From a virus (taxonomy: Duplodnaviria; Caudoviricetes): a stretch of DNA of 64,000 nucleotides. This document shows, piece by piece, positions 1 to 64,000 of the stretch (position 1 is the first letter of the stretch; each line of letters begins with the position of its first letter). Below the pieces are notes generated by a model, which did not search any database, was not told the origin of the DNA, and saw only the letters and a program-made list of their open reading frames with translations. Location: positions 6,190 to 70,189 of IMG/VR virus record IMGVR_UViG_3300025570_000011. One strand, given 5' to 3'. Made by a program: the position numbers and the translations under genes.

Positions 1-1
1 T

Positions 2-121
2 TGGCAAGGGACCGTATATTACCATGGAGCTAAATACGAAACTCTTCCATGGGAAAGGGAAGCAACTCAATATGAAAAAATTCTATATAACAAACATATT
101 GTCAATAAAAGACAATTATAA
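2..121 (+). CDS. 3' end of a putative zinc metallopeptidase-like protein (partial, truncated by window edge)
   Basis: Frame reads ...WQGTVYYHGAKYETLPWEREATQYEK...*; the 'Y..LPWEREA' motif matches the C-terminus of the HExxH protein at 51994-52422 (YDDMPWEKEA). Confidence 0.55.
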   Translation, partial: WQGTVYYHGAKYETLPWEREATQYEKILYNKHIVNKRQL

Positions 122-124
122 ATA
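117..124 (+). promoter_or_regulatory. T4-type late promoter TATAAATA
   Basis: Exact TATAAATA 8 nt upstream of ATG 133. Confidence 0.7.
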
Positions 125-132
125 CTAAATAA

Positions 133-1056
133 ATGAAGTCCTTTAAAGAATATATTGGTGAAGCTGCTAAAACACAAAAGCAGTTCATTGCTCACCTTGA
201 TAAAATGCCACCACTCAAATTTCTTGAACTTGCAAAACGCCTTGATAAAGAAATGGGCGGAGTTCTTTCAAAGGATAATGCTGAGATCAGAGAGAAGATG
301 GATGGTTCAGCTCTTCGTATTGGTTTAGATGAGAAGGGGCGATTCTTTGCTCAAACTTCTACATCGCCTTCATTTTTTAACTTTGGCGATTTTAGAAAGC
401 GTTTTTCTAAGCATGGTGAAGAAGCCGCACTTATGGGAGACAAGTGGGATGATATTTTTAAAATGATAAAGAGTGACTCCAAGGTTAATGCCATTCTTAA
501 AAAGTATAATACTAAAAACGGTATTAAGGTTGTTGGAGAGATTATGTATCCTCCGCTTGGTATTGATTTACTTGATAAAATGCGATTTATTCGTATTGAT
601 TATGAGAAGAAAAAACTTGGTTCTGATTATACCTTCGTTCCTTTTTACGTTATGGATAATGAAAATAACATACATCCAAAAGAAAAAGAAATCTTTAAAG
701 AACTATACAAGATATCAAATTCTAAACGTAAATATGTCAATACCGTTGTTTTAAAGGATAAAGACATTAATATTAAAACGGATTTGAGTATTGTAAACAA
801 CGATCTTGTTAAGAAATATAAAAATTTAAATGATGTATTGGTATCAAGGAAGCATATAGATCGTGAGTTAAAAACAAAAATCAAAGATGAGATTTTGCTG
901 CTACAACGAAAGCTTGCTGCTAAAATACTTTCATATGTTGATGGCGGTCTGTTAGGAAAAGATTTCGAAGGAATTGTAATTAAACTAAGTGACGGTTCCT
1001 TAATTAAAATTATTTCTGACAAGTTTAAGAACACAACCTTTGATAAAAACCGTTAA
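133..1056 (+). CDS. RNA-ligase-like (covalent nucleotidyltransferase) protein with capsid-targeting-like leader
   Basis: Ligase motifs I EKMDG, III VGEIM, IIIa FVPFYV, IV EGIVIK, V IKIIS; N-terminus MKSFKEYIGE resembles T4 internal-protein leader. Confidence 0.65.
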   Translation: MKSFKEYIGEAAKTQKQFIAHLDKMPPLKFLELAKRLDKEMGGVLSKDNAEIREKMDGSALRIGLDEKGRFFAQTSTSPSFFNFGDFRKRFSKHGEEAALMGDKWDDIFKMIKSDSKVNAILKKYNTKNGIKVVGEIMYPPLGIDLLDKMRFIRIDYEKKKLGSDYTFVPFYVMDNENNIHPKEKEIFKELYKISNSKRKYVNTVVLKDKDINIKTDLSIVNNDLVKKYKNLNDVLVSRKHIDRELKTKIKDEILLLQRKLAAKILSYVDGGLLGKDFEGIVIKLSDGSLIKIISDKFKNTTFDKNR

Positions 1057-1070
1057 TAAATACTAATACA

Positions 1071-1976
1071 ATGCTTGCATATAAACAATTTTTAGAAAAT
1101 AAACGGCAGCTGTCTGAAGGTGGTAATGCTGTTAAAGGAGTCGGACCGATTAATCAAGAGAATTCTATTCCTACATATAATAAAATTCTTAGTGAGTTTT
1201 TGCCAAAGCTTAAACTTAAAGATAAACATGTAGCGAGTCTTGGCTCTACTGGTAAAAAAGGACCAAAGCAAACCTCAGGCGATATTGATATTGCTCTTGA
1301 TGCTACCGAGCTTTTAAAATCAAATAAGATTGACACATATGCAGATCTAATGGATTTTATTGTTGTTACAGTTAAATCTTTAGGATATGATTATAAAGAT
1401 ATGCGTAGTATTGGTATTGTTAGTATTGCATATCCAATTGTTAATGACGATAAGTTACAAGCAGATAAACTTGTTCAAGTAGACTTTATGGTTGTTGAAA
1501 ATCTTAAACATGCAACATGGGCTTTTCACAGTCCTTCATATCTTGAGTCCAATCTAAAGGGTTTATATAGAAACGAATTAAACTTTGCTGTCGCTAAATA
1601 TGCTGGATTTAAAGTAACTGAAAGAGACAAAGAAAGCAAAGAAGCCGTTACATGGCAGCGCTTTTGGTGGGATATTAAACGAGGCTTAAGTAAAGGAACA
1701 CAAACTCGATTAAGTGCAAAAACTGGTAAAATTGTAAAAGGCACTAGACCGTTAACAAAAAACGATATTTCTGATGAGCCTGATGATATTGTTAAGTTCC
1801 TATATGGAGAGAAATATAAAGCAAGAGATATTTTAACTTTTGATGATGCTCTTAATGCTATTATGAGTAATGATTTTCCTTATAAGAAACAAAGGAAGAC
1901 TATTTTAAAAGCTGCATCCGAATCTATACAAAAGAAAGGCTTCCCTATTCCGAAGCAAATGGCCAAATATATATAA
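1071..1976 (+). CDS. Pol-beta superfamily nucleotidyltransferase
   Basis: LGS...SGDIDIA (GS + DxD) and third Asp in VQVDFM; leader MLAYKQFLE. Confidence 0.7.
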   Translation: MLAYKQFLENKRQLSEGGNAVKGVGPINQENSIPTYNKILSEFLPKLKLKDKHVASLGSTGKKGPKQTSGDIDIALDATELLKSNKIDTYADLMDFIVVTVKSLGYDYKDMRSIGIVSIAYPIVNDDKLQADKLVQVDFMVVENLKHATWAFHSPSYLESNLKGLYRNELNFAVAKYAGFKVTERDKESKEAVTWQRFWWDIKRGLSKGTQTRLSAKTGKIVKGTRPLTKNDISDEPDDIVKFLYGEKYKARDILTFDDALNAIMSNDFPYKKQRKTILKAASESIQKKGFPIPKQMAKYI

Positions 1977-1989
1977 CATATAACAAACG

Positions 1990-2685
1990 ATGGAAGAATT
2001 TCAAAAAAACGATATGGCTGAAGGCCGCTCATGGAAATCTATAGGACACTATACCGCAGATGGTAAAGAGTGGGCTGGAGATCAGCATGCGCATAATGGT
2101 CAAATAATGACTGGTAAGACGCATGATAAAAATAGTGTTTACTTATATCATTATAAAGAATTATCTGCTGAAGTGAGAAAAAAAATCGATGCAGAAATTG
2201 AAGAAGCAGAAAAGGATTTACGCTTACGTGACCTTGAAGTTGTTGATCCAACCGATGGCAGTTGGGGCGATGAAATGGGCTTCTTAAATCGTCGATATAT
2301 GAAACGTCATAATTCGTATGTTACTGAAGATTCCGAAGACGAATGCTATAGTGAAGCGCTAACTGCTATTCAACGAATTAAGCGTAGAGCGATAATGCGT
2401 AAAAGCAAAGCGGCTATTGCTCGTGGACGACGTCGTTCTGAAAAGAAAAAACCAACACTTAAGGTAATGAAGAATAGAGCTTTGAAAGCTGCTAGGAACC
2501 TTTTATTTAAAAAGTTGGCGGGTCAACGATCAAAAGATGAGTTGAGCTTTTCTGAAAGATCTAGAATTGAAAAGGTTCTATCAAAAAAACAAGGTAAGAT
2601 CAAAGCGATTGCTAAAAAGATTTTACCAAAATTAATCCAAAAGGAAAAAGAGAAGCGCGCTAAAAAAGCAGCAGAAAAGAAATAA
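1990..2685 (+). CDS. Hypothetical protein, probably head-internal (acidic N-half, very basic C-half)
   Basis: ORF track; Arg/Lys-rich helical C-terminus reminiscent of T4-like prohead core proteins; sits in late cluster. Confidence 0.5.
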   Translation: MEEFQKNDMAEGRSWKSIGHYTADGKEWAGDQHAHNGQIMTGKTHDKNSVYLYHYKELSAEVRKKIDAEIEEAEKDLRLRDLEVVDPTDGSWGDEMGFLNRRYMKRHNSYVTEDSEDECYSEALTAIQRIKRRAIMRKSKAAIARGRRRSEKKKPTLKVMKNRALKAARNLLFKKLAGQRSKDELSFSERSRIEKVLSKKQGKIKAIAKKILPKLIQKEKEKRAKKAAEKK

Positions 2686-3488
2686 TGAAATCATTTAAAA
2701 CATTTATTAAAGAAAAGGAAGTCAAAACATTGGTGACTACCTTTGGCCGTTTTAACCCGCCACATGTTGGACACGCCGTAAACTTTAAAGAGTTAGCAGC
2801 AGCAGCTAAAAAAGAAAAAGCGGATTATAGAATTTACTCTTCGCAGTCGCAGGACGCTAAAAGGAATCCATTAGGATATGAAGAAAAAATTAAATTTCTT
2901 AGAAAGCTTTTTCCTCAACACGCTCGTAGTATTTACTTAGACAAAAAGGTTAAAAACCCATTTGATGTTGCTAAACAAGCTTATGCAGATGGTTATGAGA
3001 AACTTGTTATTGCGGTTGGGCCAGATCGTGCGAACGAATTTAAAGATATGTTATTGAAATATAACAAAGAAGGCGGTATATTTTATTTTCCTGCCGGTAT
3101 TGAAATTGTTGATACTGGAAAGGGTAAAAGGATTTCAAGCGCCACTCTTATGAGAAAGTCTGTAGAAAATAATGACCTTGCAACCTTTGCTAAAAATCTT
3201 CCTAAAACATTTAAAGAAGTTGAAAAGTTATTTAATGCAGTAAGGAAAGGAATGGGTTTAAAAGAATCTACCAACTTCCGCAAACATATTGATATAAATC
3301 CAAATGAAGCGCGTGAGCGTTTTTTCAATAAGGAAATCTTTAATGAAAATGATAAAGTTATAAGTATAAAGGATAATAAAACTTATACTATTAAAGAGCG
3401 CTTTAGTAATTACGTTAGCGCAGCTGATGGCACCACTATTAAAAAGTTTTTTATAACAGATATAATCCCTATTAATGAAAACCCTTAA
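2685..3488 (+). CDS. Cytidylyltransferase-like (HIGH-motif) nucleotidyltransferase
   Basis: TFGRFNPPHVGH motif, KRNPL, ISSATLMR; family common in environmental T4-like phages; leader MKSFKTFIKE. Confidence 0.8.
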   Translation: MKSFKTFIKEKEVKTLVTTFGRFNPPHVGHAVNFKELAAAAKKEKADYRIYSSQSQDAKRNPLGYEEKIKFLRKLFPQHARSIYLDKKVKNPFDVAKQAYADGYEKLVIAVGPDRANEFKDMLLKYNKEGGIFYFPAGIEIVDTGKGKRISSATLMRKSVENNDLATFAKNLPKTFKEVEKLFNAVRKGMGLKESTNFRKHIDINPNEARERFFNKEIFNENDKVISIKDNKTYTIKERFSNYVSAADGTTIKKFFITDIIPINENP

Positions 3489-3618
3489 ACTTATAATTTT
3501 ATCTAGCTATATTTTTATTGGGACGTCGTGTGTTCGTCCTCACTCAATAAACCTGCAAATGGAACAACTTCCAGCCGAAGAATTAGAAACAACTTTAAAC
3601 CTTAAATGGAAACTTTAA
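3475..3618 (+). CDS. Small putative lipoprotein (47 aa, not in ORF track)
   Basis: MKTLKLIILSSYIFIGTSC... signal-peptide-II-like start; fills the gap between neighbouring genes. Confidence 0.4.
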   Translation: MKTLKLIILSSYIFIGTSCVRPHSINLQMEQLPAEELETTLNLKWKL

Positions 3619-3630
3619 CAAACAAATAAA

Positions 3631-5511
3631 ATGAAAAAACTAACAGATATTTTAGAAAACAAAAATGTTATCTTAGACGAGAATAGCGACGCTAGCTTAG
3701 AAATCCTATTAAACGAAGCCGATGCAAAACCGCCAGAAAATACTGATGTTGGTATTGTTCTTTCAAGACTATCAGATATGATTTCAATGTCAGACGACTT
3801 ATATGATACTGCATCTTCTCTTGAAGAGATTGATAAGGAAACTGCTGATACTGTTGAATCCACATATAATTCTCTTGATGAGTTATATGCTATGTTTGAT
3901 GATAAGTATGATATCTTTAGATCTGATTTTGATATGGGTGACATTGAAATGGATGAAGATTTCCGTATTAGTTTAGATGATCTATTAAATGAAGCGACTG
4001 ATGAGTTATCAGAAGCATTCTTACGTTTGCCTGGCCATTTTATTAATAACGAATTATATGGAGTAGAACGAGATCTTAATACTTTTATTAAGGGTTTGCA
4101 AAATGGTAATGATGTTAATATGAAAGAGCTTAATAAAATCATTAAGATATTACAAAGCGCTAAGAAGGAAGTTAAGAAATTCAATAAGCCTGAAGAGGTT
4201 CCTGTTAGTTTTCAATATAAAAAAGAATCTATTGAAGAAGCAAAACGTCGAAACCAAGGGCTTACTGATTTATTCCATAACCTTGCTGCAGTTGAAAGAC
4301 AACTACGTCCTAACAGCCCTATTCACAGGTTAGTTGAAAAGACCGCTGAGGGTAATTATACTGCAGAATTTAAGAAGATGCAAAAATTGGTTGCTCCTCT
4401 TGTTAAAATGTGGGATGACATTGAAGCGGACTTAGACACAGACTACCCTCGCGAATCTATTGAAGAAGCTAAGATGTCGCCTGAAGATACTAAGCTCGCA
4501 CAGGAAATTATCAAGAGCGAAGATGAAAGGGTCAGCGTTACTTATGGTCAAAAACTAAAAGTTGCTCGACAAAAGCTTATTAAAAAATATGGTAAAGATT
4601 GGGCCAAAATGGTTGAATCTATTGAAGAAGCTGGAGGCGATTGGGTTGTCGTTGATTTAAATACTAAGAAGGTTACGTATGTTAAATCATATGACGCTGC
4701 TTCAAAGTATGTGAAGAAGAACGGTGGAGTAATTGCAAGCGCTGAATATTATGCTGATAACAAAAAGAAGTTTGAAGATACCTCGTTTGAAGGAGAGCCT
4801 CTTGATGAAGACAAGTATACCGATCTTGGTTTAAGCGTATCCCATACTCTAAACATGGCTCAAACCTTTTGGTATAAGTTAGGCGGTAAAGCTCAAATTG
4901 ATCAAAAGAAATATGCTAAGCTTGAAGCTGATTATGTTAAAAGAGGTAAAGTAAAAGTAAAGCTTGATGATATTGGTAAAGTTACATTCAAGAATGTAAC
5001 ACACCATCTGACATTTAAAGATAAGAGTAAAGCAATGTTCCACGTTTCTGATAAACCTGGCACACCAACCGTAATCGGAAACTTCGATGCTCTTGGTGTT
5101 AACGGTAAGCGCGGTAATATGTTCCATTCTGCTATTAAAGATAGAGATCTTGATTTAACATTTACAGAATCCATTGAAGAAGCTGTTTCTGGTTCAACAC
5201 TTTCCATTCTAAAGAAGGTCGGTTTTAAAGAAGCTCCAGTAGATAATACAACAACAAAGGTTGTTAATTCTCTTTCTGGTAAAAAACTTAAACTGACTCA
5301 ACTGTTTGGTATATCAATGCGAGCTGGTAAGTGGGCTGATATCTTTGTTGGTTCTACCGAAGATGGTAAATATTTCGTGGTTGATCCATCTGGAACTACT
5401 ATCTTTAATAAAGAATCTGAGTTAGTAACCGCTTTAAAGTCTGCGGCACTTGGTGAATCTATCAACCACTTTTTAAAGGGCGGTAAAGACCTTAACGACA
5501 TCGTTGGTTAA
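3631..5511 (+). CDS. Putative head-internal polyprotein with repeated ESIEEA protease-site linkers
   Basis: ESIEEA occurs four times; T4 prohead protease gp21 cleaves after Glu in (I/L)-x-E contexts; acidic N-terminal region. Confidence 0.55.
   Translation: MKKLTDILENKNVILDENSDASLEILLNEADAKPPENTDVGIVLSRLSDMISMSDDLYDTASSLEEIDKETADTVESTYNSLDELYAMFDDKYDIFRSDFDMGDIEMDEDFRISLDDLLNEATDELSEAFLRLPGHFINNELYGVERDLNTFIKGLQNGNDVNMKELNKIIKILQSAKKEVKKFNKPEEVPVSFQYKKESIEEAKRRNQGLTDLFHNLAAVERQLRPNSPIHRLVEKTAEGNYTAEFKKMQKLVAPLVKMWDDIEADLDTDYPRESIEEAKMSPEDTKLAQEIIKSEDERVSVTYGQKLKVARQKLIKKYGKDWAKMVESIEEAGGDWVVVDLNTKKVTYVKSYDAASKYVKKNGGVIASAEYYADNKKKFEDTSFEGEPLDEDKYTDLGLSVSHTLNMAQTFWYKLGGKAQIDQKKYAKLEADYVKRGKVKVKLDDIGKVTFKNVTHHLTFKDKSKAMFHVSDKPGTPTVIGNFDALGVNGKRGNMFHSAIKDRDLDLTFTESIEEAVSGSTLSILKKVGFKEAPVDNTTTKVVNSLSGKKLKLTQLFGISMRAGKWADIFVGSTEDGKYFVVDPSGTTIFNKESELVTALKSAALGESINHFLKGGKDLNDIVG
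4225..5184 (+). repeat. Dispersed 17-18 bp direct repeat GAATC(T/C)ATTGAAGAAGC x4
   Basis: Copies at 4225, 4453, 4615 and 5167, all in frame (ESIEEA). Confidence 0.9.
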
Positions 5512-5549
5512 TCTTTAATAATCCTTATATATAATTATATAAGGTTAAT

Positions 5550-5921
5550 ATGACAAAGGAAAATAAAAAATTAAATTTAAACAATTTCTCATTATATGCA
5601 GCGCAGCATTATACTAATCCAAGAGTATTAAACGTTGACGAATTTTATGAAGATTTGAATAAATTTAAATATGTAAAGAAACTATTTACCAAATATAAAA
5701 ACTCTGGCGACTTAAAAGAAAGATTAATATTAAATCATATAATTTCAATATATAATGTTTTTAACATCGAGGCTGCAACTAAAATGTGCTTCTTTAAAAT
5801 GGACGAAGAATCTCATCCTGCGTTAAAAACGTTCTTGTTATACTTAAACTATATTCAGGAGCGCGAATTTATAAATATTCCATGTGATCTATACGTTGTA
5901 AAAAAACTAAATAAAATATAA
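5550..5921 (+). CDS. Conserved T4-like phage hypothetical protein
   Basis: YAAQHYTNP...EFYEDL...LKERLILNHII pattern recognisable from environmental T4-like phages. Confidence 0.65.
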   Translation: MTKENKKLNLNNFSLYAAQHYTNPRVLNVDEFYEDLNKFKYVKKLFTKYKNSGDLKERLILNHIISIYNVFNIEAATKMCFFKMDEESHPALKTFLLYLNYIQEREFINIPCDLYVVKKLNKI

Positions 5922-5926
5922 AACAA

Positions 5927-6508
5927 GTGGGATTCCTATTCAAAGCGGCCGATACATTTTTTGCCTTACGATTTTTAAGGTTATTAACCATGCCTTGGAC
6001 TAAAACTGGCGCTTTTGAAAATGGTATTATAGACAAAAATGGTAAGGTAATTAAAAAGCCAGAGACTCCTAAGGAAAAGGAAGTGTATAACTTGTTTCAT
6101 AAATTGGTTTTTAATATTAAACGGTTATTAAATAAAATCCCATTTGGTAAATCAACGCTTGCTAGTTACGCCGCCGGATTATATTTGATTAAGGAACATA
6201 CCGGAATGTCTGAGCTATTAATGGGAGAGCTCCTAGAAGAAGCGTTTGGTTATAATCCAGCAACTGATATTGATTTAAATGAAGATATTGAAGACACCCG
6301 TATTCAATCTGGTAATTATTTTTTAGGTGAAGATTTGTTTTTTGCAAATGGTAATATGCTTACACCGGTTGGTAATACAACATTAACAATTAATGAAAAC
6401 TCTACTAATATGATTGGAACTATATTTAATATTCCAATTTATAAAGCAAAGGATAATAAAACCAACCAATTCGTTTTGGTTACCACTAACAACATAACAA
6501 AAATATAA
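5927..6508 (+). CDS. Conserved T4-like phage hypothetical protein
   Basis: RFLRLLTMPW...GIID.NGK...FHKLVFNIKRLL pattern; late promoter TATAAATA at 5870-5877. Confidence 0.6.
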   Translation: MGFLFKAADTFFALRFLRLLTMPWTKTGAFENGIIDKNGKVIKKPETPKEKEVYNLFHKLVFNIKRLLNKIPFGKSTLASYAAGLYLIKEHTGMSELLMGELLEEAFGYNPATDIDLNEDIEDTRIQSGNYFLGEDLFFANGNMLTPVGNTTLTINENSTNMIGTIFNIPIYKAKDNKTNQFVLVTTNNITKI

Positions 6509-6509
6509 A

Positions 6510-6842
6510 ATGGATATTAACGAGACAAACGAAGATACGCCAAGCATGACGACATCTACTACAGCAACAACCAACGGAGGACCTTCTAAGAAAGGCTCAT
6601 ATAATCAATACAACCAAGGTGATAATTGGAAAATTTTTGATGTTGATACGGATTGCTTTGAAAAATTTAGAAGTGGACGTAAGAAGTTCGAAAGATGGGC
6701 CCGCTTTTTAAACATGGACAACGAAACACACAAATCAATTTATGATTATGCGTCAAAGCATTCAAAAAATACTATAGTTTTACGCTGTTCAGAATCAGGC
6801 GCACTTCGAGCAATTCGACGTCGTTCTAGTAACGGTCTGTAA
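6510..6842 (+). CDS. Hypothetical protein
   Basis: ORF track; tightly coupled to upstream gene. Confidence 0.6.
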   Translation: MDINETNEDTPSMTTSTTATTNGGPSKKGSYNQYNQGDNWKIFDVDTDCFEKFRSGRKKFERWARFLNMDNETHKSIYDYASKHSKNTIVLRCSESGALRAIRRRSSNGL

Positions 6843-6859
6843 ATAACCACAGTTTGTTA

Positions 6860-6887
6860 TTTACAAATCGCTTAGTTATGATATAAT
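6860..6887 (+). promoter_or_regulatory. Sigma70-type early promoter (TTTACA-N16-TATAAT, extended -10 TG)
   Basis: Upstream of nrdB. Confidence 0.65.
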
Positions 6888-6955
6888 TATACTATCATAA
6901 CGAAATCAACCCGTGCCTGTAATAAGCACAAAACCACAAAACTATAGTAACCTAA

Positions 6956-7939
6956 ATGAGCAATCCCACAATCTTTGATGAGCAGGTAAGCAGAAAACCT
7001 AATCATTATCCATGGACCGAAGCCTTTATTGAAAGCATGCACAACGGCTTTTGGACCGACAAAGAATTTAGTTTTAAAAGTGATATCCATCAATTTAAAA
7101 CAGTCCTAACCGAACAAGAACAACAAATTATTATTCGTGATCTAAGCGCGATTGGTCAAATTGAAGTTGCTGTAAAAACATTTTGGGCTAAGCTTGGAGA
7201 GAACCTTCCACACCCATCACTTCAAGATCTTGGGTATGTTATGGCCAACACTGAAGTTATTCATAACAATGCTTATGAACGTCTTATTTCTATTTTAGAT
7301 ATGGAGGATGTGTTTGAAGAGAATCTTAAATTGGATTTTATTCAAGGCCGAGTTAATTATCTTAAGAAATATACTCACCGGTTCTATAAAGATAGTAAGA
7401 AGCAATACTTATATGCTATTACATTATTTACTTTGTTTGTTGAGAACGTTTCGTTGTTTTCTCAATTCTACGTTATTAACTGGTTTGCTCGTTATAGAAA
7501 CGTTTTAAAAGACACTGATCAACAAGTAAAATATACTCGTAATGAAGAGCGTATCCACGCAATGGTTGGTATGAAAATTATTAATACCATTCGTGAAGAG
7601 CTTCCTGAGTTATTTGATGATGAACTTGAAGAGCGTATTGTTGCTGCAGCGCATGAAGCGTTTAAAGCCGAATCCAAAATTATTGATTGGGTCGTTAATG
7701 GTATTGACGAAGAAGGTTTATCTGCTCCAATTCTAAAAGAGTTTATTAAGAATAGAATTAATGCAAGCATGGGCGATATTGGTTTTCAAAAGCCATTTGA
7801 AATTGACGAAAAATTGCTTGAATCTACTATGTGGTTTGAAGAAGAACTTCATGGTAATAATATGACTGACTTCTTCCATAGCAGACCTGTTGAATATTCT
7901 AAAAAGAGCCAATCTTTTGATGAAGATGACTTGTTTTAA
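6956..7939 (+). CDS. nrdB: Ribonucleotide reductase class Ia beta subunit
   Basis: FWTDKE, EVIHNNAY (ExxH + Tyr radical), VENVSLFSQF, EERIH, C-terminal DFF...EYSK...DDLF. Confidence 0.95.
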   Translation: MSNPTIFDEQVSRKPNHYPWTEAFIESMHNGFWTDKEFSFKSDIHQFKTVLTEQEQQIIIRDLSAIGQIEVAVKTFWAKLGENLPHPSLQDLGYVMANTEVIHNNAYERLISILDMEDVFEENLKLDFIQGRVNYLKKYTHRFYKDSKKQYLYAITLFTLFVENVSLFSQFYVINWFARYRNVLKDTDQQVKYTRNEERIHAMVGMKIINTIREELPELFDDELEERIVAAAHEAFKAESKIIDWVVNGIDEEGLSAPILKEFIKNRINASMGDIGFQKPFEIDEKLLESTMWFEEELHGNNMTDFFHSRPVEYSKKSQSFDEDDLF

Positions 7940-7960
7940 TATGTATATATAATTTAACAA

Positions 7961-9625
7961 ATGATTGATAACGAATTAAACATCGATTGGCTTAATAAAG
8001 ATTCTCGTAAATTTCTTGAAAGAGGTTACTTAATTGAGGGCGAAACACCAGAGCAAAGGATGCGTGATATTTCTACTCACGCTGAAACACTTTTAGGTAT
8101 TAAAGGGTTTGCTCTTAAATTTGAAGATTACTTACATAAAGGATTTTATTCTCTTTCGAGCCCTATTTGGAGTAACTTTGGAAGAACTCGTGGTTTACCT
8201 ATTAGTTGTTTTGGATCTTATATTGAAGATACTCTTGAATCTATAACAGGCCATAAGCTTGCTGAAATCTCCATGATGACAAAACATGGCGGAGGAACTT
8301 CTGCTTACTTTGGCGCATTACGTGGACGAGGAGCTAAGATTGGTGAGGATCAAGGGACAAGCACAGGAGCCGTTCACTTCATGGAACTATATGATAAGTT
8401 GATGAATGTCGTATCACAGGGAAATGTCCGTCGTGGATCCTTTGCGGCATACCTTCCAATTGATCATCCAGATGTTGAAGAGTTTCTTAAGATTAGAAGT
8501 GATGGTCATGAGATTCAAGATATGTCAATTGGCGTTTGTGTATCAGATGACTTCATGAAAACAATGCTTGAAGGCGACAAAGAGAAACGTCGTATCTGGG
8601 GATTGGTTATTAAGAAACGTTTTGAAAGTGGTTATCCATATATCTTCTTTACGGATAACGTAGAAAATCAAAAACCACAAGTTTATAAAGATAAAGATAA
8701 ACGCATCCACGCAAGTAACCTTTGTAATGAAATTTACTTAAGCACTGATAAGGATGAAAGCTTTGTGTGCAACCTTAGTTCATTGAACTTAGAAAAATGG
8801 GATGAGATTCAAGAGACTGACGCTATTGAAACACTGATCTATTTTCTTGATTCGGTAATGACAGAGTTCATTGATAAAACTGAGGGTATGCCATTTATGG
8901 ATTGCGCTAGAAGGTTTGCTAAAAACCAACGAGCTCTTGGATTAGGCGTTCTTGGATGGCATAGTTATCTTCAATCTAAAATGATTGCATTTGAAAGTCT
9001 TGAAGCTCAATTACATAATACTCAGGTCTGGTCAACAATTCGAACAAAAGCTGATAAAGCTACTGCCGAACTTGCTGAGATATATGGCGAACCTAAACTG
9101 CTTGAAGGTTATGGTAAAAGAAATTCAACGACATTGGCGGTTGCTCCAACAACTTCTTCTAGTTTTATTCTTGGACAAACAAGTCCAAGTATTGAACCAC
9201 TTAATAGTAATTACTTTACAAAGGATTTGGCTAAGGGTAAATTCACATATAAGAATCCACATCTAAAAGAACTATTAAGGCAAAGAGGTATGGATACTCT
9301 TCAAGTTTGGAAAGATATCTTGGAGCATGGTGGATCTGTTCAACATATTGAAGGATTAACCGAAGAAGAAAAGGACGTGTTTAAAACGTTTGGAGAAATT
9401 AGCCAAAGAGAAATTGTTCTTCAGGCGGCTCAACGCCAACAATTTATTGATCAAGGACAAAGTTTAAATATTATGATTCACCCTAAAGCGAAACCTAAGG
9501 ACGTAAACGAACTAATGATATTTGCATGGGAGAATGGGATTAAAGGTATGTACTATCAACGAAGTGCAAACCCTGCTCAGGAACTAGCTAGATCGTTGAT
9601 GACATGTAAAACGTGCGAAGGATAA
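7961..9625 (+). CDS. nrdA: Ribonucleotide reductase class Ia alpha subunit (short, no N-terminal ATP cone)
   Basis: PISCF, GGGTS, SQGNVRRG, SNLCNEI, CNLSSLN, APTTSSS, IDQGQSLN, KGMYY, C-terminal CKTCEG. Confidence 0.95.
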   Translation: MIDNELNIDWLNKDSRKFLERGYLIEGETPEQRMRDISTHAETLLGIKGFALKFEDYLHKGFYSLSSPIWSNFGRTRGLPISCFGSYIEDTLESITGHKLAEISMMTKHGGGTSAYFGALRGRGAKIGEDQGTSTGAVHFMELYDKLMNVVSQGNVRRGSFAAYLPIDHPDVEEFLKIRSDGHEIQDMSIGVCVSDDFMKTMLEGDKEKRRIWGLVIKKRFESGYPYIFFTDNVENQKPQVYKDKDKRIHASNLCNEIYLSTDKDESFVCNLSSLNLEKWDEIQETDAIETLIYFLDSVMTEFIDKTEGMPFMDCARRFAKNQRALGLGVLGWHSYLQSKMIAFESLEAQLHNTQVWSTIRTKADKATAELAEIYGEPKLLEGYGKRNSTTLAVAPTTSSSFILGQTSPSIEPLNSNYFTKDLAKGKFTYKNPHLKELLRQRGMDTLQVWKDILEHGGSVQHIEGLTEEEKDVFKTFGEISQREIVLQAAQRQQFIDQGQSLNIMIHPKAKPKDVNELMIFAWENGIKGMYYQRSANPAQELARSLMTCKTCEG

Positions 9626-9626
9626 T

Positions 9627-9824
9627 ATGACAGACAAATATAGGTGCATCAAGTGTAAAATTTCATATGACGTCTTTTGGGACGATCACGCTGAGATCTA
9701 TTATTCAGGAGTAGAAGACACCGACGAAGACATCAATGACTTAACCGAATGCCATGAACCTGAGCATTGCCCATTCTGTGGATCTCACCTTCATGACGAT
9801 ATGGTTGGTGATTTTGATCAATAA
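9627..9824 (+). CDS. Small zinc-ribbon protein
   Basis: CxxC...CPFCG. Confidence 0.65.
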   Translation: MTDKYRCIKCKISYDVFWDDHAEIYYSGVEDTDEDINDLTECHEPEHCPFCGSHLHDDMVGDFDQ

Positions 9825-9886
9825 ATGCATTTTCCTCTTATTTTAAGGAAAGCTGGGGTATAATATCCCAATATTTTTTGGTCTTC

Positions 9887-9980
9887 AAACCCTTATTCTA
9901 AGGGAGTTGTAGAGTAAAATGTGCATTTTGTGAATTATTTTATTTACAAATGTGCCTTTTTATGGTATAATATAACTACA
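9887..9980 (+). repeat. ~95 bp early-promoter cassette, copy 1 (copy 2 at 50151-50245)
   Basis: Shares AAAATGTGCATTTTGTGAATTATTTTATTTACAAATG...TTTTATGGTATAATAT and an upstream AAACCCT..TTCTA.GGG element with copy 2. Confidence 0.85.
9943..9971 (+). promoter_or_regulatory. Strong early promoter TTTACA-N17-TATAAT with extended -10 and AT-rich UP element
   Basis: TTTACA 9943-9948, TGGTATAAT ending 9971; heads a small-ORF island. Confidence 0.8.
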
Positions 9981-10017
9981 GAGAGGGACACCAACCAACC
10001 CGATCAACCACCACAAA

Positions 10018-10242
10018 ATGTACAAATATACTTACACCGAACATCAGCAGAATCCCCCTTCACTTGGAGGCGATTGGGAATGCGGCACAGAGACCGTCGT
10101 CTGCTTCTCAAAAAGCCCAAAGAAGGCATGCAGCCTTAAGGGTATCGTTTCCCGCAAATTCGAAGGCACCTGCGGGTGTCCAATCATGGCCTACGAAAAG
10201 CTGGAGTTCAATGGCAAGGTGATTTTCGATCGCGATCACTAA
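10018..10242 (+). CDS. Early hypothetical protein
   Basis: First ORF after promoter; noticeably GC-richer than the genome. Confidence 0.6.
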   Translation: MYKYTYTEHQQNPPSLGGDWECGTETVVCFSKSPKKACSLKGIVSRKFEGTCGCPIMAYEKLEFNGKVIFDRDH

Positions 10243-10256
10243 TAACCAAAACGACC

Positions 10257-10337
10257 ATGATTCATATAGCCGAACTTTTTACCGCCATTCTCATCCTCGC
10301 CGCATCATTCATCTTTTTGATCGCCTGCGCAGCCTAA
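10257..10337 (+). CDS. Small hydrophobic peptide (26 aa, MIHIAELFTAILILAASFIFLIACAA)
   Basis: Read manually; single TM-like segment in the early island. Confidence 0.45.
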   Translation: MIHIAELFTAILILAASFIFLIACAA

Positions 10338-10357
10338 CTACAACCAACCAATATATT

Positions 10358-10606
10358 ATGACAACAAAACCAAATCGCACTCACTGCTACAGATTTACTG
10401 TAGAGATGGACAATGAAGAAGATATGAAATCTCTGGCTACGTTCAGAAAATCATTCTATGGGACTAACCAATATGTAAAATGTCAAGGCCGTTGGGGTGA
10501 GAATAACCCCAATTATAAAAGAAGCTGCAACTTCCTAGGACAGACGCGATCGTTCTGCCCAGTTTCACTTGCCTCACATTGCGACGTTTACGTTTACTTT
10601 CGATAA
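10358..10606 (+). CDS. Early hypothetical protein
   Basis: ORF track; AT-rich leader AATATATTATG typical of this genome. Confidence 0.6.
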   Translation: MTTKPNRTHCYRFTVEMDNEEDMKSLATFRKSFYGTNQYVKCQGRWGENNPNYKRSCNFLGQTRSFCPVSLASHCDVYVYFR

Positions 10607-10609
10607 GAC

Positions 10610-10696
10610 ATGAATTTAATAAGAATCACCCTTATGACGATAGTCTGCGCCATCTTTTGGTACTGGGTAGTAAGATTAATATTACTAATTTTTTAA
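10610..10696 (+). CDS. Small hydrophobic peptide (28 aa, MNLIRITLMTIVCAIFWYWVVRLILLIF)
   Basis: Read manually; fills the gap exactly between neighbours. Confidence 0.45.
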   Translation: MNLIRITLMTIVCAIFWYWVVRLILLIF

Positions 10697-10697
10697 G

Positions 10698-10913
10698 ATG
10701 AAATCAATAATATTACAAAAACTATTAACTGAGTTTCCTCACTCACAGAATGTTGAAATCGACGGAAAGGTAAAGAGTATCCCAGAACTAACTGAGGAAA
10801 ACTTTTGGACCTTAATTAAAAGCCACAACGAACTTATTGAAAAGTTCAATTACGCTATTCACAATTTAAATACAGAGTGTAAAGAACTAAGAAATAAACT
10901 AAATCAAAAATAA
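10698..10913 (+). CDS. Early hypothetical protein
   Basis: ORF track. Confidence 0.55.
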   Translation: MKSIILQKLLTEFPHSQNVEIDGKVKSIPELTEENFWTLIKSHNELIEKFNYAIHNLNTECKELRNKLNQK

Positions 10914-10930
10914 AAACCATTAATTATATT

Positions 10931-11149
10931 ATGAAAAAAACAACCAGCGCTAAATTCGAAAAACTGAAAGCCAATATTGCTAAACTTGAACTTCAAAAGG
11001 GAGATAAAACTAACTTTGGCTCAGTTATTAAAGTAGGCGAAACAGGAATCACTTTTAAGAATACATACTCACCAAAGACAAGAATCATGTTTATCCAACG
11101 CAAGTTTGGAAGAAACGAATATGTATTGAATGACCTAATTAAACTTTAA
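10931..11149 (+). CDS. Early hypothetical protein
   Basis: ORF track; AATTATATTATG leader. Confidence 0.6.
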   Translation: MKKTTSAKFEKLKANIAKLELQKGDKTNFGSVIKVGETGITFKNTYSPKTRIMFIQRKFGRNEYVLNDLIKL

Positions 11150-11151
11150 TT

Positions 11152-11325
11152 ATGAAAGAAACAAATTACACTACAAACATTAAGGCCGGTGATTCTGTGA
11201 TGGTTAACGGTATGCAAATTATCGTTAATGAGAATTGCGGAAACGGCTGCTTTTATGGAACAGATTGTGATGGCGATGAGATCGAATTCGCCACCGAAGA
11301 AATCTTAGCAGTTGTTCCAGATTAA
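11152..11325 (+). CDS. Small acidic hypothetical protein (57 aa, not in ORF track)
   Basis: MKETNYTTNIKAGDSVMVNG...VVPD*; fills the gap. Confidence 0.55.
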   Translation: MKETNYTTNIKAGDSVMVNGMQIIVNENCGNGCFYGTDCDGDEIEFATEEILAVVPD

Positions 11326-11334
11326 TATAATAAT

Positions 11335-11532
11335 ATGGAAAAGATAGAAGAGCTAAAACAAAAGTATATTTTTGACCGTTTGGAATGCCTTAAGTGGGAT
11401 TCAAAATATTACAAATATAAAAACACAAAGCTATCATCAGAGCTTGAAAAGAGCGAAGCTAAGCTCGTTGATATTTTAAAAGAGATTCGTGAACTTGAAA
11501 GTCTCCGTGTTAGACCAAAGAAAAATAAATAA
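11335..11532 (+). CDS. Hypothetical protein
   Basis: ORF track. Confidence 0.5.
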   Translation: MEKIEELKQKYIFDRLECLKWDSKYYKYKNTKLSSELEKSEAKLVDILKEIRELESLRVRPKKNK

Positions 11533-11535
11533 AAA

Positions 11536-11604
11536 GGGGGTGTAAAAGAATTCGACGCTAGTTTCGGCTAACGGACCCGGGCGCGATACCCGGCACCTCC
11601 ACCA
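11536..11604 (+). ncRNA. Miniature tmRNA (tRNA-like domain only, no mRNA-like domain)
   Basis: GGGGGTG/CACCTCC acceptor stem with G3.U70, A discriminator and encoded CCA; tmRNA-type stemless D-loop ending ATTCGAC; short P2 capped by TTCG; GGAC then T-arm CCGGG-CGCGATA-CCCGG. Confidence 0.8.
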
Positions 11605-11612
11605 TTTAAAAT

Positions 11613-11651
11613 AAAACACCCGCACTGGTTTAATTCAGAGCGGGTGTTTTT
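11613..11651. terminator. Bidirectional intrinsic terminator
   Basis: AAAACACCCGC...GCGGGTGTTTT inverted repeat between convergent transcription units. Confidence 0.8.
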
Positions 11652-11664
11652 CTAAATGTATATC

Positions 11665-12018
11665 TTACTTAAGGTTTGGCTCGTCTTTTTCTGTTGAGTA
11701 TTCTGCTAAAAACTCTCTTAATTCATTAATGTCATTTGCGTTTAAGCTCATGAATGTTCTTCGAGCCGAACCAGATGTGCGGCTTTCACTAACCTTTTCA
11801 ATCTCTAAACATTTACGAGTGCCTAACTTTGATTCCAATTCATCAGGGCCAATAAATTCAAGAAGCTTAAATGTGGAGTTTGCATGTGTTCCTCCATCTT
11901 CCCATCCAGCCAATTCGGTTTTTTCAAGCAGAACCTTTGCTTCTTCTTTAATGGGTTTACCCTCAAGAATCGCCTTAGCCGCATCTTCAAGCCTTTTGTT
12001 TTTATTTGATAGATTCAT
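11665..12018 (-). CDS. Putative internal head protein, MNLSN-leader family member 3
   Basis: Leader MNLSNKNKRLEDAAKAILEG shared with two neighbours; body paralogous to C-half of 12357-12785. Confidence 0.6.
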   Translation of the reverse strand: MNLSNKNKRLEDAAKAILEGKPIKEEAKVLLEKTELAGWEDGGTHANSTFKLLEFIGPDELESKLGTRKCLEIEKVSESRTSGSARRTFMSLNANDINELREFLAEYSTEKDEPNLK

Positions 12019-12021
12019 ATA

Positions 12022-12360
12022 TTAAATTTTTTCTATTGAAGTAATGTTTGGATAGTTTGGTTTATTACTTAGAACTACTTTAACTTTATCTCCTGCTTTA
12101 TACTTCTTGCTAAGCTTTGGATCAAAACCGAATTCGGCTTTCATACCGCTCTTGTTTTTCTTGTCATACCCTTTGAAAGTCATAACCCAGGCTTTACCAA
12201 ACTTACCAGGCGATCTTTGAACTTGTGAAACGCTAGAAATTGTAAGATCCAATTCCTTTCCGAGATTCTTATTAAGAAAATCATTATGAATAATTGCATT
12301 CTCACTCATAATTGCCTTTGCCGCTTCTTCAAGACTGTTATTTCTATTTGATAAGTTCAT
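12022..12360 (-). CDS. Putative internal head protein, MNLSN-leader family member 2 (possible OB-fold body)
   Basis: Leader MNLSNRNNSLEEAAKAIMSE; unrelated beta-rich body (YKAGDKVKVVL). Confidence 0.55.
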   Translation of the reverse strand: MNLSNRNNSLEEAAKAIMSENAIIHNDFLNKNLGKELDLTISSVSQVQRSPGKFGKAWVMTFKGYDKKNKSGMKAEFGFDPKLSKKYKAGDKVKVVLSNKPNYPNITSIEKI

Positions 12361-12785
12361 TTGATCTTATTTAAAAGTTTTTGTAGAACGTCAACGTCAG
12401 ACATATTAAGTTCAATATACTTTTTGCCAATTGTAATTTGTACCATTTTACGTGTACCAATTTTATCTTCAAGATCCTTTGGACCAGCAAATTGTGTTAG
12501 TTCAGCATATTCATTGGCAGTTCTTCCGCCACTAGTCCAAGCTTTAATTTTAGTAGCTTCATCAAGTTCAACACCTTCTTTAATCTTTTTACCTTTAAGC
12601 TTCATTAAAACTTTAATGATAACCTTTGGCCCAAAGCCCGCTTGCATTAGAGCGTTATTAATATCTTCCCAACGATAGGCGTCACCGTTAACTTCTTGAA
12701 GAGTTTCTTCAATTTCAATAGTGTTGCCTTCGAGAATTGCTTTAGCAACATTTTCTAAAGCTTCATTTTTATTTGATAGGTTCAT
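12357..12785 (-). CDS. Putative internal head protein, MNLSN-leader family member 1
   Basis: Leader MNLSNKNEALENVAKAILEG; minus-strand late promoter at 12824-12831. Confidence 0.6.
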   Translation of the reverse strand: MNLSNKNEALENVAKAILEGNTIEIEETLQEVNGDAYRWEDINNALMQAGFGPKVIIKVLMKLKGKKIKEGVELDEATKIKAWTSGGRTANEYAELTQFAGPKDLEDKIGTRKMVQITIGKKYIELNMSDVDVLQKLLNKIK

Positions 12786-12823
12786 TGTTTATTATATTTA
12801 TGTATAGTTAATTTATGTATAGT

Positions 12824-12831
12824 TATTTATA
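12824..12831 (-). promoter_or_regulatory. Late promoter TATAAATA (minus strand)
   Basis: TATTTATA on plus strand upstream of 12785. Confidence 0.6.
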
Positions 12832-12835
12832 AAAG

Positions 12836-13210
12836 CTAATCCTTTTCAGCATCTGCAGCTTCACGAGTTTTCTTTGACATTTTTATTGCCCAATCAACAC
12901 CAGGATCGCCACCCCAACCAAGCCAGGCCATATATCCATTATCTGTCCATGGGCGGTCTTTCTTTTCAGGGGAAATTTTAGAGTTTTTTCTATGCCTATT
13001 AAATGATGCCATTCTTTTTAATATATCATAAGAGATCTCATCTCCATCAGCAAGTTGGCGAGCTCTTACCCATCCAGTGCGAGTCATTGCTTTAACTTCA
13101 TTGGGGTATTTCTCTTTCCACTCAATAGCCTTTTTAGCTGCTGCAACTGCTCCAGCCGGTGGTTGAAACTTTTGTTCTTCCTCTTTGATAAAATCTTTAA
13201 ACGGGATCAT
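12836..13210 (-). CDS. Conserved phage head-associated domain protein with capsid-targeting-like leader
   Basis: MIPFKDFIKEE leader; TGWVRARQL...RMASFNRH...GYMAWLGWGGDPG motif seen in many phage head-module proteins; late promoter at 13219-13226 (minus). Confidence 0.6.
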   Translation of the reverse strand: MIPFKDFIKEEEQKFQPPAGAVAAAKKAIEWKEKYPNEVKAMTRTGWVRARQLADGDEISYDILKRMASFNRHRKNSKISPEKKDRPWTDNGYMAWLGWGGDPGVDWAIKMSKKTREAADAEKD

Positions 13211-13247
13211 ATTAATGTTATTTATAATGTTGTATATATAAATTAGA

Positions 13248-13658
13248 ATGTGGTTATATAACGATAAAGAATTTACAACTGAGATGATCGAGGATTATGT
13301 TGGATTTGTTTATCTAGTAACTTTCGATAATGGAATGAAATATATCGGAAAAAAACGGTTTTGGAGTAAGGTGACTCGTCCTCCGTTAAAAGGAAAGAAA
13401 AGAAAGCGCAGATCTTTAAAGGAATCTGATTGGAAAACTTACTGTGGATCAAGTGAAGCTGTTAAAGAATTAATAGAAGAGAATGGCTTAGATTCTGTCA
13501 AAAGAGAGATACTGCACTTATGTAAAGGAGCAGGAGAACTCTCCTACATGGAAACAAAGGAACAATTTGATAGAGAAGTTTTATTACGCGAGGATTATCA
13601 CAATGGCATAATAAGTTGCCGTATTCATCATTCTCATGTGAAAATACTGAAACAATAG
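13248..13658 (+). CDS. GIY-YIG family endonuclease-like protein
   Basis: GFVYLVT...KYIGKK, Y.GSS, conserved Glu and YHNG. Confidence 0.7.
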   Translation: MWLYNDKEFTTEMIEDYVGFVYLVTFDNGMKYIGKKRFWSKVTRPPLKGKKRKRRSLKESDWKTYCGSSEAVKELIEENGLDSVKREILHLCKGAGELSYMETKEQFDREVLLREDYHNGIISCRIHHSHVKILKQ

Positions 13659-13660
13659 TA

Positions 13661-13689
13661 TTTACAAAGCCTCAATTTTAGTATATAAT
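13661..13689 (+). promoter_or_regulatory. Early promoter TTTACA-N17-TATAAT
   Basis: Upstream of rnh. Confidence 0.75.
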
Positions 13690-13715
13690 ATTATTAATAA
13701 CAAAGTTAACCATAT

Positions 13716-14585
13716 ATGATAATTATCGACTTCTCAGCAATATCAATCGCCTCCGTATTTTCTCAACCAGCAAATACTTTAGATGAATCCATGATTCGCC
13801 ACTTTATTCTTAATTCATTAAGGATGTATAATGTAAAATACAGATCAGAATATGGCGAGATGGTTATTGCTTGCGACCATAGAAGCTGGCGCAAATCGGT
13901 TTATCCAGAATATAAAGCGGCCCGTAAGAAAACCAGAGAGAAAAGTAATATTGATTGGACAGAAGTTTTTGGTATGATTGATAAAGTAAAACAAGAGCTT
14001 ATAGAGTTTTTCCCTTATCCTGTGGTTCATGTTAATGGTGCAGAAGCAGATGATATTATTGCTACACTTGTTGAAAGCACTCAGGAGTTTGGTAAACATG
14101 AAAAGGTAATGATTGTTAGTTCTGATAAAGACTTTATTCAATTGCAGAAATATTCAAATGTTAAACAGTTTAGCCCAGGCCAAAAGAAAGCAGTTACCGA
14201 TCCTTCTCCTGCGATGTATTTGTTCGAGCATGTTCTTAGAGGCGACGCTGGTGACGGCGTTCCAAACGTTCTATCAAGCGATGATACTTTTGTTACAGCA
14301 AAACGCCAAACTCCTTTAAGTAAAGTTAAGATTAAAAAATGGCATGAAGAATCAAAGACTAAAGATCTAAAAGATGTCCTTGACGAAAATACATATAGGA
14401 ATTACATACGTAACCAAACTATGATTGACCTATCAAAGATTCCCAGCGAAGTAGTGCAAGATATCCAAGCCGAGTATCAAAAAGAAGAAAACCAAAAAAA
14501 TGATAATTCAAAGATACTGAATTATCTAATTCAAAATAGATGCAACCAGCTCGTAAATTGTGCTGATGAATTCTTTATAAAATAA
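13716..14585 (+). CDS. rnh: T4-type RNase H / 5'-3' exonuclease
   Basis: IIIDFS, SWRK..YPEYKAAR, EADDIIA, SSDKDFIQL, GDAGDGVPN. Confidence 0.92.
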   Translation: MIIIDFSAISIASVFSQPANTLDESMIRHFILNSLRMYNVKYRSEYGEMVIACDHRSWRKSVYPEYKAARKKTREKSNIDWTEVFGMIDKVKQELIEFFPYPVVHVNGAEADDIIATLVESTQEFGKHEKVMIVSSDKDFIQLQKYSNVKQFSPGQKKAVTDPSPAMYLFEHVLRGDAGDGVPNVLSSDDTFVTAKRQTPLSKVKIKKWHEESKTKDLKDVLDENTYRNYIRNQTMIDLSKIPSEVVQDIQAEYQKEENQKNDNSKILNYLIQNRCNQLVNCADEFFIK

Positions 14586-14595
14586 TATAACAACT

Positions 14596-15057
14596 ATGAA
14601 AAACCAAACATCGAAAAAATTTGTAACTCGTTTACCGTATGAAACTCTTGAAAAAGTTCAGGCGGCTAATAATGTTAAAGATCGAGTTAAAATCCTACAA
14701 GAAGACGCAACTTTTGCTTTGAAGACAATTCTTCAAGTTAACTTTAGAGAAGATATTACTTTTGATTTTCCAGAAGGAGCGCCTCCTTATAAGAAAGATG
14801 AAAGCAATGTCCCTGGGCAACAATATAGATCTATTGAAAAATCAATTTCATCATTAAAAAATCTAGTAGCACAAAATAAACGAGTTCCTACTTTTAAAAA
14901 AGAAGCAGGCCTTATTAGATTATTGGAATCAGTTCATCCAAAAGATGCAGAGATTCTAATTGCAATGAAAGATAAAGATCTTAAAAGTCTATATAAAGGT
15001 ATTACTTTGTCAACAGTTCAAAAGGCATTTCCTAATTTAAAGTTAGTTGCAGAATAA
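14596..15057 (+). CDS. Conserved T4-like hypothetical protein
   Basis: PEGAPPY...LLESVHPKDAEILIAMKDK pattern typical of the gene following rnh in environmental T4-like phages. Confidence 0.65.
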   Translation: MKNQTSKKFVTRLPYETLEKVQAANNVKDRVKILQEDATFALKTILQVNFREDITFDFPEGAPPYKKDESNVPGQQYRSIEKSISSLKNLVAQNKRVPTFKKEAGLIRLLESVHPKDAEILIAMKDKDLKSLYKGITLSTVQKAFPNLKLVAE

Positions 15058-15058
15058 T

Positions 15059-15316
15059 ATGACATATGAATATACATGTTTAAGCTGTGAAGAACGCTGG
15101 GATGCTCGTTATCCTGTAGATGATAGAGATATCCCTTTAAGCGAACCTTGCCCAAAATGCGGAGTTGAAGGACAGGTTAAAAGAGTTCCAACCGCGGTTC
15201 GTGTTTCATATGAAGGTTTTCAAAGCCCTATTACAAGAGCTGGTGGAGAATGGAATGACGTGCTTAAATCTATTAAAAAGGGAGCAGGTAAAAAATCCAC
15301 TATTGAAACTAAATAA
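15059..15316 (+). CDS. FmdB-like zinc-ribbon regulatory protein
   Basis: TYEYTCLSC...CPKCG, W.DVLKSIKK; start moved to ATG 15059. Confidence 0.7.
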   Translation: MTYEYTCLSCEERWDARYPVDDRDIPLSEPCPKCGVEGQVKRVPTAVRVSYEGFQSPITRAGGEWNDVLKSIKKGAGKKSTIETK

Positions 15317-16029
15317 TGTCGCTACGATCTTTATTATCAAAACCAATTAGAGGTACTACTTTTAATCATTTGCCTACTTCAATTGGTTATGACGATTTGG
15401 TTTGCGAAACTAAAACATCTGGTAGAAAATATATAACTCCAGAAGGCACGGCATATCCAAGTATTACAACCGTTCTCGGTTCCTTAAGTAAAGAAGGAAT
15501 CGAAGCTTGGAAGAAACGAGTAGGCGAAGAAGAAGCTAATCGAATTTGTCAACATGCTTGCACTCGAGGAACTGCAATGCATGAAGCTATTGAGCAATAT
15601 CTTAATAACGAAGAAGATTGGTTTGCGCCAAATGAAATGCCAAACGTTAAAGCATTGTTTAATGCGGTTCGTCCAGTTCTTGATGAAAGAGTAACTAATA
15701 TATATTTACAGGAAGGCGCTCTTTATTCTGATCATTTAAAACTTGCGGGTCGTGTTGATTGTATCGCTGAGTTTGATGGCAAGCTTTCAATCATTGATTT
15801 TAAAACCGCGAGGCAAGCTAAAAAGAAAGAATATATTACTAGTTACTTCATGCAAGCATCTGCTTACGCTATTATGTTTGAAGAACGAACCGGAATCCCC
15901 GTAACACAAACAGTTATTCTAATGGCAGTTGATGACTCGCCCACACCAATCGTGTTTAAAGAAAAACGCGATAACTATACAAAACAATTAATTGAAACTA
16001 TACAAAACTATTATGATACAACCCGATAA
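15316..16029 (+). CDS. PD-(D/E)xK exonuclease (Cas4/lambda-exonuclease-like)
   Basis: YPSITTVL, RGTAMH, AGRVDCI, IIDFKT, YFMQASAY. Confidence 0.85.
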   Translation: MSLRSLLSKPIRGTTFNHLPTSIGYDDLVCETKTSGRKYITPEGTAYPSITTVLGSLSKEGIEAWKKRVGEEEANRICQHACTRGTAMHEAIEQYLNNEEDWFAPNEMPNVKALFNAVRPVLDERVTNIYLQEGALYSDHLKLAGRVDCIAEFDGKLSIIDFKTARQAKKKEYITSYFMQASAYAIMFEERTGIPVTQTVILMAVDDSPTPIVFKEKRDNYTKQLIETIQNYYDTTR

Positions 16030-16678
16030 CAATAAAAGAAATGAGAGTGAGCCGTCGTTAAAAGATATGATGGTCCAAAGACGCAACGATCCATTTGTTA
16101 CTGACTATGGTACAATTTCTGATTTTTATATTTCATCTCAGATCGGACCAGCCTCAGATTATATTGATTGGTTTCAACGAATTCGTGCAGCACGTGAATC
16201 TGATATTATTCGCTTTCATATTAATTGCCCAGGTGGGGATTTGTTTACAACGATTCAATTTATGCAAGTTCTTTCAGAGACTAAAGCAACAGTTGTTATG
16301 TGTGTTGAAGGCGCATGTATGTCAGCTGCGACTCTTCTATTTTTAATGGGTGATGAGTTTACAGTAACCGATCATAGTGTGTTTCTTTTCCATAACTATT
16401 CAGGTGGAGTTGTTGGAAAGGGCGCAGAAATTTATCACGGCGTAATGCATGAAAGAAAGTGGACTGAGAAACTACTAAGGCACGCATATGAAGGGTTTCT
16501 AACTACAAATGAAATTTCACAGCTTGTCGAAGATAAAGATGTTTGGATGGATGCCGAAACTGTTATTGCTAGGTTAAAAGAAAAAGAAACAATGGGCGAA
16601 GTTAAGCCTATTAAGACTAAAAAGAAAACTACTAAAAAGAAAACCACTAAAAGAAAAACTATTAAAAAGAAATCATAA
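16013..16678 (+). CDS. ClpP-like serine protease with Lys-rich tail
   Basis: INCPGG, CMSAAT (Ser), FLFHN (His), KDVWM (Asp); start moved to ATG 16013. Confidence 0.8.
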   Translation: MIQPDNNKRNESEPSLKDMMVQRRNDPFVTDYGTISDFYISSQIGPASDYIDWFQRIRAARESDIIRFHINCPGGDLFTTIQFMQVLSETKATVVMCVEGACMSAATLLFLMGDEFTVTDHSVFLFHNYSGGVVGKGAEIYHGVMHERKWTEKLLRHAYEGFLTTNEISQLVEDKDVWMDAETVIARLKEKETMGEVKPIKTKKKTTKKKTTKRKTIKKKS

Positions 16679-16944
16679 TGAAACAAACAAATATAAATCA
16701 ACCAGATTACCACTTTAAACGTCGCTTAGCTTTTGGTATATTAAATGAAGTTGGCGAGGAAGAGTTAGATGAATTTCAAAAAGAAATAATGATTGATGTC
16801 TCAGCTGAATATGAATTCATTAAAAATAAAACCAGTAGTTTATCAAAAATGCAACGCGATCAAATTGAACAAGCATATGTTGGTATTCAAAACACTTTAG
16901 CTAATAAAGCCAAAGCAGATATAAAATCAAAGGAAGAAGAGTAA
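16678..16944 (+). CDS. Hypothetical protein
   Basis: ORF track; coupled TAATG junctions. Confidence 0.6.
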   Translation: MKQTNINQPDYHFKRRLAFGILNEVGEEELDEFQKEIMIDVSAEYEFIKNKTSSLSKMQRDQIEQAYVGIQNTLANKAKADIKSKEEE

Positions 16945-17171
16945 TGAAAACTTTAATATTAGCAACAAGTAAATTTTGCGGTCCTTGTAAACTTTTAAAA
17001 AGTGAGTTTGAAAAGAAAGGTATCGATATAGAATATAAAGATTCTATTGAAGATGTAAACTTTTTTATTGAAAATAAAATTAAAAGTGTGCCGACATTAG
17101 TGTTAATAAACGGTGATAAAATTATTGGAGCTGAAGCTATTATGAAAAGTTTGAAGGAACATTATATTTGA
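16944..17171 (+). CDS. Thioredoxin/glutaredoxin-like protein
   Basis: CGPC active site and SVPTL cis-Pro motif. Confidence 0.85.
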   Translation: MKTLILATSKFCGPCKLLKSEFEKKGIDIEYKDSIEDVNFFIENKIKSVPTLVLINGDKIIGAEAIMKSLKEHYI

Positions 17172-17220
17172 TAAATAATATTATATCAAAGGTGACGTTG
17201 ATATATTAATTCACTTATAA

Positions 17221-17228
17221 TATAAATA
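17221..17228 (+). promoter_or_regulatory. Late promoter TATAAATA
   Basis: Immediately upstream of the structural gene at 17234. Confidence 0.7.
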
Positions 17229-17233
17229 ATACT

Positions 17234-20200
17234 ATGTCAACCAATATCGATTTGCATGCCGACAAAGGCAGCACTTTTTCTGTAGCCGTCAATGTTGAAA
17301 ACAAAGACGGCTCTGCTTTTGATTGTACCGGCTACAATGTTAGAGGACAAGTTAGGAAAACTTATAAATCCGAATATGGAGTAAACCTTTCATGTGATTA
17401 TATTGATCAAGCTGATGGTCTTATAGGTTTATCATTGACCTCAGAAGAAACCGCTGCTATGAAGGCCGGGCGGTATTATTATGATGCTGAGATTTTCAGT
17501 GACAGCGGCACAGTAATTAGAGTTTTAGAAGGTATCTTCGAAGTTAGCCCACGTGTTATTAGTGAGACTTCGGACTTGGGGCTGGGCGATAATACCGATC
17601 CAGTACCCGATTCGCATGCACTTAGGAGAGACAATCCTCATCAAGTTGCTCCCGATCAAATTGGACTAGGCAACGTAGATAATACAGCCGACGCAACCAA
17701 ACCCGTATCTGGACCAACTCAAACTGCTTTAAATTTAAAAGCAGATCAATCAACTACATATACTAAAACAGAAGTTGATACAAAAGTTACTAATTTAATT
17801 GATTCCGCGCCCGGTGCATTAAATACTCTTAATGAATTGGCTGAGGCTCTTGGCGATGACGAGAATTTTGCATCTACTGTCAACTCGGCTATTGCTAGTA
17901 ATTCAAGTGGAATAACAGCTTTAAACAGTCATGCCTTAAGTAAAACCAATCCGCATGATGTTTCTTTAGAACAGTTAATTGATGTTGATTTTCTTTCAAA
18001 TCCGCCGGCGCAGGGCCAAGGTATTCTCTATGATACAGATTCTCAAACATGGGTAGCTGCAGATATTGAGGGTGGTACAGGAACAGGTGGCCCAGTAGAA
18101 TTAACTGACCAAACTCATTCTATATATGTTTCTAAGACTGGTAATAATATTAACCAGGGTTTAAATATTGATGATGCAAAATTAACAATAACCAGTGCTG
18201 TGAATGCAGCGCAAACTTTAATAGCTGAACCAGGGTTTGTAGGAAGTGTAAGAATTGATGTTTTAGATGGTGGCAGATACTTTGAAGGAAATGTAAACAT
18301 TTCAGATAACATTCACGTGTTTGCGCCAACATCAACATTTATTGGAAACCTTACTATTGGTAATAATTCATCCTGTGTTATTGATACTCATTATGCCGAC
18401 ACAAACACACCTGGCTCCACTTTAGTTAATTTTGTTAATGCAACAAATTCTTACTATACTGCTAATACTTTAGATATGCGAGGTGAAGCCGGTTCACAAA
18501 CCGGTGGCATTGGTATTAGGTCTGAACAGAGTATTAACAGGTGTAAAGTAAATATTGGCGAGATTTATATTCCAACTGACGCAAAAGGATATCAAAGTGA
18601 TGAAGACGGTAATTTAACTTTTGGCAGAGTAAATCTTACAGGCGATAACTCATTCGCGTTTTACTTATTTGGCTTAGATGGAAATGCAAAAACTGATATA
18701 ACATGCGGGGAAATTATTGCATCTCCAATAGGCAGTAATACTATGGCCGTTTACTGTAATACTGATAATTCAAAAACAACTTTAATATGTGGCCAGATAG
18801 ATGTAGCTAAAGTTTATTCTATACCAAAGGCAACAGCTGAACTTTATATAATTTGCCCTAAAATTAGTGGTGATAGAACTCAAAATATTATTGGAGTTGT
18901 AAAAGAAATTTCAGATATTACTTTTGATTTAAAAGCAGATCAAACCGCGTTGACCGCACACGTTTCTGATGCAACCAATCCTCATACCGTAACTGCTACT
19001 CAAGTTGGTTTAGGCAACGTAGATAATACGGCCGATTCAACCAAACCCGTATCTGGACCAACACAAACTGCTTTAAGTTTAAAGGCAAATTCATCTGATT
19101 TATCTAATCACGTTTCTGATTCAACTAATCCTCATACCGTAACTGCTACTCAAGTTGGACTTGGTAACGTAGATAATACATCTGATATTAATAAACCAGT
19201 TAGTACAGCAACACAAACTGCTTTAAATTCAAAGGCCAATTCATCTGATTTATCTAATCACGTTTCTGATTCAACTAATCCTCATACCGTAACTGCTACT
19301 CAAGTTGGACTTGGTAACGTAGATAATACATCTGATGCAACCAAACCCGTATCTGTACCAACTCAAACTGCTTTAAATTTAAAGGCAAATTCATCTGATT
19401 TATCTAATCACGTTTCTGATTCAACTAATCCTCATACCGTAACTGCTACTCAAGTTGGTTTAGGAAATGTTAATAATACATCTGATATTAATAAACCAGT
19501 TAGTACAGCAACTCAAACTGCTTTAAATTTAAAAGCAGATCAATTAACTACATATACTAAAACAGAAGTTGATGCTGCTATAGGTGATGTGGGTGGAGGT
19601 GATTTAACCGCTGATGTTACATCTGATGTTAATGTTGGAAGTATTTCAACGGCTGATGTTGTTACAAGCGGCACGACTTTGCAAGAGTTTGTAGAGCAGT
19701 TATTGAAACAAACATATTTTCCAACTTTCGTAAACCCCTCTGCATCCCTTACTGATAATCTAGCCTCATCAGTAGAAGCTGGTACAACGGGAATTAATCT
19801 ATCGGCCGGCTTTAATGCAGGCGCAATTAACGGAGCTCTCACTGATAATATTTGGGATCCAGGCCTAAAGCAAGCAAACAGAGCCGGGGCAGCAAACTCA
19901 TACGAATTTAGTGGAACTTCTATAATTACAACAACACAGGGCGGATCTACTTTAAGTCAACCTGCTGTTGTAATTACAGATGGTGCTAATACTTTTAATG
20001 TTTCTATTGATTACGCAGAAGGCCCGCAACCACTTGACAGCGTGGGCAGCAATTATTTAAGCCCACTGCCAGCTGGAAGCGTGGTGAAGTCGCTAACCGT
20101 AAATGGAAGACGAAGAGCTTTTTATGGAACTAACCTCAGTGATAATACTAGTGCTGGTATAAGAGCTTTATCTAATAGTGTTTTAAACCCAGGGAATGGC

Positions 20201-20449
20201 TCGTCTTTCACAATTAACATTCCTGCTGGTGCAGTAAGTGTTAATTTCTCTTACCCAAATACTCTTCGAAATGTTACTAGTGTTCTTTATGCAGAAGGTC
20301 TTAATGCAGATGTTAAGGGATCTTTTGGATCACCCACTCTGGTTGATGTAGAAGGAGCCAATGGATTTAGCGCCATATCTTATAAAGTATATTCATTCAC
20401 ACCACCTTCACCATTTGAAGCTAGCGCAACTTACACTGTAACAATTTAA
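17234..20449 (+). CDS. Virion structural / tail-fibre protein with 50-aa repeats
   Basis: N-terminal adaptor domain (KGSTFS...TGYNVRGQVRK...GRYYYD...RVLEG), NPHTVTATQVGLGNVDNT..KPVS repeats, APGALNTLNELAEAL fibre motif. Confidence 0.8.
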   Translation: MSTNIDLHADKGSTFSVAVNVENKDGSAFDCTGYNVRGQVRKTYKSEYGVNLSCDYIDQADGLIGLSLTSEETAAMKAGRYYYDAEIFSDSGTVIRVLEGIFEVSPRVISETSDLGLGDNTDPVPDSHALRRDNPHQVAPDQIGLGNVDNTADATKPVSGPTQTALNLKADQSTTYTKTEVDTKVTNLIDSAPGALNTLNELAEALGDDENFASTVNSAIASNSSGITALNSHALSKTNPHDVSLEQLIDVDFLSNPPAQGQGILYDTDSQTWVAADIEGGTGTGGPVELTDQTHSIYVSKTGNNINQGLNIDDAKLTITSAVNAAQTLIAEPGFVGSVRIDVLDGGRYFEGNVNISDNIHVFAPTSTFIGNLTIGNNSSCVIDTHYADTNTPGSTLVNFVNATNSYYTANTLDMRGEAGSQTGGIGIRSEQSINRCKVNIGEIYIPTDAKGYQSDEDGNLTFGRVNLTGDNSFAFYLFGLDGNAKTDITCGEIIASPIGSNTMAVYCNTDNSKTTLICGQIDVAKVYSIPKATAELYIICPKISGDRTQNIIGVVKEISDITFDLKADQTALTAHVSDATNPHTVTATQVGLGNVDNTADSTKPVSGPTQTALSLKANSSDLSNHVSDSTNPHTVTATQVGLGNVDNTSDINKPVSTATQTALNSKANSSDLSNHVSDSTNPHTVTATQVGLGNVDNTSDATKPVSVPTQTALNLKANSSDLSNHVSDSTNPHTVTATQVGLGNVNNTSDINKPVSTATQTALNLKADQLTTYTKTEVDAAIGDVGGGDLTADVTSDVNVGSISTADVVTSGTTLQEFVEQLLKQTYFPTFVNPSASLTDNLASSVEAGTTGINLSAGFNAGAINGALTDNIWDPGLKQANRAGAANSYEFSGTSIITTTQGGSTLSQPAVVITDGANTFNVSIDYAEGPQPLDSVGSNYLSPLPAGSVVKSLTVNGRRRAFYGTNLSDNTSAGIRALSNSVLNPGNGSSFTINIPAGAVSVNFSYPNTLRNVTSVLYAEGLNADVKGSFGSPTLVDVEGANGFSAISYKVYSFTPPSPFEASATYTVTI
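18955..19555 (+). repeat. 150-bp in-frame tandem repeat x4
   Basis: CGTTTCTGAT anchors at 18961, 19111, 19261, 19411; a further copy near 17630-17780. Confidence 0.9.
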
Positions 20450-20457
20450 TATAAATA
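20450..20457 (+). promoter_or_regulatory. Late promoter TATAAATA
   Basis: Upstream of ATG 20463. Confidence 0.7.
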
Positions 20458-20462
20458 GTAAT

Positions 20463-23400
20463 ATGGCATCCATAGAATTTCCTCTTTCATTCACACGACA
20501 ATTTGTCGGGCCACTTGATACATCATCAGTATATGATTCATTAATAGATCTTCAAGACTATGTTAATAATAATCCTATTGCATATCTTGGTCAAGTTCTT
20601 AGTATAGCCAGTGGTGATGACGCTGGCATTTACATCGTTGGTGATGATGGCGCTGGCGGTTTTAATGTTGAAAAATATAGTAACGAAACAGATCTTAGTT
20701 CTAAAGCTAATTCATCTGATTTAACAACTCACATTAATGATTCAACTAATCCTCATAGCGTAACTGCTGCTCAAGTTGGTTTAGGTAGCGTAGAAAATAC
20801 CGCTTTATCAACCTGGCCTGGAAGCGGTGCAATTACTACAGTGGGAACACTTGGTAGTTTAACTGTATCTGGCCAAACTACATTTACTAACAATTTCCCG
20901 TTCTTACCTTCTGGTACTCCAACAGACTCAAATCATGCAGTACCTAAAAGTTACGTTGATACTTTATCAGAGGGTTTACATACACACGATCAAGTTCATG
21001 CTTTAGCGCTCAGTGAATTAAGCGGTTTAATTGATGGAAATGCTGGGCCTTCTACAGTGAGTTATGATAATGGAACCAATGGCGTTGGTGCCACACTTAC
21101 TATTGTTTCTGCCGGTGAATTTAACTTTTTATCACCAATCGTATGGGACAATGACCCTGATATTTTACTTACAAATAGAGTATTGGTTATTAATCAGGGA
21201 AATGCTTTTGAGAATGGAATATATGAGATAACATCATCCACCGTTTTAACTAGAGCGAGTGACTTTGATACCCCAGCAGAAATGGCAGGTGGTGATTTTG
21301 TATTTGTTACTCACGGCGATACTTACAATAATACTGGGTGGGTTCTTTCTGAACCTGTTAATACAGTTGGAACTGACGAAGTTCACTTCATTCAATTCTC
21401 TGGTGCAGGTTCATTTATTGGCGGGCATGGTATTACAATCAATGGTAACGAAGTTTCTATTCCAAAGAACGAATTAATAGAACTTCAAGATCTAACTATA
21501 TCCGGTGATTTTAAATTAATAAGCGATCCATTACCACCGGCAAATTATATATTAACAACTGATGCCGCTGGTATTGGTACATGGCAAGAACCGTTTCAAT
21601 CGACTCTTAATTCAGTCACAACAAACGGAGCAACTACCCTCAACGATATTAGTGTAGGCAGGATTGTAACATTACATCCAACTAATCCAGTCAACGACAA
21701 CATAGCCTCTGGTAATAGCAGTGCGTCTATTGGAGGAGTTGCAAATGTAGTAAGCGGGAATGGCTCAGTCAGTTATGGAGGTATCGGCCAAGAAGTTAAA
21801 GGGCTAGAGTCTTCGGCAATAGGTGGAATAAACACAATTCTAAACACTAGATACACCTCTGCTATTGGAGGAACTGGTAGTGTGGTTGGTTTAGGAACGT
21901 CGCTAATAAATGATATAGATGCACAAAATTCGATTGCATTAGGGGGCAACGGTAATATAATTGAATCCGCACAAGCAGCGGCAACAGTAGGTGGAGACAC
22001 AAATAGGATTTTAACAACTCATCACAGATCCGTTATTTTAGGAGGTCAAAACATTATAACAGATGCTGCGGATACTGCATACGTTCCCAATTTAAATGTC
22101 GGCGCAGGATTCAAAATGCCAACAGGCGCAATTGATACCTACGTGCTGACCACTGATGCATTTGGTGTGGGCACATGGCAAGAAGCGGCGGGAGGCGCTG
22201 TATCGGATTTAGAGTATTCAGGTGATTGGGATAGTGCCACGAACCCCGCTTCTGCTACTACGGCACCAAGTAAAAATGCTGTATATGATAAGATTGAATT
22301 ATTAGTAGCTGCTAGCACAGGTACAACAGATTTAAGTATTGGTAATGTAACTGCGGCTTCTTTAGATATACAATCTAACACAGGAAGCAATGCGACAATT
22401 CCAGCAGCAACAACATTATCTGCTGGATTATTAACAAACGCTCAATTTGATAAGTTGGACAACATTACTGTAACAAGTCCGATTAATCTTGATACCTTAA
22501 CATCTAACATACAATCAAATTTATCCTATACATCAAGTGCAACAGACGGAGTTATAACAAATAGTGATGGAAGCGGTTTTATAATTCCTGCGGCAACATC
22601 AGTAGCTGACACTAACATCGCTGGATTATTAACTCCAACTCAATTTGATAAATTAGATTTAATTAGTATTGTTACTGATCCGGTTGATCTTAATGCTTTA
22701 TCGAGCGATCTTAATACTTTATCGGGCGATCTTACTACTTTATCAACCGGCGTTTCAACAATTACGGGGCGGGTTGATACTTTAGAAACAGACGTTAGTG
22801 CAATAACATCTAACGTATCGACAGATTTAGGTATTGGTACTCATAATGATATATCATTACAGATAACGAGTAGCGATGGAGACAATGCGACAATTCCTTT
22901 AGCAACAGCAACATCACCTGGCACTAACCTTGCTGGATTATTAAGCCCAACGCAATTTGATAAGTTGGACAACATTACAGTTGCATCGCCCGTTAATCTT
23001 GATACCTTATCATCCACGGTTGGCGGAATAACATCTAACATATCGACAGATTTAGGTATTGGTACTCATAATGCAACATCTTTACAGATAACGAGTAGCG
23101 ATGGAAACAATGTAACACTTCCTGCAGCGGATACCAACCTTGCTGGATTATTAACGAACGCTCAATTTGATAAGTTGGGTAACATTACAGTTGCATCGCC
23201 AGTTAATCTTGATACCTTATCATCCACCGTTGATGGAATAACATCTAACATACAATCAAATTTATCCTATACATCAAGTGCAACAGACGGAGTTATAACA
23301 AATAGTGATGGAAGCGGTTTTATAATTCCTTTAGCAACAGCAGTGGAGGATACCAACATTGCTGGATTATTAAGCCCAACTCAATTTAATAAATTAAATT

Positions 23401-26351
23401 TAATTAGTATTGTTACTGATTCGGTTGATCTTAATGCTTTATCAACCACCGTTGATGGAATAACATCTAACATATCAACAGATTTAGGTATTGGTACTCA
23501 TAATGCAACATCTTTACAAATAACAAGCAGCGATGGAAACGACGTAACACTTCCTGCAGCAACGGCGTCAACTGGCACTAACCTTGCTGGATTATTAAGC
23601 CCAACTCAATTTGATAAATTAGATTTAATTAGTGTAACAAACACAATTGACCTTGATAACATTGTTGGGTCTGGTGACATAACAACAGATGATGCATGGC
23701 TAGATCCTGGAGACTTGATTGTTGGCTCTGGAATAAGCACGGCAACAATATTACCCAGAGGAAACGCAAATTATCTATATACGACAGATGCTGGAGATGT
23801 AGAATGGAGGTCGGCTATAAATGGAATTGGTAAGAATGGCACAGTTCCATTTTCGTCCCGTAGCAGTATTAACCTCATAGAAGGAACTAACATAAGCCTA
23901 GGATTTGCCGATAATCCTCTTGCAGATAGTGTAGATGTTACTATATCTGCTACTGGAGGAGGAGTTACAGATTTAGGTATTGGTACTCATAATGATGTAT
24001 CTTTACAAATAACAAGCAGCGATGGAAATGATGCGACACTTCCTTTAGCAACAGCGGCAACCGGTACTAACCTCGCTGGATTATTAAGCCCAACACAATT
24101 TGATAAGTTGGGCAACATTACTGTAACAGGTCCGATTGACCTTGACAATCTCCCAACCGGTAGCGGTGATATGTTAAAGGCTGATTATGACCCAAATAAT
24201 ACAGCTGAAGATATCTATGATATTCGGTGGATGGTAGAGCACACAGACCCCTTGGCAACACCCAATAGAATTTTTACTAAATTAGAAAGAGACAAAGTTA
24301 ATAATCTTTGGGTTGGAATTAATGAATTGGCCGCCACCGTAGCGCCAGTTGTTACTAATGACTCATCCCAAGGTTATTCGGTTGGTTCACTTTGGATAGA
24401 CATCACTTCTGGAGAAGTATATAGGTGCGTTGATAATACCGTTGGAGCCGCGGTATGGGCCGAAACTTCACTATCAGGGCTAGCGCCAGTTGCTACTAGT
24501 GGCAGTGCTACTGACTTAACTGTTGGAACTCTTTCAATTGATAGGATTGGTGATTTATCAATAACAAGCGGTAAGCTAGATGGTACTATTACTACTTCGT
24601 TAGAAAAAGCCGATACCGCATTACAACTGGCGTCTATAGGAATTAATGTCCAAGGGTGGTCTTCGGTATTATCTGCAACCACAGCTAGTTTCTTAGTAGC
24701 AGATAAAGATAAACTTGACAACATTATATTTGATGATCCTCGGGATCCTGATATTCCAATTAACCTTGATACATTATTAAGTAACGTTACAACGAACAAT
24801 AGTAAAGTATCTGCTGATGGTAGTGTAACAACGCATTCTGATATTAACGATGCGGGTTCTGGTAGTATCATTACTTTAAATGAAAGAGAGAAACTTTCAT
24901 TAATCGCGTTTAATGCGGGACAAACTGCTCCTGATGATACTATAAATTTAACTGATTTAGCATCAGCCGTTGCTGTTAATACGACAAAAGTATCTAATAT
25001 ACCATCAAATTTATCCTATACATCAAGTGCAATACAAGGCGTTATAGTTAATTCTGATGGAAACGATGCTGTAATTCCTTTAGCAACAGCGTCAACTGGC
25101 ACTAACATCGCTGGATTATTAACTCCAACTCAATTTGATAAATTAGGTAACATTACAATAAATCAGGCCGTTGATCTAGACGATCTAGAGACTAGGGTTA
25201 ATAATATCGATGCTTCCGTTGTTCTAAAAGGAATTTGGGATCCTAATAGTGGAAGTTTCCCAGCAAGTACCTTAGCAGGATTTAGTTACATCGTTGAAGC
25301 TGATGGAACAGTTGATAATATAACATTCAATGTTAATGACAGACTTATAGCATTAGTTGATGCTGCTTCAACTACTACTTATAGTCCTGATTGGTATAAA
25401 GCTGACTATACAGACCAAGTTTTATCGGTTAATAGTTTAACTGGAACCGTTGTTTTAAATACAGATAATATAAGTGATGCCGGCACCAATAAGTATGTAA
25501 CTGCTGATGATGTTACTAAGTTGTTCAACATTACTGTAACAAGTCCGATTAACCTTGATACATTATTAAGTAACGTTACAGTGAACAATGATAAAGTTTC
25601 TAACGTATCGACAGATTTATCCTATACACCAAGTGCAATACAAGGCGTTATAGTTAGTTCTGATGGAAACAATGCTATAATTCCTGCGGCGGATACCAGC
25701 AATGCTGGATTATTAAGCCCAGCTCAATTTGATAAGTTGGGTAACATTACAGTTGCATCGCCCGTTAATCTTAACGATGTAATAGCAGCCCAAATAATTA
25801 ACAATTCAAAGGAAGGAAACGCTACACACACTGGAGAAGTTACTGGCAATCTTGATCTGACGCTGCAGCCTACGGCGATAAGTAATAGAGGCACAGTGAC
25901 TGCATTAGCTAATAATGACTTTATTTTGATTGGTGATACAGATGATAATAGCAGTCTTAAGAAAACAACCGCTCAATCTATTGCAGATTTGGCAACTCAA
26001 ACTCCTGGTTTAAATACAGATGTTCAAACTATAACTTCTAGTGCAAATGCTGTTTCCTTTGATACTTCTAACGGGTGTAATGCTAGAATTATATTAACAG
26101 AAGATGTTTTATCGCTAGCAATAACTAAAGGCGGCGGAGCTTTAGATAATGGAGATACTGGAATTATATTCATAAAGCAAAATAACACAGGTGGCCACAC
26201 ATTTGCAGTTTCCACTCCTTCTACAATTAGAGTATATTCTGGTGACTTGGCCAAGATCCCAGATATAACGATAAATAGTGTTGGCTCGGCTACTATCGGG
26301 TATGCATTTGATAGCGGCGAATTACATTTATATGTAAGTGAAACAACTTAA
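20463..26351 (+). CDS. Very large tail-fibre/structural protein (1962 aa)
   Basis: Mosaic of fibre modules; many AGLL(S/T)P.QFDKL repeats; ENGIY...LTRASDFD module; Gly/Asn beta-helix-like stretch. Confidence 0.8.
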   Translation: MASIEFPLSFTRQFVGPLDTSSVYDSLIDLQDYVNNNPIAYLGQVLSIASGDDAGIYIVGDDGAGGFNVEKYSNETDLSSKANSSDLTTHINDSTNPHSVTAAQVGLGSVENTALSTWPGSGAITTVGTLGSLTVSGQTTFTNNFPFLPSGTPTDSNHAVPKSYVDTLSEGLHTHDQVHALALSELSGLIDGNAGPSTVSYDNGTNGVGATLTIVSAGEFNFLSPIVWDNDPDILLTNRVLVINQGNAFENGIYEITSSTVLTRASDFDTPAEMAGGDFVFVTHGDTYNNTGWVLSEPVNTVGTDEVHFIQFSGAGSFIGGHGITINGNEVSIPKNELIELQDLTISGDFKLISDPLPPANYILTTDAAGIGTWQEPFQSTLNSVTTNGATTLNDISVGRIVTLHPTNPVNDNIASGNSSASIGGVANVVSGNGSVSYGGIGQEVKGLESSAIGGINTILNTRYTSAIGGTGSVVGLGTSLINDIDAQNSIALGGNGNIIESAQAAATVGGDTNRILTTHHRSVILGGQNIITDAADTAYVPNLNVGAGFKMPTGAIDTYVLTTDAFGVGTWQEAAGGAVSDLEYSGDWDSATNPASATTAPSKNAVYDKIELLVAASTGTTDLSIGNVTAASLDIQSNTGSNATIPAATTLSAGLLTNAQFDKLDNITVTSPINLDTLTSNIQSNLSYTSSATDGVITNSDGSGFIIPAATSVADTNIAGLLTPTQFDKLDLISIVTDPVDLNALSSDLNTLSGDLTTLSTGVSTITGRVDTLETDVSAITSNVSTDLGIGTHNDISLQITSSDGDNATIPLATATSPGTNLAGLLSPTQFDKLDNITVASPVNLDTLSSTVGGITSNISTDLGIGTHNATSLQITSSDGNNVTLPAADTNLAGLLTNAQFDKLGNITVASPVNLDTLSSTVDGITSNIQSNLSYTSSATDGVITNSDGSGFIIPLATAVEDTNIAGLLSPTQFNKLNLISIVTDSVDLNALSTTVDGITSNISTDLGIGTHNATSLQITSSDGNDVTLPAATASTGTNLAGLLSPTQFDKLDLISVTNTIDLDNIVGSGDITTDDAWLDPGDLIVGSGISTATILPRGNANYLYTTDAGDVEWRSAINGIGKNGTVPFSSRSSINLIEGTNISLGFADNPLADSVDVTISATGGGVTDLGIGTHNDVSLQITSSDGNDATLPLATAATGTNLAGLLSPTQFDKLGNITVTGPIDLDNLPTGSGDMLKADYDPNNTAEDIYDIRWMVEHTDPLATPNRIFTKLERDKVNNLWVGINELAATVAPVVTNDSSQGYSVGSLWIDITSGEVYRCVDNTVGAAVWAETSLSGLAPVATSGSATDLTVGTLSIDRIGDLSITSGKLDGTITTSLEKADTALQLASIGINVQGWSSVLSATTASFLVADKDKLDNIIFDDPRDPDIPINLDTLLSNVTTNNSKVSADGSVTTHSDINDAGSGSIITLNEREKLSLIAFNAGQTAPDDTINLTDLASAVAVNTTKVSNIPSNLSYTSSAIQGVIVNSDGNDAVIPLATASTGTNIAGLLTPTQFDKLGNITINQAVDLDDLETRVNNIDASVVLKGIWDPNSGSFPASTLAGFSYIVEADGTVDNITFNVNDRLIALVDAASTTTYSPDWYKADYTDQVLSVNSLTGTVVLNTDNISDAGTNKYVTADDVTKLFNITVTSPINLDTLLSNVTVNNDKVSNVSTDLSYTPSAIQGVIVSSDGNNAIIPAADTSNAGLLSPAQFDKLGNITVASPVNLNDVIAAQIINNSKEGNATHTGEVTGNLDLTLQPTAISNRGTVTALANNDFILIGDTDDNSSLKKTTAQSIADLATQTPGLNTDVQTITSSANAVSFDTSNGCNARIILTEDVLSLAITKGGGALDNGDTGIIFIKQNNTGGHTFAVSTPSTIRVYSGDLAKIPDITINSVGSATIGYAFDSGELHLYVSETT
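22320..25780 (+). repeat. Dispersed in-frame repeats (..SSDGN.ATIP.AT...NLAGLLSPTQFDKL..I.V..PV.LD)
   Basis: About nine degenerate copies visible in DNA (GCTGGATTATTAA...CAATTTGATAA) and protein. Confidence 0.85.
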
Positions 26352-26361
26352 AATAAAAATA

Positions 26362-26865
26362 ATGAAAAAATATAGATTAATAAAAAAATCTCCTTTAGAA
26401 CTTTATAATAGAAACCTTGGTGGGTTCCCTTGGACATTAACAAGAAATACATCACCGCCTGAGACATTAGATGGATTTAAATATGTTGAAGAATTACCAT
26501 ACCCAGGAAATAATCTACTGGCTGAAGGAAAGGTTTGGGTAAGAGAATTAACAGAAGACGCTTACATATGGGTTCAAGCCGATGAACCAACGCTTGATGT
26601 AGATAACCGAACCGTTGAAGCTTGGAGAATTAGAGCTATAGCTAAAACTACTCCATTTTTAGATGAAATGCTAATTGATAAAATCAACAAAGAAATCTCT
26701 CTCATACAAGATCCATTAAATAAAGCCGTGGCCGAAGAAGTATTTTTCGGGGGAAATACGATAGACAGAGAATCTACATTATTAAATACTATGGCAAATA
26801 GTATTGGGTTAACGAGCAGTCAAATTGATGACCTGTTTATACAGGCTATAAATATAACTGTATAA
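26362..26865 (+). CDS. Putative tail-fibre assembly/chaperone protein
   Basis: C-terminal 'IDRESTLLNTMA..IGLTSSQIDDLFIQA' typical of fibre-associated proteins; start moved to ATG 26362. Confidence 0.6.
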   Translation: MKKYRLIKKSPLELYNRNLGGFPWTLTRNTSPPETLDGFKYVEELPYPGNNLLAEGKVWVRELTEDAYIWVQADEPTLDVDNRTVEAWRIRAIAKTTPFLDEMLIDKINKEISLIQDPLNKAVAEEVFFGGNTIDRESTLLNTMANSIGLTSSQIDDLFIQAINITV

Positions 26866-26872
26866 ATTAACT

Positions 26873-29800
26873 ATGAGTGTAAATTTTCCATTAGAATTAA
26901 TTGGAGTAGGTGACGCGCCGTCTTCATCTGCTGAGACGGTAATAAGAAGAATAGATATTGGTACTAAGTTCGAGGATCTCCCCATTACCGTTGATGGTCT
27001 AGGGAACACTATAACTAACCCGCAGGAATATTGGTATAGATGCGGTGGTGGCTCTACTCAAGCGGGCAATAGTATATGGTATGTTAATACAGGGGGCTCG
27101 CAAGTTTATGAAGGCAAAACCACTGCGTTCACTCCTGGTAATATACCTAGTTATGTTCCAGCCGTGGTCCAACAAACCGAGAGATATAGACAATCCGGTA
27201 CCAACCTTGAATATACAATTCCAAACCTTGCATCAGAATCGCCCCTGCCTAGTGGAACATATAGAGTGAATCTTATTTTTAGTGATAACTATAGAAACTT
27301 TAGAGTTGTAAATATTTTTATTAATAATATTTTTGTAGGTGAGCTTAGAGAGGAAAGCACCGATGGAGCGACATTTGTAGGTGAATTTCAATCATATGAT
27401 GTTGAAGTATCAACTGGTGTCATAGAGATACGGTTTGAAAAAGTGGAAGAAAACCCCAAAATCCATGGAATTGAAATCATAAAGTTAGGTACTACTGATG
27501 AGACTGCTTTTGTTACAATAGGAAATATTAATAACACTAATGATAATACCGGCTTCGGTTCAGTTCCATATGTATATGAAATTGCAAAATATGAAACGTT
27601 TAGAAGAAAGATAGATGATTATAATGCAGATCCTGTAAATGTAAATAGACAAATAACTGCATCAGGCGATCCTAGATTTACAGATGATCTGCATCCTGCA
27701 TATGGTGTATTTGGAAACAGAGCTTTTCGCTTTGTTAACTGGTTAAATGAAAGAGAAGGCTACCAGCCAGCATATAAAATTTTAGGTGGCGGTTCAAATG
27801 ATCCTATTTCTCTTTGGAGTAGTGCTGAAGCGTGGCAACTCGGAGGTGAAAACAGATTTAGACATAAGGCCGCAAAATATTTCTTACCATCTTATAATGA
27901 ATGGTATAAAGCAGCTTATTATGATCCTATTAATACTGTTTATTACGATTATGCAACTGGAAGTGACACTCCTCCAATTTCTACACCTGGTGGTAAAGTT
28001 GAAGGAACCGCGGTGTATAATCAAGACATCACTACTGGTCTTGCGATTGTAACTAATGCGGGTGGGGAAAGTCCTTATGGTATAGTTGGAGGAAACGGCA
28101 ATGTTAGTGAGTTTTTAGAAACGGCGGTAGGGCTGGTTAATGATGACCCTTTGGAAAATAGAATATCTGTTGGTGGTACTTATTCTGATACTACTATTCA
28201 ACCAGCTACGGCGACTCCTCCTGGAGCTTCAACCACTTTATTTACCGTTGATGATGCTATTACATTTAGACTCGCTCGTAATCCTAATGCATTTTTCTAT
28301 ACATCATATTTTGAAGAGTTCGTACCTATTAACAATCCTGGTAACGATGCAGATACTGTAATTGGTGGTTATGGTGATGTTAGTTATACATATCAAATTG
28401 CAAAATATAGTGTTGCTGAAGAACAGGTTGCTGCTTACAATACAGCCAACCCTTCATTACAAATATCAATAGATTCTCGTGGTGAAAGTAAACCAGCTAC
28501 AAGTGTATCATGGAATGGAGCGGCTCGTTATGTTAACTGGCTTAATACAAGAGAAGGGTTTCAACCCGCTTATAAATTTGATACTGGTATAGCTAATGAC
28601 AATATATCTTTATGGGATGTGGCCGATTCGTGGACAGCAGGTGGTGAGAATCGTTATCGTCATAAAGATGCAAAATACTTCTTACCGAACGAAAATGAGT
28701 GGTATAAAGCTGCTTATTATGATCCTATTAATACTGTTTATTATGATTATCCAACAGGTAGCGATAGTCCTCCAACACCAACGGCTGGTAGTACAATAAC
28801 AGGAGAGGCTGTTTATAATCAAACGTCTGGTCAAGGTCCTGCTAATGTTACTAACGCTGGCGGTCTTAGTCCGTATGGTACGATGGGACAGGGTGGTAAT
28901 ACATACGAATGGATTGAGACCGCGTTAGATGGTACTAATGATTCGGCTGTTGAGTCGCGGGTGCGCCGCGGCGGCGACTGGGACGACAGCTCCCCCGTCT
29001 TGCAGTCGTCCTTCCGCAGCTTCGGCAGCCCGGTCGGCGAGAACAACAGCGTCGGTTTTCGTGTCGCCTGTAACGTGAATGCTAATCCTATATCAGCCTC
29101 GCTCATCACCATTGGCGATGCTAGTAATAATCCCGATGGTACCACCACCTTTGGATCGGTTCCATATACATATCAGATCGGTAAGTATGAAGTTAATGAA
29201 AAAGAAATTGATGAGTTTAATAAAATAAATGAAAACGCCATTTTTAAGTTTGATGATGGTGAAGATAAACCCGCTAGAGAATTAACATGGAACTCAGCAG
29301 CACGATTTATTAATTGGCTTAATTCTAAAGAAGGTTATTTTGAAGCTTACTCCTTTGCGTCAGCAGGCCAATTCAGTGATGAGTGGCCGCTTGATCAATC
29401 TTGGGATCTTGGTGGAGAAGTAAATCGTCTAAGACATAAACATGCAAAGTATTTCCTACCAAGCGAAGATGAATGGTATAAAGCGGCTTACTGGGATCAG
29501 ACCTTATCTAAGTATTGGTTATATTCAACAGGAAGCGATACTCCTCCAGCAGATGTTCCAGGCGGGGTAGATCCAAATACTGCTGTTTATAACCAAGCCG
29601 CCACGGCTTCAGTTATTCGGGCGGGTGGGGAAAGTCCTTATGGTATAGTTGGAGGAAACGGTAATGTGAAGGAGTGGCTTGAAGGTGCGCCAGCTGGAAA
29701 CACAACTCAAAAGTGGGCTGCTGGTGAATCCTATGAAGCGACGACGTTAGGAACAAAAAATTCTTTTCCAAATTTATTCCTGAATAACTCAGGAGATGAT

Positions 29801-31579
29801 AAGATAGGTTTACGTTGCGCCGCTAACCCCGATACGAAAACGCCAACAATTCTTTTTGATCAATTTGGAGATGAACTCGTTAAGTATAATGGTGATATAC
29901 CACCCGATTATAATGATGGTAATTTTTTATACCCGCCCGTGAGTATTCTTATAGGAGAATCTGCTTCTGAAATTGGCGGACGTGCATTTAGAAATAATAC
30001 TAATTTAGAATCTTTAAATTTAGGGCTGAGTGTTCTCGAGATTCGAGGCAATGCATTTGATGGTTGTGTCAACCTAACAGGACCTCTTAATATTCCAGAT
30101 AGTATAAATGCTATACGAGATCTAGCTTTTCGAAATTGCTCTTCTTTACAAAGTTTAGATCTTGGTAACAACATTACCTTTATTGGTGATAATGCATTTG
30201 ATGGTTGTGTCAACCTAACAGGACCTCTTAATATTCCAGATACTGTATCAGTGATTGATCCCAGGGCATTTCTTAATTGTTCTGGAATTTCTTCTTTAAA
30301 AATCTCGAATAATATGTCTATACTTAAAATTGGCACCTTTCAAAATTGTTCTGGAATACTGGGGGAAGTGATCATCCCAGATATTGTAACCGAGATAGGT
30401 AATAGCGTTTTTAGGAATTGTTCTAATGTAACATCGTTTAATATCCCGACCGGCTTGGAATCTATTGGCAGTTCTGCTTTTTCCGGATGCTCTTCATGGG
30501 TTGGTCCATTAGTCCTTCCAGATACTTTAACTACTTTTGGAACATTTACTTTTATTGGCTGTTCGGGATTAACTAGTTTTAATTTTCCAAATAACCCAAA
30601 CTTTACCAGCATACCATCTGGTTTATTTAATAATTGTCCTAATCTAGCTGGTCCACTAATCATTCCAGATTCGGTGACTTCGATCGGAACCGCTCCTTTT
30701 CGTGATTGCAATAAATTAACAGGCCCACTAATCATTCCAGATAAAGTGACTTCTATTGGTGATAGTGCATTTATTGATTGCTCTGGCTTAGAATCTCTTA
30801 CGCTTGGTTCTGGACTTACTAATATTCGATCTGGAACATTTAACCGCTGCAGCGGAATGATTGGAACTCTTAGTATACCCGCCACTATAACTGAAATTGG
30901 CGGTAATGCATTTAGAGCTTGCTCTTTTGATAGAATTGAATACTACGCCGTTGTAAAACCGAGCGAAGACGGCAATGTGTTTTCTTCAAATAATACAACA
31001 GAAATACACGTTCCTAGCGAAGCTCCTTTTAATGCTAGACCAAATGCATGGGTGGGAGGAGAAGTTTGGAATGGATTAACAGTAGTAGCCGATTTAGACA
31101 ATTCTTTAAATACTACACTATATGATGTTAATAATTTAGCTTTAATATCTATTGATATAGATATACCAAATAATTGGAATGAAAATGAAACTCTATTTGC
31201 GGCCGATACTATTAAGATTGGAAGTTCTTGTGCAGCAATAGGAGACCAGGCCTTTATTAATAATACATCTTTAACAGATATTGCATATGGTATTATTCCA
31301 GCAACCGTTCAAACGATTGGCAGTGGTTCTTTTCAAAATTGTACTTTCTTAGCCGGTTCATTAACTATATCAAGTGGCATTACATCTATTGGAGATTTTG
31401 CTTTTCAAAATTGCTCTTCTATTACTTCAGTTAACATTGAAGCGACAACCGCGCCAATAATTGGTATTAATACATTTTCTGGTATGACCTCAGTATTTCC
31501 AGCAGAGATTCATGTTCCAACTGGCGCAACAGGGTATGCTGCATCATATAACGGACTAACAGTAGTTGCAGACTTATAA
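26873..31579 (+). CDS. Multidomain adhesin / receptor-binding protein: malectin-like + 3x FGE-sulfatase (C-lectin fold) + BspA-type LRR
   Basis: TERY...G.Y.V.L.F...NPKIHGIEI (malectin); three FVNWLN...YFLPS..EWYKAAY...GNVxEW...GFR domains; IPDSVTSIG..AF..C LRR_5 repeats; late promoter 26847-26854. Confidence 0.8.
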   Translation: MSVNFPLELIGVGDAPSSSAETVIRRIDIGTKFEDLPITVDGLGNTITNPQEYWYRCGGGSTQAGNSIWYVNTGGSQVYEGKTTAFTPGNIPSYVPAVVQQTERYRQSGTNLEYTIPNLASESPLPSGTYRVNLIFSDNYRNFRVVNIFINNIFVGELREESTDGATFVGEFQSYDVEVSTGVIEIRFEKVEENPKIHGIEIIKLGTTDETAFVTIGNINNTNDNTGFGSVPYVYEIAKYETFRRKIDDYNADPVNVNRQITASGDPRFTDDLHPAYGVFGNRAFRFVNWLNEREGYQPAYKILGGGSNDPISLWSSAEAWQLGGENRFRHKAAKYFLPSYNEWYKAAYYDPINTVYYDYATGSDTPPISTPGGKVEGTAVYNQDITTGLAIVTNAGGESPYGIVGGNGNVSEFLETAVGLVNDDPLENRISVGGTYSDTTIQPATATPPGASTTLFTVDDAITFRLARNPNAFFYTSYFEEFVPINNPGNDADTVIGGYGDVSYTYQIAKYSVAEEQVAAYNTANPSLQISIDSRGESKPATSVSWNGAARYVNWLNTREGFQPAYKFDTGIANDNISLWDVADSWTAGGENRYRHKDAKYFLPNENEWYKAAYYDPINTVYYDYPTGSDSPPTPTAGSTITGEAVYNQTSGQGPANVTNAGGLSPYGTMGQGGNTYEWIETALDGTNDSAVESRVRRGGDWDDSSPVLQSSFRSFGSPVGENNSVGFRVACNVNANPISASLITIGDASNNPDGTTTFGSVPYTYQIGKYEVNEKEIDEFNKINENAIFKFDDGEDKPARELTWNSAARFINWLNSKEGYFEAYSFASAGQFSDEWPLDQSWDLGGEVNRLRHKHAKYFLPSEDEWYKAAYWDQTLSKYWLYSTGSDTPPADVPGGVDPNTAVYNQAATASVIRAGGESPYGIVGGNGNVKEWLEGAPAGNTTQKWAAGESYEATTLGTKNSFPNLFLNNSGDDKIGLRCAANPDTKTPTILFDQFGDELVKYNGDIPPDYNDGNFLYPPVSILIGESASEIGGRAFRNNTNLESLNLGLSVLEIRGNAFDGCVNLTGPLNIPDSINAIRDLAFRNCSSLQSLDLGNNITFIGDNAFDGCVNLTGPLNIPDTVSVIDPRAFLNCSGISSLKISNNMSILKIGTFQNCSGILGEVIIPDIVTEIGNSVFRNCSNVTSFNIPTGLESIGSSAFSGCSSWVGPLVLPDTLTTFGTFTFIGCSGLTSFNFPNNPNFTSIPSGLFNNCPNLAGPLIIPDSVTSIGTAPFRDCNKLTGPLIIPDKVTSIGDSAFIDCSGLESLTLGSGLTNIRSGTFNRCSGMIGTLSIPATITEIGGNAFRACSFDRIEYYAVVKPSEDGNVFSSNNTTEIHVPSEAPFNARPNAWVGGEVWNGLTVVADLDNSLNTTLYDVNNLALISIDIDIPNNWNENETLFAADTIKIGSSCAAIGDQAFINNTSLTDIAYGIIPATVQTIGSGSFQNCTFLAGSLTISSGITSIGDFAFQNCSSITSVNIEATTAPIIGINTFSGMTSVFPAEIHVPTGATGYAASYNGLTVVADL
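28952..29068 (+). other. DGR-type variable region candidate VR1
   Basis: 82/117 nt GC (70%) inside an AT-rich gene; variable codons are NNC; encodes RVRRGGDWDD...NNSVGFRVA. Confidence 0.7.
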
Positions 31580-31583
31580 AAAG

Positions 31584-32495
31584 ATGAGTATAGAAAATAC
31601 AAAGTTAAATACAAAGTTAAACATAGAAACGTTTGATAATATTAAAGCTACTATAAAGAACGAAGACAAGACAACAGTATCGGTTGATCATAATTTTTTA
31701 GTTCCAGATTATACACCTCCTACTAATGCCATAATAGCATGGAATAGTTATATGGAGGTTGGCGCAAATTTTGGCGATCAAATATTAACTGAATTTGTTA
31801 AAAACGATGCAGGCATTCCACTTTCAATGTCAATCTTTAGAAATGATATTGAAGTTTATATAGATGATAATTTAATAGGTATTCAAATAGATGATATGCC
31901 AGAACAATTTGGTTTTGATAATCCAAACAACCCTAACTTTAAATATGATAGTTCTTATATAGATTTTACTGAGGTTGAACCCGGTATTGTGAAATACTCA
32001 TCAAGCGTTAGATATTTAAGTGGCCTGCCTAAACAAAATAGTAGTAATGGTTTAGATGGAAGAAAGCCAAGTAGAAGACAGACAAATGCGCCACAAGCAG
32101 GCAGCTTAGATTTTAGATCAGAGGATATATTTGTTTCTGGAGTTTATCCATATTATTATGGATTAAGCAATGCACCAATGACTAAAGAAGAAATACAAGA
32201 ACTAATAGATAGCAATGACTCTTCTTTAAATTTCGTTGTGGCTGATAGCATGGGTGATGTAACTATTAGATATGACTCAAACGAACAATATCTATGGTTT
32301 GCTCATGCTAGTATATATGATCAAAAAAATAGTTGGCTTAACAGCGATACAACAAACGGCGAAATAACAAGCGGGGGTTTTATAGAGAAAACTGGGCAAT
32401 TCCAGCTTTCAAATACTTTTTGGGTTAACATTGATTTTACAATATATCAAAGTAATGCAGTAAGCACCACTTACGAACTTACTTACCTCGTTTAA
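31584..32495 (+). CDS. Putative structural protein
   Basis: C-terminal half resembles the C-terminal domain of 17234-20449 (PYYYG, small beta domain); start moved to ATG 31584. Confidence 0.55.
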   Translation: MSIENTKLNTKLNIETFDNIKATIKNEDKTTVSVDHNFLVPDYTPPTNAIIAWNSYMEVGANFGDQILTEFVKNDAGIPLSMSIFRNDIEVYIDDNLIGIQIDDMPEQFGFDNPNNPNFKYDSSYIDFTEVEPGIVKYSSSVRYLSGLPKQNSSNGLDGRKPSRRQTNAPQAGSLDFRSEDIFVSGVYPYYYGLSNAPMTKEEIQELIDSNDSSLNFVVADSMGDVTIRYDSNEQYLWFAHASIYDQKNSWLNSDTTNGEITSGGFIEKTGQFQLSNTFWVNIDFTIYQSNAVSTTYELTYLV

Positions 32496-32500
32496 GTTTT

Positions 32501-33379
32501 ATGTTAATTAATGTATACACACTTGATAGAAAATCACCAATGGGATTTGGCGATTTTATTCGGGGTTGTATCGCCTGCCACCAATTATCTTTAAAAAACG
32601 AGTTTCCTTTTGATATTAATCTTAAACGATTTTCTAAGTTTTATAAATCGGAAGAAACTTTATTAAAAAAAAGTATATACACTAAGTTATTTCCTAAATG
32701 TCTTGATATAAACGAACTCAAAGAAAAATTAGATTCTTTAGCGCAAGGTACTAATTTAAATGATACGGATTTTTTTATTTTAACAAATGCGTGGCCCAAA
32801 AATACGATTGAAAAACAAAAAACGATAGAAGGTAAGATTAAACAAAAGGGCTGGGGCAAAATATCTAAAGAAACAAAAGACTTTATTAAATCACGGTTAA
32901 TACCAAGTGATTTTCAGTTATCATTTATTAAAAACGTGCCAGAAAAATATGAAGTTGTTCATATAAGAGCAGGAGATGGAATAGCCTTTAAAAATGAAGT
33001 TAATGACGAATCTTTAAATGCTCACGACTCTTCTGACGTTTCTCTTGATAGCATTACTAAAGCTACAATATCAAGAATTTCTAAAATATTAAAAACGGCA
33101 AAGAATCCTTTAGTGATTCTTTCAGACTCGGCTGAGGTTAAAAACAATATAGGTATTCAATATTCTAAATGTATTGATAATGGTAAAATAATTATTTCTA
33201 ATGTTGATACAAAACATTCGGGTGTGAATGGTTTAAAAGAAACGTTTCACGATTTAACAATTTTAAATAATGCTAAAACAATTCACCAATTATCAGTATA
33301 TAACTGGGGATCCGGTTTTAGTAATATAGCTCATCATATTTATGATGTTCCTATTAAAAGATATCCTAAATTAAAATAA
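32501..33379 (+). CDS. Fucosyltransferase-like glycosyltransferase (GT11/GT23/NodZ-like)
   Basis: GFGDFIRG, VHIRAGD, ILSDS, SGFS motifs. Confidence 0.6.
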   Translation: MLINVYTLDRKSPMGFGDFIRGCIACHQLSLKNEFPFDINLKRFSKFYKSEETLLKKSIYTKLFPKCLDINELKEKLDSLAQGTNLNDTDFFILTNAWPKNTIEKQKTIEGKIKQKGWGKISKETKDFIKSRLIPSDFQLSFIKNVPEKYEVVHIRAGDGIAFKNEVNDESLNAHDSSDVSLDSITKATISRISKILKTAKNPLVILSDSAEVKNNIGIQYSKCIDNGKIIISNVDTKHSGVNGLKETFHDLTILNNAKTIHQLSVYNWGSGFSNIAHHIYDVPIKRYPKLK

Positions 33380-33387
33380 TATTTTAA

Positions 33388-33576
33388 ATGTACGTTGCAC
33401 AAAACATAAAAGACAATAAAAGATTTTTAATATCTCCTGATTGTAAATATGAATCATCTACAATAGATCTGGATGATGCTTTTAAATGGAAAAGTATTGC
33501 TGCGTGTAGAGTTTGGTGTGTAGGATGTGGAGCCGGAAATTGGGTTCCTATTAAAATATCAGACATTAGAAAATAA
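33388..33576 (+). CDS. Small hypothetical protein
   Basis: ORF track. Confidence 0.45.
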   Translation: MYVAQNIKDNKRFLISPDCKYESSTIDLDDAFKWKSIAACRVWCVGCGAGNWVPIKISDIRK

Positions 33577-33612
33577 TTTTATACATCTAATATATTATAA
33601 ATAAAAGTAGAT

Positions 33613-35664
33613 ATGGCCACCAATGAAATAAAATTTAAAAGCGATGTTGCTGTTTTTGGTAACTTTAACGTTGATTCATTTAGTTTATCGCGACTAGAAA
33701 CTACAAACCTGCCAGCCATTACAGTGGATGGAGCAGTTGCGTATGATACTACAAAACAAAGTTTAACTGTTTATGATTTAGCTAATACTGAATGGAAAAT
33801 TTCTAATGGTAGTATTCTTCAAGAAGATAATCTTTCTATTAGACCTCAGGGGCAAGTTGAATTTGGTGCGGGTAATCCTCGTGGCTCTAATTCGGTTGAC
33901 CTTCAAACTGTCAGAGACGCCGTTGACCAAGTTGCTGGTGGAGATTACGATGTTATTAGTGGTGGAAAAAATAATAAAACCGATTCCGTTAACCCGGGGG
34001 CGAATTTAAACACTATTGGTGGAGGAGAAGATAATACAATAGTTGCAAGTTATGCTTCAACTATTGGTGGCGGCCAAGGGAATGTATTAAGTACCAACAC
34101 TGGAGTCATTGGTGGAGGTTCTTACAACGAGATTTATGCCGGGTGGCAAAACTCAATTTTTTCTGGGCAACAAAATTATATAGGGAATGAAGGTGATAAT
34201 CATGAAGGTAATTACATTGCTTCAGGTAACTTTAACACAATTGCGTTTCTGCAAAACGGATCTGGAGATTATAACTCAATTTGTGGAGGAGGAACTGACA
34301 ATGCGATTAATTTTGGTGATTATAATACATTAGGCGGCGGAAGGAACAACATAATAAAACGTTCAGCCGACCTTAACAACGAGTTACCATCATATAATAC
34401 GATGCCGGGTGGTCATGATAATGAAATATTTGATGGTGATTATAATACAATTTTAGGTGGTCGTAATAATGCTGTTACTGGCAGTTATTCTGTTGCTTTT
34501 GGAAGAAGAGCTGTTACAGTTAATGAAAGTGTTGTTTTATTCGCAGATGAAACAACGGACGTCTTTAGTGATGTCGCAGCAAACTCATTTAACATTCAAG
34601 CAAGCGGCGGATTAAGATTAGTTGATGGTAATGAAGGCGTTGGTAAAGTTCTTACATGTGACGCTAATGGAACTGGTCATTGGAACCCACGCGGCGTTGA
34701 TTCTATTACAGTTGGCGAAGGATTATCAATTGATAACGCTGATGCTCAAGTACCGATAATTACTTTAACCCCACATGGCGTTGATTCTATTACAGTTGGC
34801 GAAGGATTATCAATTGATAACACTGATGCTCAAGTACCGATAATTACTTTAGACCCACGCGGCGTTGATTCTATTACAGTTGGCGAAGGATTATCAATTG
34901 ATAACACTGATGCTCAAGTACCGATAATTACTTTAACCGATGGAGCTTTTTCCGTGGTATCACAAGAAACCGCGCCGGCTAGTCCTTCAGAAGGAGACCT
35001 TTGGTTTGATACTGTCGAAGGATTACTATATGTATATTATGACGATGGTAATGACTCGCCACAGTGGGTTAGTTCTTCTACAGGTTCTGTTGGTCCAACA
35101 GGTCCTATTGGCGAAACAGGCGCAACAGGTCCTACTGGCGCAACAGGTCCTACTGGCGTATTTCAAGATATTGCAGCCCAGACGGTGGTCGGTAACATAA
35201 CTGGTAATACAGCTGCGCCATCTGAAGTTGCGCTAGTAAGTGAGAGTCAATCTATTGAGAACAACGACAACGACACCACGATTCCAACCTCTGCCGCCGT
35301 TAAGGATTACGTGGATGGGTCTGTAGCAGATCCATCAAGAAGTTATAACAGTTTTGAACACACCACAACCAATGACACCATCCTCCAAAACACTACTGGG
35401 CGACCTTTATGGGTGAGTTTTACTATGTTGTCTGGAGATAATATTGACTTTATTCTCGGAGAAATTTCTCCTTCCGTCACCGGGTGGGATCCTGGTTCAG
35501 AAATCCCGGTCTGGCGTATCGGCCAATATAGAAACATCGACGGAAGTATTAATCAAGCGGGAGGCCAGGTGACGATGATTGTTCCTGACCAATACGCCTG
35601 GAAGTTTAGACACAGTTCTAACGTTACGGCGGAGGAAAAAGTGCATAGCAGCTTTCAACTTTAA
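33613..35664 (+). CDS. Tail-fibre protein with Gly/Asn repeats, 28-aa repeats and short collagen segment
   Basis: GGG..N repeats, GDLWFDT module, GPTGPIGETGATGPTGATGPTG; late promoter 33596-33603. Confidence 0.75.
   Translation: MATNEIKFKSDVAVFGNFNVDSFSLSRLETTNLPAITVDGAVAYDTTKQSLTVYDLANTEWKISNGSILQEDNLSIRPQGQVEFGAGNPRGSNSVDLQTVRDAVDQVAGGDYDVISGGKNNKTDSVNPGANLNTIGGGEDNTIVASYASTIGGGQGNVLSTNTGVIGGGSYNEIYAGWQNSIFSGQQNYIGNEGDNHEGNYIASGNFNTIAFLQNGSGDYNSICGGGTDNAINFGDYNTLGGGRNNIIKRSADLNNELPSYNTMPGGHDNEIFDGDYNTILGGRNNAVTGSYSVAFGRRAVTVNESVVLFADETTDVFSDVAANSFNIQASGGLRLVDGNEGVGKVLTCDANGTGHWNPRGVDSITVGEGLSIDNADAQVPIITLTPHGVDSITVGEGLSIDNTDAQVPIITLDPRGVDSITVGEGLSIDNTDAQVPIITLTDGAFSVVSQETAPASPSEGDLWFDTVEGLLYVYYDDGNDSPQWVSSSTGSVGPTGPIGETGATGPTGATGPTGVFQDIAAQTVVGNITGNTAAPSEVALVSESQSIENNDNDTTIPTSAAVKDYVDGSVADPSRSYNSFEHTTTNDTILQNTTGRPLWVSFTMLSGDNIDFILGEISPSVTGWDPGSEIPVWRIGQYRNIDGSINQAGGQVTMIVPDQYAWKFRHSSNVTAEEKVHSSFQL
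34693..34938 (+). repeat. 84-bp in-frame tandem repeat x3
   Basis: Starts at 34693, 34777, 34861 (GVDSITVGEGLSIDN.DAQVPIITL). Confidence 0.9.
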
Positions 35665-35670
35665 AAAATC

Positions 35671-36099
35671 ATGAGTGAAATATTATACATTGACGCAAAC
35701 GGATTACTCTATGGGATTCAACCAGATAGAGTAAGTGAAGTTACCGAAGATTGGACAGAGTGCCAAAAGGACGCAGAAGGAAACTATGGCAATCGTTACA
35801 ACACGGATGGAACTATTGCGGCCGATCCAGAGCCTACTGTCAATCAGATTAAGGCTGAAGCGGGTCGAAGAATTGTTGAGCTTTGCCCTGAATGGCAACA
35901 GCGTAACTATATTGCTACATCTTTAACATTCACAGATATGATTCAAGATGGAGAAACACTTACTGCTGAACAAGAAACTCAACGATCAGAAATTAAAGCA
36001 ATTTGGACTACAATTCAAGGTATTCGTACTAAGTCTGATGAGATTGAAGCTATGTCTCCTATTCCTACAGACTTTAAAGATGACTCCTATTGGGTTTAA
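35671..36099 (+). CDS. Putative tail-fibre assembly protein
   Basis: IKAEAGRRI...PEWQQRN...IR.KSDEIEAM.PIP.DF.DDSYW; directly follows a fibre gene. Confidence 0.6.
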   Translation: MSEILYIDANGLLYGIQPDRVSEVTEDWTECQKDAEGNYGNRYNTDGTIAADPEPTVNQIKAEAGRRIVELCPEWQQRNYIATSLTFTDMIQDGETLTAEQETQRSEIKAIWTTIQGIRTKSDEIEAMSPIPTDFKDDSYWV

Positions 36100-36164
36100 A
36101 TAAGTTAATCTTTTTATTATAAATAATTATTATACGAACTATCGTAAATATAGAACATTAAAAT

Positions 36165-38912
36165 ATGGCAAACGAATTAAAATTTAAAAGTAACGTTAGT
36201 ATAACAGGAAACTTAAACTCCGCAAGTTTTTCAATTGATAAGTTTTCTGAAAATAATTTGCCATCCGGTGATCTTGTTGACGGTTCAATTATTTACAATA
36301 GTGATAGGAATAGTATATTAATTTGGGATATTGTTGCGGCTGAATGGCAAAACGTTCTACCTTCTCAAGGCAGTGGAACGATTCAAGGAGTAAGTGCAAC
36401 ACAGGATATTAGAGCTACTAATGAAGGTGGAACCATCGCCGGCATTGCTCGAGGAGAAAACAGCGTTGACCTGCAAACATATCGAGTTTTAACCACACAG
36501 GTGGCAGCAGCACCACGATCTGGTTTATTTGCAGGAAAAGAAAATGCGATACTTCAAAATTTCCCATCACTTGGCAACGCAAATCAAAGCGTAATTATTG
36601 GAGGCAATCAGAATAATGTTGATTCCGCTAATAACTGTGTAATAGCTGGAGGCCTTGAAAACTATACGGGAACTGGAACAAATTTATTTGTTGGCGGAGG
36701 AACAAAGAACTTTGTTAGAGATTGTAATTATGGCGCAATAATTGGTGGTAATAATAACCTTGTTACAGGAATTAACTCAGTTATATTAGGTGGTTCTCAA
36801 AATGAAGCCGAAGGTAACAATGCTGTTATATTAGGTGGAAGTGAAAATATAGCAAACGCGGGATATTCACTAGCATCTGGCAACTCTGCAGATTGTAATG
36901 GCTTTATTGGAGCTAGGGTTTTTGCAGATCAAACTAATGAACCACTCGTTGCAGCACATAATCAAGAGTTTGCTGTTCAAACACAGGAATTTACAATTAT
37001 GGGTGGCGCAAACCCTACAACAGCCAAACTTGGTATTGGCACTCAATTCCCAACTGAAACAATAGAAGCGCGTGGTAATATTTTATCAACAATCGCTGAT
37101 GGTACGGAATCCACTTTAATAAGAGAGGGTGTTATTGAATTAAGAAGAGATACTGGGATTTCTTATATTGACTTTAAGCATGGAGATTATGATTATGATG
37201 CTCGTATTTCAAGTTCAATAGATGGCGGATTTAATTTAGACGTTGGCGGCGATGGTAATATTATTAATAATGCTTTTGTAATACGGCCTGATGGTAATGT
37301 TGGTATTGGAAAAAGTTTGCCAACAAGTAAACTTCAAATTTTAGATGGTAATATAGCACTGGAAACAACGGGTGGCAACAAAGGATTTATAACACAAGAA
37401 GGAACCGGACTTACTGCTGGTGTTGATACTGGTATCGGCCTTTGTGCAAGTGATGCTAGTTTACCAAGCCAAGGCCAAGGAGGAATAGGAGCAGATTTAT
37501 TTGTTAATGATCTTGGCTACACAATAGCAAGAGGTAAAGTACTTGCACTTGATGATGTTGAAATAAGAGGTCAAATACAAATTACTGCAGGAAACCCTGG
37601 CCTTAATAAAGTTTTAACATGTGACGCTGCAGGCGTTGCTACATGGGAAGCTTCTGGAGGAATTGGATCATCATTAACAGATTTACAAACAATTTATGTT
37701 TCTAAAGACGGAAATAACTTAAACAGCGGAACAAATATAGGTGAGCCAAAACTTACAATTTCAGCAGCTATATTGTCACTGGCGGGAGAATCAAATGCTC
37801 ATACTATTCAAGTTCTTGATGACGGAATATATGAGGAGGAAATAACGTTAACGAGTTCCTTAAGTTTACACGCTCCTTTTGCTACGATAGTAGGCCAAAT
37901 TGAACTTGGTGCATTTTCTCGCGTAAAGGTTGATAAACATTATTGGGGAGCTTCAACTTCAACAGATTTAGTAGTCTTAGGTCCAAATGCGTCAGTAGGT
38001 GTTGGAATCACCGCTTCTTATGAAGCTAACTTGATGGATACACGAGGTATTACCGGAGGAGAAGGCACCACTAATGCGACGGCTATAAAACTATCCCAGG
38101 TTGGACAACCAACACAATTCCATGTAAAAGTTGACACAATACGTCTTGGAGATCATCGAGGAATAACGATAACAGGAACCGGTGCTGGTCTGCATACTTT
38201 ATATTTTAATATTGATACTATTGAATTATACGCTACTAATGCTAAAGGAATTTTTACAGGATCGGGCGATACGTTTGGAGCTCAATATATTGGTACTATT
38301 GGAAACATTATAACTAAGAGTGGAACTAATCATGCTGGCATACATATGGTTACAACTGCTAATGCTACAGTTAATGTTAAATGCAATGAACTTAGTATAT
38401 CTGGCACTAGCGCGACTTCTTATAGAATTTTAGATGACTTTGCTGGAGATCCAGACGAAGGTGAGCTATATATTAGTTGTAATAATATAGTTACTGACAA
38501 TCGAGAAGGAACGCCTGCATATGAAAATTCTAATTTAAGTTCTGGAGGAACGCCTGGAACGGCTCTTTCAGGAACTGTTGCTGGAGGTTCAGGTTCAACT
38601 GAAATCTTTGTTAATGGCGATGGTTCTACAAGAATGATTGTTCCAATTGATACTACATGGATGTTCACTACTTTAATTGCAGGAAGGTCTGCAACAGAAA
38701 GCGCAGGATATAAAATTGAAGGAGTTATTAAAAACGACGGAGGTACAACAAGTTTAGTTGGAACTGCGATTAAGACCGTGTTTGGTGAAGATGATCCTGC
38801 ATGGGATGCAACAGTGAATGCTAATAACACTGCACTAACATTTCTTGTAACTGGTGACAGCACTGATTCTGTTAACTGGTCTGCAACCGTTAATAAAACA
38901 GAAGTTAATTAA
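36165..38912 (+). CDS. Tail-fibre protein
   Basis: N-terminus paralogous to 33613 (NELKFKS), RGENSVDLQT module, GNVGIG motif, IYVSKDGN module shared with 17234; late promoter 36118-36125. Confidence 0.75.
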   Translation: MANELKFKSNVSITGNLNSASFSIDKFSENNLPSGDLVDGSIIYNSDRNSILIWDIVAAEWQNVLPSQGSGTIQGVSATQDIRATNEGGTIAGIARGENSVDLQTYRVLTTQVAAAPRSGLFAGKENAILQNFPSLGNANQSVIIGGNQNNVDSANNCVIAGGLENYTGTGTNLFVGGGTKNFVRDCNYGAIIGGNNNLVTGINSVILGGSQNEAEGNNAVILGGSENIANAGYSLASGNSADCNGFIGARVFADQTNEPLVAAHNQEFAVQTQEFTIMGGANPTTAKLGIGTQFPTETIEARGNILSTIADGTESTLIREGVIELRRDTGISYIDFKHGDYDYDARISSSIDGGFNLDVGGDGNIINNAFVIRPDGNVGIGKSLPTSKLQILDGNIALETTGGNKGFITQEGTGLTAGVDTGIGLCASDASLPSQGQGGIGADLFVNDLGYTIARGKVLALDDVEIRGQIQITAGNPGLNKVLTCDAAGVATWEASGGIGSSLTDLQTIYVSKDGNNLNSGTNIGEPKLTISAAILSLAGESNAHTIQVLDDGIYEEEITLTSSLSLHAPFATIVGQIELGAFSRVKVDKHYWGASTSTDLVVLGPNASVGVGITASYEANLMDTRGITGGEGTTNATAIKLSQVGQPTQFHVKVDTIRLGDHRGITITGTGAGLHTLYFNIDTIELYATNAKGIFTGSGDTFGAQYIGTIGNIITKSGTNHAGIHMVTTANATVNVKCNELSISGTSATSYRILDDFAGDPDEGELYISCNNIVTDNREGTPAYENSNLSSGGTPGTALSGTVAGGSGSTEIFVNGDGSTRMIVPIDTTWMFTTLIAGRSATESAGYKIEGVIKNDGGTTSLVGTAIKTVFGEDDPAWDATVNANNTALTFLVTGDSTDSVNWSATVNKTEVN

Positions 38913-40520
38913 ATGGCAGCATATTTAAAAGGAGTAGAAACAAATGGTGTTGTCGAGTTTAGTTTAAAAGATGACGCTAAAACTAATACAACTGTCATTA
39001 GAAATAACGGTATTATAACAACTATTAGAGCTGCGGAAATATTAGAAGGCGACGGTTTTAAAGCAGATACTACTGTAAAAAAGTTAATTATAGGATCGGA
39101 TGTAAAAGAACTTGAAACTAGATGTTTTCAAAATTGTACAGGTCTTACAGGAAGTTTAAATATACCTAATTCAGTTTATACTATTGGCGGCAATGCCTTT
39201 CAAAATTGTGCAGGTCTTACAGGAAATTTAAATATACCAAGTGGTATAAAATACCTAAAAAGGGTTTGTTTTGACGGTTGCTCTGGATTTACTGGAACTT
39301 TAACTTTTGAAGGTTCTAATATTGATATAATAAGCGAGTATGCTTTTCGCAATTGCACTGGCTTCACTGGTTCATTAACTATCCCAGATAGTGTTACGAG
39401 TATTGAAAGAGATGCCTTTAACAATTGCGGTGGCTTCACTGGCGATTTAGTAATTCCAGAAGGCGTTGAGTCTCTTGGGCCTAGGTGTTTTCAAAATGCA
39501 GGTTTTGATGGAACTTTAACTCTTCCAAGTACTTTAAAAGATATCGGCATCTCCGCCTTCTTCGGCACTTCTTATACTGGCGATTTAGTAATTCCAGAAG
39601 GCGTAGAATCTATTGGTAATACTTCTTTTAGAGATTCCGCATTCACTAATAGTTCGCTTACTATACCAAGTACTGTTACATATGTTGGCAACGGAGCATT
39701 TCGAAATTCAGGATTCTCTGAGTTATATATTAATTGCCCAGCCGCAATTTTTAACAACCCAGTTCCGGTAGAGACTCGTAACACCTTCCTTGACATGTCC
39801 AACCTCACCAACATATATGTGGATTATCAATATTTTTCAGAATACACTACCGAATTTAGTCAGACTACTGCAAATGTAAGTTTTTATAATTTGCCTTTAA
39901 CGCCAACAATATTTTATGATAATAACAATATTGAAATTGGATCTATAACAACAGATATTCCAGCCAACTTCACCGGCGCTGGACAAAACGAAAATATATT
40001 TTATATATCAATTGGAACAACATGTACAAGTATTGGTCAGAATGCTTTTAGTAACGGTCCTTTAGGCGGAGACTTAATAATTCCTTTAACGGTGACTGAT
40101 CTTTTTGACAATTGTTTTAGAAACTGCCTTAATATTACATCATTAACTTTAAATGAGGGTTTAATAAATATAGGTGAAGGCGCTTTTGCTGAAAATGATC
40201 AATTCACCAATAATGTGGTAACCATTCCAAATAGCGTTGAAACTATTGGCATTGGTGCTTTCTATACCTGCACAAGCCTTACATCAATGACTATTGGAAC
40301 TGGTGTGCAGACTATTGGTCCGGTCGCATTTCTAGGTTGTTCAAGCTTAACTACATTTAATTGTTATGTAAGTAAGACAATTGTTGATGCTGCCACCCAA
40401 ATATTAGATAATTGCACATCTTTAACAGAGATTCATGTTCGTTCAAGCGATGCTTCATGGACTGCAGGACCTGGGCTTGTTATTGGTAATATAACCGTTG
40501 AAGTAATTAAAGATTTATAA
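38913..40520 (+). CDS. BspA-type leucine-rich-repeat adhesin
   Basis: Repeated L.IP.SV..IG..AF.NC.GFTG. Confidence 0.8.
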   Translation: MAAYLKGVETNGVVEFSLKDDAKTNTTVIRNNGIITTIRAAEILEGDGFKADTTVKKLIIGSDVKELETRCFQNCTGLTGSLNIPNSVYTIGGNAFQNCAGLTGNLNIPSGIKYLKRVCFDGCSGFTGTLTFEGSNIDIISEYAFRNCTGFTGSLTIPDSVTSIERDAFNNCGGFTGDLVIPEGVESLGPRCFQNAGFDGTLTLPSTLKDIGISAFFGTSYTGDLVIPEGVESIGNTSFRDSAFTNSSLTIPSTVTYVGNGAFRNSGFSELYINCPAAIFNNPVPVETRNTFLDMSNLTNIYVDYQYFSEYTTEFSQTTANVSFYNLPLTPTIFYDNNNIEIGSITTDIPANFTGAGQNENIFYISIGTTCTSIGQNAFSNGPLGGDLIIPLTVTDLFDNCFRNCLNITSLTLNEGLINIGEGAFAENDQFTNNVVTIPNSVETIGIGAFYTCTSLTSMTIGTGVQTIGPVAFLGCSSLTTFNCYVSKTIVDAATQILDNCTSLTEIHVRSSDASWTAGPGLVIGNITVEVIKDL

Positions 40521-40529
40521 TATAAAGAA

Positions 40530-41255
40530 ATGAGTAATCTATTTAGAGGCGAAATAACAAATGGTGTAGCTGAATTTAACTTTGGTGAAGAGCTTAAAGG
40601 CGAATGGCCAACAACCGTATTTCTTAATGGCGTAGTTGATCAAACTTTTTTTGGCGAAGAATATCCTGATGGAGGAGTATTAAATCCGATTGATCATGGT
40701 AACGTTGGAGATAAAGTTACATTTGTTATAGGTAATAAAGTTAAAACTCTTAACAAGATTAATTCTGGAGGAGGATTATTTGATTCTGACATTACAATAC
40801 CAGCTGGTATTCCAGATAGTGTTACGACTATTGGGAATAGTGCTTTTCAGAATTGCCCTTTCTTTACAGGTTCATTAATAATCCCAGATAGCGTTACAAC
40901 TCTTGAATCCGTTTGTTTTAATTCGTGCACGGGCTTCACTGGTTCATTAACAATTCCAGATAGCGTAACAAGTATTGCCAATGGCGCTTTTGGTGGGTGC
41001 TCTGGTTTAGGCCCATCTTTAACTATTGGGCGTAACGTAGCAAGCATTGGCACTAGTGCATTTCAATCATGCTCTAATATATCTAATGTTAATTGTTATA
41101 TTGAAAAAAGTATTTTAGACCAAGGCGCTATATTATTAAACACCGCCGTTACAACTATTCATGCTCGTTCAACCGACTCTTCTTGGACTGCCGGAGCTGG
41201 CCAAACTATTGCAAGTAAGAGTAATATAGAAGTAATCAAAGATTTACCAGGTTAA
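40530..41255 (+). CDS. BspA-type leucine-rich-repeat adhesin (short)
   Basis: IPDSVTTIGNSAFQNC repeats; C-terminal cap shared with 38913 gene. Confidence 0.8.
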   Translation: MSNLFRGEITNGVAEFNFGEELKGEWPTTVFLNGVVDQTFFGEEYPDGGVLNPIDHGNVGDKVTFVIGNKVKTLNKINSGGGLFDSDITIPAGIPDSVTTIGNSAFQNCPFFTGSLIIPDSVTTLESVCFNSCTGFTGSLTIPDSVTSIANGAFGGCSGLGPSLTIGRNVASIGTSAFQSCSNISNVNCYIEKSILDQGAILLNTAVTTIHARSTDSSWTAGAGQTIASKSNIEVIKDLPG

Positions 41256-41275
41256 TAAAATAAATAAATAATAAT

Positions 41276-41860
41276 ATGAAATATGCTATAACACAGTCTT
41301 ACGATGACGAAGTAGAAAAGCTAATTGTAATTGTACAAGATACGCCTTTACCTGAAGAAGATGGTTTGGAATCATATGAAATTTCTGATGAAGAAGCGAC
41401 AACAATAGAAAACTCAAATAGTTCTCGATGGTTTATATATGAAGGAGTTTTAAAAAGTCTTCAGGAAATAATTGAAATACAACAAGCTAATATTATTTCT
41501 AATAAAGTGGCTGAAGTTGGAGTTGAAGCTGGTAAAGAATATCTTAGAGAATTTTTTGCTCGTAAGAGATATCAAGTAGAGGTTGGGGGTATTACTGTTA
41601 GCGACCTCGATGTTAGAACAGACCGCTTTACCGTTGATCGTATTTACCAATCACGAGTTCTTGCTAAAGAAGACGCTACATTTACTACAGATTGGAAACT
41701 AGGAGATAACAATTTTGTATCATTAGATGCGCCAACGCTTATTAGTATTGCAGATGGAGTAACTCAACATCTTAAAGATTCATTTACTAGAGAAAAAGAA
41801 ATTAATGATTTAATTAATAGTGCAGTTACGGTTGAAGACTTACAGGCTATAACGTGGTAA
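41276..41860 (+). CDS. DUF4376-like tail-fibre-associated protein
   Basis: RYQVEVGGI.V...TD....WKL.DN.FVSLDA...F.RE..I...I..A...DL.AITW. Confidence 0.65.
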   Translation: MKYAITQSYDDEVEKLIVIVQDTPLPEEDGLESYEISDEEATTIENSNSSRWFIYEGVLKSLQEIIEIQQANIISNKVAEVGVEAGKEYLREFFARKRYQVEVGGITVSDLDVRTDRFTVDRIYQSRVLAKEDATFTTDWKLGDNNFVSLDAPTLISIADGVTQHLKDSFTREKEINDLINSAVTVEDLQAITW

Positions 41861-41861
41861 T

Positions 41862-44800
41862 ATGAGTAATAGAGTATTTAAAGCAGGGCCTGCTGTTGAT
41901 GGCGTATCCGAGCTCAACTTGGGTTATGACACTCTAACGCCTACTATTGTTTTTAATGGAACCGATCATCCTACGATTTATAATGGAGACATTCCTGCCG
42001 ATGCGCATAATGAAGGTTCTGCTGGGCCAAATTTCGTAACAAGTTTAATCCTTGGTACTTCTTGTACATCTATAGGCGATAACGCATTTAAATGGTGTAA
42101 TAACTTAGCCATGACGAATTTAATTATTCCTGATGGCGTTACATCTATTGGCGTAAATGCATTTACTGACAGCCCTTTAATAACAGGAAACATTTTTATT
42201 CCTGATAGCGTTACATCTATTGGTACGGGTTCATTCAACCAATTGGGAATAAATGGATCTATAACTTTAAGTAATAATATAGAAAGTATCGGAAATTTGA
42301 CTTTTTATGGAAATAATACTATAACAGGAGATCTTATTATTCCTGATAGTGTTAAAAGTATAGGTTCCTTTGCTTTTCTAAACACAGGAACTGCTCAATC
42401 AAAATTACAAAATGAATTAATTTTAGGAAATTCTTTAGAATCTTTGGGTGCCTCTGCATTTTCCGGTAGAGGTTGGTCAGGTAATTTAGATATACCTGAC
42501 ACACTTACTCCTTCCAGTGGTAACTGTTTTGGCGATAATTATTTTTCATCTATTAATATTAATATACCAGCATCTGGTTGGGCTACCTTTTCCAACTTAA
42601 CTTCTCTTAAATATGTTAATGTTGGCACCGATCATATTTCTGGATATGACGCTGCATGGAGAACTACTAACGGTATAGCAGCATCAGTTGAAATAAGAGA
42701 TTTAAATAAATTTCATATTACTTGGAATGACAGCAGTGGTGGATTTCCAAAGACCGTGCTAGCACTATTTAATAATGAAGACTTAACCGCTGAAAGTGTT
42801 CGATATGAATGGTTATGGGATAGCACCGGCCAAACCGTTACAGAAGGTTCCACTTTTCTTTCTCCGAAATTTTTAGGAGTAGGAGATGTTAAATCAGAAC
42901 ATTGGCTTCAAACTACGATTAGCGACCAAACTCCAAGATATACTGGCTTAACTACTATTGATTTAAATGGTTCTGGACCACTTGTTAAAAGTTTAGATAT
43001 AAGTCAAGTTCGATGGCCACTTAAAAGAATAATATTAGAAGATGTTTCTAATTGGATTCCTGAAGAACCGCTTATGAAAGTCAAGATAATAGACGGCTTT
43101 AAAAACTTTACTATTACCAATAACCCTTCTTTAACAGAATTAAAATTTGATTTAAAAGGTGGCGCTGATATTAGGGACAACTCTTCTGCAGATAATGGCG
43201 TAATAAAAATAAGTGGGATGAGCGCTTTAACTGATATATCCTTTTCAAACCCAGTAGAACATTGGGAAGATAGGAGCTATGATGTTTTAGAGGTTAACAC
43301 TTTTGAAATATCAAATTGTAATGCACTAACTGGAACATTAGATTTACGGCAAATTACAGTAGATGTAAATCCTGCAGATACGCCTACGGCTGCACCGCCC
43401 ACACCCCTGACAGAATTTGTAACTATTAGAGATCCAGGTAACACAACTGATACTACCAGCTTTGGAGATGTATCATACGCGTATCAGATTGGTAAGTATG
43501 CAATAAGAGAAACGGACATCGATGCTTATAATGCGGACCCAGCAAATGCTGGTACATTACAGATTACACTAACCGAGCGTGGTGATGATAAGCCCGCTAC
43601 AAATGTATCTTGGAATGAAGCTGCTCGTTATGTTAACTGGCTTAATACAAGAGAAGGCGAGCAGGGCGCATATAAATTTACTACAAACGGAGTTAATGAT
43701 GATATTGCTCTTTGGAGTAGTGCTGAAGCTTGGCAAACCGACGGCGAAAATCTATTCAGACATAAAGATGCAAAGTATTTCCTACCAAGTGAAGATGAGT
43801 GGTATAAGGCAGCTTATTATAAGAGTGGAGGTACTAATGCTGGTTATTGGTTATATCCAACAGGAAGTGATACTGATCCAGTACCAACAGCTGGTAGTAC
43901 AATAACAGGAGAGGCTGTTTATAATCAAACGACTGGTCAAGGTCCTGCTGATGTTGATAACGCTGGCGGTCTTAGTCCGTATGGTACGATGGGTCAAGGA
44001 GGCAATACATATGAGTGGTGTGAGAGTGCTTTTGATGGTACGAATGATTCTACTACTGAGTCGCGGGCGGCCCGCGGCGGCGACTGGGACGACGGCGCAG
44101 TTTCAGTTCCGCCCGCCCAAAACTTGCAGTCGGGCGTCCGCGCACAATATCCCCCGGGCGGCGAGAGCACCTCCATCGGTTTTCGTGTCGCAAAAGTATA
44201 TGACAGATTTACTTCAGAGTTTGGAATGAATCTTACCGATAATACTGGAATAACTTACCTGGCTTTAGGCAGCGGATATAATACAAAGCACACTTTAAAC
44301 TTAAGAGGATGTACTAACCTTACTGGGTTTTATTCTTTTGATCCAAAGACGCTTACTATATCAGGAGTAAATGATTGGTCTGATTGTAATTTTTCCGGAG
44401 AAAATCTTTTAGATATTTCCCGATTTGTTAAAGGAGATCCTGAAAAAGAAGCTTATCAAAACCGAGCTAAATTACACGGGAACTCTGTGTGGGACACCAC
44501 CGGATTAACAGAAGAAACTATAGAAAACGCGCTGGCTAACAACTTTATCTTTGCGGGCGCCACATATGTTATTTATAGAATTAATTGTGGAGGTCCATTA
44601 GTAACATCCATTGATAATTATATGGATTGGGAAGCGGATAATACAATTAATACAACATATCTAACAGCTGCCTCTAATAACATATTCACTCCCGGTGGTA
44701 CGCCGACTTATACTTTTGATTCTTCAGTACCAGCATCAACGCCTGAAGAGGTTATTCATACTGAACGATATGATGAAATGACCTATAATTTTCCAGTATC

Positions 44801-45065
44801 AAATGGTGAGTATGAAGTCAGATTATATTTTGCTGAATTATTCAATGGGATTACTAGCGCAGGGCAACGCTTGTTTCAAGTTAAAATTAATGGCGTGACC
44901 AAATTACTTGATTTTGATAGATTTGCTGAGGCGGGCAGTATATTATATAAAGGAATAACAAAATCCTTTAATATCTCTACTAATAACGAATTATTAACAA
45001 TTGAATTTATTAATAATGTAGAAAATTGTGCAATTAATGCTATTGAAATCATTGATTTAAACTAA
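41862..45065 (+). CDS. Multidomain adhesin: BspA-LRR + FGE-sulfatase + malectin-like
   Basis: LRR_5 repeats at N-terminus; FGE domain ~43410-44195; YRINCGG...TERY...GEYEVRLYFAE...GQRLF...INAIEI malectin at C-terminus. Confidence 0.8.
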   Translation: MSNRVFKAGPAVDGVSELNLGYDTLTPTIVFNGTDHPTIYNGDIPADAHNEGSAGPNFVTSLILGTSCTSIGDNAFKWCNNLAMTNLIIPDGVTSIGVNAFTDSPLITGNIFIPDSVTSIGTGSFNQLGINGSITLSNNIESIGNLTFYGNNTITGDLIIPDSVKSIGSFAFLNTGTAQSKLQNELILGNSLESLGASAFSGRGWSGNLDIPDTLTPSSGNCFGDNYFSSININIPASGWATFSNLTSLKYVNVGTDHISGYDAAWRTTNGIAASVEIRDLNKFHITWNDSSGGFPKTVLALFNNEDLTAESVRYEWLWDSTGQTVTEGSTFLSPKFLGVGDVKSEHWLQTTISDQTPRYTGLTTIDLNGSGPLVKSLDISQVRWPLKRIILEDVSNWIPEEPLMKVKIIDGFKNFTITNNPSLTELKFDLKGGADIRDNSSADNGVIKISGMSALTDISFSNPVEHWEDRSYDVLEVNTFEISNCNALTGTLDLRQITVDVNPADTPTAAPPTPLTEFVTIRDPGNTTDTTSFGDVSYAYQIGKYAIRETDIDAYNADPANAGTLQITLTERGDDKPATNVSWNEAARYVNWLNTREGEQGAYKFTTNGVNDDIALWSSAEAWQTDGENLFRHKDAKYFLPSEDEWYKAAYYKSGGTNAGYWLYPTGSDTDPVPTAGSTITGEAVYNQTTGQGPADVDNAGGLSPYGTMGQGGNTYEWCESAFDGTNDSTTESRAARGGDWDDGAVSVPPAQNLQSGVRAQYPPGGESTSIGFRVAKVYDRFTSEFGMNLTDNTGITYLALGSGYNTKHTLNLRGCTNLTGFYSFDPKTLTISGVNDWSDCNFSGENLLDISRFVKGDPEKEAYQNRAKLHGNSVWDTTGLTEETIENALANNFIFAGATYVIYRINCGGPLVTSIDNYMDWEADNTINTTYLTAASNNIFTPGGTPTYTFDSSVPASTPEEVIHTERYDEMTYNFPVSNGEYEVRLYFAELFNGITSAGQRLFQVKINGVTKLLDFDRFAEAGSILYKGITKSFNISTNNELLTIEFINNVENCAINAIEIIDLN
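44058..44192 (+). other. DGR-type variable region candidate VR2
   Basis: GC-rich island sharing the invariant scaffold of VR1 (GAGTCGCGG...CGCGGCGGCGACTGGGACGAC...TTGCAGTCG...CCG...GAG...TCGGTTTTCGTGTCGC). Confidence 0.65.
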
Positions 45066-45083
45066 TAATATCTTATTTTATTA

Positions 45084-45112
45084 TTTACAAATGCTAGTTT
45101 ATGTGATATAAT
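45084..45112 (+). promoter_or_regulatory. Early promoter TTTACA-N17-TATAAT
   Basis: Directly upstream of uvsE. Confidence 0.75.
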
Positions 45113-45118
45113 AGTTAT

Positions 45119-46048
45119 ATGAGATTAGGTTTAGTATGTATTAGTGAGATCCTCCGTTCAAAAGAAAAACTGCATAGTCGAGCAATGACTCGTAAAAGGT
45201 TTTTAACTGAAGATAGAGCCGTAAGTACGGTTGAGCTATCGGCTCGTATTGCACATAATGTTTTAGTCCTATCTAAAACGATTCAGACATGCCATGAAAA
45301 TGGAATTGGCCATCTTCGTGTAAGCAGCAGTATGTTTCCTCTTGTCACGGATGAGACTTTAAAATTATCATATGAAGATCTTCCTGATATTGATTCTATT
45401 ATATCAGGGTTAGGAAAAGCAGGAGATCTTGCTCGACAATATGATATTACTTTAAGTTGCCATCCTTCTCAATTTAACGTATTAGCAAGTCTTAGTGAAG
45501 ATACTATTCGTCGAAGTATACTTCAATTAAATCATGAGAGTCAAGTTCTTGATTGGCTAGGTTGCAAATCTGATTATAGTTCGCCAATGTGTTTACATCT
45601 AAATAGATCGCCAGGCGTAGAAGAATTTACCACTCAGTATTTTGATAGATTTTGTGAAGGCTTTTTCCGGTGTTCCAAAGGAGTTCAGAATCGTTTAGTA
45701 TTAGAAAACGAAGACAAAGGGTATTGGTCATGCCAAAACTTATATAATACGTTTAATGGTTTTATTCCATTTGTTTATGATAACCTTCATGACCAATGTA
45801 ATCCTTCGTCAATACCATATTCAGATCAATGGGCTAAGTTATTCAAAGAAACTTGGGGAGTACATACACCAGTTTTCCATTGGAGCGAAGGTATAGATGG
45901 ATCTAATAAGCACGCAGATTATTTTACTCATGTCCCAGTTGTTGTTCAATTAAACAAAGATGTTACTTGGGAATGTGAAGTAAAATCTAAAGATAAAGCT
46001 ATCTGTAAAATTAAAGATGATAAGAAATTTCTGGAAGCTGAAGTATAA
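45119..46048 (+). CDS. uvsE: UV-damage endonuclease (UVDE)
   Basis: MRLGLVC, RVSSSMFP, HPSQFNVL, RLVLENEDK, D..H, FHWSE, HADY, EVKSKD.A. Confidence 0.9.
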   Translation: MRLGLVCISEILRSKEKLHSRAMTRKRFLTEDRAVSTVELSARIAHNVLVLSKTIQTCHENGIGHLRVSSSMFPLVTDETLKLSYEDLPDIDSIISGLGKAGDLARQYDITLSCHPSQFNVLASLSEDTIRRSILQLNHESQVLDWLGCKSDYSSPMCLHLNRSPGVEEFTTQYFDRFCEGFFRCSKGVQNRLVLENEDKGYWSCQNLYNTFNGFIPFVYDNLHDQCNPSSIPYSDQWAKLFKETWGVHTPVFHWSEGIDGSNKHADYFTHVPVVVQLNKDVTWECEVKSKDKAICKIKDDKKFLEAEV

Positions 46049-46056
46049 ATAAGTTT

Positions 46057-46227
46057 ATGTGGGAATTATGGTGTAAATCAATTGGGCAGAAAGCTTATAC
46101 TGATAATCGTAAAGCCGATCGCGTTGCTATTGTAAGAAGTGTATGGATATTACTTAATATGATTACATGTGTCTTTATTATATTAAACGCTATTGCTACA
46201 CACGGTTGGTCACTGTTTGGTATATAA
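46057..46227 (+). CDS. Small conserved membrane protein (56 aa, not in ORF track)
   Basis: MWELWCKSIGQKA...ADRVAIVRS..., a pattern familiar from environmental T4-like phages; late promoter 46044-46051. Confidence 0.6.
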   Translation: MWELWCKSIGQKAYTDNRKADRVAIVRSVWILLNMITCVFIILNAIATHGWSLFGI

Positions 46228-46239
46228 ATATATTTAGTT

Positions 46240-46989
46240 ATGGCAACATTATATGAATTAGTAGAATCCGTTTATAATGAAAATGATGCGGCATATCCGT
46301 ATAGGACATTAAACGTCCCGCTTAATAATTTAAAAAGCGTAAGCACATCAAAAATCGGTATTTTTACAAATGGTTTATCTGGAGGAGAACCACCAAACAC
46401 AACGGTGGAGGATGCTATTGTGGCTTATCATAATGAGATTGGTTTTTTAGGAGATACCATTGATGATATGAATGCTGCAGCACAACTTCATTATAATGAT
46501 TGGTGGAAAGAAAATCCTAGTACTGACAACTTTAGTAGTTATAAAATTACACCCAATGTTTTAACTGGCGGAGATAAGACAAAAATAAAGATACTTACAG
46601 AAAGTAACTTACCGCTACCAGATGAACAAGACACCTTTTTTTATAAAGGCAGACAAACTTGGGCGGACGACGTAGGAAACTTAGCAGGTTGGATATCTCA
46701 GATAAATGCGCAAGAGCCTTTAGTTAGCGCTATCTCTAATGGTGGTACGGCTTCGCAAACAACCACAACAAACATAAATGCTGCAAAAGCAATTATAACT
46801 GCAGCGAAAAACTTAGTATCTTCAATAAATAGTAGCTTTGACGGTTTCGCCGCTCAGGAACGCGTTGCTTGGGATGAAGCTATTAGATATAACCAAGCTT
46901 ATTCATATGTTGCATTTTTAGAAAATAATGCGGATGATCCTGCGGTTCAGGATTTAAGAAGTAAATTTTCTGATAATTTACCAACATAA
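46240..46989 (+). CDS. Hypothetical late protein
   Basis: ORF track; TATAAATA at 46223-46230. Confidence 0.6.
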   Translation: MATLYELVESVYNENDAAYPYRTLNVPLNNLKSVSTSKIGIFTNGLSGGEPPNTTVEDAIVAYHNEIGFLGDTIDDMNAAAQLHYNDWWKENPSTDNFSSYKITPNVLTGGDKTKIKILTESNLPLPDEQDTFFYKGRQTWADDVGNLAGWISQINAQEPLVSAISNGGTASQTTTTNINAAKAIITAAKNLVSSINSSFDGFAAQERVAWDEAIRYNQAYSYVAFLENNADDPAVQDLRSKFSDNLPT

Positions 46990-46994
46990 TATTG

Positions 46995-47023
46995 TTTACA
47001 TCTGCGTAAATATAGTATATAAT
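46995..47023 (+). promoter_or_regulatory. Early promoter TTTACA-N17-TATAAT
   Basis: Upstream of 47060 and the tRNA. Confidence 0.7.
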
Positions 47024-47059
47024 ATATCTATGGTTAGCCAAGTGGTTTAACTTTTAATT

Positions 47060-47287
47060 ATGAATAAGTCAGAAGTAAATAAGCGATTGGAGTCAATTGA
47101 CAAGTATGCAAAGTCAATTCAAGAATTAAGCGATCTTCAGGAAAAGTTGTATGGTGAACTACTGCTTGAATTGCAAGATACAAATGAACATTATTTAGAT
47201 TTAGTGTTTGATTATTGTTATAACGGAGGTCCTTATACAAAGAAGGTGTTGCAAAATTATATTCTAAAAGAATTTGTAAATGAATAA
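47060..47287 (+). CDS. Hypothetical protein
   Basis: ORF track. Confidence 0.55.
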   Translation: MNKSEVNKRLESIDKYAKSIQELSDLQEKLYGELLLELQDTNEHYLDLVFDYCYNGGPYTKKVLQNYILKEFVNE

Positions 47288-47293
47288 TTTAAA

Positions 47294-47370
47294 GGGGGTA
47301 TAGCTCAGTTGGTTAGTAGCGGGGTGCTCATAACGCCTAGGTCACTGGTTCGAGTCCAGTTGCCCCTACC
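47294..47370 (+). tRNA. tRNA with CAT anticodon (elongator Met or Ile2; not initiator)
   Basis: Acceptor GGGGGTA/TGCCCCT, D-arm TAGCTCAGTTGGTTAG, anticodon loop CTCATAA, T-arm ACTGG-TTCGAGT-CCAGT; lacks the three consecutive G-C anticodon-stem pairs of fMet; ends ACC, no terminal A. Confidence 0.9.
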
Positions 47371-47390
47371 TTTTAATAAATAGATATATA

Positions 47391-47663
47391 ATGCAGAATG
47401 AAAAAGAAAAATATTATTGTGGAGCTTGGTGGGTACCAAAATTTATTAGAAAGATTTTAAGTTTTAAGTTTAATGCCAGTTGTAAAATTCATGATTTGGA
47501 TTATATATCTAAAGACATTACTAGAGAAGAATCTGATGTTAAGTTTTTATTAAATATGATAAGGCAATCAAATGGAAGTGCATTCTTCGAAATTTGTGCT
47601 ACGTTTTTTTATATCTTTGTCAGAATATTGGGAAAGCTATCTTGGAGAAAACATAAAAAATAA
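47391..47663 (+). CDS. Phospholipase A2-like / DUF1353-like small protein
   Basis: YCG...FNASCKIHDLDY...REESD..FL..M (C..HD..Y motif). Confidence 0.5.
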   Translation: MQNEKEKYYCGAWWVPKFIRKILSFKFNASCKIHDLDYISKDITREESDVKFLLNMIRQSNGSAFFEICATFFYIFVRILGKLSWRKHKK

Positions 47664-47845
47664 TGAGTAAAGAAAAAGTAAAGTCGGCTTGGGTATATGT
47701 TAAAAAGAAAAACACATGGGTTGATGTAGATGACGTTGAGTTTTTAAATATCAGCGAAAATATATTTGGTCATGATGAAATGAACTTTAAATATAAAGGT
47801 AAACAATATTCTTCCACAATTGCAATAGGAAGTAAACCTAGTTAA
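47663..47845 (+). CDS. Small hypothetical protein
   Basis: ORF track. Confidence 0.55.
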   Translation: MSKEKVKSAWVYVKKKNTWVDVDDVEFLNISENIFGHDEMNFKYKGKQYSSTIAIGSKPS

Positions 47846-47863
47846 TATTAAAACTATTTTATT

Positions 47864-48472
47864 ATGAAAACAATCGAAGATTATATTATTGTTCTTGATA
47901 ACGTTCTACCAAAGAAGTTATGTAAAGATATTATCGGTACATATGATTCTATTAATGATGATGACGATTTAAAAGTAAGTCGTGATACTGATTTTATGAG
48001 GTTCTCTGAAATCAATATGATAGACCATCCAGCATATAATGAGAATATTACTTCTAAGTTTATTCAATATATGCAACATGCAAACTTTAAGTATTTTGAT
48101 GAGACGTGCGATAACCTTAAACAAAGATTCTCTTGTTATGAAAGGTTTAATGATTATGAAGCGCCAAGAGTTAAACGATATGAACCTAATAAAGGTAAAT
48201 TTGATTGGCATATTGATAGCGCAAGTGTTGAATCAATGAGACGTGCTCTCGTTATGTTTTGGTATCTTAATGATGTAGAAGAAGGCGGCGAAACTATATT
48301 TGATCTTGGAGATGGAAAAACGTTAAGAGTTAAACCAAAAGCTGGACGCGTTGTTTGTTTTCCGCCATTCTTTATGTTTCCTCATATGGGAGCGACTCCT
48401 ATCTCTGGTCCTAAATATGTAGTATCATCATATGTATGTTTACCAGAAGTATATGGTCAATCATGTGATTAA
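47864..48472 (+). CDS. 2OG-Fe(II) oxygenase (prolyl-4-hydroxylase-like)
   Basis: WHID (HxD), YLNDVEEGGET, FPP...PH, KY. Confidence 0.85.
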   Translation: MKTIEDYIIVLDNVLPKKLCKDIIGTYDSINDDDDLKVSRDTDFMRFSEINMIDHPAYNENITSKFIQYMQHANFKYFDETCDNLKQRFSCYERFNDYEAPRVKRYEPNKGKFDWHIDSASVESMRRALVMFWYLNDVEEGGETIFDLGDGKTLRVKPKAGRVVCFPPFFMFPHMGATPISGPKYVVSSYVCLPEVYGQSCD

Positions 48473-48476
48473 TATA

Positions 48477-48505
48477 TTTACATTCACACAGTTTTATGAT
48501 ATAAT
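48477..48505 (+). promoter_or_regulatory. Early promoter TTTACA-N17-TATAAT
   Basis: Upstream of 48512. Confidence 0.7.
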
Positions 48506-48511
48506 ATTTTT

Positions 48512-48745
48512 ATGAACGAAGTTAATTACAAGAAAAGAAAGTGGCTAATAAAAGATGGTAATAAAGAAACCATCGTTGAAGGCCTTACCGAAAGAGGAGT
48601 CCTTGGTGTTTATTATAAGGTTGGCCGATTTGGTTTGGGTAAAGATTGGCAATTTACGAAACTAAAAACTGGATGGATTATTGCGGCAGACGCCAGTGAA
48701 AAACCATTCTATAGAAGAAAAATTAAGTTAAAAGAAATTGAATAA
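48512..48745 (+). CDS. Hypothetical protein
   Basis: ORF track. Confidence 0.55.
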   Translation: MNEVNYKKRKWLIKDGNKETIVEGLTERGVLGVYYKVGRFGLGKDWQFTKLKTGWIIAADASEKPFYRRKIKLKEIE

Positions 48746-48755
48746 ATAATTTGAA

Positions 48756-49013
48756 ATGACAAACTATAATCATTCAGACGCAGGAAAGGGTTCTCAAGAT
48801 AGAAGCAGTGTTGCGGCTCGTTCAGCTTCGCCATTATGGAAACAAGTTCGATTAGAAAACGGTGCAGCTTTAGAACCTATGGAAGCAGCATCAGCATTAA
48901 ATAAAATAATTTCTATTATTCAAGAACACGTGATTGATAACGTTGAAATTGACCATGAAATAAAATCTAAATTTGTTGATTGGGATCACACATATATTAA
49001 CAGTAAATTATAA
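48756..49013 (+). CDS. Hypothetical protein
   Basis: ORF track. Confidence 0.5.
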   Translation: MTNYNHSDAGKGSQDRSSVAARSASPLWKQVRLENGAALEPMEAASALNKIISIIQEHVIDNVEIDHEIKSKFVDWDHTYINSKL

Positions 49014-49025
49014 ATAAAAATAGAT

Positions 49026-49379
49026 ATGAAAAAAGAAAAAAATAATAAAGGTATTAAAGGCCTATGGAAACGGATGTCACGTGCGATCTTTGGTAGAGGA
49101 TGGGCTGATATAAATGTTGAACAAGAGGTATTTGAATGTTCTGTTTGCGGCGCACACTTATTGGTAAACCCAGCAGAACTTAGTAAAGATCTAAACGGCG
49201 GATGCGAATTTTGTAAAGGAGTTGATCCTAAAGCAAAAAAGAAATCTACTAAAAAGAAATCCACTAAGAAGAAAACTACTTCTAAAAAGAAAGCTACTAC
49301 TAAAAAGAAAACTACTACTAAAAAGGCTGCTGCTGAAAATAAAGTAGTTAAAAAGAAAACCCCTAAAATGAATTTTTAA
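49026..49379 (+). CDS. Zinc-ribbon protein with histone-H1-like Lys/Thr tail
   Basis: CSVC...CEFC, then KKKSTKKKSTKKKTT repeats; late promoter 49009-49016. Confidence 0.6.
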   Translation: MKKEKNNKGIKGLWKRMSRAIFGRGWADINVEQEVFECSVCGAHLLVNPAELSKDLNGGCEFCKGVDPKAKKKSTKKKSTKKKTTSKKKATTKKKTTTKKAAAENKVVKKKTPKMNF

Positions 49380-49402
49380 TAGTTTTAGTAAATCTTTATT
49401 TT

Positions 49403-49430
49403 AAATGCGGTGTAATAACCGCATTTTTTT
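49403..49430 (+). terminator. Intrinsic terminator
   Basis: AAATGCGG-loop-CCGCATTT followed by T-run. Confidence 0.75.
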
Positions 49431-49461
49431 GTTTAAAAATTAAAGTTATATAAATAATTTT

Positions 49462-49839
49462 ATGAGTGAAGCATCTGATACCGCTAAAAAGAATGCTAAT
49501 TATATTAGTTTTGGTACTATTACATTTTTGATTGGTATATTAGTAGCATCTCTTACGATGTATACTTTTATGGAAGGACGAATCGCAAAAGAAGTTCAAG
49601 AGTCAATGAGACTAGCTCAGCTTGAGCAACAAGTTAAATCTGAGAATGAAGCCGCCGCTGAAAGAAATAAAGCTCTGAAAGATCAAATCTGGGTAAGCGA
49701 TCAAAATGTTAAAAGCCAACTATTGGATTTTTCAAATAGAATATCAACCTTAGAAGCAAGAGTTTCATCATTCCCACAAGGAGCATTAGGATCTCCAATG
49801 CTTAAAAGCTTTAATGTTAAAGAAACTACTGACAAATGA
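49462..49839 (+). CDS. Membrane-anchored coiled-coil protein
   Basis: One TM segment then coiled coil; late promoter 49449-49456. Confidence 0.55.
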   Translation: MSEASDTAKKNANYISFGTITFLIGILVASLTMYTFMEGRIAKEVQESMRLAQLEQQVKSENEAAAERNKALKDQIWVSDQNVKSQLLDFSNRISTLEARVSSFPQGALGSPMLKSFNVKETTDK

Positions 49840-50081
49840 AATCATTTTTAATACTAATTTCTATACTATGTTTCGGTTTCATATTAACAGATACAGTACA
49901 TGGTTATTACAATACTTTTAATAGTAATGGTCAAAATGTAAATATAAAGCTAGTTGGGTATGACCCAGTTTGTAGATGTCCGATATATATTAAGTGGACC
50001 TTAGTCGGATATGACTATTATGGAAGACCTCTTTTTGCATGGCGCACGATGCCAATTATACATAAATGCCGTCGTCGGTAA
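49836..50081 (+). CDS. Small secreted protein
   Basis: Signal-peptide-like N-terminus; internal LVGYD duplication. Confidence 0.5.
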   Translation: MKSFLILISILCFGFILTDTVHGYYNTFNSNGQNVNIKLVGYDPVCRCPIYIKWTLVGYDYYGRPLFAWRTMPIIHKCRRR

Positions 50082-50150
50082 GTATAATATTCTGCTAAAT
50101 ATGCACAGATGCGTATTTTAGCCTAAAAATCTCTGTTTTTGGAGAGTTTG

Positions 50151-50245
50151 AAACCCTATATTCTACGGGGGTTCCAGAACAAAATGTGCATTTTGTGAAT
50201 TATTTTATTTACAAATGCGCTATTTTATGGTATAATATATCTACA
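50151..50245 (+). repeat. ~95 bp early-promoter cassette, copy 2 (contains TTTACA 50208-50213 / TATAAT 50231-50236)
   Basis: Near-identical to 9887-9980; heads the second small-ORF island. Confidence 0.85.
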
Positions 50246-50280
50246 AGGAAGGCACGAAACAAGCCAACCGCCACTACATT

Positions 50281-50478
50281 ATGATAAATCCAACTATTAC
50301 ATTTACCGCAACCGACTTCAAATTTGCTGAACAGCACGGTCTTACTCTCGATGATTTGGCCGCCTTTAAAGCGGAAATGCTGATTGAAGATGAACTGGAG
50401 CGCGAATTTATTTTGAAAAAGGAACGTGAAAAAATGGAAGAAAGCTTTTCGACAATGGCCGTTTATCCCGCTTGGTAA
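50281..50478 (+). CDS. Early hypothetical protein
   Basis: First ORF after promoter cassette. Confidence 0.6.
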   Translation: MINPTITFTATDFKFAEQHGLTLDDLAAFKAEMLIEDELEREFILKKEREKMEESFSTMAVYPAW

Positions 50479-50506
50479 TTACTAAAAAATTTAAAACTAT
50501 TATATT

Positions 50507-50875
50507 ATGAAAAACGAAGACATTAATAAAGGTGACGCAGTTCGCCACATCGAGACAGGTATGATTTATAAAGCTGAGTACCTCATTGAGGGAGAAAAGA
50601 TATGGGCTGGGCACGAAGACAACGAATACGAAGCAGACGTGTTTTTCGAAGCTGCAGACGTTGAGCGCGTAAGTCACAATTTGAATGTAAGTGATAAAGT
50701 TCATTATGAAATTCCTGAAGAAGTTATGGATATTGTTGAAGGCCATATCATTACAAATAAGCAATTGAAATGCCAACATAATCGCGAAATCCTTGATGAG
50801 ATTATTGAAGACCTAATTCAATATAGGCTGACTCTGCCGACCGTTAATGATTTGGAAAGTGTAAATGTTCTTTAA
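50507..50875 (+). CDS. Early hypothetical protein (acidic)
   Basis: ORF track. Confidence 0.6.
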   Translation: MKNEDINKGDAVRHIETGMIYKAEYLIEGEKIWAGHEDNEYEADVFFEAADVERVSHNLNVSDKVHYEIPEEVMDIVEGHIITNKQLKCQHNREILDEIIEDLIQYRLTLPTVNDLESVNVL

Positions 50876-50895
50876 ATTAACTAAACTAATATATT

Positions 50896-51180
50896 ATGAA
50901 AATACAAATACTAATAACAACACAGACAAAGGAATGGTACGGTTGCGAAGATCACGTTGGTGAATCTGGTCATGGCCGATACAAAATGAAAGGTGGTGCT
51001 GACTTCGTGGTAGAAGTTCCCCAATCAACCTTCATGTACAATGAAGATATTATCAGAGAAGCCTTCAACAAGAAGTACGATACGGAAGGTTCGTTTTTCC
51101 GATATCAATACATCAGGGCCGATCCTTATTATGAACCTGAGTTTATTACTCTTGATATTAAATCAAAAATTACAAACTAA
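50896..51180 (+). CDS. Early hypothetical protein
   Basis: TQ.KE.YG...YKMKGG.DFVV pattern. Confidence 0.6.
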   Translation: MKIQILITTQTKEWYGCEDHVGESGHGRYKMKGGADFVVEVPQSTFMYNEDIIREAFNKKYDTEGSFFRYQYIRADPYYEPEFITLDIKSKITN

Positions 51181-51183
51181 ATT

Positions 51184-51390
51184 ATGACAATGGATATAAG
51201 TGAGCTGGTTAGCTTTAAAATTGATGTGGAAAAAATCAATATCGAAGAAGTAATGAAGCATCGGTATAAGATTCTAAAAGCACGAAAGCTCACACATGAA
51301 AAAATCGCTTTAGAAGATTGGGATGATAAAGAAATGTGGGACGCCTTTAAAAAGAATCAGGCAAATAGTATATTACAAATTGAACTTTAA
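51184..51390 (+). CDS. Early hypothetical protein
   Basis: ORF track. Confidence 0.55.
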   Translation: MTMDISELVSFKIDVEKINIEEVMKHRYKILKARKLTHEKIALEDWDDKEMWDAFKKNQANSILQIEL

Positions 51391-51396
51391 ATTATT

Positions 51397-51744
51397 ATGG
51401 GATTAGATCAAACAGGTTACGCAAAGGATAAAGACGGCAATGAAATTGAATTGCAATATTGGCGAAAGCATAATGCTCTTGAAGGCTGGATGGCTTCAAT
51501 CTATGTTAATCATAAAGGTGGTAAGGAAAGTTTTAATTGTGTGGAAATTGAACTTATTGAAGATGAGATTGATATGCTGGAAGAAGCCGTTCTACTAAAG
51601 GAACTACCAGTCACCGCAGGTTTCTTTTTTGGATCCGATACATCACGAGATGAATATAATTTTAGACAGGATTTAGAATTTATAGATAAAGCTCGTAAAG
51701 AGTTTAAAAAAGGTAATAAAATATACTATTCATCAAGCTGGTAA
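51397..51744 (+). CDS. Conserved phage hypothetical protein
   Basis: MGLDQ...YWRKHNAL.GWM...FNC...LP.T.GFFFG...YY.SSW, a widespread phage family. Confidence 0.7.
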   Translation: MGLDQTGYAKDKDGNEIELQYWRKHNALEGWMASIYVNHKGGKESFNCVEIELIEDEIDMLEEAVLLKELPVTAGFFFGSDTSRDEYNFRQDLEFIDKARKEFKKGNKIYYSSSW

Positions 51745-51852
51745 AAATTTCGAACGTAAAGGCTACTACGTTACTGTAGTCTGTGGCTGGCTCCGGCTAA
51801 GAGTGATAGCGTAAGCAATGATTCACAGGGCAAACCTTTTAAATAAAACACT

Positions 51853-51990
51853 ATGACAACTTTACAAATTTTAATAACTTTAGGTTCTTGCCTAGTTTCT
51901 ATATGGATTATCAGCTTAATTTGGTTTTTTATCGCTTTAGCATATGATATGTTAAAGGCTCAAGACGAAGATTATATTGATAAACCTTAA
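51853..51990 (+). CDS. Small membrane protein (45 aa, not in ORF track)
   Basis: MTTLQILITLGSCLVSIWIISLIWFFIALAYD... Confidence 0.5.
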   Translation: MTTLQILITLGSCLVSIWIISLIWFFIALAYDMLKAQDEDYIDKP

Positions 51991-51993
51991 CGT

Positions 51994-52422
51994 ATGAATC
52001 ATATAGAAATAAATGGATCAACAAAAGATCGCAGAGAAATTGCTCAAAAGACGGTGGATTGGTTTTTAAAGAAATATTTACCTCGTTATAAAACGTTAGA
52101 TATTACTGTTGATATTATTGATTGCTATAAAACATCAAAAGCTTATGGCTATTGTGTAGCGATGGATGACAAACATCGGGAATTTAATATTGAGGTTGAT
52201 AAAAGATTGCGTTTGTTTGATTTTGTGACTTCTCTTTGTCATGAATTGGTACATCTTAAACAATACGCTAAATTTGAAATTAAAGATGTTTCTTTAAATA
52301 AAATTAAATGGAAAAAAACCATATTTAAAGATACAGTTAAATATGATGATATGCCTTGGGAAAAAGAAGCATATAAACTCGAAACCCAATTAGCCATTCA
52401 ATGCTTTGAAGATTGTTTATAA
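51994..52422 (+). CDS. Putative zinc metallopeptidase
   Basis: LCHELVHLKQY (HExxH) and PWEKEAY. Confidence 0.7.
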   Translation: MNHIEINGSTKDRREIAQKTVDWFLKKYLPRYKTLDITVDIIDCYKTSKAYGYCVAMDDKHREFNIEVDKRLRLFDFVTSLCHELVHLKQYAKFEIKDVSLNKIKWKKTIFKDTVKYDDMPWEKEAYKLETQLAIQCFEDCL

Positions 52423-52476
52423 ATAGTTTTATATAAATAGTTTTATATTCGTTATGTTACGACGGATATAAAACTA
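52418..52476 (+). promoter_or_regulatory. Tandem late promoters followed by a 15-bp leader hairpin
   Basis: TATAAATA at 52418 and 52432; stem TAGTTTTATATTCGT/ACGGATATAAAACTA (52438-52476). Confidence 0.55.
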
Positions 52477-52502
52477 ATAATAAACAATAATATATAAGCA
52501 AA

Positions 52503-52841
52503 ATGAGCATATTAGAAAATCAAAGAAGTCCTGTTTTATCAAATGGGGAACGTTCTGCAAGGCAAGTTAAACGCGCCACTTCGCAGATGGCGTATCAATT
52601 AATTAGATCTTGGCATCACGGTTGGGACCTCGTTTGGTCTGCTGAAGATCCAGCGGCAGTTTTAGCCGAGATTGGAACTGACGCCGCCGAAATTTTTGAA
52701 CTCAATGAAGAGCTGATTTCATTTTTTGGTACCGCATTAGCCGGTCGTCGTCAAGAAGACCTTGATGAGATTATGGCTAAAGTTGCATTAAAGCCGGCTA
52801 CAGAAACCGCCGAAGATGGTTCTGTAACTATCGTAGAATAA
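52503..52841 (+). CDS. Hypothetical late protein
   Basis: ORF track. Confidence 0.6.
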   Translation: MSILENQRSPVLSNGERSARQVKRATSQMAYQLIRSWHHGWDLVWSAEDPAAVLAEIGTDAAEIFELNEELISFFGTALAGRRQEDLDEIMAKVALKPATETAEDGSVTIVE

Positions 52842-52894
52842 ATATTATTTGATAATGGGCAGTATTATATACTATCCCATTATCATGCTTTAAT

Positions 52895-53248
52895 ATGCTT
52901 GATCAAATTTACCACTATAAGGCACACGTTGTTTATGTGTATGACGGAGATTCTGTTACCGTTGATATTGACTTAGGGTTTAATACATGGATGAGAAATC
53001 AGAAGATTCGATTTTATGGAATTGACACGCCTGAACTTCGTGGTGAAGAAAGACAAGATGGTTTAATAGCGCGCGATCGTTTGCGAGATTTAATTGATGA
53101 TAAGGAAATTATTATTAAATCTTATAAAGATAAATCTGGAAAATATGGACGTTGGTTAGCAACAATATTCATTCAAAACGAAAACGGAGATTATACTAAT
53201 ATAAATGATCTACTATTAAATGAGGGCTTAGCTACAGTATATAAATAA
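52895..53248 (+). CDS. Thermonuclease (SNase-like)
   Basis: YDGDSV, IRFYGIDTPE, GKYGRWLA, INDLLLNEGLA. Confidence 0.85.
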   Translation: MLDQIYHYKAHVVYVYDGDSVTVDIDLGFNTWMRNQKIRFYGIDTPELRGEERQDGLIARDRLRDLIDDKEIIIKSYKDKSGKYGRWLATIFIQNENGDYTNINDLLLNEGLATVYK

Positions 53249-53268
53249 ATATATAAATAATAATTAAT

Positions 53269-53571
53269 ATGGCAACACAAACAGTTACAGGTACAGGCGC
53301 AGATATTGAATCTGATGTTTATGGATATAGATCAGCAGAGTCAACTTTTGCTTTTTATGGAGATTTTGGTGGAGGCACTTTAACGGTAGAAGCTTCTTTT
53401 AATGGTACAGACACAATTCCGGTTTATATCACATTGAAAAAAGGTGATGGTACTATTTTAGAAATTACTGAAGATGAAATTCACACGCTTTCTTTGGGTA
53501 AATGCTTAATACGATATAGAGTAACTGGAGCAACGGCGGCAGTTGCCGTTAATATAGTAATAAAAGATTAA
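53269..53571 (+). CDS. Small putative structural protein
   Basis: Beta-rich G.FGG.T.TVEAS; late promoters at 53240 and 53252. Confidence 0.55.
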   Translation: MATQTVTGTGADIESDVYGYRSAESTFAFYGDFGGGTLTVEASFNGTDTIPVYITLKKGDGTILEITEDEIHTLSLGKCLIRYRVTGATAAVAVNIVIKD

Positions 53572-53576
53572 TAATT

Positions 53577-53756
53577 ATGGTTAATAAACCAACAGTTTCT
53601 AGTGCTGTATCTGTATCTGCAGTAAAAGCCGTGGTAACATCGGTTGTAGATCATATTCCAGTAGTATCACCAGTATTAATAAACGATGAATATCGTTCGC
53701 CAACTGGCTTTAAATATTTACAACCCGATGGAATTTCCATATACAAACAACCTTAA
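53577..53756 (+). CDS. Small hypothetical protein (59 aa, not in ORF track)
   Basis: MVNKPTVSS...YLQPDGISIYKQP*; fills the gap in a late operon. Confidence 0.5.
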   Translation: MVNKPTVSSAVSVSAVKAVVTSVVDHIPVVSPVLINDEYRSPTGFKYLQPDGISIYKQP

Positions 53757-53769
53757 CAAATAAAATATC

Positions 53770-55581
53770 ATGGCAAATGTAACCGTAACCACAGACATAG
53801 ACAACCTTTTAAAGAGTGCTGACAATGCAGCAGCAAGGACAAACCTAGGAATTACTGACCCGACTCTTGAGTCAGTCACGACAAACGGAGCAACCACCCT
53901 AAACGATATTAGTGTAGGGAGAATTGCCACAGCGCATCCAACTAATTCAGCAAACAACAATACCGCCTCTGGTAGTAGCAGTGCGTCTATTGGAGGCACA
54001 GCCAACGTAGCGTCTGGCAATAGATCTGGGACTTTTGGGGGTAGAATAAACCAAGCAAATGGAACGGAATCATCAACCTTTGGAGGGACAAGTCAAATTG
54101 TCCGAGGAGATGAGTCAGAAGGATTTGGTGGAACAAATATTACCCTAAACACAAAGTTCACTAACACAGTAGGGGGAGCTAATCATGTGGTAGGGCTTGC
54201 AACCTCCCCCGCTACAGATCCCGTAGCAAAGCACAGCCTTACATTAGGTGGGGAATCCTCAGTCATTGAAAACGCAACCCATTCAGCTATTGTTGGAGGG
54301 GAGTCTAACACAATCCAATCTACGCACCATCGCTCTGTAATATTAGGAGGCACGGGCATCACAACAGATGCAGCGGATACTGCATACGTTTCTAATTTAA
54401 ACATCAAAGCAGGATTCAAATTGCCAACAGGAGCAACCGATGATTACGTCCTCACATCAGATGCTAACGGAGTTGGCACATGGCAATCAAAAACGAAAAT
54501 TCAAGGTGTACAAACAACATCGGGCGTTCTTTCTTTTGACTATACAGCAGGCGAGATCGTAAAGACGATATTGACTGAGGACGTCACTTCTCTTGCAATC
54601 ACAAATGCAGCAGAGGGAGATTCGGGGATGATAATTTTTTCGACTGATGGATTGGCTACTTATTCCATGACAGTCGGCTCTCCTAACATAGTTATAAGTG
54701 GAGACCCTATTGACTTTGACAGCCTCACTACGGCTGACGTTATAACTATGGACTACTATTACACCGGCGCAAAATTGTATCTTTATATTAGCGGTGACCA
54801 AGACCTTTCTGGACTGCAAGTGAAACCCGCTGAGGGAGCATTTGTTGATGGCGACAAAACAGCACTTGACTCAGCTTTACAACCAGCAGACCCCACGCTA
54901 GAAAGTATCACAACAAACGGAGCAACCACGCGCAACGACATAGTGGTTGGCACAATTACAACTTTGCATCCAAGTAATCCAGTCAACGACAACTCAGCAA
55001 CCGGCAACCAAGCTTGCGCTATTGGAGGCGTAGTAAATGTAGTAAGCGGGAATCGCTCGGTAAGTTATGGAGGGCGTGAGAATGTAGTTTCTGGCAACGA
55101 TAGCTCTACGATTGGAGGCTTGGGTCAAATTGTGATTGGTGCAGAAGCGGAAGGATTAGGTTCAACAGCCACAACCCTTAACACGAAATATACGAGTGCT
55201 GTTGGAACAATCAACAGCGTTGTCGGACTAGCCGCAGAGGGAACGTCATCAACAGCATCAGCGCATTCATCGGTTCTTGGAGGCAGCACAAACATAATCG
55301 AAAGCGCAACCGAAGCGGTCATAATTGGTGGGGATACAAACACAATCCAATCTACCCACCACCGCTCAACTATCTTAGGTGGTCAAAACATTGCAACTGA
55401 TGCGGCAGACACGGCATATGCTCCAAGTCTGGATGTTCAGGGAACTGTATACATAAAACAGCGGGATGGAGCAGACGTTAATAAGGCAGGAAAGTGCCAG
55501 TTATGGGTAGAAAATACCACCGGCGATTTATACCTAACACTACCTGACGGCACTAGTAAACAAATCGCGTTTGTTGTATAA
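53770..55581 (+). CDS. Tail-fibre-like protein with duplicated beta-helix module
   Basis: Two copies of the TLESVTTNGATT...HHRS.ILGG..I.TDAADTAY module also found at ~21600-22180. Confidence 0.75.
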   Translation: MANVTVTTDIDNLLKSADNAAARTNLGITDPTLESVTTNGATTLNDISVGRIATAHPTNSANNNTASGSSSASIGGTANVASGNRSGTFGGRINQANGTESSTFGGTSQIVRGDESEGFGGTNITLNTKFTNTVGGANHVVGLATSPATDPVAKHSLTLGGESSVIENATHSAIVGGESNTIQSTHHRSVILGGTGITTDAADTAYVSNLNIKAGFKLPTGATDDYVLTSDANGVGTWQSKTKIQGVQTTSGVLSFDYTAGEIVKTILTEDVTSLAITNAAEGDSGMIIFSTDGLATYSMTVGSPNIVISGDPIDFDSLTTADVITMDYYYTGAKLYLYISGDQDLSGLQVKPAEGAFVDGDKTALDSALQPADPTLESITTNGATTRNDIVVGTITTLHPSNPVNDNSATGNQACAIGGVVNVVSGNRSVSYGGRENVVSGNDSSTIGGLGQIVIGAEAEGLGSTATTLNTKYTSAVGTINSVVGLAAEGTSSTASAHSSVLGGSTNIIESATEAVIIGGDTNTIQSTHHRSTILGGQNIATDAADTAYAPSLDVQGTVYIKQRDGADVNKAGKCQLWVENTTGDLYLTLPDGTSKQIAFVV

Positions 55582-55700
55582 CGTTATTCAAGAGTGTTGC
55601 GATTCAACATTGAATTGCTGATAGCGGTTCGAATTTAGTTCCAGTATATGGGATGTTTATATTATGAACTATAATTAAGCAGATATATAATATATCGGTT

Positions 55701-55982
55701 ATGGAAACGGTAAATGTTTATTTAGATTGGAGTTGCGGAGGATGCGACGACTATTTAGATGAAATTCAAAAAGGTTGTAAAGCTTTTCAATATGAATATA
55801 CATTAACAACTTGTGATGTTGATCCTATCTTAGTTTTTAAAGAAGTTAGAAGACTAAGAGAAAAAGGAAACAATATTGAGCATTTACCAATCTTAGTGAC
55901 AAAAAATGATTATGAAATGGAAAATGTATACGTTGGTATACTCGACAGAACATCAATACAAAACATACTAAAAGAATTATGA
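55701..55982 (+). CDS. Thioredoxin-fold small protein
   Basis: WSCGGC and HLPIL. Confidence 0.5.
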   Translation: METVNVYLDWSCGGCDDYLDEIQKGCKAFQYEYTLTTCDVDPILVFKEVRRLREKGNNIEHLPILVTKNDYEMENVYVGILDRTSIQNILKEL

Positions 55983-56245
55983 GTGAAGAAACAAATAATT
56001 TTGCTACATTTGAAGATTTCGGATTTACTGCGGTAAATGAAGAAGAGCTGGATATTGTAACAAAAGCAACATCAGAAGCTAGTAGCGCACAAGAACGTTT
56101 AGATAAAATGTTTGCTGCAATTAAACCATTACTAGAAAATCTTGAAAAGGATAGTAGCAAGGATTATATCTATTGGCCAAACCGAATTGAAAAAATAAAT
56201 CAATTCCAATCGCATTTAGATAAAATCTATACTGGAACTATTTAA
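55979..56245 (+). CDS. Conserved T4-like hypothetical protein
   Basis: DFGFTAV.E.EL...PLL.NL...KDYIYWPNR pattern. Confidence 0.7.
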   Translation: MSEETNNFATFEDFGFTAVNEEELDIVTKATSEASSAQERLDKMFAAIKPLLENLEKDSSKDYIYWPNRIEKINQFQSHLDKIYTGTI

Positions 56246-56249
56246 TAGT

Positions 56250-57386
56250 ATGCGTTTTCACTTATTAGGTATACCTCATACGGTTACTAATGATGAATAT
56301 ACAGCATGCGCATATACCGCCAAAGTATTAAAATTTGGTAAAATGTTTACCGGTCAACCCGGTGTTGAAGTATTTCATTATGGTCATGAAGATAGTAATG
56401 TTTGTTGTGACGAGCATATTACCGTTACAACCAACGATGACTTAAAGAAGGCATATGGTTCTTATGATTGGCGTAAAGAGTTTTTTAAGTTTGATAATAA
56501 TGATCATGCTTATACAACCTTTTATGAAAACACACTTCGCGAATTAAATAAAAGATTAAAAAAGAATGATTTTGTTCTTGCTTTTTGGGGTTCAGGAGTT
56601 AGACCGGTTTGTGGTTTAATTGAAAAAGAAAATAAAGCTATTGTTGTAGAACCTGGGATTGGTTATGGAGAAGGCCATTTCGCCAAATGGAAAATATGGG
56701 AATCCTACTCTATTATGCATGCATGTGGAGGATATAAAATGGTTTCAAATTGTAATCCTAATTGGTATGATGTCGTTATACCAAATTATTTTGATGAAAC
56801 TCAATTCGAATACAAAGAACAAAAAGAAGATTATTTTCTTTATCTTGGTAGAGTATATGATGGTAAGGGAGTAAAAATCGCAATTGAAGCAAGTCAAATA
56901 GCTGGAGTAAAATTAGTAATAGCAGGCCAAAAAGAAAAAGGATATAAACTACCGGATGATGTTGAGTATATTGGGTATGCTGAAGTTGATAAAAGAAAAG
57001 AATTAATGGCAAATGCAAAAGGTTCTTTTTTGCCATCAATGTATTATGAGCCATTTGGAGGAGTACAAATTGAAAACCTGTTTAGTGGTACACCGACAAT
57101 AACTACAGATTGGGGAGCTTTCTCTGAAAACAATTTACATGGAGTAACCGGTTATAGATGTAGAACAATGAGCGATTTTGTTGAAGCGGTTCATAATGTT
57201 AATGATGGTAAAATTAAAAGCACCGATTGTAGAAAATGGGCAAATAATTTTAGTATAGATAATATACGGCCAAGGTACAAAAAATACTTTGACGATGTTC
57301 TTAATGTATATACTGGAAAAGGATGGTATGAAAACAAATCCAAAGAAAGTATTTCAATTGAACAATTAAAGATGGAATATCCATAG
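56250..57386 (+). CDS. Glycosyltransferase (GT-B, GT4-like)
   Basis: YLGRV...KG, EPFGGVQIE...GTP.ITTDWGAF.E. Confidence 0.85.
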   Translation: MRFHLLGIPHTVTNDEYTACAYTAKVLKFGKMFTGQPGVEVFHYGHEDSNVCCDEHITVTTNDDLKKAYGSYDWRKEFFKFDNNDHAYTTFYENTLRELNKRLKKNDFVLAFWGSGVRPVCGLIEKENKAIVVEPGIGYGEGHFAKWKIWESYSIMHACGGYKMVSNCNPNWYDVVIPNYFDETQFEYKEQKEDYFLYLGRVYDGKGVKIAIEASQIAGVKLVIAGQKEKGYKLPDDVEYIGYAEVDKRKELMANAKGSFLPSMYYEPFGGVQIENLFSGTPTITTDWGAFSENNLHGVTGYRCRTMSDFVEAVHNVNDGKIKSTDCRKWANNFSIDNIRPRYKKYFDDVLNVYTGKGWYENKSKESISIEQLKMEYP

Positions 57387-57431
57387 TAATTCACCCTTCA
57401 GAGAAAACGTAAACATATAAATAAAAATACT

Positions 57432-58085
57432 ATGAAAACAACTTCATATAAAGTCTTATTAAGACTAATGATCGTCAGTTCATTAACACTGATAATGACG
57501 TCTTGTGCTCTTTTTAAACAAACAGAACAAGGCGACCCTGGAAAAGGCGGAACAATAGATATTGGTGGAGCAACAGAGAGCTTAGGTGCTGCAACTGGTT
57601 TTTCCTTCACTGCTCAACAAGCCGTCACCACCGCACAGGCAGAAATAGTGAAAGCAAAGATACATGCTAAAGAGATTGAATCTTTGGTTGAAGTAATGAG
57701 ACGTAAGAAGTCTGAATTTGCTGAAAACATTGAAAACTTAAGGCAGATATATGTTCAGCATATTGTTGTACTTGATAGAGAATTAACCATAACTGGTATT
57801 GCACTAAGGAAACAGTTAGTTGCTCTTAAGAATACAGAAGCAGAACTTATTAAAGCAAAAGCTCAGATAGCAGCACAAGAACAACATAAAGCTGCCATGC
57901 TTGCTCATAACAAATCTTTACAAAAAAAGTTAAAAGAAGCTGAAGGCTATAAAGACAAGTATCATAAGCTAACCAAGTATAAGTGGATTGTTTGGGGATT
58001 GGGCGGATGGATATTAGTTAAGTTCTTAGGCGGACTTGGCATGTGGTCTCCTCAAGGAAGAATCGCTAAAGCTCTTATTGGATAA
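57432..58085 (+). CDS. Lipoprotein with coiled coil and C-terminal TM segment; unimolecular-spanin candidate
   Basis: Lipobox MTSC after a hydrophobic signal; C-terminal WIVWGLGGWILVKFLGGLGMW; first gene of a late lysis-like operon (TATAAATA 57416-57423). Confidence 0.55.
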   Translation: MKTTSYKVLLRLMIVSSLTLIMTSCALFKQTEQGDPGKGGTIDIGGATESLGAATGFSFTAQQAVTTAQAEIVKAKIHAKEIESLVEVMRRKKSEFAENIENLRQIYVQHIVVLDRELTITGIALRKQLVALKNTEAELIKAKAQIAAQEQHKAAMLAHNKSLQKKLKEAEGYKDKYHKLTKYKWIVWGLGGWILVKFLGGLGMWSPQGRIAKALIG

Positions 58086-58158
58086 TTTTTATATCTCAAT
58101 CATTTAATATGGTTGATGATATTAGGGCCGAGTGGCTCATTTAAACAAAATACAAAAT

Positions 58159-58530
58159 ATGAATATATTACTAAAACTAATTGGTCCAATGCTACAAGGG
58201 ATTTGGAGTAAATCTAAATCAATTGTTCAGCTACTATGGAGTAAAGGTGTTGCTATTATTTTACTAGCGATGCTAATTTTAAAATACACTGGTCTAAGTG
58301 AAGCACCTTTTGCTGAACTTATTTACGCAGGTATTCTTACAAGTGCGGTTATTGTTATTGCACCTATTATTCGCTTCCTCGTTTTCAATGAGGCTGCGTC
58401 TCTTGCCGAAAGTGGAAAAGTTAAAGAGTTACTGGAATTAAAAACATTAACTCCACAACTAATCCATTATTGGTTTGCTACATTCATCTCTTACGCTGTC
58501 ACACTATTATGCGTTTCTTCATTACTTTAA
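58159..58530 (+). CDS. Holin-like membrane protein
   Basis: About three TM segments; overlaps the endolysin start; start moved to ATG 58159. Confidence 0.5.
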   Translation: MNILLKLIGPMLQGIWSKSKSIVQLLWSKGVAIILLAMLILKYTGLSEAPFAELIYAGILTSAVIVIAPIIRFLVFNEAASLAESGKVKELLELKTLTPQLIHYWFATFISYAVTLLCVSSLL

Positions 58531-59144
58531 TTGTAATGACTTTAATGACCGAGTCCCTCCCTGCATATGAGCAGGGAGCGGACTTACGTGTACAAAGGTT
58601 TCTTGATGCTGAAGTTAAGAAACAATATGTACCACAGGTTGATAAAGTTGTTAGACGTATTTTATTAAATCAACAACTATATAAGTGTGTTGATAGTAGA
58701 ACAGATGTACCTTGGTATGTTATTGCTAGCCTTCATAATATGGAAAGTAGCGGTTCATTCAAACACCATTTACATGAAGGATCTCCATTATATGGTAGAA
58801 CTCGTTGGGTACCAAAAGGTAGACCTAAGACGGGAACACCTCCATTTACTTGGGTAGAAAGCGCACAGGACGCATTAAGCTATGACAAGATGGGAGAAAA
58901 GCGTTGGGCATATCTCTTTGATACTCTTTGGGCGGTTGAAGGTTATAATGGAACAGGGTATTGGAGGTACCATAAATCAACACCTTCACCATATCTTTAT
59001 GCGAAGACTTCTATTGAAAAGCCTGGGAAATATGTCTCAGATGGAAAGTGGAGTTCCACCGCACGTTCAAAGCAAATTGGCGTCGCTGCCATTTGGAAAA
59101 GAATGGAGAATTTAAAAGTACTAAATTTTAAAGCACTTAAATAG
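58509..59144 (+). CDS. Endolysin, lysozyme-like family, with N-terminal signal peptide
   Basis: H.MESS, LHEG.PL, VPKGRP, EGYNG.GY, PSPYL, GKYVSDG, QIG.A; start moved to ATG 58509 (MRFFITLIVMTLM..). Confidence 0.75.
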   Translation: MRFFITLIVMTLMTESLPAYEQGADLRVQRFLDAEVKKQYVPQVDKVVRRILLNQQLYKCVDSRTDVPWYVIASLHNMESSGSFKHHLHEGSPLYGRTRWVPKGRPKTGTPPFTWVESAQDALSYDKMGEKRWAYLFDTLWAVEGYNGTGYWRYHKSTPSPYLYAKTSIEKPGKYVSDGKWSSTARSKQIGVAAIWKRMENLKVLNFKALK

Positions 59145-59164
59145 TGCCAATGTGAATTTTATCC

Positions 59165-59193
59165 TTTACATGTTTATATTCCTAGTGTATAAT
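59165..59193 (+). promoter_or_regulatory. Early promoter TTTACA-N17-TATAAT
   Basis: Upstream of a structured leader and ORF 59286. Confidence 0.7.
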
Positions 59194-59285
59194 ATAACTA
59201 TGAGTTATTAAAGAAACCATAAAGGTTTAAAAACTAAACCCCGAAGGTTCCCGAAGGGATCTTAAATAACAATAAATATATCATT

Positions 59286-59474
59286 ATGAAAACATCATTA
59301 AAAGATTTAAGGATAGATCTAGAAGACCATAAAAAACGATTAAAAGAATTAAGTAATAAAAAGACTGCGAAAGAATTAGATGAAAAGTTTGGAGTAAAGG
59401 CTCTTTATTTAATTCCTACTTATAAAAAGATTATTGGTAGTATAGAAAAAGAAATTATAGAGCGTACTAAATAA
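59286..59474 (+). CDS. Small hypothetical protein
   Basis: ORF track. Confidence 0.55.
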   Translation: MKTSLKDLRIDLEDHKKRLKELSNKKTAKELDEKFGVKALYLIPTYKKIIGSIEKEIIERTK

Positions 59475-59478
59475 AGTT

Positions 59479-60057
59479 ATGAACAAACCTAGACGTAAAT
59501 TTTTAAAGTTGTTTGGTTTAACAAGTTCAAGTTTATTTATTAGTAATTTACCAGTAGGTAGTGCTTTCATTCGTCATGAGGATTACAATAAAAAAGTAAA
59601 AGGAATTCCTGATGAATGGTTTATTTTAAATAATGATGTTTATAGATATGCGAATTATATTTTAAAATTAAACTTAAAAAATATAACTCCAAGAATGGTA
59701 ATTGCTCCACACTTTAAAACGCGCGGTAGAGTTAGAAATTCTATACCACCAAAGAAGTTATGGAAGAAGGTTGGCCCAACACTTAAGGTTATTGATAAGT
59801 TATGTAATGAGGTTGGATTACCGGTTAAAGAGATAGTCTCAGCATATAGAAGTCCCGAATATAACAAAGCAGTTCATGGTAATATAGGATCATACCATAT
59901 GACGAATCAAGCCGTTGATGTTGTATTTAATAAAAGCTCTTGGCGAGTTGCTAAAGCCGCTAGAGTACTAAGAGATAACAAAATGTTTAAAGGTGGCATA
60001 GGAACTTATCGAGGGTTTGTACATATAGACACTCGTGGAAAAAACGCAGATTGGTAA
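59479..60057 (+). CDS. Peptidase M15A (YcbK-like D-Ala-D-Ala metallopeptidase) with twin-arginine signal
   Basis: PRRKFLK leader; SAYRSPEYN, SYHM..QAVD, GGIGTY..FVHIDTRG. Confidence 0.85.
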   Translation: MNKPRRKFLKLFGLTSSSLFISNLPVGSAFIRHEDYNKKVKGIPDEWFILNNDVYRYANYILKLNLKNITPRMVIAPHFKTRGRVRNSIPPKKLWKKVGPTLKVIDKLCNEVGLPVKEIVSAYRSPEYNKAVHGNIGSYHMTNQAVDVVFNKSSWRVAKAARVLRDNKMFKGGIGTYRGFVHIDTRGKNADW

Positions 60058-60377
60058 TGGAAATCTCAATTGATAAACTAAGCGTTATAATGACGAGCGA
60101 GGAATATCCCTATTCGATTATTTCATATTTTCCTAGAGATTGTTCCAGTTTTGAATCATATGACTTTTGGGAATGTAAAAGAAAGATTCATTCAATAAAG
60201 GAAAAACTAAAAGAGGTTGTTATAAACCAACAGTTATTAGCTTTTACGACAAACCCAAAAACTGGAGATGTTGTTGAAATTGAATGCGACGGAGATACTG
60301 ACAACGTTATTAGTTGGCTACGATGGAAAGACAATTGGTATATTTCCGATATTAAAAACGAACCGCCTTTAGTTTAG
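60057..60377 (+). CDS. Hypothetical protein
   Basis: ORF track; start moved to ATG 60057. Confidence 0.5.
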   Translation: MEISIDKLSVIMTSEEYPYSIISYFPRDCSSFESYDFWECKRKIHSIKEKLKEVVINQQLLAFTTNPKTGDVVEIECDGDTDNVISWLRWKDNWYISDIKNEPPLV

Positions 60378-61249
60378 AATTTATGATTAAAATGATCATA
60401 AATCATAGAATCATATTTAGTGCGTTCTCTAAATTTAAATATAACGCATTCATCTAAATTTGGTATTGAACTGCTGCTGCTATTTTTATTTACATTAAAT
60501 TTATCTTTATTTATAGATTTTAAATAATTAAAAACAGTATCTTTATTATATGAATAACACTCCATAAGAATTTTATTTATTAGTGAATCGACGCCGTTTA
60601 TTGAAGCAACTTCAAATTCATTTAGTTTTTCTATGCACGTGTTATAATGATCATCGGTTATTGATTCATCATTTTGAATATTTAAAAGAGAGCGTATTAT
60701 CCAACTATCTGAAACCCGGTTGGAAGTCAAATAATCTGAAAGGTTATCTGCAGCTATAGACCCGTGTGTTTTTTCATGTTTTGATAGATCTGATTTTAAA
60801 TATTTAAATAAAGAACATTCTCTTGAAAGAGCTTCTCTTAATATAATAAATTTTTTAAGATCTTTGTTCGCATTTTCTTCTAAGTAATTACAAATTTTAT
60901 CTGCTGACTTAAACCCTGCTGCATTTATGGTTACCGAGTAGATTTTCAAATTATTGTTTTTAAGATAATACTCTGCGAAGAAACTAAAATCACAGGAAAC
61001 CACAAAATTGTTTATAGTTGTAAAGTTTTCGTTTTTAAAATAGTCATCTTCAAAATCATATAAAAAAATGTTAAATTCTTCACGGTCCAAATGATCTAAA
61101 CAAATCAGTCTTTTCATGGTGCCACGCGCGTTTTTAGCTTTTACGTGGTATCTAAGAGAAAACCATAAAACATCATTGGTATATGTACCTGCGTTCTTTG
61201 GAATATGAAAAAATACTGGTAATTTTTCTGTAGTAATTTCTTTTTTCAT
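60374..61249 (-). CDS. Sulfotransferase-family protein
   Basis: FFHIPKNAGT (5'-PSB loop), ILRE..SR..S.F.Y (3'-PB), D..IY at C-terminus. Confidence 0.7.
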   Translation of the reverse strand: MKKEITTEKLPVFFHIPKNAGTYTNDVLWFSLRYHVKAKNARGTMKRLICLDHLDREEFNIFLYDFEDDYFKNENFTTINNFVVSCDFSFFAEYYLKNNNLKIYSVTINAAGFKSADKICNYLEENANKDLKKFIILREALSRECSLFKYLKSDLSKHEKTHGSIAADNLSDYLTSNRVSDSWIIRSLLNIQNDESITDDHYNTCIEKLNEFEVASINGVDSLINKILMECYSYNKDTVFNYLKSINKDKFNVNKNSSSSSIPNLDECVIFKFRERTKYDSMIYDHFNHKF

Positions 61250-61290
61250 ATTCCTATGTCTATTAGTATATATATCAGCATTTAATTTTA

Positions 61291-61319
61291 TTTACATAGA
61301 TGTAAAAATAGTATATAAT
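61291..61319 (+). promoter_or_regulatory. Early promoter TTTACA-N17-TATAAT
   Basis: Directly upstream of DNA ligase. Confidence 0.75.
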
Positions 61320-61325
61320 AGAAGT

Positions 61326-62456
61326 ATGAAGTTAGATACATTATATTCCAGAGCAACAACTGGAGCTCTTCGCGAATGGACCGTTGAGTATGAAGAAGGA
61401 AAATTTAGAACTCATTCTGGTCAAATTGGCGGTAAGATTACAACATCAAAATGGTATTCTGTAACTGCAATGAATGTTGGTAGAGCAAATGAGCGAGGCT
61501 TACTTGAGCAATCTAAATTCCAAGCAGAAGCTAAATGGAAAAAGAAAGTTGATGGTGGTTATACTCCAGATTTAAAATCTGTTGATGTTAGTACTCTTTT
61601 TATTAAAGCAATGCTAGCAAAGAAGTGGGAAGATCGAAAAGATAAAATTGAATATCCAGTTTATACTCAACCAAAACTTGATGGTATGAGAGCTATTATT
61701 ACAAAGGATGGAGCAAAGTCTCGTAATGGAAAACCATGGGTTACTATTCCACATATTTTAAAATCATTAGAACCAATATTTAAAGTTTACCCAAATCTTG
61801 TATTGGATGGCGAACTATATAATCATGAGTATAAAGAAGACTTTAATACAATCAGTTCATTAGCTAAAAAGACAAAACCAACTGAACAAGATCTAAAAGA
61901 TTCTGCTGATAAACTTCAGTTCTGGTGGTATGATATTATTCCAGTTGACGGATTCTGTAAAGAAGATACTATCTTTTCTGATAGGTTTAAAGAAATGGTA
62001 AATCTTAGTAATGAATATAAACTAAGTAGTATTATATTAGTTCCAACTTATTATCACGATTCTGAAGAAGAACTTAATAACAATTACAAAGACTTTATTG
62101 AACTTGGATATGAAGGGGGCATGGTTCGCCTTAATTCTAAATATGATCGTAAGCGAAGTAACTCTCTTTTAAAGCGCAAAGACTTTACTGATTCAGAATA
62201 TAAGATTGTTTCTATTGAAGAAGGTAAAGGTAATAAAACAAATATGGCAGGATTTATGGTTCTTGAGAAAAGTGATGGAACTCAATTTCATTCAAACATT
62301 AAAGGTAATCATGAGTTTCTAAAAAACCTGCTAGTTGAAAAGGAAACTTATATTGGATCATATGCGACTTGTACTTATTTTAACTTAACTCCAGATGGAA
62401 TTCCAAGATTTCCTTATGTCACTCGTCTGCGAGATGGCAAAGGTGTTGACAATTAA
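61326..62456 (+). CDS. ATP-dependent DNA ligase
   Basis: QPKLDGMR, LDGELY, YEGGMVR, LLKRK, PRFP motifs. Confidence 0.92.
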   Translation: MKLDTLYSRATTGALREWTVEYEEGKFRTHSGQIGGKITTSKWYSVTAMNVGRANERGLLEQSKFQAEAKWKKKVDGGYTPDLKSVDVSTLFIKAMLAKKWEDRKDKIEYPVYTQPKLDGMRAIITKDGAKSRNGKPWVTIPHILKSLEPIFKVYPNLVLDGELYNHEYKEDFNTISSLAKKTKPTEQDLKDSADKLQFWWYDIIPVDGFCKEDTIFSDRFKEMVNLSNEYKLSSIILVPTYYHDSEEELNNNYKDFIELGYEGGMVRLNSKYDRKRSNSLLKRKDFTDSEYKIVSIEEGKGNKTNMAGFMVLEKSDGTQFHSNIKGNHEFLKNLLVEKETYIGSYATCTYFNLTPDGIPRFPYVTRLRDGKGVDN

Positions 62457-62477
62457 ATTTTATAAATAACTATTAAT

Positions 62478-63452
62478 ATGGCTATTAATTTTCCACCCCC
62501 AACAACTATTGGGGAAATATATACAGATCCCGCAAGTTCCAGAACATGGAAATGGAACGGTAAAGCATGGGAAGGCATTGCTGGTTCTCTTGGCGCTGAT
62601 GTTGAAATATCAGATACTGCTCCAACTTCACCAGAAGTCGGCGACCTTTGGTATGATAGTGTAAGAGGTATTACATATATTTACTATTTTGATGGTACTT
62701 CTAACCAATGGGTTACAGTTACCTCTCCATCTATAGAAGTGATCAACTTAACCGGCGACGTTACAGCAACTGGTTATGGCGATAATCTAATAACTACAAT
62801 AGGGCCTAATGCGGCCTCCGGCTTTGTTGGAGACAGCGTAACAGGCGAGGCAACATTCCTAAACGAATTTAACCGCATTGAACTAAGTGGTGTGCATCTG
62901 CTAGAAGGACTGGCTGTCGGTGATGTCGTTGAAGTGACAGGATCAAACAATGGTGATAACGACAAAGCCTTCACCGTGACCGAGATTGGAGTCAGCGCCA
63001 TCGAAGTTAATGACGCTCACAAAAACCAGACATGGACTACCTACAACAGAAGTTTGCAGGAACAAACCCCAACCGCGGGTGTTACTGTAACACTAGCATG
63101 TAAGGCTAAGAATGCAGCAATAGGATATGGACAGGCCTGGGTTGGCGTTGGCCCTGATCGAGGAAATGGTTCCTTTGGCCTCATAACCACTAATAGTATA
63201 GGCAGAGCTATTAGTGTGGCCGTCTCCGTTAGAGCTAATGCGATCACTACCCAAAATGAGCCTGCATATGCAGAAGCCTACGTAGACGCAAGAAGAATAA
63301 CGCAGGCCGGTGTTGATAATACTCAGGCTGCTTTAAACCGCATGACGCCCGTGGACTTTATTGTTCCCTCCGGCAGTCAGTATAGAGTTGATGCCAGTGT
63401 TCCAGGAGGGTTGAATGATTTGTCGATATCTCAGTGGTTAGAACTTAGATAA
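62478..63452 (+). CDS. Tail-fibre/structural protein
   Basis: MAINFP...WKWNGKAW head, GDLWYDS module shared with 33613 gene; late promoter 62461-62468. Confidence 0.65.
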   Translation: MAINFPPPTTIGEIYTDPASSRTWKWNGKAWEGIAGSLGADVEISDTAPTSPEVGDLWYDSVRGITYIYYFDGTSNQWVTVTSPSIEVINLTGDVTATGYGDNLITTIGPNAASGFVGDSVTGEATFLNEFNRIELSGVHLLEGLAVGDVVEVTGSNNGDNDKAFTVTEIGVSAIEVNDAHKNQTWTTYNRSLQEQTPTAGVTVTLACKAKNAAIGYGQAWVGVGPDRGNGSFGLITTNSIGRAISVAVSVRANAITTQNEPAYAEAYVDARRITQAGVDNTQAALNRMTPVDFIVPSGSQYRVDASVPGGLNDLSISQWLELR

Positions 63453-63482
63453 TATTAGCAATTAACTTTTATAAATAACAAT

Positions 63483-64000
63483 ATGGCAATTAACTTTCCA
63501 GATTCTCCAGTAGCCGATCAGGTCAGCACCCAGAACGGACGTAGTTGGAAGTTCAATGGTAGCGCATGGGAAGCTTACGCGGGTGAAACATTATTGGGAC
63601 CTCAAGGCGAGCCAGGTCCGAAAGGCGATATAGGCCTTCAAGGCTTTGTAGGAGAAACCGGCGTTATTCAAGAGACTCAGACGTGGGAAGATGCAAATTA
63701 CAACTTTGATCAAGATTATACTAATGATACTGGAGCTCCTTTAGATATACGACTGTATGTTCAGAATGACAACAGTGCAGCCGGTAATAGTGATATTAGC
63801 GTATATGCTAGAATTAATAATGCTATAAATATATCATTTGTTGAATCCTTTAAACTTGCGGGCGCAGGAGCACATGATGATGTTGGTAATATAACAATAC
63901 CTATAGGCGCCACCTTTAAATTTTTTGGAGTTACTGGAGATGGTTCTATTTCGAACCTTGTATGGAAAAGAATGGTAAGAACTCAGGTTATAGTTGAGCA
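63483..64000 (+). CDS. Tail-fibre/structural protein with collagen-like segment (partial, runs off window)
   Basis: MAINFPDSP...WKFNGSAW...GPQGEPGPKGDIGLQG; paralogous N-terminus to 62478; late promoter 63470-63477. Confidence 0.65.
   Translation, partial: MAINFPDSPVADQVSTQNGRSWKFNGSAWEAYAGETLLGPQGEPGPKGDIGLQGFVGETGVIQETQTWEDANYNFDQDYTNDTGAPLDIRLYVQNDNSAAGNSDISVYARINNAINISFVESFKLAGAGAHDDVGNITIPIGATFKFFGVTGDGSISNLVWKRMVRTQVIVE

What the first reader, a model, noticed from the sequence alone, without database searches (positions are those of the whole stretch)
11536..11604. A 69-nt 'mini-tmRNA': intact alanyl-tRNA-like domain with the entire mRNA-like domain replaced by a UUCG hairpin
Seen: GGGGGTG TAAAAGAATTCGAC GCTAGT-TTCG-GCTAAC GGAC CCGGG-CGCGATA-CCCGG CACCTCC ACCA. 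The acceptor stem pairs fully with G3.U70, followed by A73 and an encoded CCA. There is no D-stem, but a tmRNA-style loop ending (A)TTCGAC. The helix that normally leads to the pseudoknots and tag ORF is 6 bp (one mismatch) closed by UUCG, followed by the tmRNA-typical GGAC and T-arm. It is the last element of an early transcription unit, just before a terminator. Established: G3.U70 is the AlaRS determinant, and SmpB binds this elbow. From memory, tag-less tmRNAs occur in jakobid mitochondria and a reduced one in a mycobacteriophage, so there is precedent but it is rare. Inference: the RNA could be charged with Ala and, with host SmpB, accept peptides from stalled ribosomes without adding a degradation tag. 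Alternatively it may titrate SmpB and disable host trans-translation, for example countering mRNA/tRNA-cleaving abortive-infection toxins. tRNA and tmRNA finders would likely miss it because it has no anticodon arm and no tag ORF.
Basis: partly seen in the sequence, partly recalled or inferred. Interest (0 to 1): 0.88.

Follow-up and report, generated by a model that had tools for sequence, protein, structure and literature searches.

The report
Phage tag-less mini-tmRNA gene
An uncultured T4-like aquatic phage carries a real 69-base gene for only the alanine-accepting, tRNA-like end of the bacterial ribosome-rescue RNA (tmRNA), a type already known from mycobacteriophage DS6A, and it probably interferes with or replaces the host's rescue-and-tagging system.

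Summary
Window 11536-11604 (+) is a 69-nt tmRNA tRNA-like domain (TLD) with no pseudoknots or tag frame. Rfam tmRNA aligns end to end with 308 positions deleted (37.6 and 46.2 bits; cut-off 47). ARAGORN misses it.

It belongs to a family. A motif scan of IMG/VR gave 103 loci, and 63 hold one-piece TLD-only genes (44 unique sequences, 64-85 nt). On 45 sequences including DS6A, 98.6% of cells pair and 12 of 18 pairs show compensatory changes. G3.U70 and A73 never vary, and control scans with other letters gave 0 structured hits of 27 and of 16.

The kind is known: mycobacteriophage DS6A is listed as 'TLD only', and a similar molecule is reported to inhibit E. coli tmRNA. This scan has also reported such genes on other DNA many times.

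Three points are specific here:
- Both acceptor strands and the T stem equal those of permuted two-piece tmRNAs of small-genome Alphaproteobacteria.
- Related phages carry full two-piece tmRNAs with ...ALAA tags.
- None of 11 TLD-only phage records encodes SmpB.

Best reading (0.5): the RNA is charged with alanine, bound by host SmpB, and competes at stalled ribosomes without tagging. It is a new member of a known kind.

The parts
11536..11604 (+). TLD-only (tag-less) tmRNA gene, 69 nt
   Evidence: RF00023 global alignment at 37.6 and 46.2 bits. Model R1 scores it 54.1 bits. It is 69/69 identical in L010, L014, L030, L081 and L087, and 66/69 in L012.
11536..11542 (+). 5' acceptor strand GGGGGUG (G3 of the G3.U70 pair at 11538)
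   Evidence: Pairs 7/7 with 11594-11600. Identical to the 5' acceptor strand of the coding piece of a permuted alphaproteobacterial tmRNA, L154.
11543..11556 (+). D-loop analogue UAAAAGAAUUC plus GAC (tmRNA motif AUUCGAC); no D stem
   Evidence: Aligned to RF00023 consensus positions ...GGaUUCGAC.
11557..11572 (+). P2-replacing hairpin GCUAGU-UUCG-GCUAAC
   Evidence: Read from the sequence. The equivalent hairpin is present with different sequences in all 44 unique family members. Helix 2: 5 of 6 pairs show compensatory changes.
11573..11576 (+). GGAC junction motif
   Evidence: Aligned to the RF00023 consensus GGAC.
11577..11593 (+). T arm CCGGG-CGCGAUA-CCCGG
   Evidence: Identical to the T arm of a Rickettsiaceae MAG's permuted tmRNA. 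The first pair changes C-G to U-A in L012. T stem cells are 100% paired, and 4 of 5 pairs covary.
11594..11604 (+). 3' acceptor strand CACCUCC (U70 at 11598), discriminator A73, encoded CCA
   Evidence: G3.U70 in 45/45 sequences. Control scans with non-U70 or non-A73 gave no structured element.
11613..11651 (.). Bidirectional intrinsic-terminator-like hairpin between the element and the convergent genes
   Evidence: Folds at -22.0 kcal/mol, with an A tract before it and a T run after it. Conserved, with changes that keep the pairing, in L010, L012 and L030. Metatranscriptome contigs of two studies break at 11659-11664 (weak hint only).
9943..9971 (+). Best sigma-70-like promoter candidate for the unit that ends with the element
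   Evidence: TTTACA-17-TATAAT with TG, 11 of 12 matches. Consensus match only.
10018..11532 (+). Run of small ORFs (57-82 aa) upstream on the same strand, no family assigned
   Evidence: ORF lists. No significant Pfam family for the five scanned (one weak sub-threshold AAA_13 match) and no PHROG hit for the one scanned. The last ORF is replaced by unrelated sequence in L012.

Best explanation
This is a genuine phage gene for a TLD-only (tag-less) tmRNA.

Proposed steps, all inferred unless marked:
1. It is transcribed with the upstream small genes. It is then cut out like a tRNA: RNase P at the 5' end, trimming to the encoded CCA at the 3' end.
2. Host alanyl-tRNA synthetase charges it with alanine through G3.U70 and A73.
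3. Host SmpB binds it. No SmpB gene was found in this record or in ten other TLD-only phage records searched.
4. EF-Tu delivers it to ribosomes stalled on broken mRNA, where it competes with the host's own two-piece tmRNA.
5. The nascent chain can be passed to its alanine, but there is no resume codon and no tag frame. The product therefore gets no degradation tag, and the ribosome must be freed some other way (drop-off with peptidyl-tRNA hydrolase, or an ArfB-type factor).

The net effect is that SsrA tagging is suppressed, or rescue is uncoupled from proteolysis, during infection.

Shown here: the gene, its conserved fold, its invariant alanine identity elements, and its copying of an alphaproteobacterial TLD. 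Steps 1 to 5 are not shown for this RNA.
For: Identity:
- RF00023 aligns end to end.
- An independent model gives 54.1 bits for this element and 43.2 bits for DS6A.

Fold under selection (45 sequences):
- 98.6% of cells pair, against 74.5% in shuffles.
- Covariation score is 0.612, against 0.142 in shuffles (0 of 500 reach it) and at most 0.105 when partners are slid.
- 12 of 18 pairs show compensatory changes.
- Within this lineage, L012 differs at 3 of 69 positions. Two of these form a compensatory C-G to U-A change in the T stem. The 100 nt upstream are unrelated (59/100).

Charging under selection:
- G3.U70 is present in 45/45 sequences, although A-U would have passed my filter.
- Scans that allow any other letter at position 70 or 73 found 27 and 16 stretches. 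None had both a 5/5 T stem and an acceptor of at least 6/7. The original scan gave 63 of 103 that did.

Processed like a tRNA: some members sit beside or inside tRNA gene arrays (L042, L075, and L099 inside a 20-tRNA array).

Host factors:
- SmpB (PF01668) was found in 0 of 11 TLD-only viral records, 3 of them at least 96% complete.
- Both acceptor strands and the T stem equal those of permuted alpha_tmRNA genes in 17 of 401 sampled alphaproteobacterial genomes of 1.2-2.4 Mb. The whole T arm equals that of a Rickettsiaceae MAG.

Literature (passages read):
- SmpB binds TLD fragments and raises aminoacylation (PMC3022190).
- Peptidyl transfer to a TLD-only truncated tmRNA occurs in vitro (Shimizu & Ueda 2006, as cited in PMC3895274).
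- A truncated tmRNA with SmpB and EF-Tu was crystallised on the ribosome (PMC8363625).
- A DS6A-like molecule strongly inhibits tmRNA in E. coli (PMC4131195; PMC11915505).
Against: - No direct evidence of transcription, processing, charging or SmpB binding for this RNA. Metatranscriptome runs hold the region only as contigs, which may derive from DNA.
[quoted passage not shown] Charging is therefore not needed for the one effect that has been measured.
- No release factor travels with the gene. RF-1/ArfB (PF00472) and peptidyl-tRNA hydrolase (PF01195) were found in 0 of 5 records. How a ribosome holding peptidyl-Ala-TLD would be freed is unknown, and trapping ribosomes would also hurt the phage.
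- My family sample was drawn with a pattern that fixes AUUCGAC, GGAC and CUCCACCA. Conservation of those motifs is therefore built in, apart from the two control scans and DS6A.
- The alignment used was fitted to the model.
- The T loop CGCGAUA departs from the usual UUCGAAU. The single-sequence minimum-energy fold is not the TLD fold.
- The record is only 34% complete, so an SmpB gene or a second tmRNA gene elsewhere in this phage cannot be excluded.
Confidence: 0.5

Rival explanations
1. Pure sponge. The RNA only soaks up host SmpB (and perhaps AlaRS or EF-Tu) away from the ribosome. That shuts down host trans-translation. Charging and ribosome entry are irrelevant.
For: [quoted passage not shown] No SmpB gene was found in 11 TLD-only phage records. 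DS6A's own element ends ...CACUA, without an encoded CCA.
Against: A sponge needs no alanine identity. Yet G3.U70 (45/45) and A73 never vary while neighbouring acceptor pairs 5-7 change freely. Control scans found no structured element with other letters at those positions. Related phages carry complete two-piece tmRNAs with ...ALAA tags, which is hard to reconcile with shutting the pathway down.
Confidence: 0.25
2. A tRNA-like element with a role outside trans-translation. Options include a processing or stabilising signal at the end of the operon, a decoy for a defence nuclease that attacks tRNA or tmRNA, or a decoy for tRNA-modifying or CCA-adding enzymes.
For: It is the last feature before a terminator, on the same strand as a run of small genes. 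It has no anticodon arm, so anticodon nucleases could not cut it (inference). Neighbouring genes give no hint of function.
Against: The conserved parts are exactly the tmRNA-specific ones, as aligned by RF00023. The RNA copies the acceptor and T stems of alphaproteobacterial tmRNA, not of a tRNA. Across the family, genomic contexts differ: upstream of a terminase-like gene, inside tRNA arrays, here after nucleotide-metabolism genes. That argues against a local cis role.
Confidence: 0.12
3. Not a working gene: an attachment-site remnant or a decaying fragment of a captured tmRNA gene.
For: tmRNA genes are common integration sites, and fragments of ssrA occur in prophages (PMC9004378 passage).
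Against: An attP core copies only the 3' end of the target gene. Here both halves of the acceptor stem are present and paired. No integrase (PF00589) is in the record, and the gene content is T4-like and lytic in style. Strong covariation was seen. The 5' edge of conservation against L012 falls sharply at the element.
Confidence: 0.03

Closest known systems
'TLD only' (CDS-less, standard-order) tmRNA of Mycobacterium phage DS6A (JN698994 28478-28560; Hudson, Lau & Williams 2014 PMC4131195; Mao et al. 2009, not held)
   Same: A phage-encoded, one-piece RNA made of acceptor stem with G3.U70, D-loop analogue, short P2 hairpin and T arm, with no pseudoknots or tag frame. It aligns to RF00023 in the same way (34.7 bits, 312 positions deleted). 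My model built from other phages finds it too (43.2 bits).
   Different: DS6A's element is 83 nt, 69% G+C, from a temperate actinophage. It has a canonical UUCGAUU T loop and ends CACUA rather than ACCA. The window's is 69 nt, from a 36% G+C T4-like aquatic phage, with the T loop CGCGAUA, an encoded CCA, and stems that match alphaproteobacterial two-piece tmRNA.
CDS-less organellar tmRNAs: mitochondrial mt-tmRNA (RF02544; jakobids, oomycetes) and ~65-bp plastid forms of Mallomonadaceae (PMC11915505 passages)
   Same: A tmRNA reduced to little more than the TLD and retained together with SmpB, so presumably working without a tag. Mitochondria descend from Alphaproteobacteria, whose tmRNA is permuted. 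Jakoba libera's gene is 're-permuted' to one piece, as this phage RNA appears to be.
   Different: RF02544 does not match the window's record. The control genomes did not ring for that family either, so the miss is weak. Those RNAs belong to the cell's own reduced system, not to a virus acting on a host that keeps a full tmRNA.
Laboratory TLD fragments of tmRNA used for SmpB co-crystals and in vitro trans-translation (passages of PMC3022190, PMC3895274, PMC8363625)
   Same: The same design: P2 closed by a short loop. Such fragments bind SmpB, enter ribosomes with EF-Tu and accept the peptide in vitro.
   Different: They are engineered from bacterial tmRNAs. This one is natural, phage-borne and under selection.
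Complete permuted two-piece tmRNA genes of aquatic and alphaproteobacterial phages (Melnitz-type myophages PMC9004378; Sphingobium phage Lacusarx ssrA; Rhodobacter phage RcSimone-Hastad)
   Same: The 3' half is 88-94% identical to the window's. The IMG/VR phages carrying them share three genes with this phage at 31-50% amino-acid identity.
   Different: They keep the coding piece with tags ending ...ALAA and are permuted. The window's gene is one piece, has no tag, and sits at a different place in the genome. No remnant lies beside the shared PD-(D/E)XK gene.

Membership tests
tmRNA, TLD-only / 'standard, no CDS' form | 7-bp acceptor stem with G3.U70, discriminator A73 and a 3' CCA | tested here: met
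   Read from the sequence. Aligned to RF00023. G3.U70 in 45/45 family sequences.
tmRNA, TLD-only / 'standard, no CDS' form | D-loop analogue without a D stem ending in UUCGAC, and a GGAC junction before the T arm | tested here: met
   RF00023 alignment: AAUUCGAC and GGAC match the consensus.
tmRNA, TLD-only / 'standard, no CDS' form | T arm of 5 pairs with a 7-nt loop | tested here: met
   CCGGG-CGCGAUA-CCCGG. The loop is atypical (C54, G55) but identical to that of a bacterial alpha_tmRNA.
tmRNA, TLD-only / 'standard, no CDS' form | No pseudoknots, resume codon or tag frame; P2 closed by a short loop | tested here: met
   308 of 374 model positions are deleted, and only 16 nt lie between GAC and GGAC. 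ARAGORN finds no tag peptide.
tmRNA (Rfam RF00023) | Score at or above the curated gathering threshold (47 bits) | tested here: not met
   37.6 bits and 46.2 bits. Other TLD-only members pass: 4 of 5, and L005 at 69.9 bits.
tmRNA (functional definition) | Tag-encoding mRNA-like domain that lets translation resume and terminate | tested here: not met
   Absent. The RNA therefore cannot carry out full trans-translation.
tmRNA (functional definition) | Alanylation by AlaRS, and binding of SmpB and EF-Tu | not testable with these tools
   Inferred only, from conserved identity elements and from published work on TLD fragments.
tmRNA (functional definition) | Expressed as a discrete, processed small RNA | tested here: inconclusive
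   Contigs from RNA libraries of 3 studies were laid on the 3-kb stretch. Contigs of 2 runs of one study (X1, X2) span the element, and contigs of 2 studies break at the terminator. Contigs cannot show ends, strand or level, and DNA may be present.
Permuted two-piece tmRNA (RF04321 / RF01849) | Gene order: acceptor piece, then intervening segment, then coding piece | tested here: not met
   Only partial matches: 33.9 bits, 3'-truncated, and 21.9 bits. The 5' acceptor strand lies upstream of the T arm, and a terminator follows the CCA.
Mitochondrial mt-tmRNA (RF02544) | Match to the family model | tested here: inconclusive
   No match in the record, but the family rang in none of the 14 control genomes.
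tRNA (RF00005 / ARAGORN) | Cloverleaf with D arm and anticodon arm | tested here: not met
   Not called by ARAGORN or by RF00005 at gathering. There is no anticodon arm in the sequence.

The most novel reading that the evidence does not exclude
TLD-only RNAs are not mere inhibitors. They form a widespread phage-run, tag-free branch of ribosome rescue. Ala-TLD with host SmpB takes the nascent chain off ribosomes stalled on mRNA shredded during infection. An as yet unidentified host or phage factor then releases it. Ribosomes are recycled without sending truncated, often phage-derived, proteins to ClpXP or Lon.

In this lineage the one-piece RNA would have been rebuilt ('re-permuted') from the two halves of an alphaproteobacterial two-piece tmRNA. 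That parallels what happened in jakobid mitochondria. It would replace the full two-piece tmRNA that sister phages carry.
Probability: 0.3. Interest if true: 0.7.

Novelty: new member of a known kind. Interest (0 to 1): 0.5.

Why it matters
Trans-translation is the main ribosome-rescue pathway of bacteria and is being pursued as an antibiotic target. One TLD-only phage RNA has been described, and a similar molecule was tested once, in E. coli.

This element, and the 63 others found with one simple pattern, show three things:
- Phages of very different types keep such genes under selection.
- The alanine identity is kept intact.
- No SmpB gene was found in any of the records searched.

Standard annotation tools miss them: ARAGORN, and Rfam at its cut-off in this case.

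This instance adds a clean natural comparison. Related aquatic T4-like phages carry either a full, tag-encoding two-piece tmRNA or this tag-less one-piece version. The tag-less version is modelled on the TLD of small-genome Alphaproteobacteria. That pair of forms could be used to ask whether phages want more rescue, less tagging, or both.

If the tag-free rescue reading is right, an unknown release step remains to be found.

Tried and rejected
Searches and analyses that led nowhere:
- Megablast of the 2-kb region against isolate phages: no match.
- Distant blastn of the element, of a group-B element and of L005's element. These found only T-arm/acceptor matches to permuted phage tmRNAs, to tRNA-Ser genes of T5-like phages and to one Tunturiibacter phage. 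No isolate phage with a whole similar TLD-only gene turned up this way.
- Neighbour-gene clustering over 64 loci, window included, with Pfam and PHROGs scans of the recurrent neighbours. All shared neighbours are lineage-specific: a terminase-like gene, L5 gp82-like, DUF7178 and unknowns. No translation or rescue factor recurs.
- SmpB, RF-1/ArfB and Pth searches in the phage records: none found. Most records are incomplete.
- MAFFT alignment A1 misaligned the 5' strands, so I did not use it for counts.
- D-loop/T-loop co-variation: AG before AUUC goes with T loop UGC in 22 of 22 unique sequences, and GG goes with UUC in 8 of 13. It follows clades, so I do not count it as evidence.
- Identity of the element in the five ~94%-identical relatives says nothing, because their upstream 400 nt are also 399/400 identical.
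- Metatranscriptome contigs cannot show transcription. Parts of the stretch without cover in X5 and X6 mean nothing.
- A remnant of a two-piece tmRNA at window 15900-17300: none.
- ARAGORN's 343-nt 'tmRNA' in L005, L017 and L090: rejected, because Rfam picks the 85-nt form at 69.9 bits.

Literature searches:
- Searches for a wider description of phage TLD-only tmRNAs found only the DS6A statements.
- Mao et al. 2009 is not held, so I know it only through citing passages.
- Supplementary tables of PMC11915505 (the list of 9 'standard, no CDS' and 79 phage sequences) and of PMC9004378 were not seen. They may list relatives.
Full report
OBSERVATION

- Rfam's tmRNA model RF00023 aligns from its first to its last position with 308 internal positions deleted. 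The score is 37.6 bits (E 2.3e-14 on an 88-nt stretch) and 46.2 bits on the whole record (E 1.1e-18). Both are just under the gathering score of 47.
- ARAGORN and Rfam at gathering threshold report only a tRNA-Met at 47294.
- A hairpin at 11613-11650 (-22.0 kcal/mol), with an A tract before it and a T run after it, follows the CCA and faces convergent minus-strand genes (11665-13210).
- For the isolated RNA, ViennaRNA prefers another central pairing (-25.8 against -22.1 kcal/mol for the TLD fold). The fold therefore has to be argued from comparison.

GENOMIC SETTING

The window is part of a 70,189-base IMG/VR virus record, estimated 34% complete, with 36% G+C.
- Upstream lie ribonucleotide reductase small and large subunits (6956-9625).
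- Next comes a good sigma-70-like site at 9943-9971. Such sites are no more frequent here than in shuffles.
- Then come small ORFs without family, and then the element.
- Downstream are a SegE-like GIY-YIG endonuclease, T4-type RNase H, DUF6433, a PD-(D/E)XK protein and large tail-fibre-like proteins.

This is T4-like, lytic-style content. No integrase is found, nor SmpB, nor RF-1/ArfB or Pth.

FAMILY

One pattern, ATTCGAC-N(6-36)-GGAC-N20-CTCCACCA, found 103 stretches in IMG/VR.
- In 63 of the 103 a 5' strand complementary to the 3' acceptor strand (at least 6 of 7 pairs) lies 7-25 nt upstream. This gives complete one-piece TLD-only elements of 64-85 nt, 44 unique sequences.
- Five loci carry the window's exact sequence. 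L012 carries a variant.
- The other 40 of the 103 lack the 5' strand. By eye most are acceptor pieces of permuted two-piece tmRNA genes. ARAGORN called a permuted tmRNA with a tag ending ...ALAA in 8 of the 12 such IMG/VR loci I tested.
- ARAGORN run on 60 of the 63 TLD-only loci called none of them as such. In L005, L017 and L090 it called a 343-nt tmRNA with an implausible 30-residue tag. Rfam instead picks the 85-nt form at 69.9 bits.
- Seven of those 60 loci hold tRNA genes. In L042 and L075 these lie close to the element, and in L099 the element sits inside a 20-tRNA array.

COVARIATION

I built model R1 from 20 elements, not including the window's lineage or DS6A.
- It scores the window's element at 54.1 bits (the only hit in the window) and DS6A's at 43.2 bits.
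- On the 45-sequence model alignment, 98.6% of 801 cells form standard pairs, against 74.5% in shuffles.
- The covariation score is 0.612, against 0.142 in shuffles (0 of 500 reach it) and at most 0.105 when partners are slid.
- 12 of 18 pairs show changes on both sides. The T stem is 100% paired with 4 of 5 pairs covarying, and the P2 helix has 5 of 6 pairs covarying.

Caveats: the alignment is fitted to the model; the pattern fixed acceptor pairs 1-4; and my filter required acceptor pairing.

Within the window's own lineage, L012 differs at 3 of 69 positions. One lies in the C.A mismatch of the hairpin. The other two form a compensatory C-G to U-A change in the T stem. The 100 nt upstream are unrelated (59/100) and the 100 nt downstream are 94/100 identical. 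The five ~94% relatives are uninformative, because their flanks are just as conserved.

ALANINE IDENTITY

- G3.U70 is present in 45 of 45 sequences, although A3-U70 would have passed my filter.
- A control scan with any letter but T at position 70 gave 27 stretches. None has both a 5/5 T stem and an acceptor of at least 6/7.
- A control scan with any letter but A at position 73 gave 16 stretches, and none qualifies. Six of them share one sequence with a 4/5 T stem and a 5/7 acceptor.
- These controls also set the chance background of the pattern at roughly 5-9 stretches per letter.

The elements that make a helix a substrate of AlaRS are thus kept while neighbouring pairs change freely. The identity rule itself is established knowledge that I recalled, not a tool result.

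WHOSE TLD IS COPIED

- The 3' half is 94% identical to an unannotated stretch of Rhodobacter phage RcSimone-Hastad and 88% identical to the annotated ssrA of Sphingobium phage Lacusarx. Both are permuted two-piece genes.
- A scan of bacterial genomes with a loosened T-arm pattern found 2 stretches, both alphaproteobacterial. One is a Rickettsiaceae MAG whose T arm is identical to the window's.
- Among 401 sampled genomes of that class, 18 match the 32-nt 3' end with at most 2 mismatches. Seventeen of these (genomes of 1.2-2.4 Mb) share a sequence with the same T stem and the same 3' acceptor strand, differing only at two T-loop positions.
- Three of three loci checked are full alpha_tmRNA genes at 199-249 bits.
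- In L154 the coding piece begins GGGGGUG-AAAUAGGAUCGACG, with the same 5' acceptor strand as the window.

The phage RNA therefore equals the two TLD halves of an alphaproteobacterial two-piece tmRNA, joined in one piece by a hairpin. The host is probably a small-genome aquatic alphaproteobacterium; this is an inference. Metatranscriptome runs labelled marine and freshwater hold the region.

RELATED PHAGES WITH FULL tmRNA

- The window's PD-(D/E)XK gene (15316-16029) has homologues at 43-50% identity in 28 of the 40 loci without a 5' strand.
- In the three I checked (L100, L043, L054) that homologue lies about 400-480 nt upstream of the permuted tmRNA.
- RNase H and DUF6433 homologues occur in 4 of them.
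- The window has no tmRNA remnant beside its copy of that gene.

Related aquatic T4-like phages thus carry either a complete tag-encoding tmRNA or, as here, a tag-less TLD at another place.

EXPRESSION

Contigs from RNA libraries of 3 studies were laid on the 3-kb stretch, and contigs of two runs of one study span the element itself.
- One 1903-nt contig (X1) spans 10216-12108. Of its 34 differences, 31 are listed, and none falls in 11536-11604.
- Contigs of X2 and X5 break at 11659-11664, at the terminator.
- Contigs cannot show transcription, ends or strand, so this is a weak hint only.

WHAT IS KNOWN

- Hudson, Lau & Williams 2014 (PMC4131195, passages) list 'Mycobacterium phage DS6A (TLD only)'. 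They state that a similar molecule, chargeable or not, strongly inhibits tmRNA, perhaps by titrating SmpB (Mao et al. 2009, not held).
- The 2025 tmRNA database paper (PMC11915505, passages) counts 9 'standard, no CDS' and 72 'permuted, no CDS' among 97,179 sequences. It took viruses from RefSeq only. It also mentions ~65-bp plastid forms and tag-less mitochondrial tmRNAs.
- I fetched DS6A's element. It aligns to RF00023 in the same manner, at 34.7 bits.
- TLD fragments bind SmpB, enter ribosomes with EF-Tu and accept peptides in vitro (passages).
- This scan has reported TLD-only phage genes on other DNA many times. Those notes agree with my reading, and two of them gave me the DS6A coordinates.

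MECHANISM AND VERDICT

That this is a real TLD-only tmRNA gene is close to certain. How it acts is inferred.
- Best reading (0.5): charged with alanine, bound by host SmpB, competing with host tmRNA at stalled ribosomes, so that tagging is suppressed or rescue is uncoupled from proteolysis.
- Pure SmpB sponge (0.25): fits the one cited experiment but not the invariant alanine identity.
- A role outside trans-translation (0.12).
- A remnant (0.03).

The release step after peptidyl transfer is unexplained. This is a new member of a known kind. Three features are of moderate interest: its alphaproteobacterial, 're-permuted' make-up; the sister phages with full tmRNAs; and the breadth of the family that standard annotation misses.

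Noticed in passing
L006, L018, L024, L031, L043, L045, L050, L051, L054, L055, L059, L062, L066, L067, L069-L072, L076, L083, L089, L096, L100, L102-L104 and others (40 of the 103 loci): Most of these are acceptor pieces of permuted two-piece tmRNA genes in aquatic T4-like phage contigs. ARAGORN gives tags such as ANDNFAPSGFALAA in 8 of 12 tested. In 28 of the 40 loci a PD-(D/E)XK gene homologous to window 15316-16029 is present. It lies 400-480 nt upstream of the tmRNA in the three loci checked.
   Followed up: partly
L106 (MW677525.1, Rhodobacter phage RcSimone-Hastad) 1437-1850: ARAGORN calls a permuted tmRNA gene (tag ANDNVRMDAQALAA) in a stretch between gp36 and gp35 where the record has no annotated feature.
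   Followed up: partly
L005 2976-3318, L017, L090: ARAGORN calls a 343-nt tmRNA with a 30-residue tag that runs through an internal GGGGGCG...AUUCGAC. Rfam instead scores only the last 85 nt (69.9 bits) as a TLD-only tmRNA. Annotation pipelines may therefore report a wrong full-length tmRNA here.
   Followed up: yes
window 11571-11604, run X2 (table 7): A metatranscriptome contig matches only the GGAC/T arm/acceptor/CCA part and continues with unrelated sequence on both sides. It is probably another tmRNA in the same sample, possibly the host's acceptor piece, that shares this 3' end.
   Followed up: no
family alignment: The two bases before AUUC in the D-loop analogue track the first T-loop bases. 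AG goes with UGC in 22 of 22 unique sequences and GG goes with UUC in 8 of 13. This may reflect the elbow tertiary contact, but it follows clades.
   Followed up: partly
L138, L140, L145, L148, L151, L153: Six loci share one sequence with GGGG..AUUCGAC..GGAC..CUCCGCCA. The discriminator is G, the T stem pairs 4/5 and the acceptor 5/7. It may be a degenerate TLD-like element or a chance match inside a conserved gene.
   Followed up: no
window 13248-13658 (+): A SegE-like GIY-YIG homing endonuclease gene (Pfam PF19835, E 7e-38) lies 1.6 kb downstream of the element, next to T4-type RNase H (13716-14585).
   Followed up: no
window 17632-17779; L014 1697-2294; L087 10835-11245: A unit of about 110-150 nt at the start of the large tail-fibre-like gene (17234-20449) recurs three to four times, about 150 nt apart, in the relatives L014 and L087. 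This points to a variable repeat number in that gene.
   Followed up: no
window 47294-47370 (+): tRNA-Met (CAU), 54.3 bits to RF00005. It is the only canonical tRNA gene in the window.
   Followed up: no
window 9948-10014 (table 7): Several metatranscriptome contigs of runs X1 and X2 diverge from the window at 9948-10014, around the promoter-like site. This suggests a mosaic boundary between strains.
   Followed up: no

Follow-up and report, generated by a model that had tools for sequence, protein, structure and literature searches.

DGRs are treated as self-contained systems in which template, reverse transcriptase (RT) and target travel together. The locus described here raises the question of how a tail gene of a virus can carry what looks like a DGR variable region (VR) when no RT is found in the surrounding DNA. 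We analyzed it in a window of 64,000 nt, by which we mean the whole stretch of viral DNA under study, taken from a record of 70,189 bp. The features discussed below are compiled in Table 1.

Table 1. Coordinates of the features in the window
Feature	Position	Strand	Basis and remarks
1568-aa multidomain tail-module protein (P0001) gene	26873..31579	+	ORF and Pfam
Second FGE-sulfatase (C-type-lectin-like) domain	28415..29068	+	PF03781, residues 515-732; C-terminal segment is VR-A
VR-A, 124-nt block homologous to the L104/L121 template repeat	28944..29067	+	Ungapped comparison
GC island	28952..29068	+	GC profile of the record, 70% GC
1067-aa protein with VR-B (LRR_5, FGE-sulfatase, Malectin)	41862..45065	+	ORF and Pfam
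Second GC island (VR-B)	44058..44195	+	Closes the FGE domain of the next large protein of the tail module

A GC-rich island at the end of an FGE domain

The preliminary description had singled out a 70% GC island in an AT-rich gene and regarded its composition as foreign to the phage. We confirmed both points: the GC content at 28952-29068 is 70.1% (82/117) compared to 35.9% for the entire record, and relative to 117-nt windows across the record (mean GC 0.359, SD 0.065) the island deviates by about 5.2 SD. A GC content of at least 58% is reached in just two clusters of the 70 kb, at the island itself and at 43982-44210, the latter peaking at 72.6% (position 44058). The island is in frame within its ORF and encodes the peptide ESRVRRGGDWDDSSPVLQSSFRSFGSPVGENNSVGFRVA. 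Third-position GC amounts to 92% (35/38 codons) in the island versus 22.7% (346/1526) in the remainder of the gene, and 26 of the 39 island codons end in C according to our reading of the sequence.

According to Pfam, P0001 comprises a weak Malectin match, three FGE-sulfatase stretches and BspA-type LRR_5 repeats, and the adjoining genes match PHROG tail-fibre families. The PF03781 match (3e-27) has its best stretch in the second FGE domain and finishes at the VR, which places the VR in a fold typical of DGR targets; this domain also shows a weak PDB match to the C-terminal domain of EgtB. The island thus forms the C-terminal segment of the second FGE domain and lies internal to the protein (residues 694-732), both as originally proposed. 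A blastn comparison of window positions 28400-29400 with cultured phages gave no match.

The island corresponds to an adenine-mutagenized copy of a bacterial template repeat

A scan of metagenomes led to L104, a bAvd-RT-TR cassette whose template repeat (TR) matches 102 of the 124 positions of VR-A. Of the 22 mismatches, 21 fall on template adenines, of which the block contains 35, and the sole exception is located at 28965. Within the 102-nt core (28966-29067), 21/34 template adenines are mismatched compared to 0/68 non-adenine positions (hypergeometric P = 2.9e-13), and the VR-A mismatches are distributed over codon positions 1, 2 and 3 as 10, 12 and 0. Similarity to the TR drops away on both flanks of the block. 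The translated template, RGGNWNNNSNNLQSSNRNNNNPDNENNNIGFRVA, agrees with the form RGGNWNNN..NLQS.NRNNNNP.NENNNIGFRVA that had been predicted from the island alone. A search for a TR differing at adenines and located beside an RT had been suggested, and such a TR was indeed found, on L104 and L121 and not in the phage.

Judged by this sequence comparison, VR-A is a genuine DGR variable region, as the preliminary description had supposed. The boundaries given at the time hold for the GC island, but not for the template-matching block, which begins 8 nt earlier and ends at 29067. The composition of the bacterial template is the best explanation for the GC-rich patch in the phage gene.

The cassette resides in chromosomes of marine Verrucomicrobiaceae

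The RT of L104 (positions 516-1604) matches RVT_1 at 1.8e-23 and shows a YVDD motif in its translation; its best NCBIfam match is a group II intron RT, with a score under the cut-off of that model. The bAvd protein encoded beside it (P0003) scores 81.2 bits with NCBIfam DivGenRetAVD (cut-off 80) and 2.6e-14 with Pfam bAvd. On the related locus L121, the gene order is PEP-CTERM FGE target, bAvd, RT, TR, GNAT, UbiE, aminotransferase I/II (which we read as hisC-like), MnmE, SulP and LptF/G. L104 is syntenic with L121 up to the start of the aminotransferase gene, i.e., over its entire length. In Oceaniferula-like Verrucomicrobiaceae, the cassette is part of the chromosome, with the PEP-CTERM FGE target gene on one side and housekeeping genes on the other. 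Relatives of the RT were found in four Verrucomicrobial genomes, the closest being an Oceaniferula MAG (90% at the amino acid level), and a further, distant match (36%) in a Candidatus Uhrbacteria MAG. TR and/or VR copies are present in each of the four genomes from Verrucomicrobia. Cognate templates were found only in chromosomal bAvd-RT-TR cassettes of Verrucomicrobiaceae with a GC content of 52-58%.

The phage genome and the search for a cassette of its own

The window's record (G000) and a close relative (G004, ligase 99% identical) overlap at both ends and yield a circle of ~168 kb. This genome is a composite of the two relatives, the VR-bearing module is absent from G004, and VR-bearing phage records cover only ~100 of the 168 kb. 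G004 encodes Gp23, the T4 portal and terminase, PolB, UvsX/Y/W, gp32, RegA and the clamp loader, in addition to baseplate proteins, the sheath and gp46/47-like proteins. Its 83 ORFs of at least 130 aa gave no match to an integrase or RT family, and a RecT-type protein was not found in the phage. The T4-type core genes and the lack of an integrase are in line with the earlier characterization as T4-like and lytic. By gene content, the phage is a ~168-kb T4-like myovirus, and its lifestyle is apparently strictly lytic.

As reported before for the 64 kb, neither an RT (RVT_1, E ≤ 10) nor bAvd nor a template-like copy was present in the window, and the same was true for the 6 kb of the record upstream of it. 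RVT_1 was detected in 0/11 phage records, and RT protein, TR DNA and bAvd in 0/5 phage records tested (positive controls, 2/2). A degenerate search of the window's own record, allowing the VR base or A at each position, returned self matches only. In viral_contigs, both a 22-nt exact stretch for the template and a TR-specific 24-mer gave 0 matches. A 16-nt 3' anchor matched 27 stretches there, none of which was a template for VR-A; four of them were copies of phage FGE genes, namely three VR alleles plus the AT-rich form L040. A 17-nt variant of the anchor matched four stretches, again without a template. A single unrelated provirus, which has a textbook VR/TR pair, accounts for two of the loci found with the 16-nt anchor; the remaining stretches are chance matches. 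In a contig of 170,893 nt that represents the same phage type and exceeds the estimated circle by ~2.8 kb, the pattern scan returned a single locus, which was the VR (L092). The RT query against viral_contigs counted one contig encoding a relative and returned 0 distinct loci, and six 8-mers of the RT query occurred in none of the phage loci examined nor in the window's record. Template, RT and target were thus not found together in one replicon, with G000 and G004, the parts of the composite genome, both free of RT, Avd and TR. A comparison of window positions 1-20000 with five DGR-bearing genomes, made in search of a DNA link between phage and bacterium, gave 0 matches. We also considered the argument that the VR:TR ratio in metagenomes would have revealed a phage template and rejected it, because bacterial-context VRs outnumber templates by more than 10:1.

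Allelic variation and recombination at the phage locus

In seven alleles from AT-rich phage contexts (102-nt cores), 153/238 adenine sites were changed compared to 14/476 other sites. These data derive from assembled contigs, and Logan contigs cannot show rare variants. At least three alleles are present in contigs at one orthologous locus and differ almost only at template adenines. Among the Logan contigs at this locus, we found the window's allele (X1 and X2), the L003 allele (X16) and, in X11, three contigs with differing VR sequences and a common 3' flank. The L003 allele was unchanged in at least four assemblies, so the VR does not turn over fast. The window and L003 are separated by a divergent patch of ~600 nt (28500-29100, 71-89% identity), which is wider than the VR, so that paralogues must also exchange sequence here by ordinary recombination; gene conversion between the two FGE paralogues is visible as well. 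Additionally, the alleles differ in how far the template-like tract extends in the 5' direction: the window and L088 keep the upstream 11 nt of the template, whereas the other alleles have phage sequence at these positions. Related AT-rich contigs end with ...GFRVAAVPE-stop, which corresponds to the start of the bacterial PEP-CTERM signal.

VR-B has both ends and the 3' half in common with the same template family, and differs by an 18-nt insertion and several non-adenine positions. Its third-position GC is 72% (33/46 codons), and we read its third positions as containing C-to-A/T changes relative to the template. None of the 52 metagenome loci held a cognate template for VR-B, and among 401 genomes of the order a partial match was found in only one.

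Downstream of the bacterial VR on L121, a hairpin with a 6-bp stem and a 4-nt loop starts 3 nt past the VR. No hairpin was found at the phage VRs, where DNA folding of 29050-29130 and 44175-44255 gave z-scores of 0.33 and 0.45, respectively. VR-A also has no IMH-type 3' homology, with the likeness to the template stopping at 29067, and the phage regions show no homology to the bacterial VR past its last codons.

Origin of the variable tip

As far as the sequences tell, VR-A is a viral variable region whose only known template lies in a cell. Of the two sources offered in the preliminary description, a remote phage DGR and the DGR of a GC-rich host, the evidence favors the latter, because cognate templates were found only in Verrucomicrobiaceae chromosomes and the ~168-kb phage genome, tiled from two close relatives, is without RT, Avd and TR. 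We therefore regard it as fairly probable that a cell-borne DGR is the source of the variable tip of the phage protein, the route being either cDNA that acts in trans or recombination with VRs of the host; as RT, Avd and template were all missing from the phage DNA examined, the tip would be supplied by a DGR in a cell. Positions 28944-29067 would have been replaced, at some recent time, by an adenine-mutagenized copy of a template repeat identical to that in the chromosomal cassettes of Oceaniferula-like marine Verrucomicrobiaceae. That the writing was recent is suggested by the third-position GC, which is so much higher in VR-A than in the rest of the gene. Mutagenized cDNA from the host element might be incorporated into replicating phage DNA, or the phage might recombine with host variable regions that are already diversified. 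The DGR-bearing cell is presumably the host of the phage, and transfer by one of these routes may still be occurring.

Several observations weaken the case for a cell-borne source. The phage VRs lack the hairpin and the 3' homology, the first 20,000 positions of the window match none of the five DGR-bearing genomes, the genome is composite with VR-bearing records spanning ~100 of 168 kb and is ~2.8 kb shorter than the 170,893-nt contig, and the RT query counted one relative in viral_contigs while resolving no locus. The recurrence of the L003 allele and the divergent patch that extends beyond the VR count in the same direction. Furthermore, DGRec, an engineered system discussed below, depends on an annealing protein, whereas the searches of the phage turned up none of the RecT type.

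Three other explanations have to be weighed against this. It is distinctly improbable, in our view, that the phage possesses its own DGR cassette, GC-rich and near-identical because recently captured from the host, as an accessory island confined to strains or genome portions not seen here, so that the VRs would be ordinary remote targets within one genome. Non-adjacent targets within a genome are well documented (PMC5758913), the limited coverage of the VR-bearing records leaves room for a cassette, and the ~2.8 kb excess of the 170,893-nt contig is roughly cassette-sized; DGR cassettes also assemble poorly, the RT relatives of at least 74% identity all being on contigs of ≤5 kb, and the single relative counted in viral_contigs was returned as no locus. 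However, the composite genome closes gap-free, the cassette searches of the phage records were negative throughout (0/11 and 0/5), and the 170,893-nt contig gave only the VR, although a cognate template should hold both adenine-free anchors. The TR-specific 24-mer likewise had no match in viral_contigs, and the one marine-type metagenome template is syntenic with the bacterial chromosome throughout.

Somewhat less improbable, though still unlikely, is that the VRs are relics, written by a phage DGR that has since been lost or contained in a bacterial target fragment acquired once, and that they are no longer rewritten, with descent and recombination (among phages and paralogues) as the only means by which the present alleles spread. 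The persistence of the L003 allele in at least four assemblies, the missing hairpin and extended 3' homology and the visible gene conversion between the two FGE paralogues would fit such a history. VR-B, with its insertion, its third-position C-to-A/T changes and a third-position GC of 72% versus 92%, looks degraded, and the ...GFRVAAVPE-stop endings in AT-rich contigs point to a past transfer of a gene fragment. In contrast, VR-A shows no third-position drift although it lies in a gene of 22.7% third-position GC, and its core has 0/68 non-adenine differences from a living bacterial template. The three or more alleles that differ almost only at template adenines, together with the varying position at which the template-like tract begins on its 5' side, which separate conversion events would be expected to produce, also argue against relics. 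An origin without any retroelement, be it simple recombination with GC-rich DNA or chance composition, is favored only by the absence of a cassette from the window; it is refuted by the adenine-specific mismatches to a real template beside RT and Avd, and we assign it a probability close to nil.

Returning to the cell-borne DGR, we tentatively propose a more specific and rather doubtful version, in which a lytic T4-like phage uses host DGR cDNA during infection, such that host and phage lectins are diversified from one template. Single-stranded cDNA would enter via the short adenine-free homologies at both ends of the region, and UvsX, UvsY and gp32 of the phage might perform the uptake, so that neither IMH nor hairpin would be needed. 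This would represent a natural counterpart of a DGR combined with recombineering, and, if true, the phage would gain a host-range mutator without encoding one.

Comparison with known systems

In the DGR of Bordetella phage BPP-1, with the gene order mtd-avd-TR-brt, the cassette lies in the phage beside its target, and the phage is temperate. The system described here resembles it in the adenine-specific transfer of a template into the C-terminal segment of a C-type-lectin-fold receptor-binding tail protein, and in having Avd and RT adjoining the template. However, the whole cassette is part of the phage in BPP-1, whereas here it is in a bacterial chromosome and the phage is T4-like. In addition, the VR of BPP-1 ends the gene and is followed by IMH and hairpin, while VR-A is internal and has neither hairpin nor 3' homology. 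A hairpin structure of this kind downstream of the VR is required for efficient retrohoming in BPP-1 (PMC3240598).

Remote DGR targets within one genome are described for Treponema and others by Wu et al. (PMC5758913). As with those targets, VR-A is far from RT and template and is assigned by A-to-N-only differences; unlike them, target and template are divided between a virus and a cell. That survey does not expect phage-associated DGRs to have remote targets, as these are not inherited with the phage.

An experimental parallel is DGRec, which combines an engineered DGR with recombineering. In that preprint (10.1101/2025.03.24.644984), a cell-borne bRT, Avd and template, together with the single-strand annealing protein CspRecT, diversified the receptor-binding gene of lytic lambda-vir in the course of three lytic rounds, and the target had no IMH; CspRecT and a block of mismatch repair were needed, and mutagenesis did not occur without CspRecT. 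Since DGRec achieved this in an engineered setting, it appears feasible for a cell-borne DGR to act on a lytic phage. Both cases share a DGR located in the cell, a receptor-binding gene of a lytic phage and a target without IMH. Unlike DGRec, to which CspRecT was added, the natural phage has UvsX, UvsY, gp32 and gp46/47-like proteins, as seen in G004. The PEP-CTERM FGE targets of the Verrucomicrobia share with the phage the template family, the FGE-sulfatase fold and a variable segment of 39 codons. They differ in being cell-surface proteins whose genes lie next to a cassette of their own and precede a hairpin, whereas the phage copy is one of three FGE domains within a tail protein.

DGR surveys look for targets near the RT or in the same genome: the approach of PMC8144416 misses remote targets, and PMC5758913 screened for targets within genomes. 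In our literature search, we came across no report of a DGR template that is naturally encoded by a host and matches a gene of a lytic phage, though one may exist in print. If the link is real, lytic phages could diversify their receptor binding by means of a mutator that is absent from their own genomes, and "orphan" VRs in viromes would constitute a new type of host-virus link, with the VR-TR match serving as a host marker. Counts of hypervariable phage proteins that are based on RT-containing contigs would then be too low.

Cultured bacteria bearing the same type of cassette, namely Rubritalea profundi SAORIC-165 and Verrucomicrobiaceae bacterium E54, open the question to experiment. For the Rubritalea profundi template, a 16-nt anchor matched five stretches in viral sequences, with 0 VRs among them. 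Freshwater sequences also emerged from the metagenome scan, namely the template L086 and many VRs that belong to a sister family.

The GC island is written by a diversity-generating retroelement

The window carries a sharply bounded island (28952-29068; 100-nt GC profile) in which GC amounts to 70% (82/117), compared to 35.9% for the whole 70,189-bp IMG/VR virus record, of which the window forms positions 6190-70189. Over all 117-nt windows of the record, GC averaged 0.359 (SD 0.065), and only two clusters reached 58%: this island and positions 43982-44210, which peak at 72.6% at 44058. The first island lies in frame in a gene for a 1568-aa protein, where GC occupies the third position in 35/38 island codons versus 346/1526 codons elsewhere in the gene. 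Pfam matches to this protein comprise LRR_5 (4.7e-140), FGE-sulfatase (3e-27; three stretches, with residues 515-732 best) and a Malectin match below threshold. The island corresponds to residues 694-732, where the second FGE domain ends. Both its GC content and its position in the domain agree with the preliminary description.

Exact-stretch scans of viral_contigs did not retrieve a template repeat (TR). Scanning metagenome_contigs for the two adenine-free ends of the variable region (VR) with a gap between them yielded 52 loci, namely two templates, three chance matches and otherwise VR-like sequences. The chance matches (L069, L102, L107) lie in an unrelated sequence. One template resides on contig L104 next to genes for a reverse transcriptase (RT) and the accessory protein bAvd (see the table). 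It translates as RGGNWNNNSNNLQSSNRNNNNPDNENNNIGFRVA, in line with the template translation that had been predicted from the window.

The 102-nt core (28966-29067) differs from the L104 template at 21 positions, all of them among its 34 adenines, while its 68 remaining positions are unchanged (hypergeometric P = 2.9e-13). Ungapped extension traced template homology over 28944-29067 (124 nt), adding one non-adenine mismatch at 28965, before it collapsed on both sides; over this length the mismatches are distributed 10/12/0 over codon positions 1/2/3. As homology is limited to this block, GC island and template-homology block are one and the same. The original reading of the island as a DGR variable region is thus corroborated by 21/21 core mismatches on adenines of a template beside RT and bAvd, and we have hardly any doubt that the region, termed VR-A, was written by a DGR.

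Features of the bacterial cassette and of the phage loci (window positions unless a locus is named)
Feature	Location	Remarks
Contig L104		2151 nt, 57% GC
bAvd gene	L104 106-567	passes NCBIfam DivGenRetAVD, 81.2 bits (cut-off 80)
RT gene	L104 516-1604	RVT_1 1.8e-23
Adenine-rich repeat (template)	L104 1654-1755
ORF with first island	26873-31579	1568 aa
Second GC island (VR-B)	44058-44195	72.6% GC; ends the single FGE domain of a 1067-aa protein (gene 41862-45065)
VR-B filling, window	44040-44200	73% GC, 18-nt insertion
VR-B filling, L005	L005:700-883	VR-like, 38 codons
VR-B filling, L040 (same record as L003)	L040:1850-2020	AT-rich, ordinary-looking, not VR-like

The template resides in Verrucomicrobial chromosomes

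The closest RT relative (90% amino acid identity) is encoded at L121 in an Oceaniferula MAG, followed by those of Verrucomicrobiaceae bacterium E54 (69%), Rubritalea profundi SAORIC-165 (67%) and a Verrucomicrobiales MAG (64%); a distant fifth match (36%) came from a Candidatus Uhrbacteria MAG. All four Verrucomicrobial genomes with an RT relative contain the template and/or variable copies, and the template cores of L121 and L104 are identical. These two loci align along 1941 nt (88.6%), and a further alignment covers the beginning of an aminotransferase gene. At L121, an FGE-sulfatase target with a PEP-CTERM signal is followed by bAvd, RT and TR, and then by genes for a GNAT acetyltransferase, a UbiE-type methyltransferase, an aminotransferase class I/II (read as hisC-like), MnmE, SulP and LptF/G. 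The setting is chromosomal rather than that of a prophage. Template DNA was present in 2/151 sampled genomes of this family, indicating that the element is sporadic there. A sister freshwater family is represented among L072-L119 by a template (L086) and about 20 loci, many of them VRs, with a slightly different core; these lie mostly in contexts of 51-59% GC, some on contigs of 27-137 kb.

Allelic variation in related phages

A protein-guided scan of viral_contigs identified 35 related loci, two of which (L003 and L004) have a 71% GC island at the matching place. Within the island, every difference between the window and L003 falls on codon position 1 or 2 (columns read by eye), and the 3' flank is identical. 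We compared seven alleles with 102-nt cores and flank GC of at most 0.43 (window, L003, L041, L073, L075, L113 and L120) to the L104 template and found changes at 153/238 adenine sites and at 14/476 others. Left out of this ungapped comparison because of core length were L005 (99 nt), VR-B (120), L077 (105) and L090 (108), all AT-rich.

Among Logan contigs, the exact window allele recurred in X1 and X2 and the L003 allele in X16, while X11 comprised three contigs with differing VRs (agreement 0.82) on the same 3' flank. The L003 allele was unchanged in at least four assemblies, which speaks against rapid turnover. Alleles differ in how far the template-like tract reaches in the 5' direction: it includes the 11 upstream nt of the template in the window and L088, where others have phage sequence, as expected from separate conversion events. 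Several VR genes (L073, L090/L097, L100, L103, L113, L120) end in GFRVAAVPE-stop, most of them on AT-rich contigs, with L100 and L103 at 55-56% GC. This ending retains the opening residues of the PEP-CTERM sorting signal of the bacterial target and points to past transfer of gene 3' ends from a bacterial DGR target.

VR-B shares the ends and 3' half of the template family, from which it departs by an insertion of 18 nt and by differences at non-adenine sites. At the orthologous locus in three phages, identical flanks enclose three unrelated fillings; an ordinary FGE domain may here have gained or lost a tract derived from the template. No cognate template was detected among the metagenome scan loci or in the genomes of the bacterial order searched. 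By eye, the 3' half differs from the template at about five non-adenine sites, chiefly third-position changes from C to A or T, and third-position GC is 72%; VR-B is probably an older, decaying region or derives from an unseen template.

The examined phage DNA carries no cassette

The preliminary description had listed no RT, TR or Avd in the window, and this extends to the entire 70,189-bp record, which lacks RVT_1 (E<=10), bAvd and a template-like copy. RVT_1 was absent from all 11 phage records searched (the window's own G000, G001-G005 and G480-G484). The same search recovered the RT in both positive controls, the Oceaniferula MAG and an unrelated provirus of 58% GC with a textbook DGR (one IMG/VR record, G485; L045/L046). 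In this provirus, 1.8 kb separates the VR from the adenine-rich TR, and the RT lies between the two. Neither RT protein, bAvd nor template DNA beyond the VR matches was found in G000, G001, G003, G004 and G005 (0/5). A 24-mer specific to the template had no match in viral_contigs; an RT-query scan of the same set matched eight stretches, one encoding a relative, and gave no distinct locus. None of six RT-query 8-mers occurred in the phage loci examined or in the window's record.

To G000 we joined the close relative G004 (107,577 bp), whose ligase is 99% identical to that of the window; the nearest cultured ligases belong to the T4-type phages Caulobacter Cr30 (40%) and Sinorhizobium phiM12 (37%). 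Overlaps at both ends (G000 64654-68784 with G004 107561-102069; G000 1-2739 with G004 2742-1) join them into a circle of about 168 kb, a composite of two records in which G004 is without the VR-bearing module and of which VR-bearing records span only about 100 kb. G004 encodes a T4 core (Gp23, portal, terminase, PolB, UvsX/Y/W, gp32, RegA, clamp loader, baseplate and sheath), and no integrase or RT family is among the Pfam families matched by its 83 ORFs of at least 130 aa. From a metagenome contig of 170,893 nt that belongs to the L003 type of phage, an exhaustive pattern scan returned a single locus, the VR itself (L092); a cognate template should have matched as well, because both anchors are adenine-free. 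This contig exceeds the estimated circle by about 2.8 kb. Mobile genes, such as those for a SegE-type GIY-YIG homing endonuclease (window 13248-13658) and a TnsA-like endonuclease (G004, L223:15573-16019), could be a source of size differences between strains.

Source of the variable region and possible mechanism

On balance, we lean towards a DGR carried by a cell as the source of VR-A, over a phage cassette or a relic. Ordinary recombination between FGE paralogues also operates here: over the whole gene (4711 nt) window and L003 are 96.2% identical, with a patch of about 600 nt (28500-29100) at only 71-89%, part of which matches the paralogue at 43832-44096 with 85% identity. This stretch and 28726-28990 form a direct repeat (85% identical) just upstream of both VRs that links the two FGE-domain genes, and the patch at this repeat is a sign of gene conversion between them.

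We infer that the DGR-bearing bacteria are hosts of the phage; a T4-like phage of 36% GC and a host of about 52% GC form an unremarkable pairing, comparable to T4 and E. coli. The phage region would have been written either from cDNA that the host made or through recombination with variable regions of the host. Neither a hairpin of the kind that follows the bacterial VR nor homology past the last codons was found at the phage regions, whereas efficient homing in BPP-1 needs such downstream elements (PMC3240598). If cDNA was the donor, this difference would favour homology-driven uptake through the short conserved ends of the VR. In an engineered system (10.1101/2025.03.24.644984), cell-borne bRT, Avd, template and an annealing protein diversified gpJ of lambda-vir over three lytic rounds, and diversification did not occur without the annealing protein. 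The phage lineage encodes UvsX, UvsY, gp32 and gp46/47-like proteins (seen in G004), and our searches, including the Pfam matches of G004, revealed no RecT-type protein.

DGR targets that are remote but within one genome have been described, and avd, TR and brt can function from a plasmid (PMC5758913). These remote targets share a genome with their template, whereas here the template is in a cell and the target in a lytic phage gene. A large metagenome survey states that its own approach cannot detect remote targets (PMC8144416). Our literature search did not find a natural cell-borne template matching a lytic phage gene.

Repeats elsewhere in the window

Two small genes that are not otherwise related end in lysine/threonine-rich 15-nt periodic repeats (K-K-K-T-T type; 16597-16691 and 49229-49377). 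Tail-fibre-like proteins of 1071 and 1962 aa contain long repeats, both tandem and dispersed, at 17633-19573 and 22413-25826, with units of 150 nt and of 132-214 nt.
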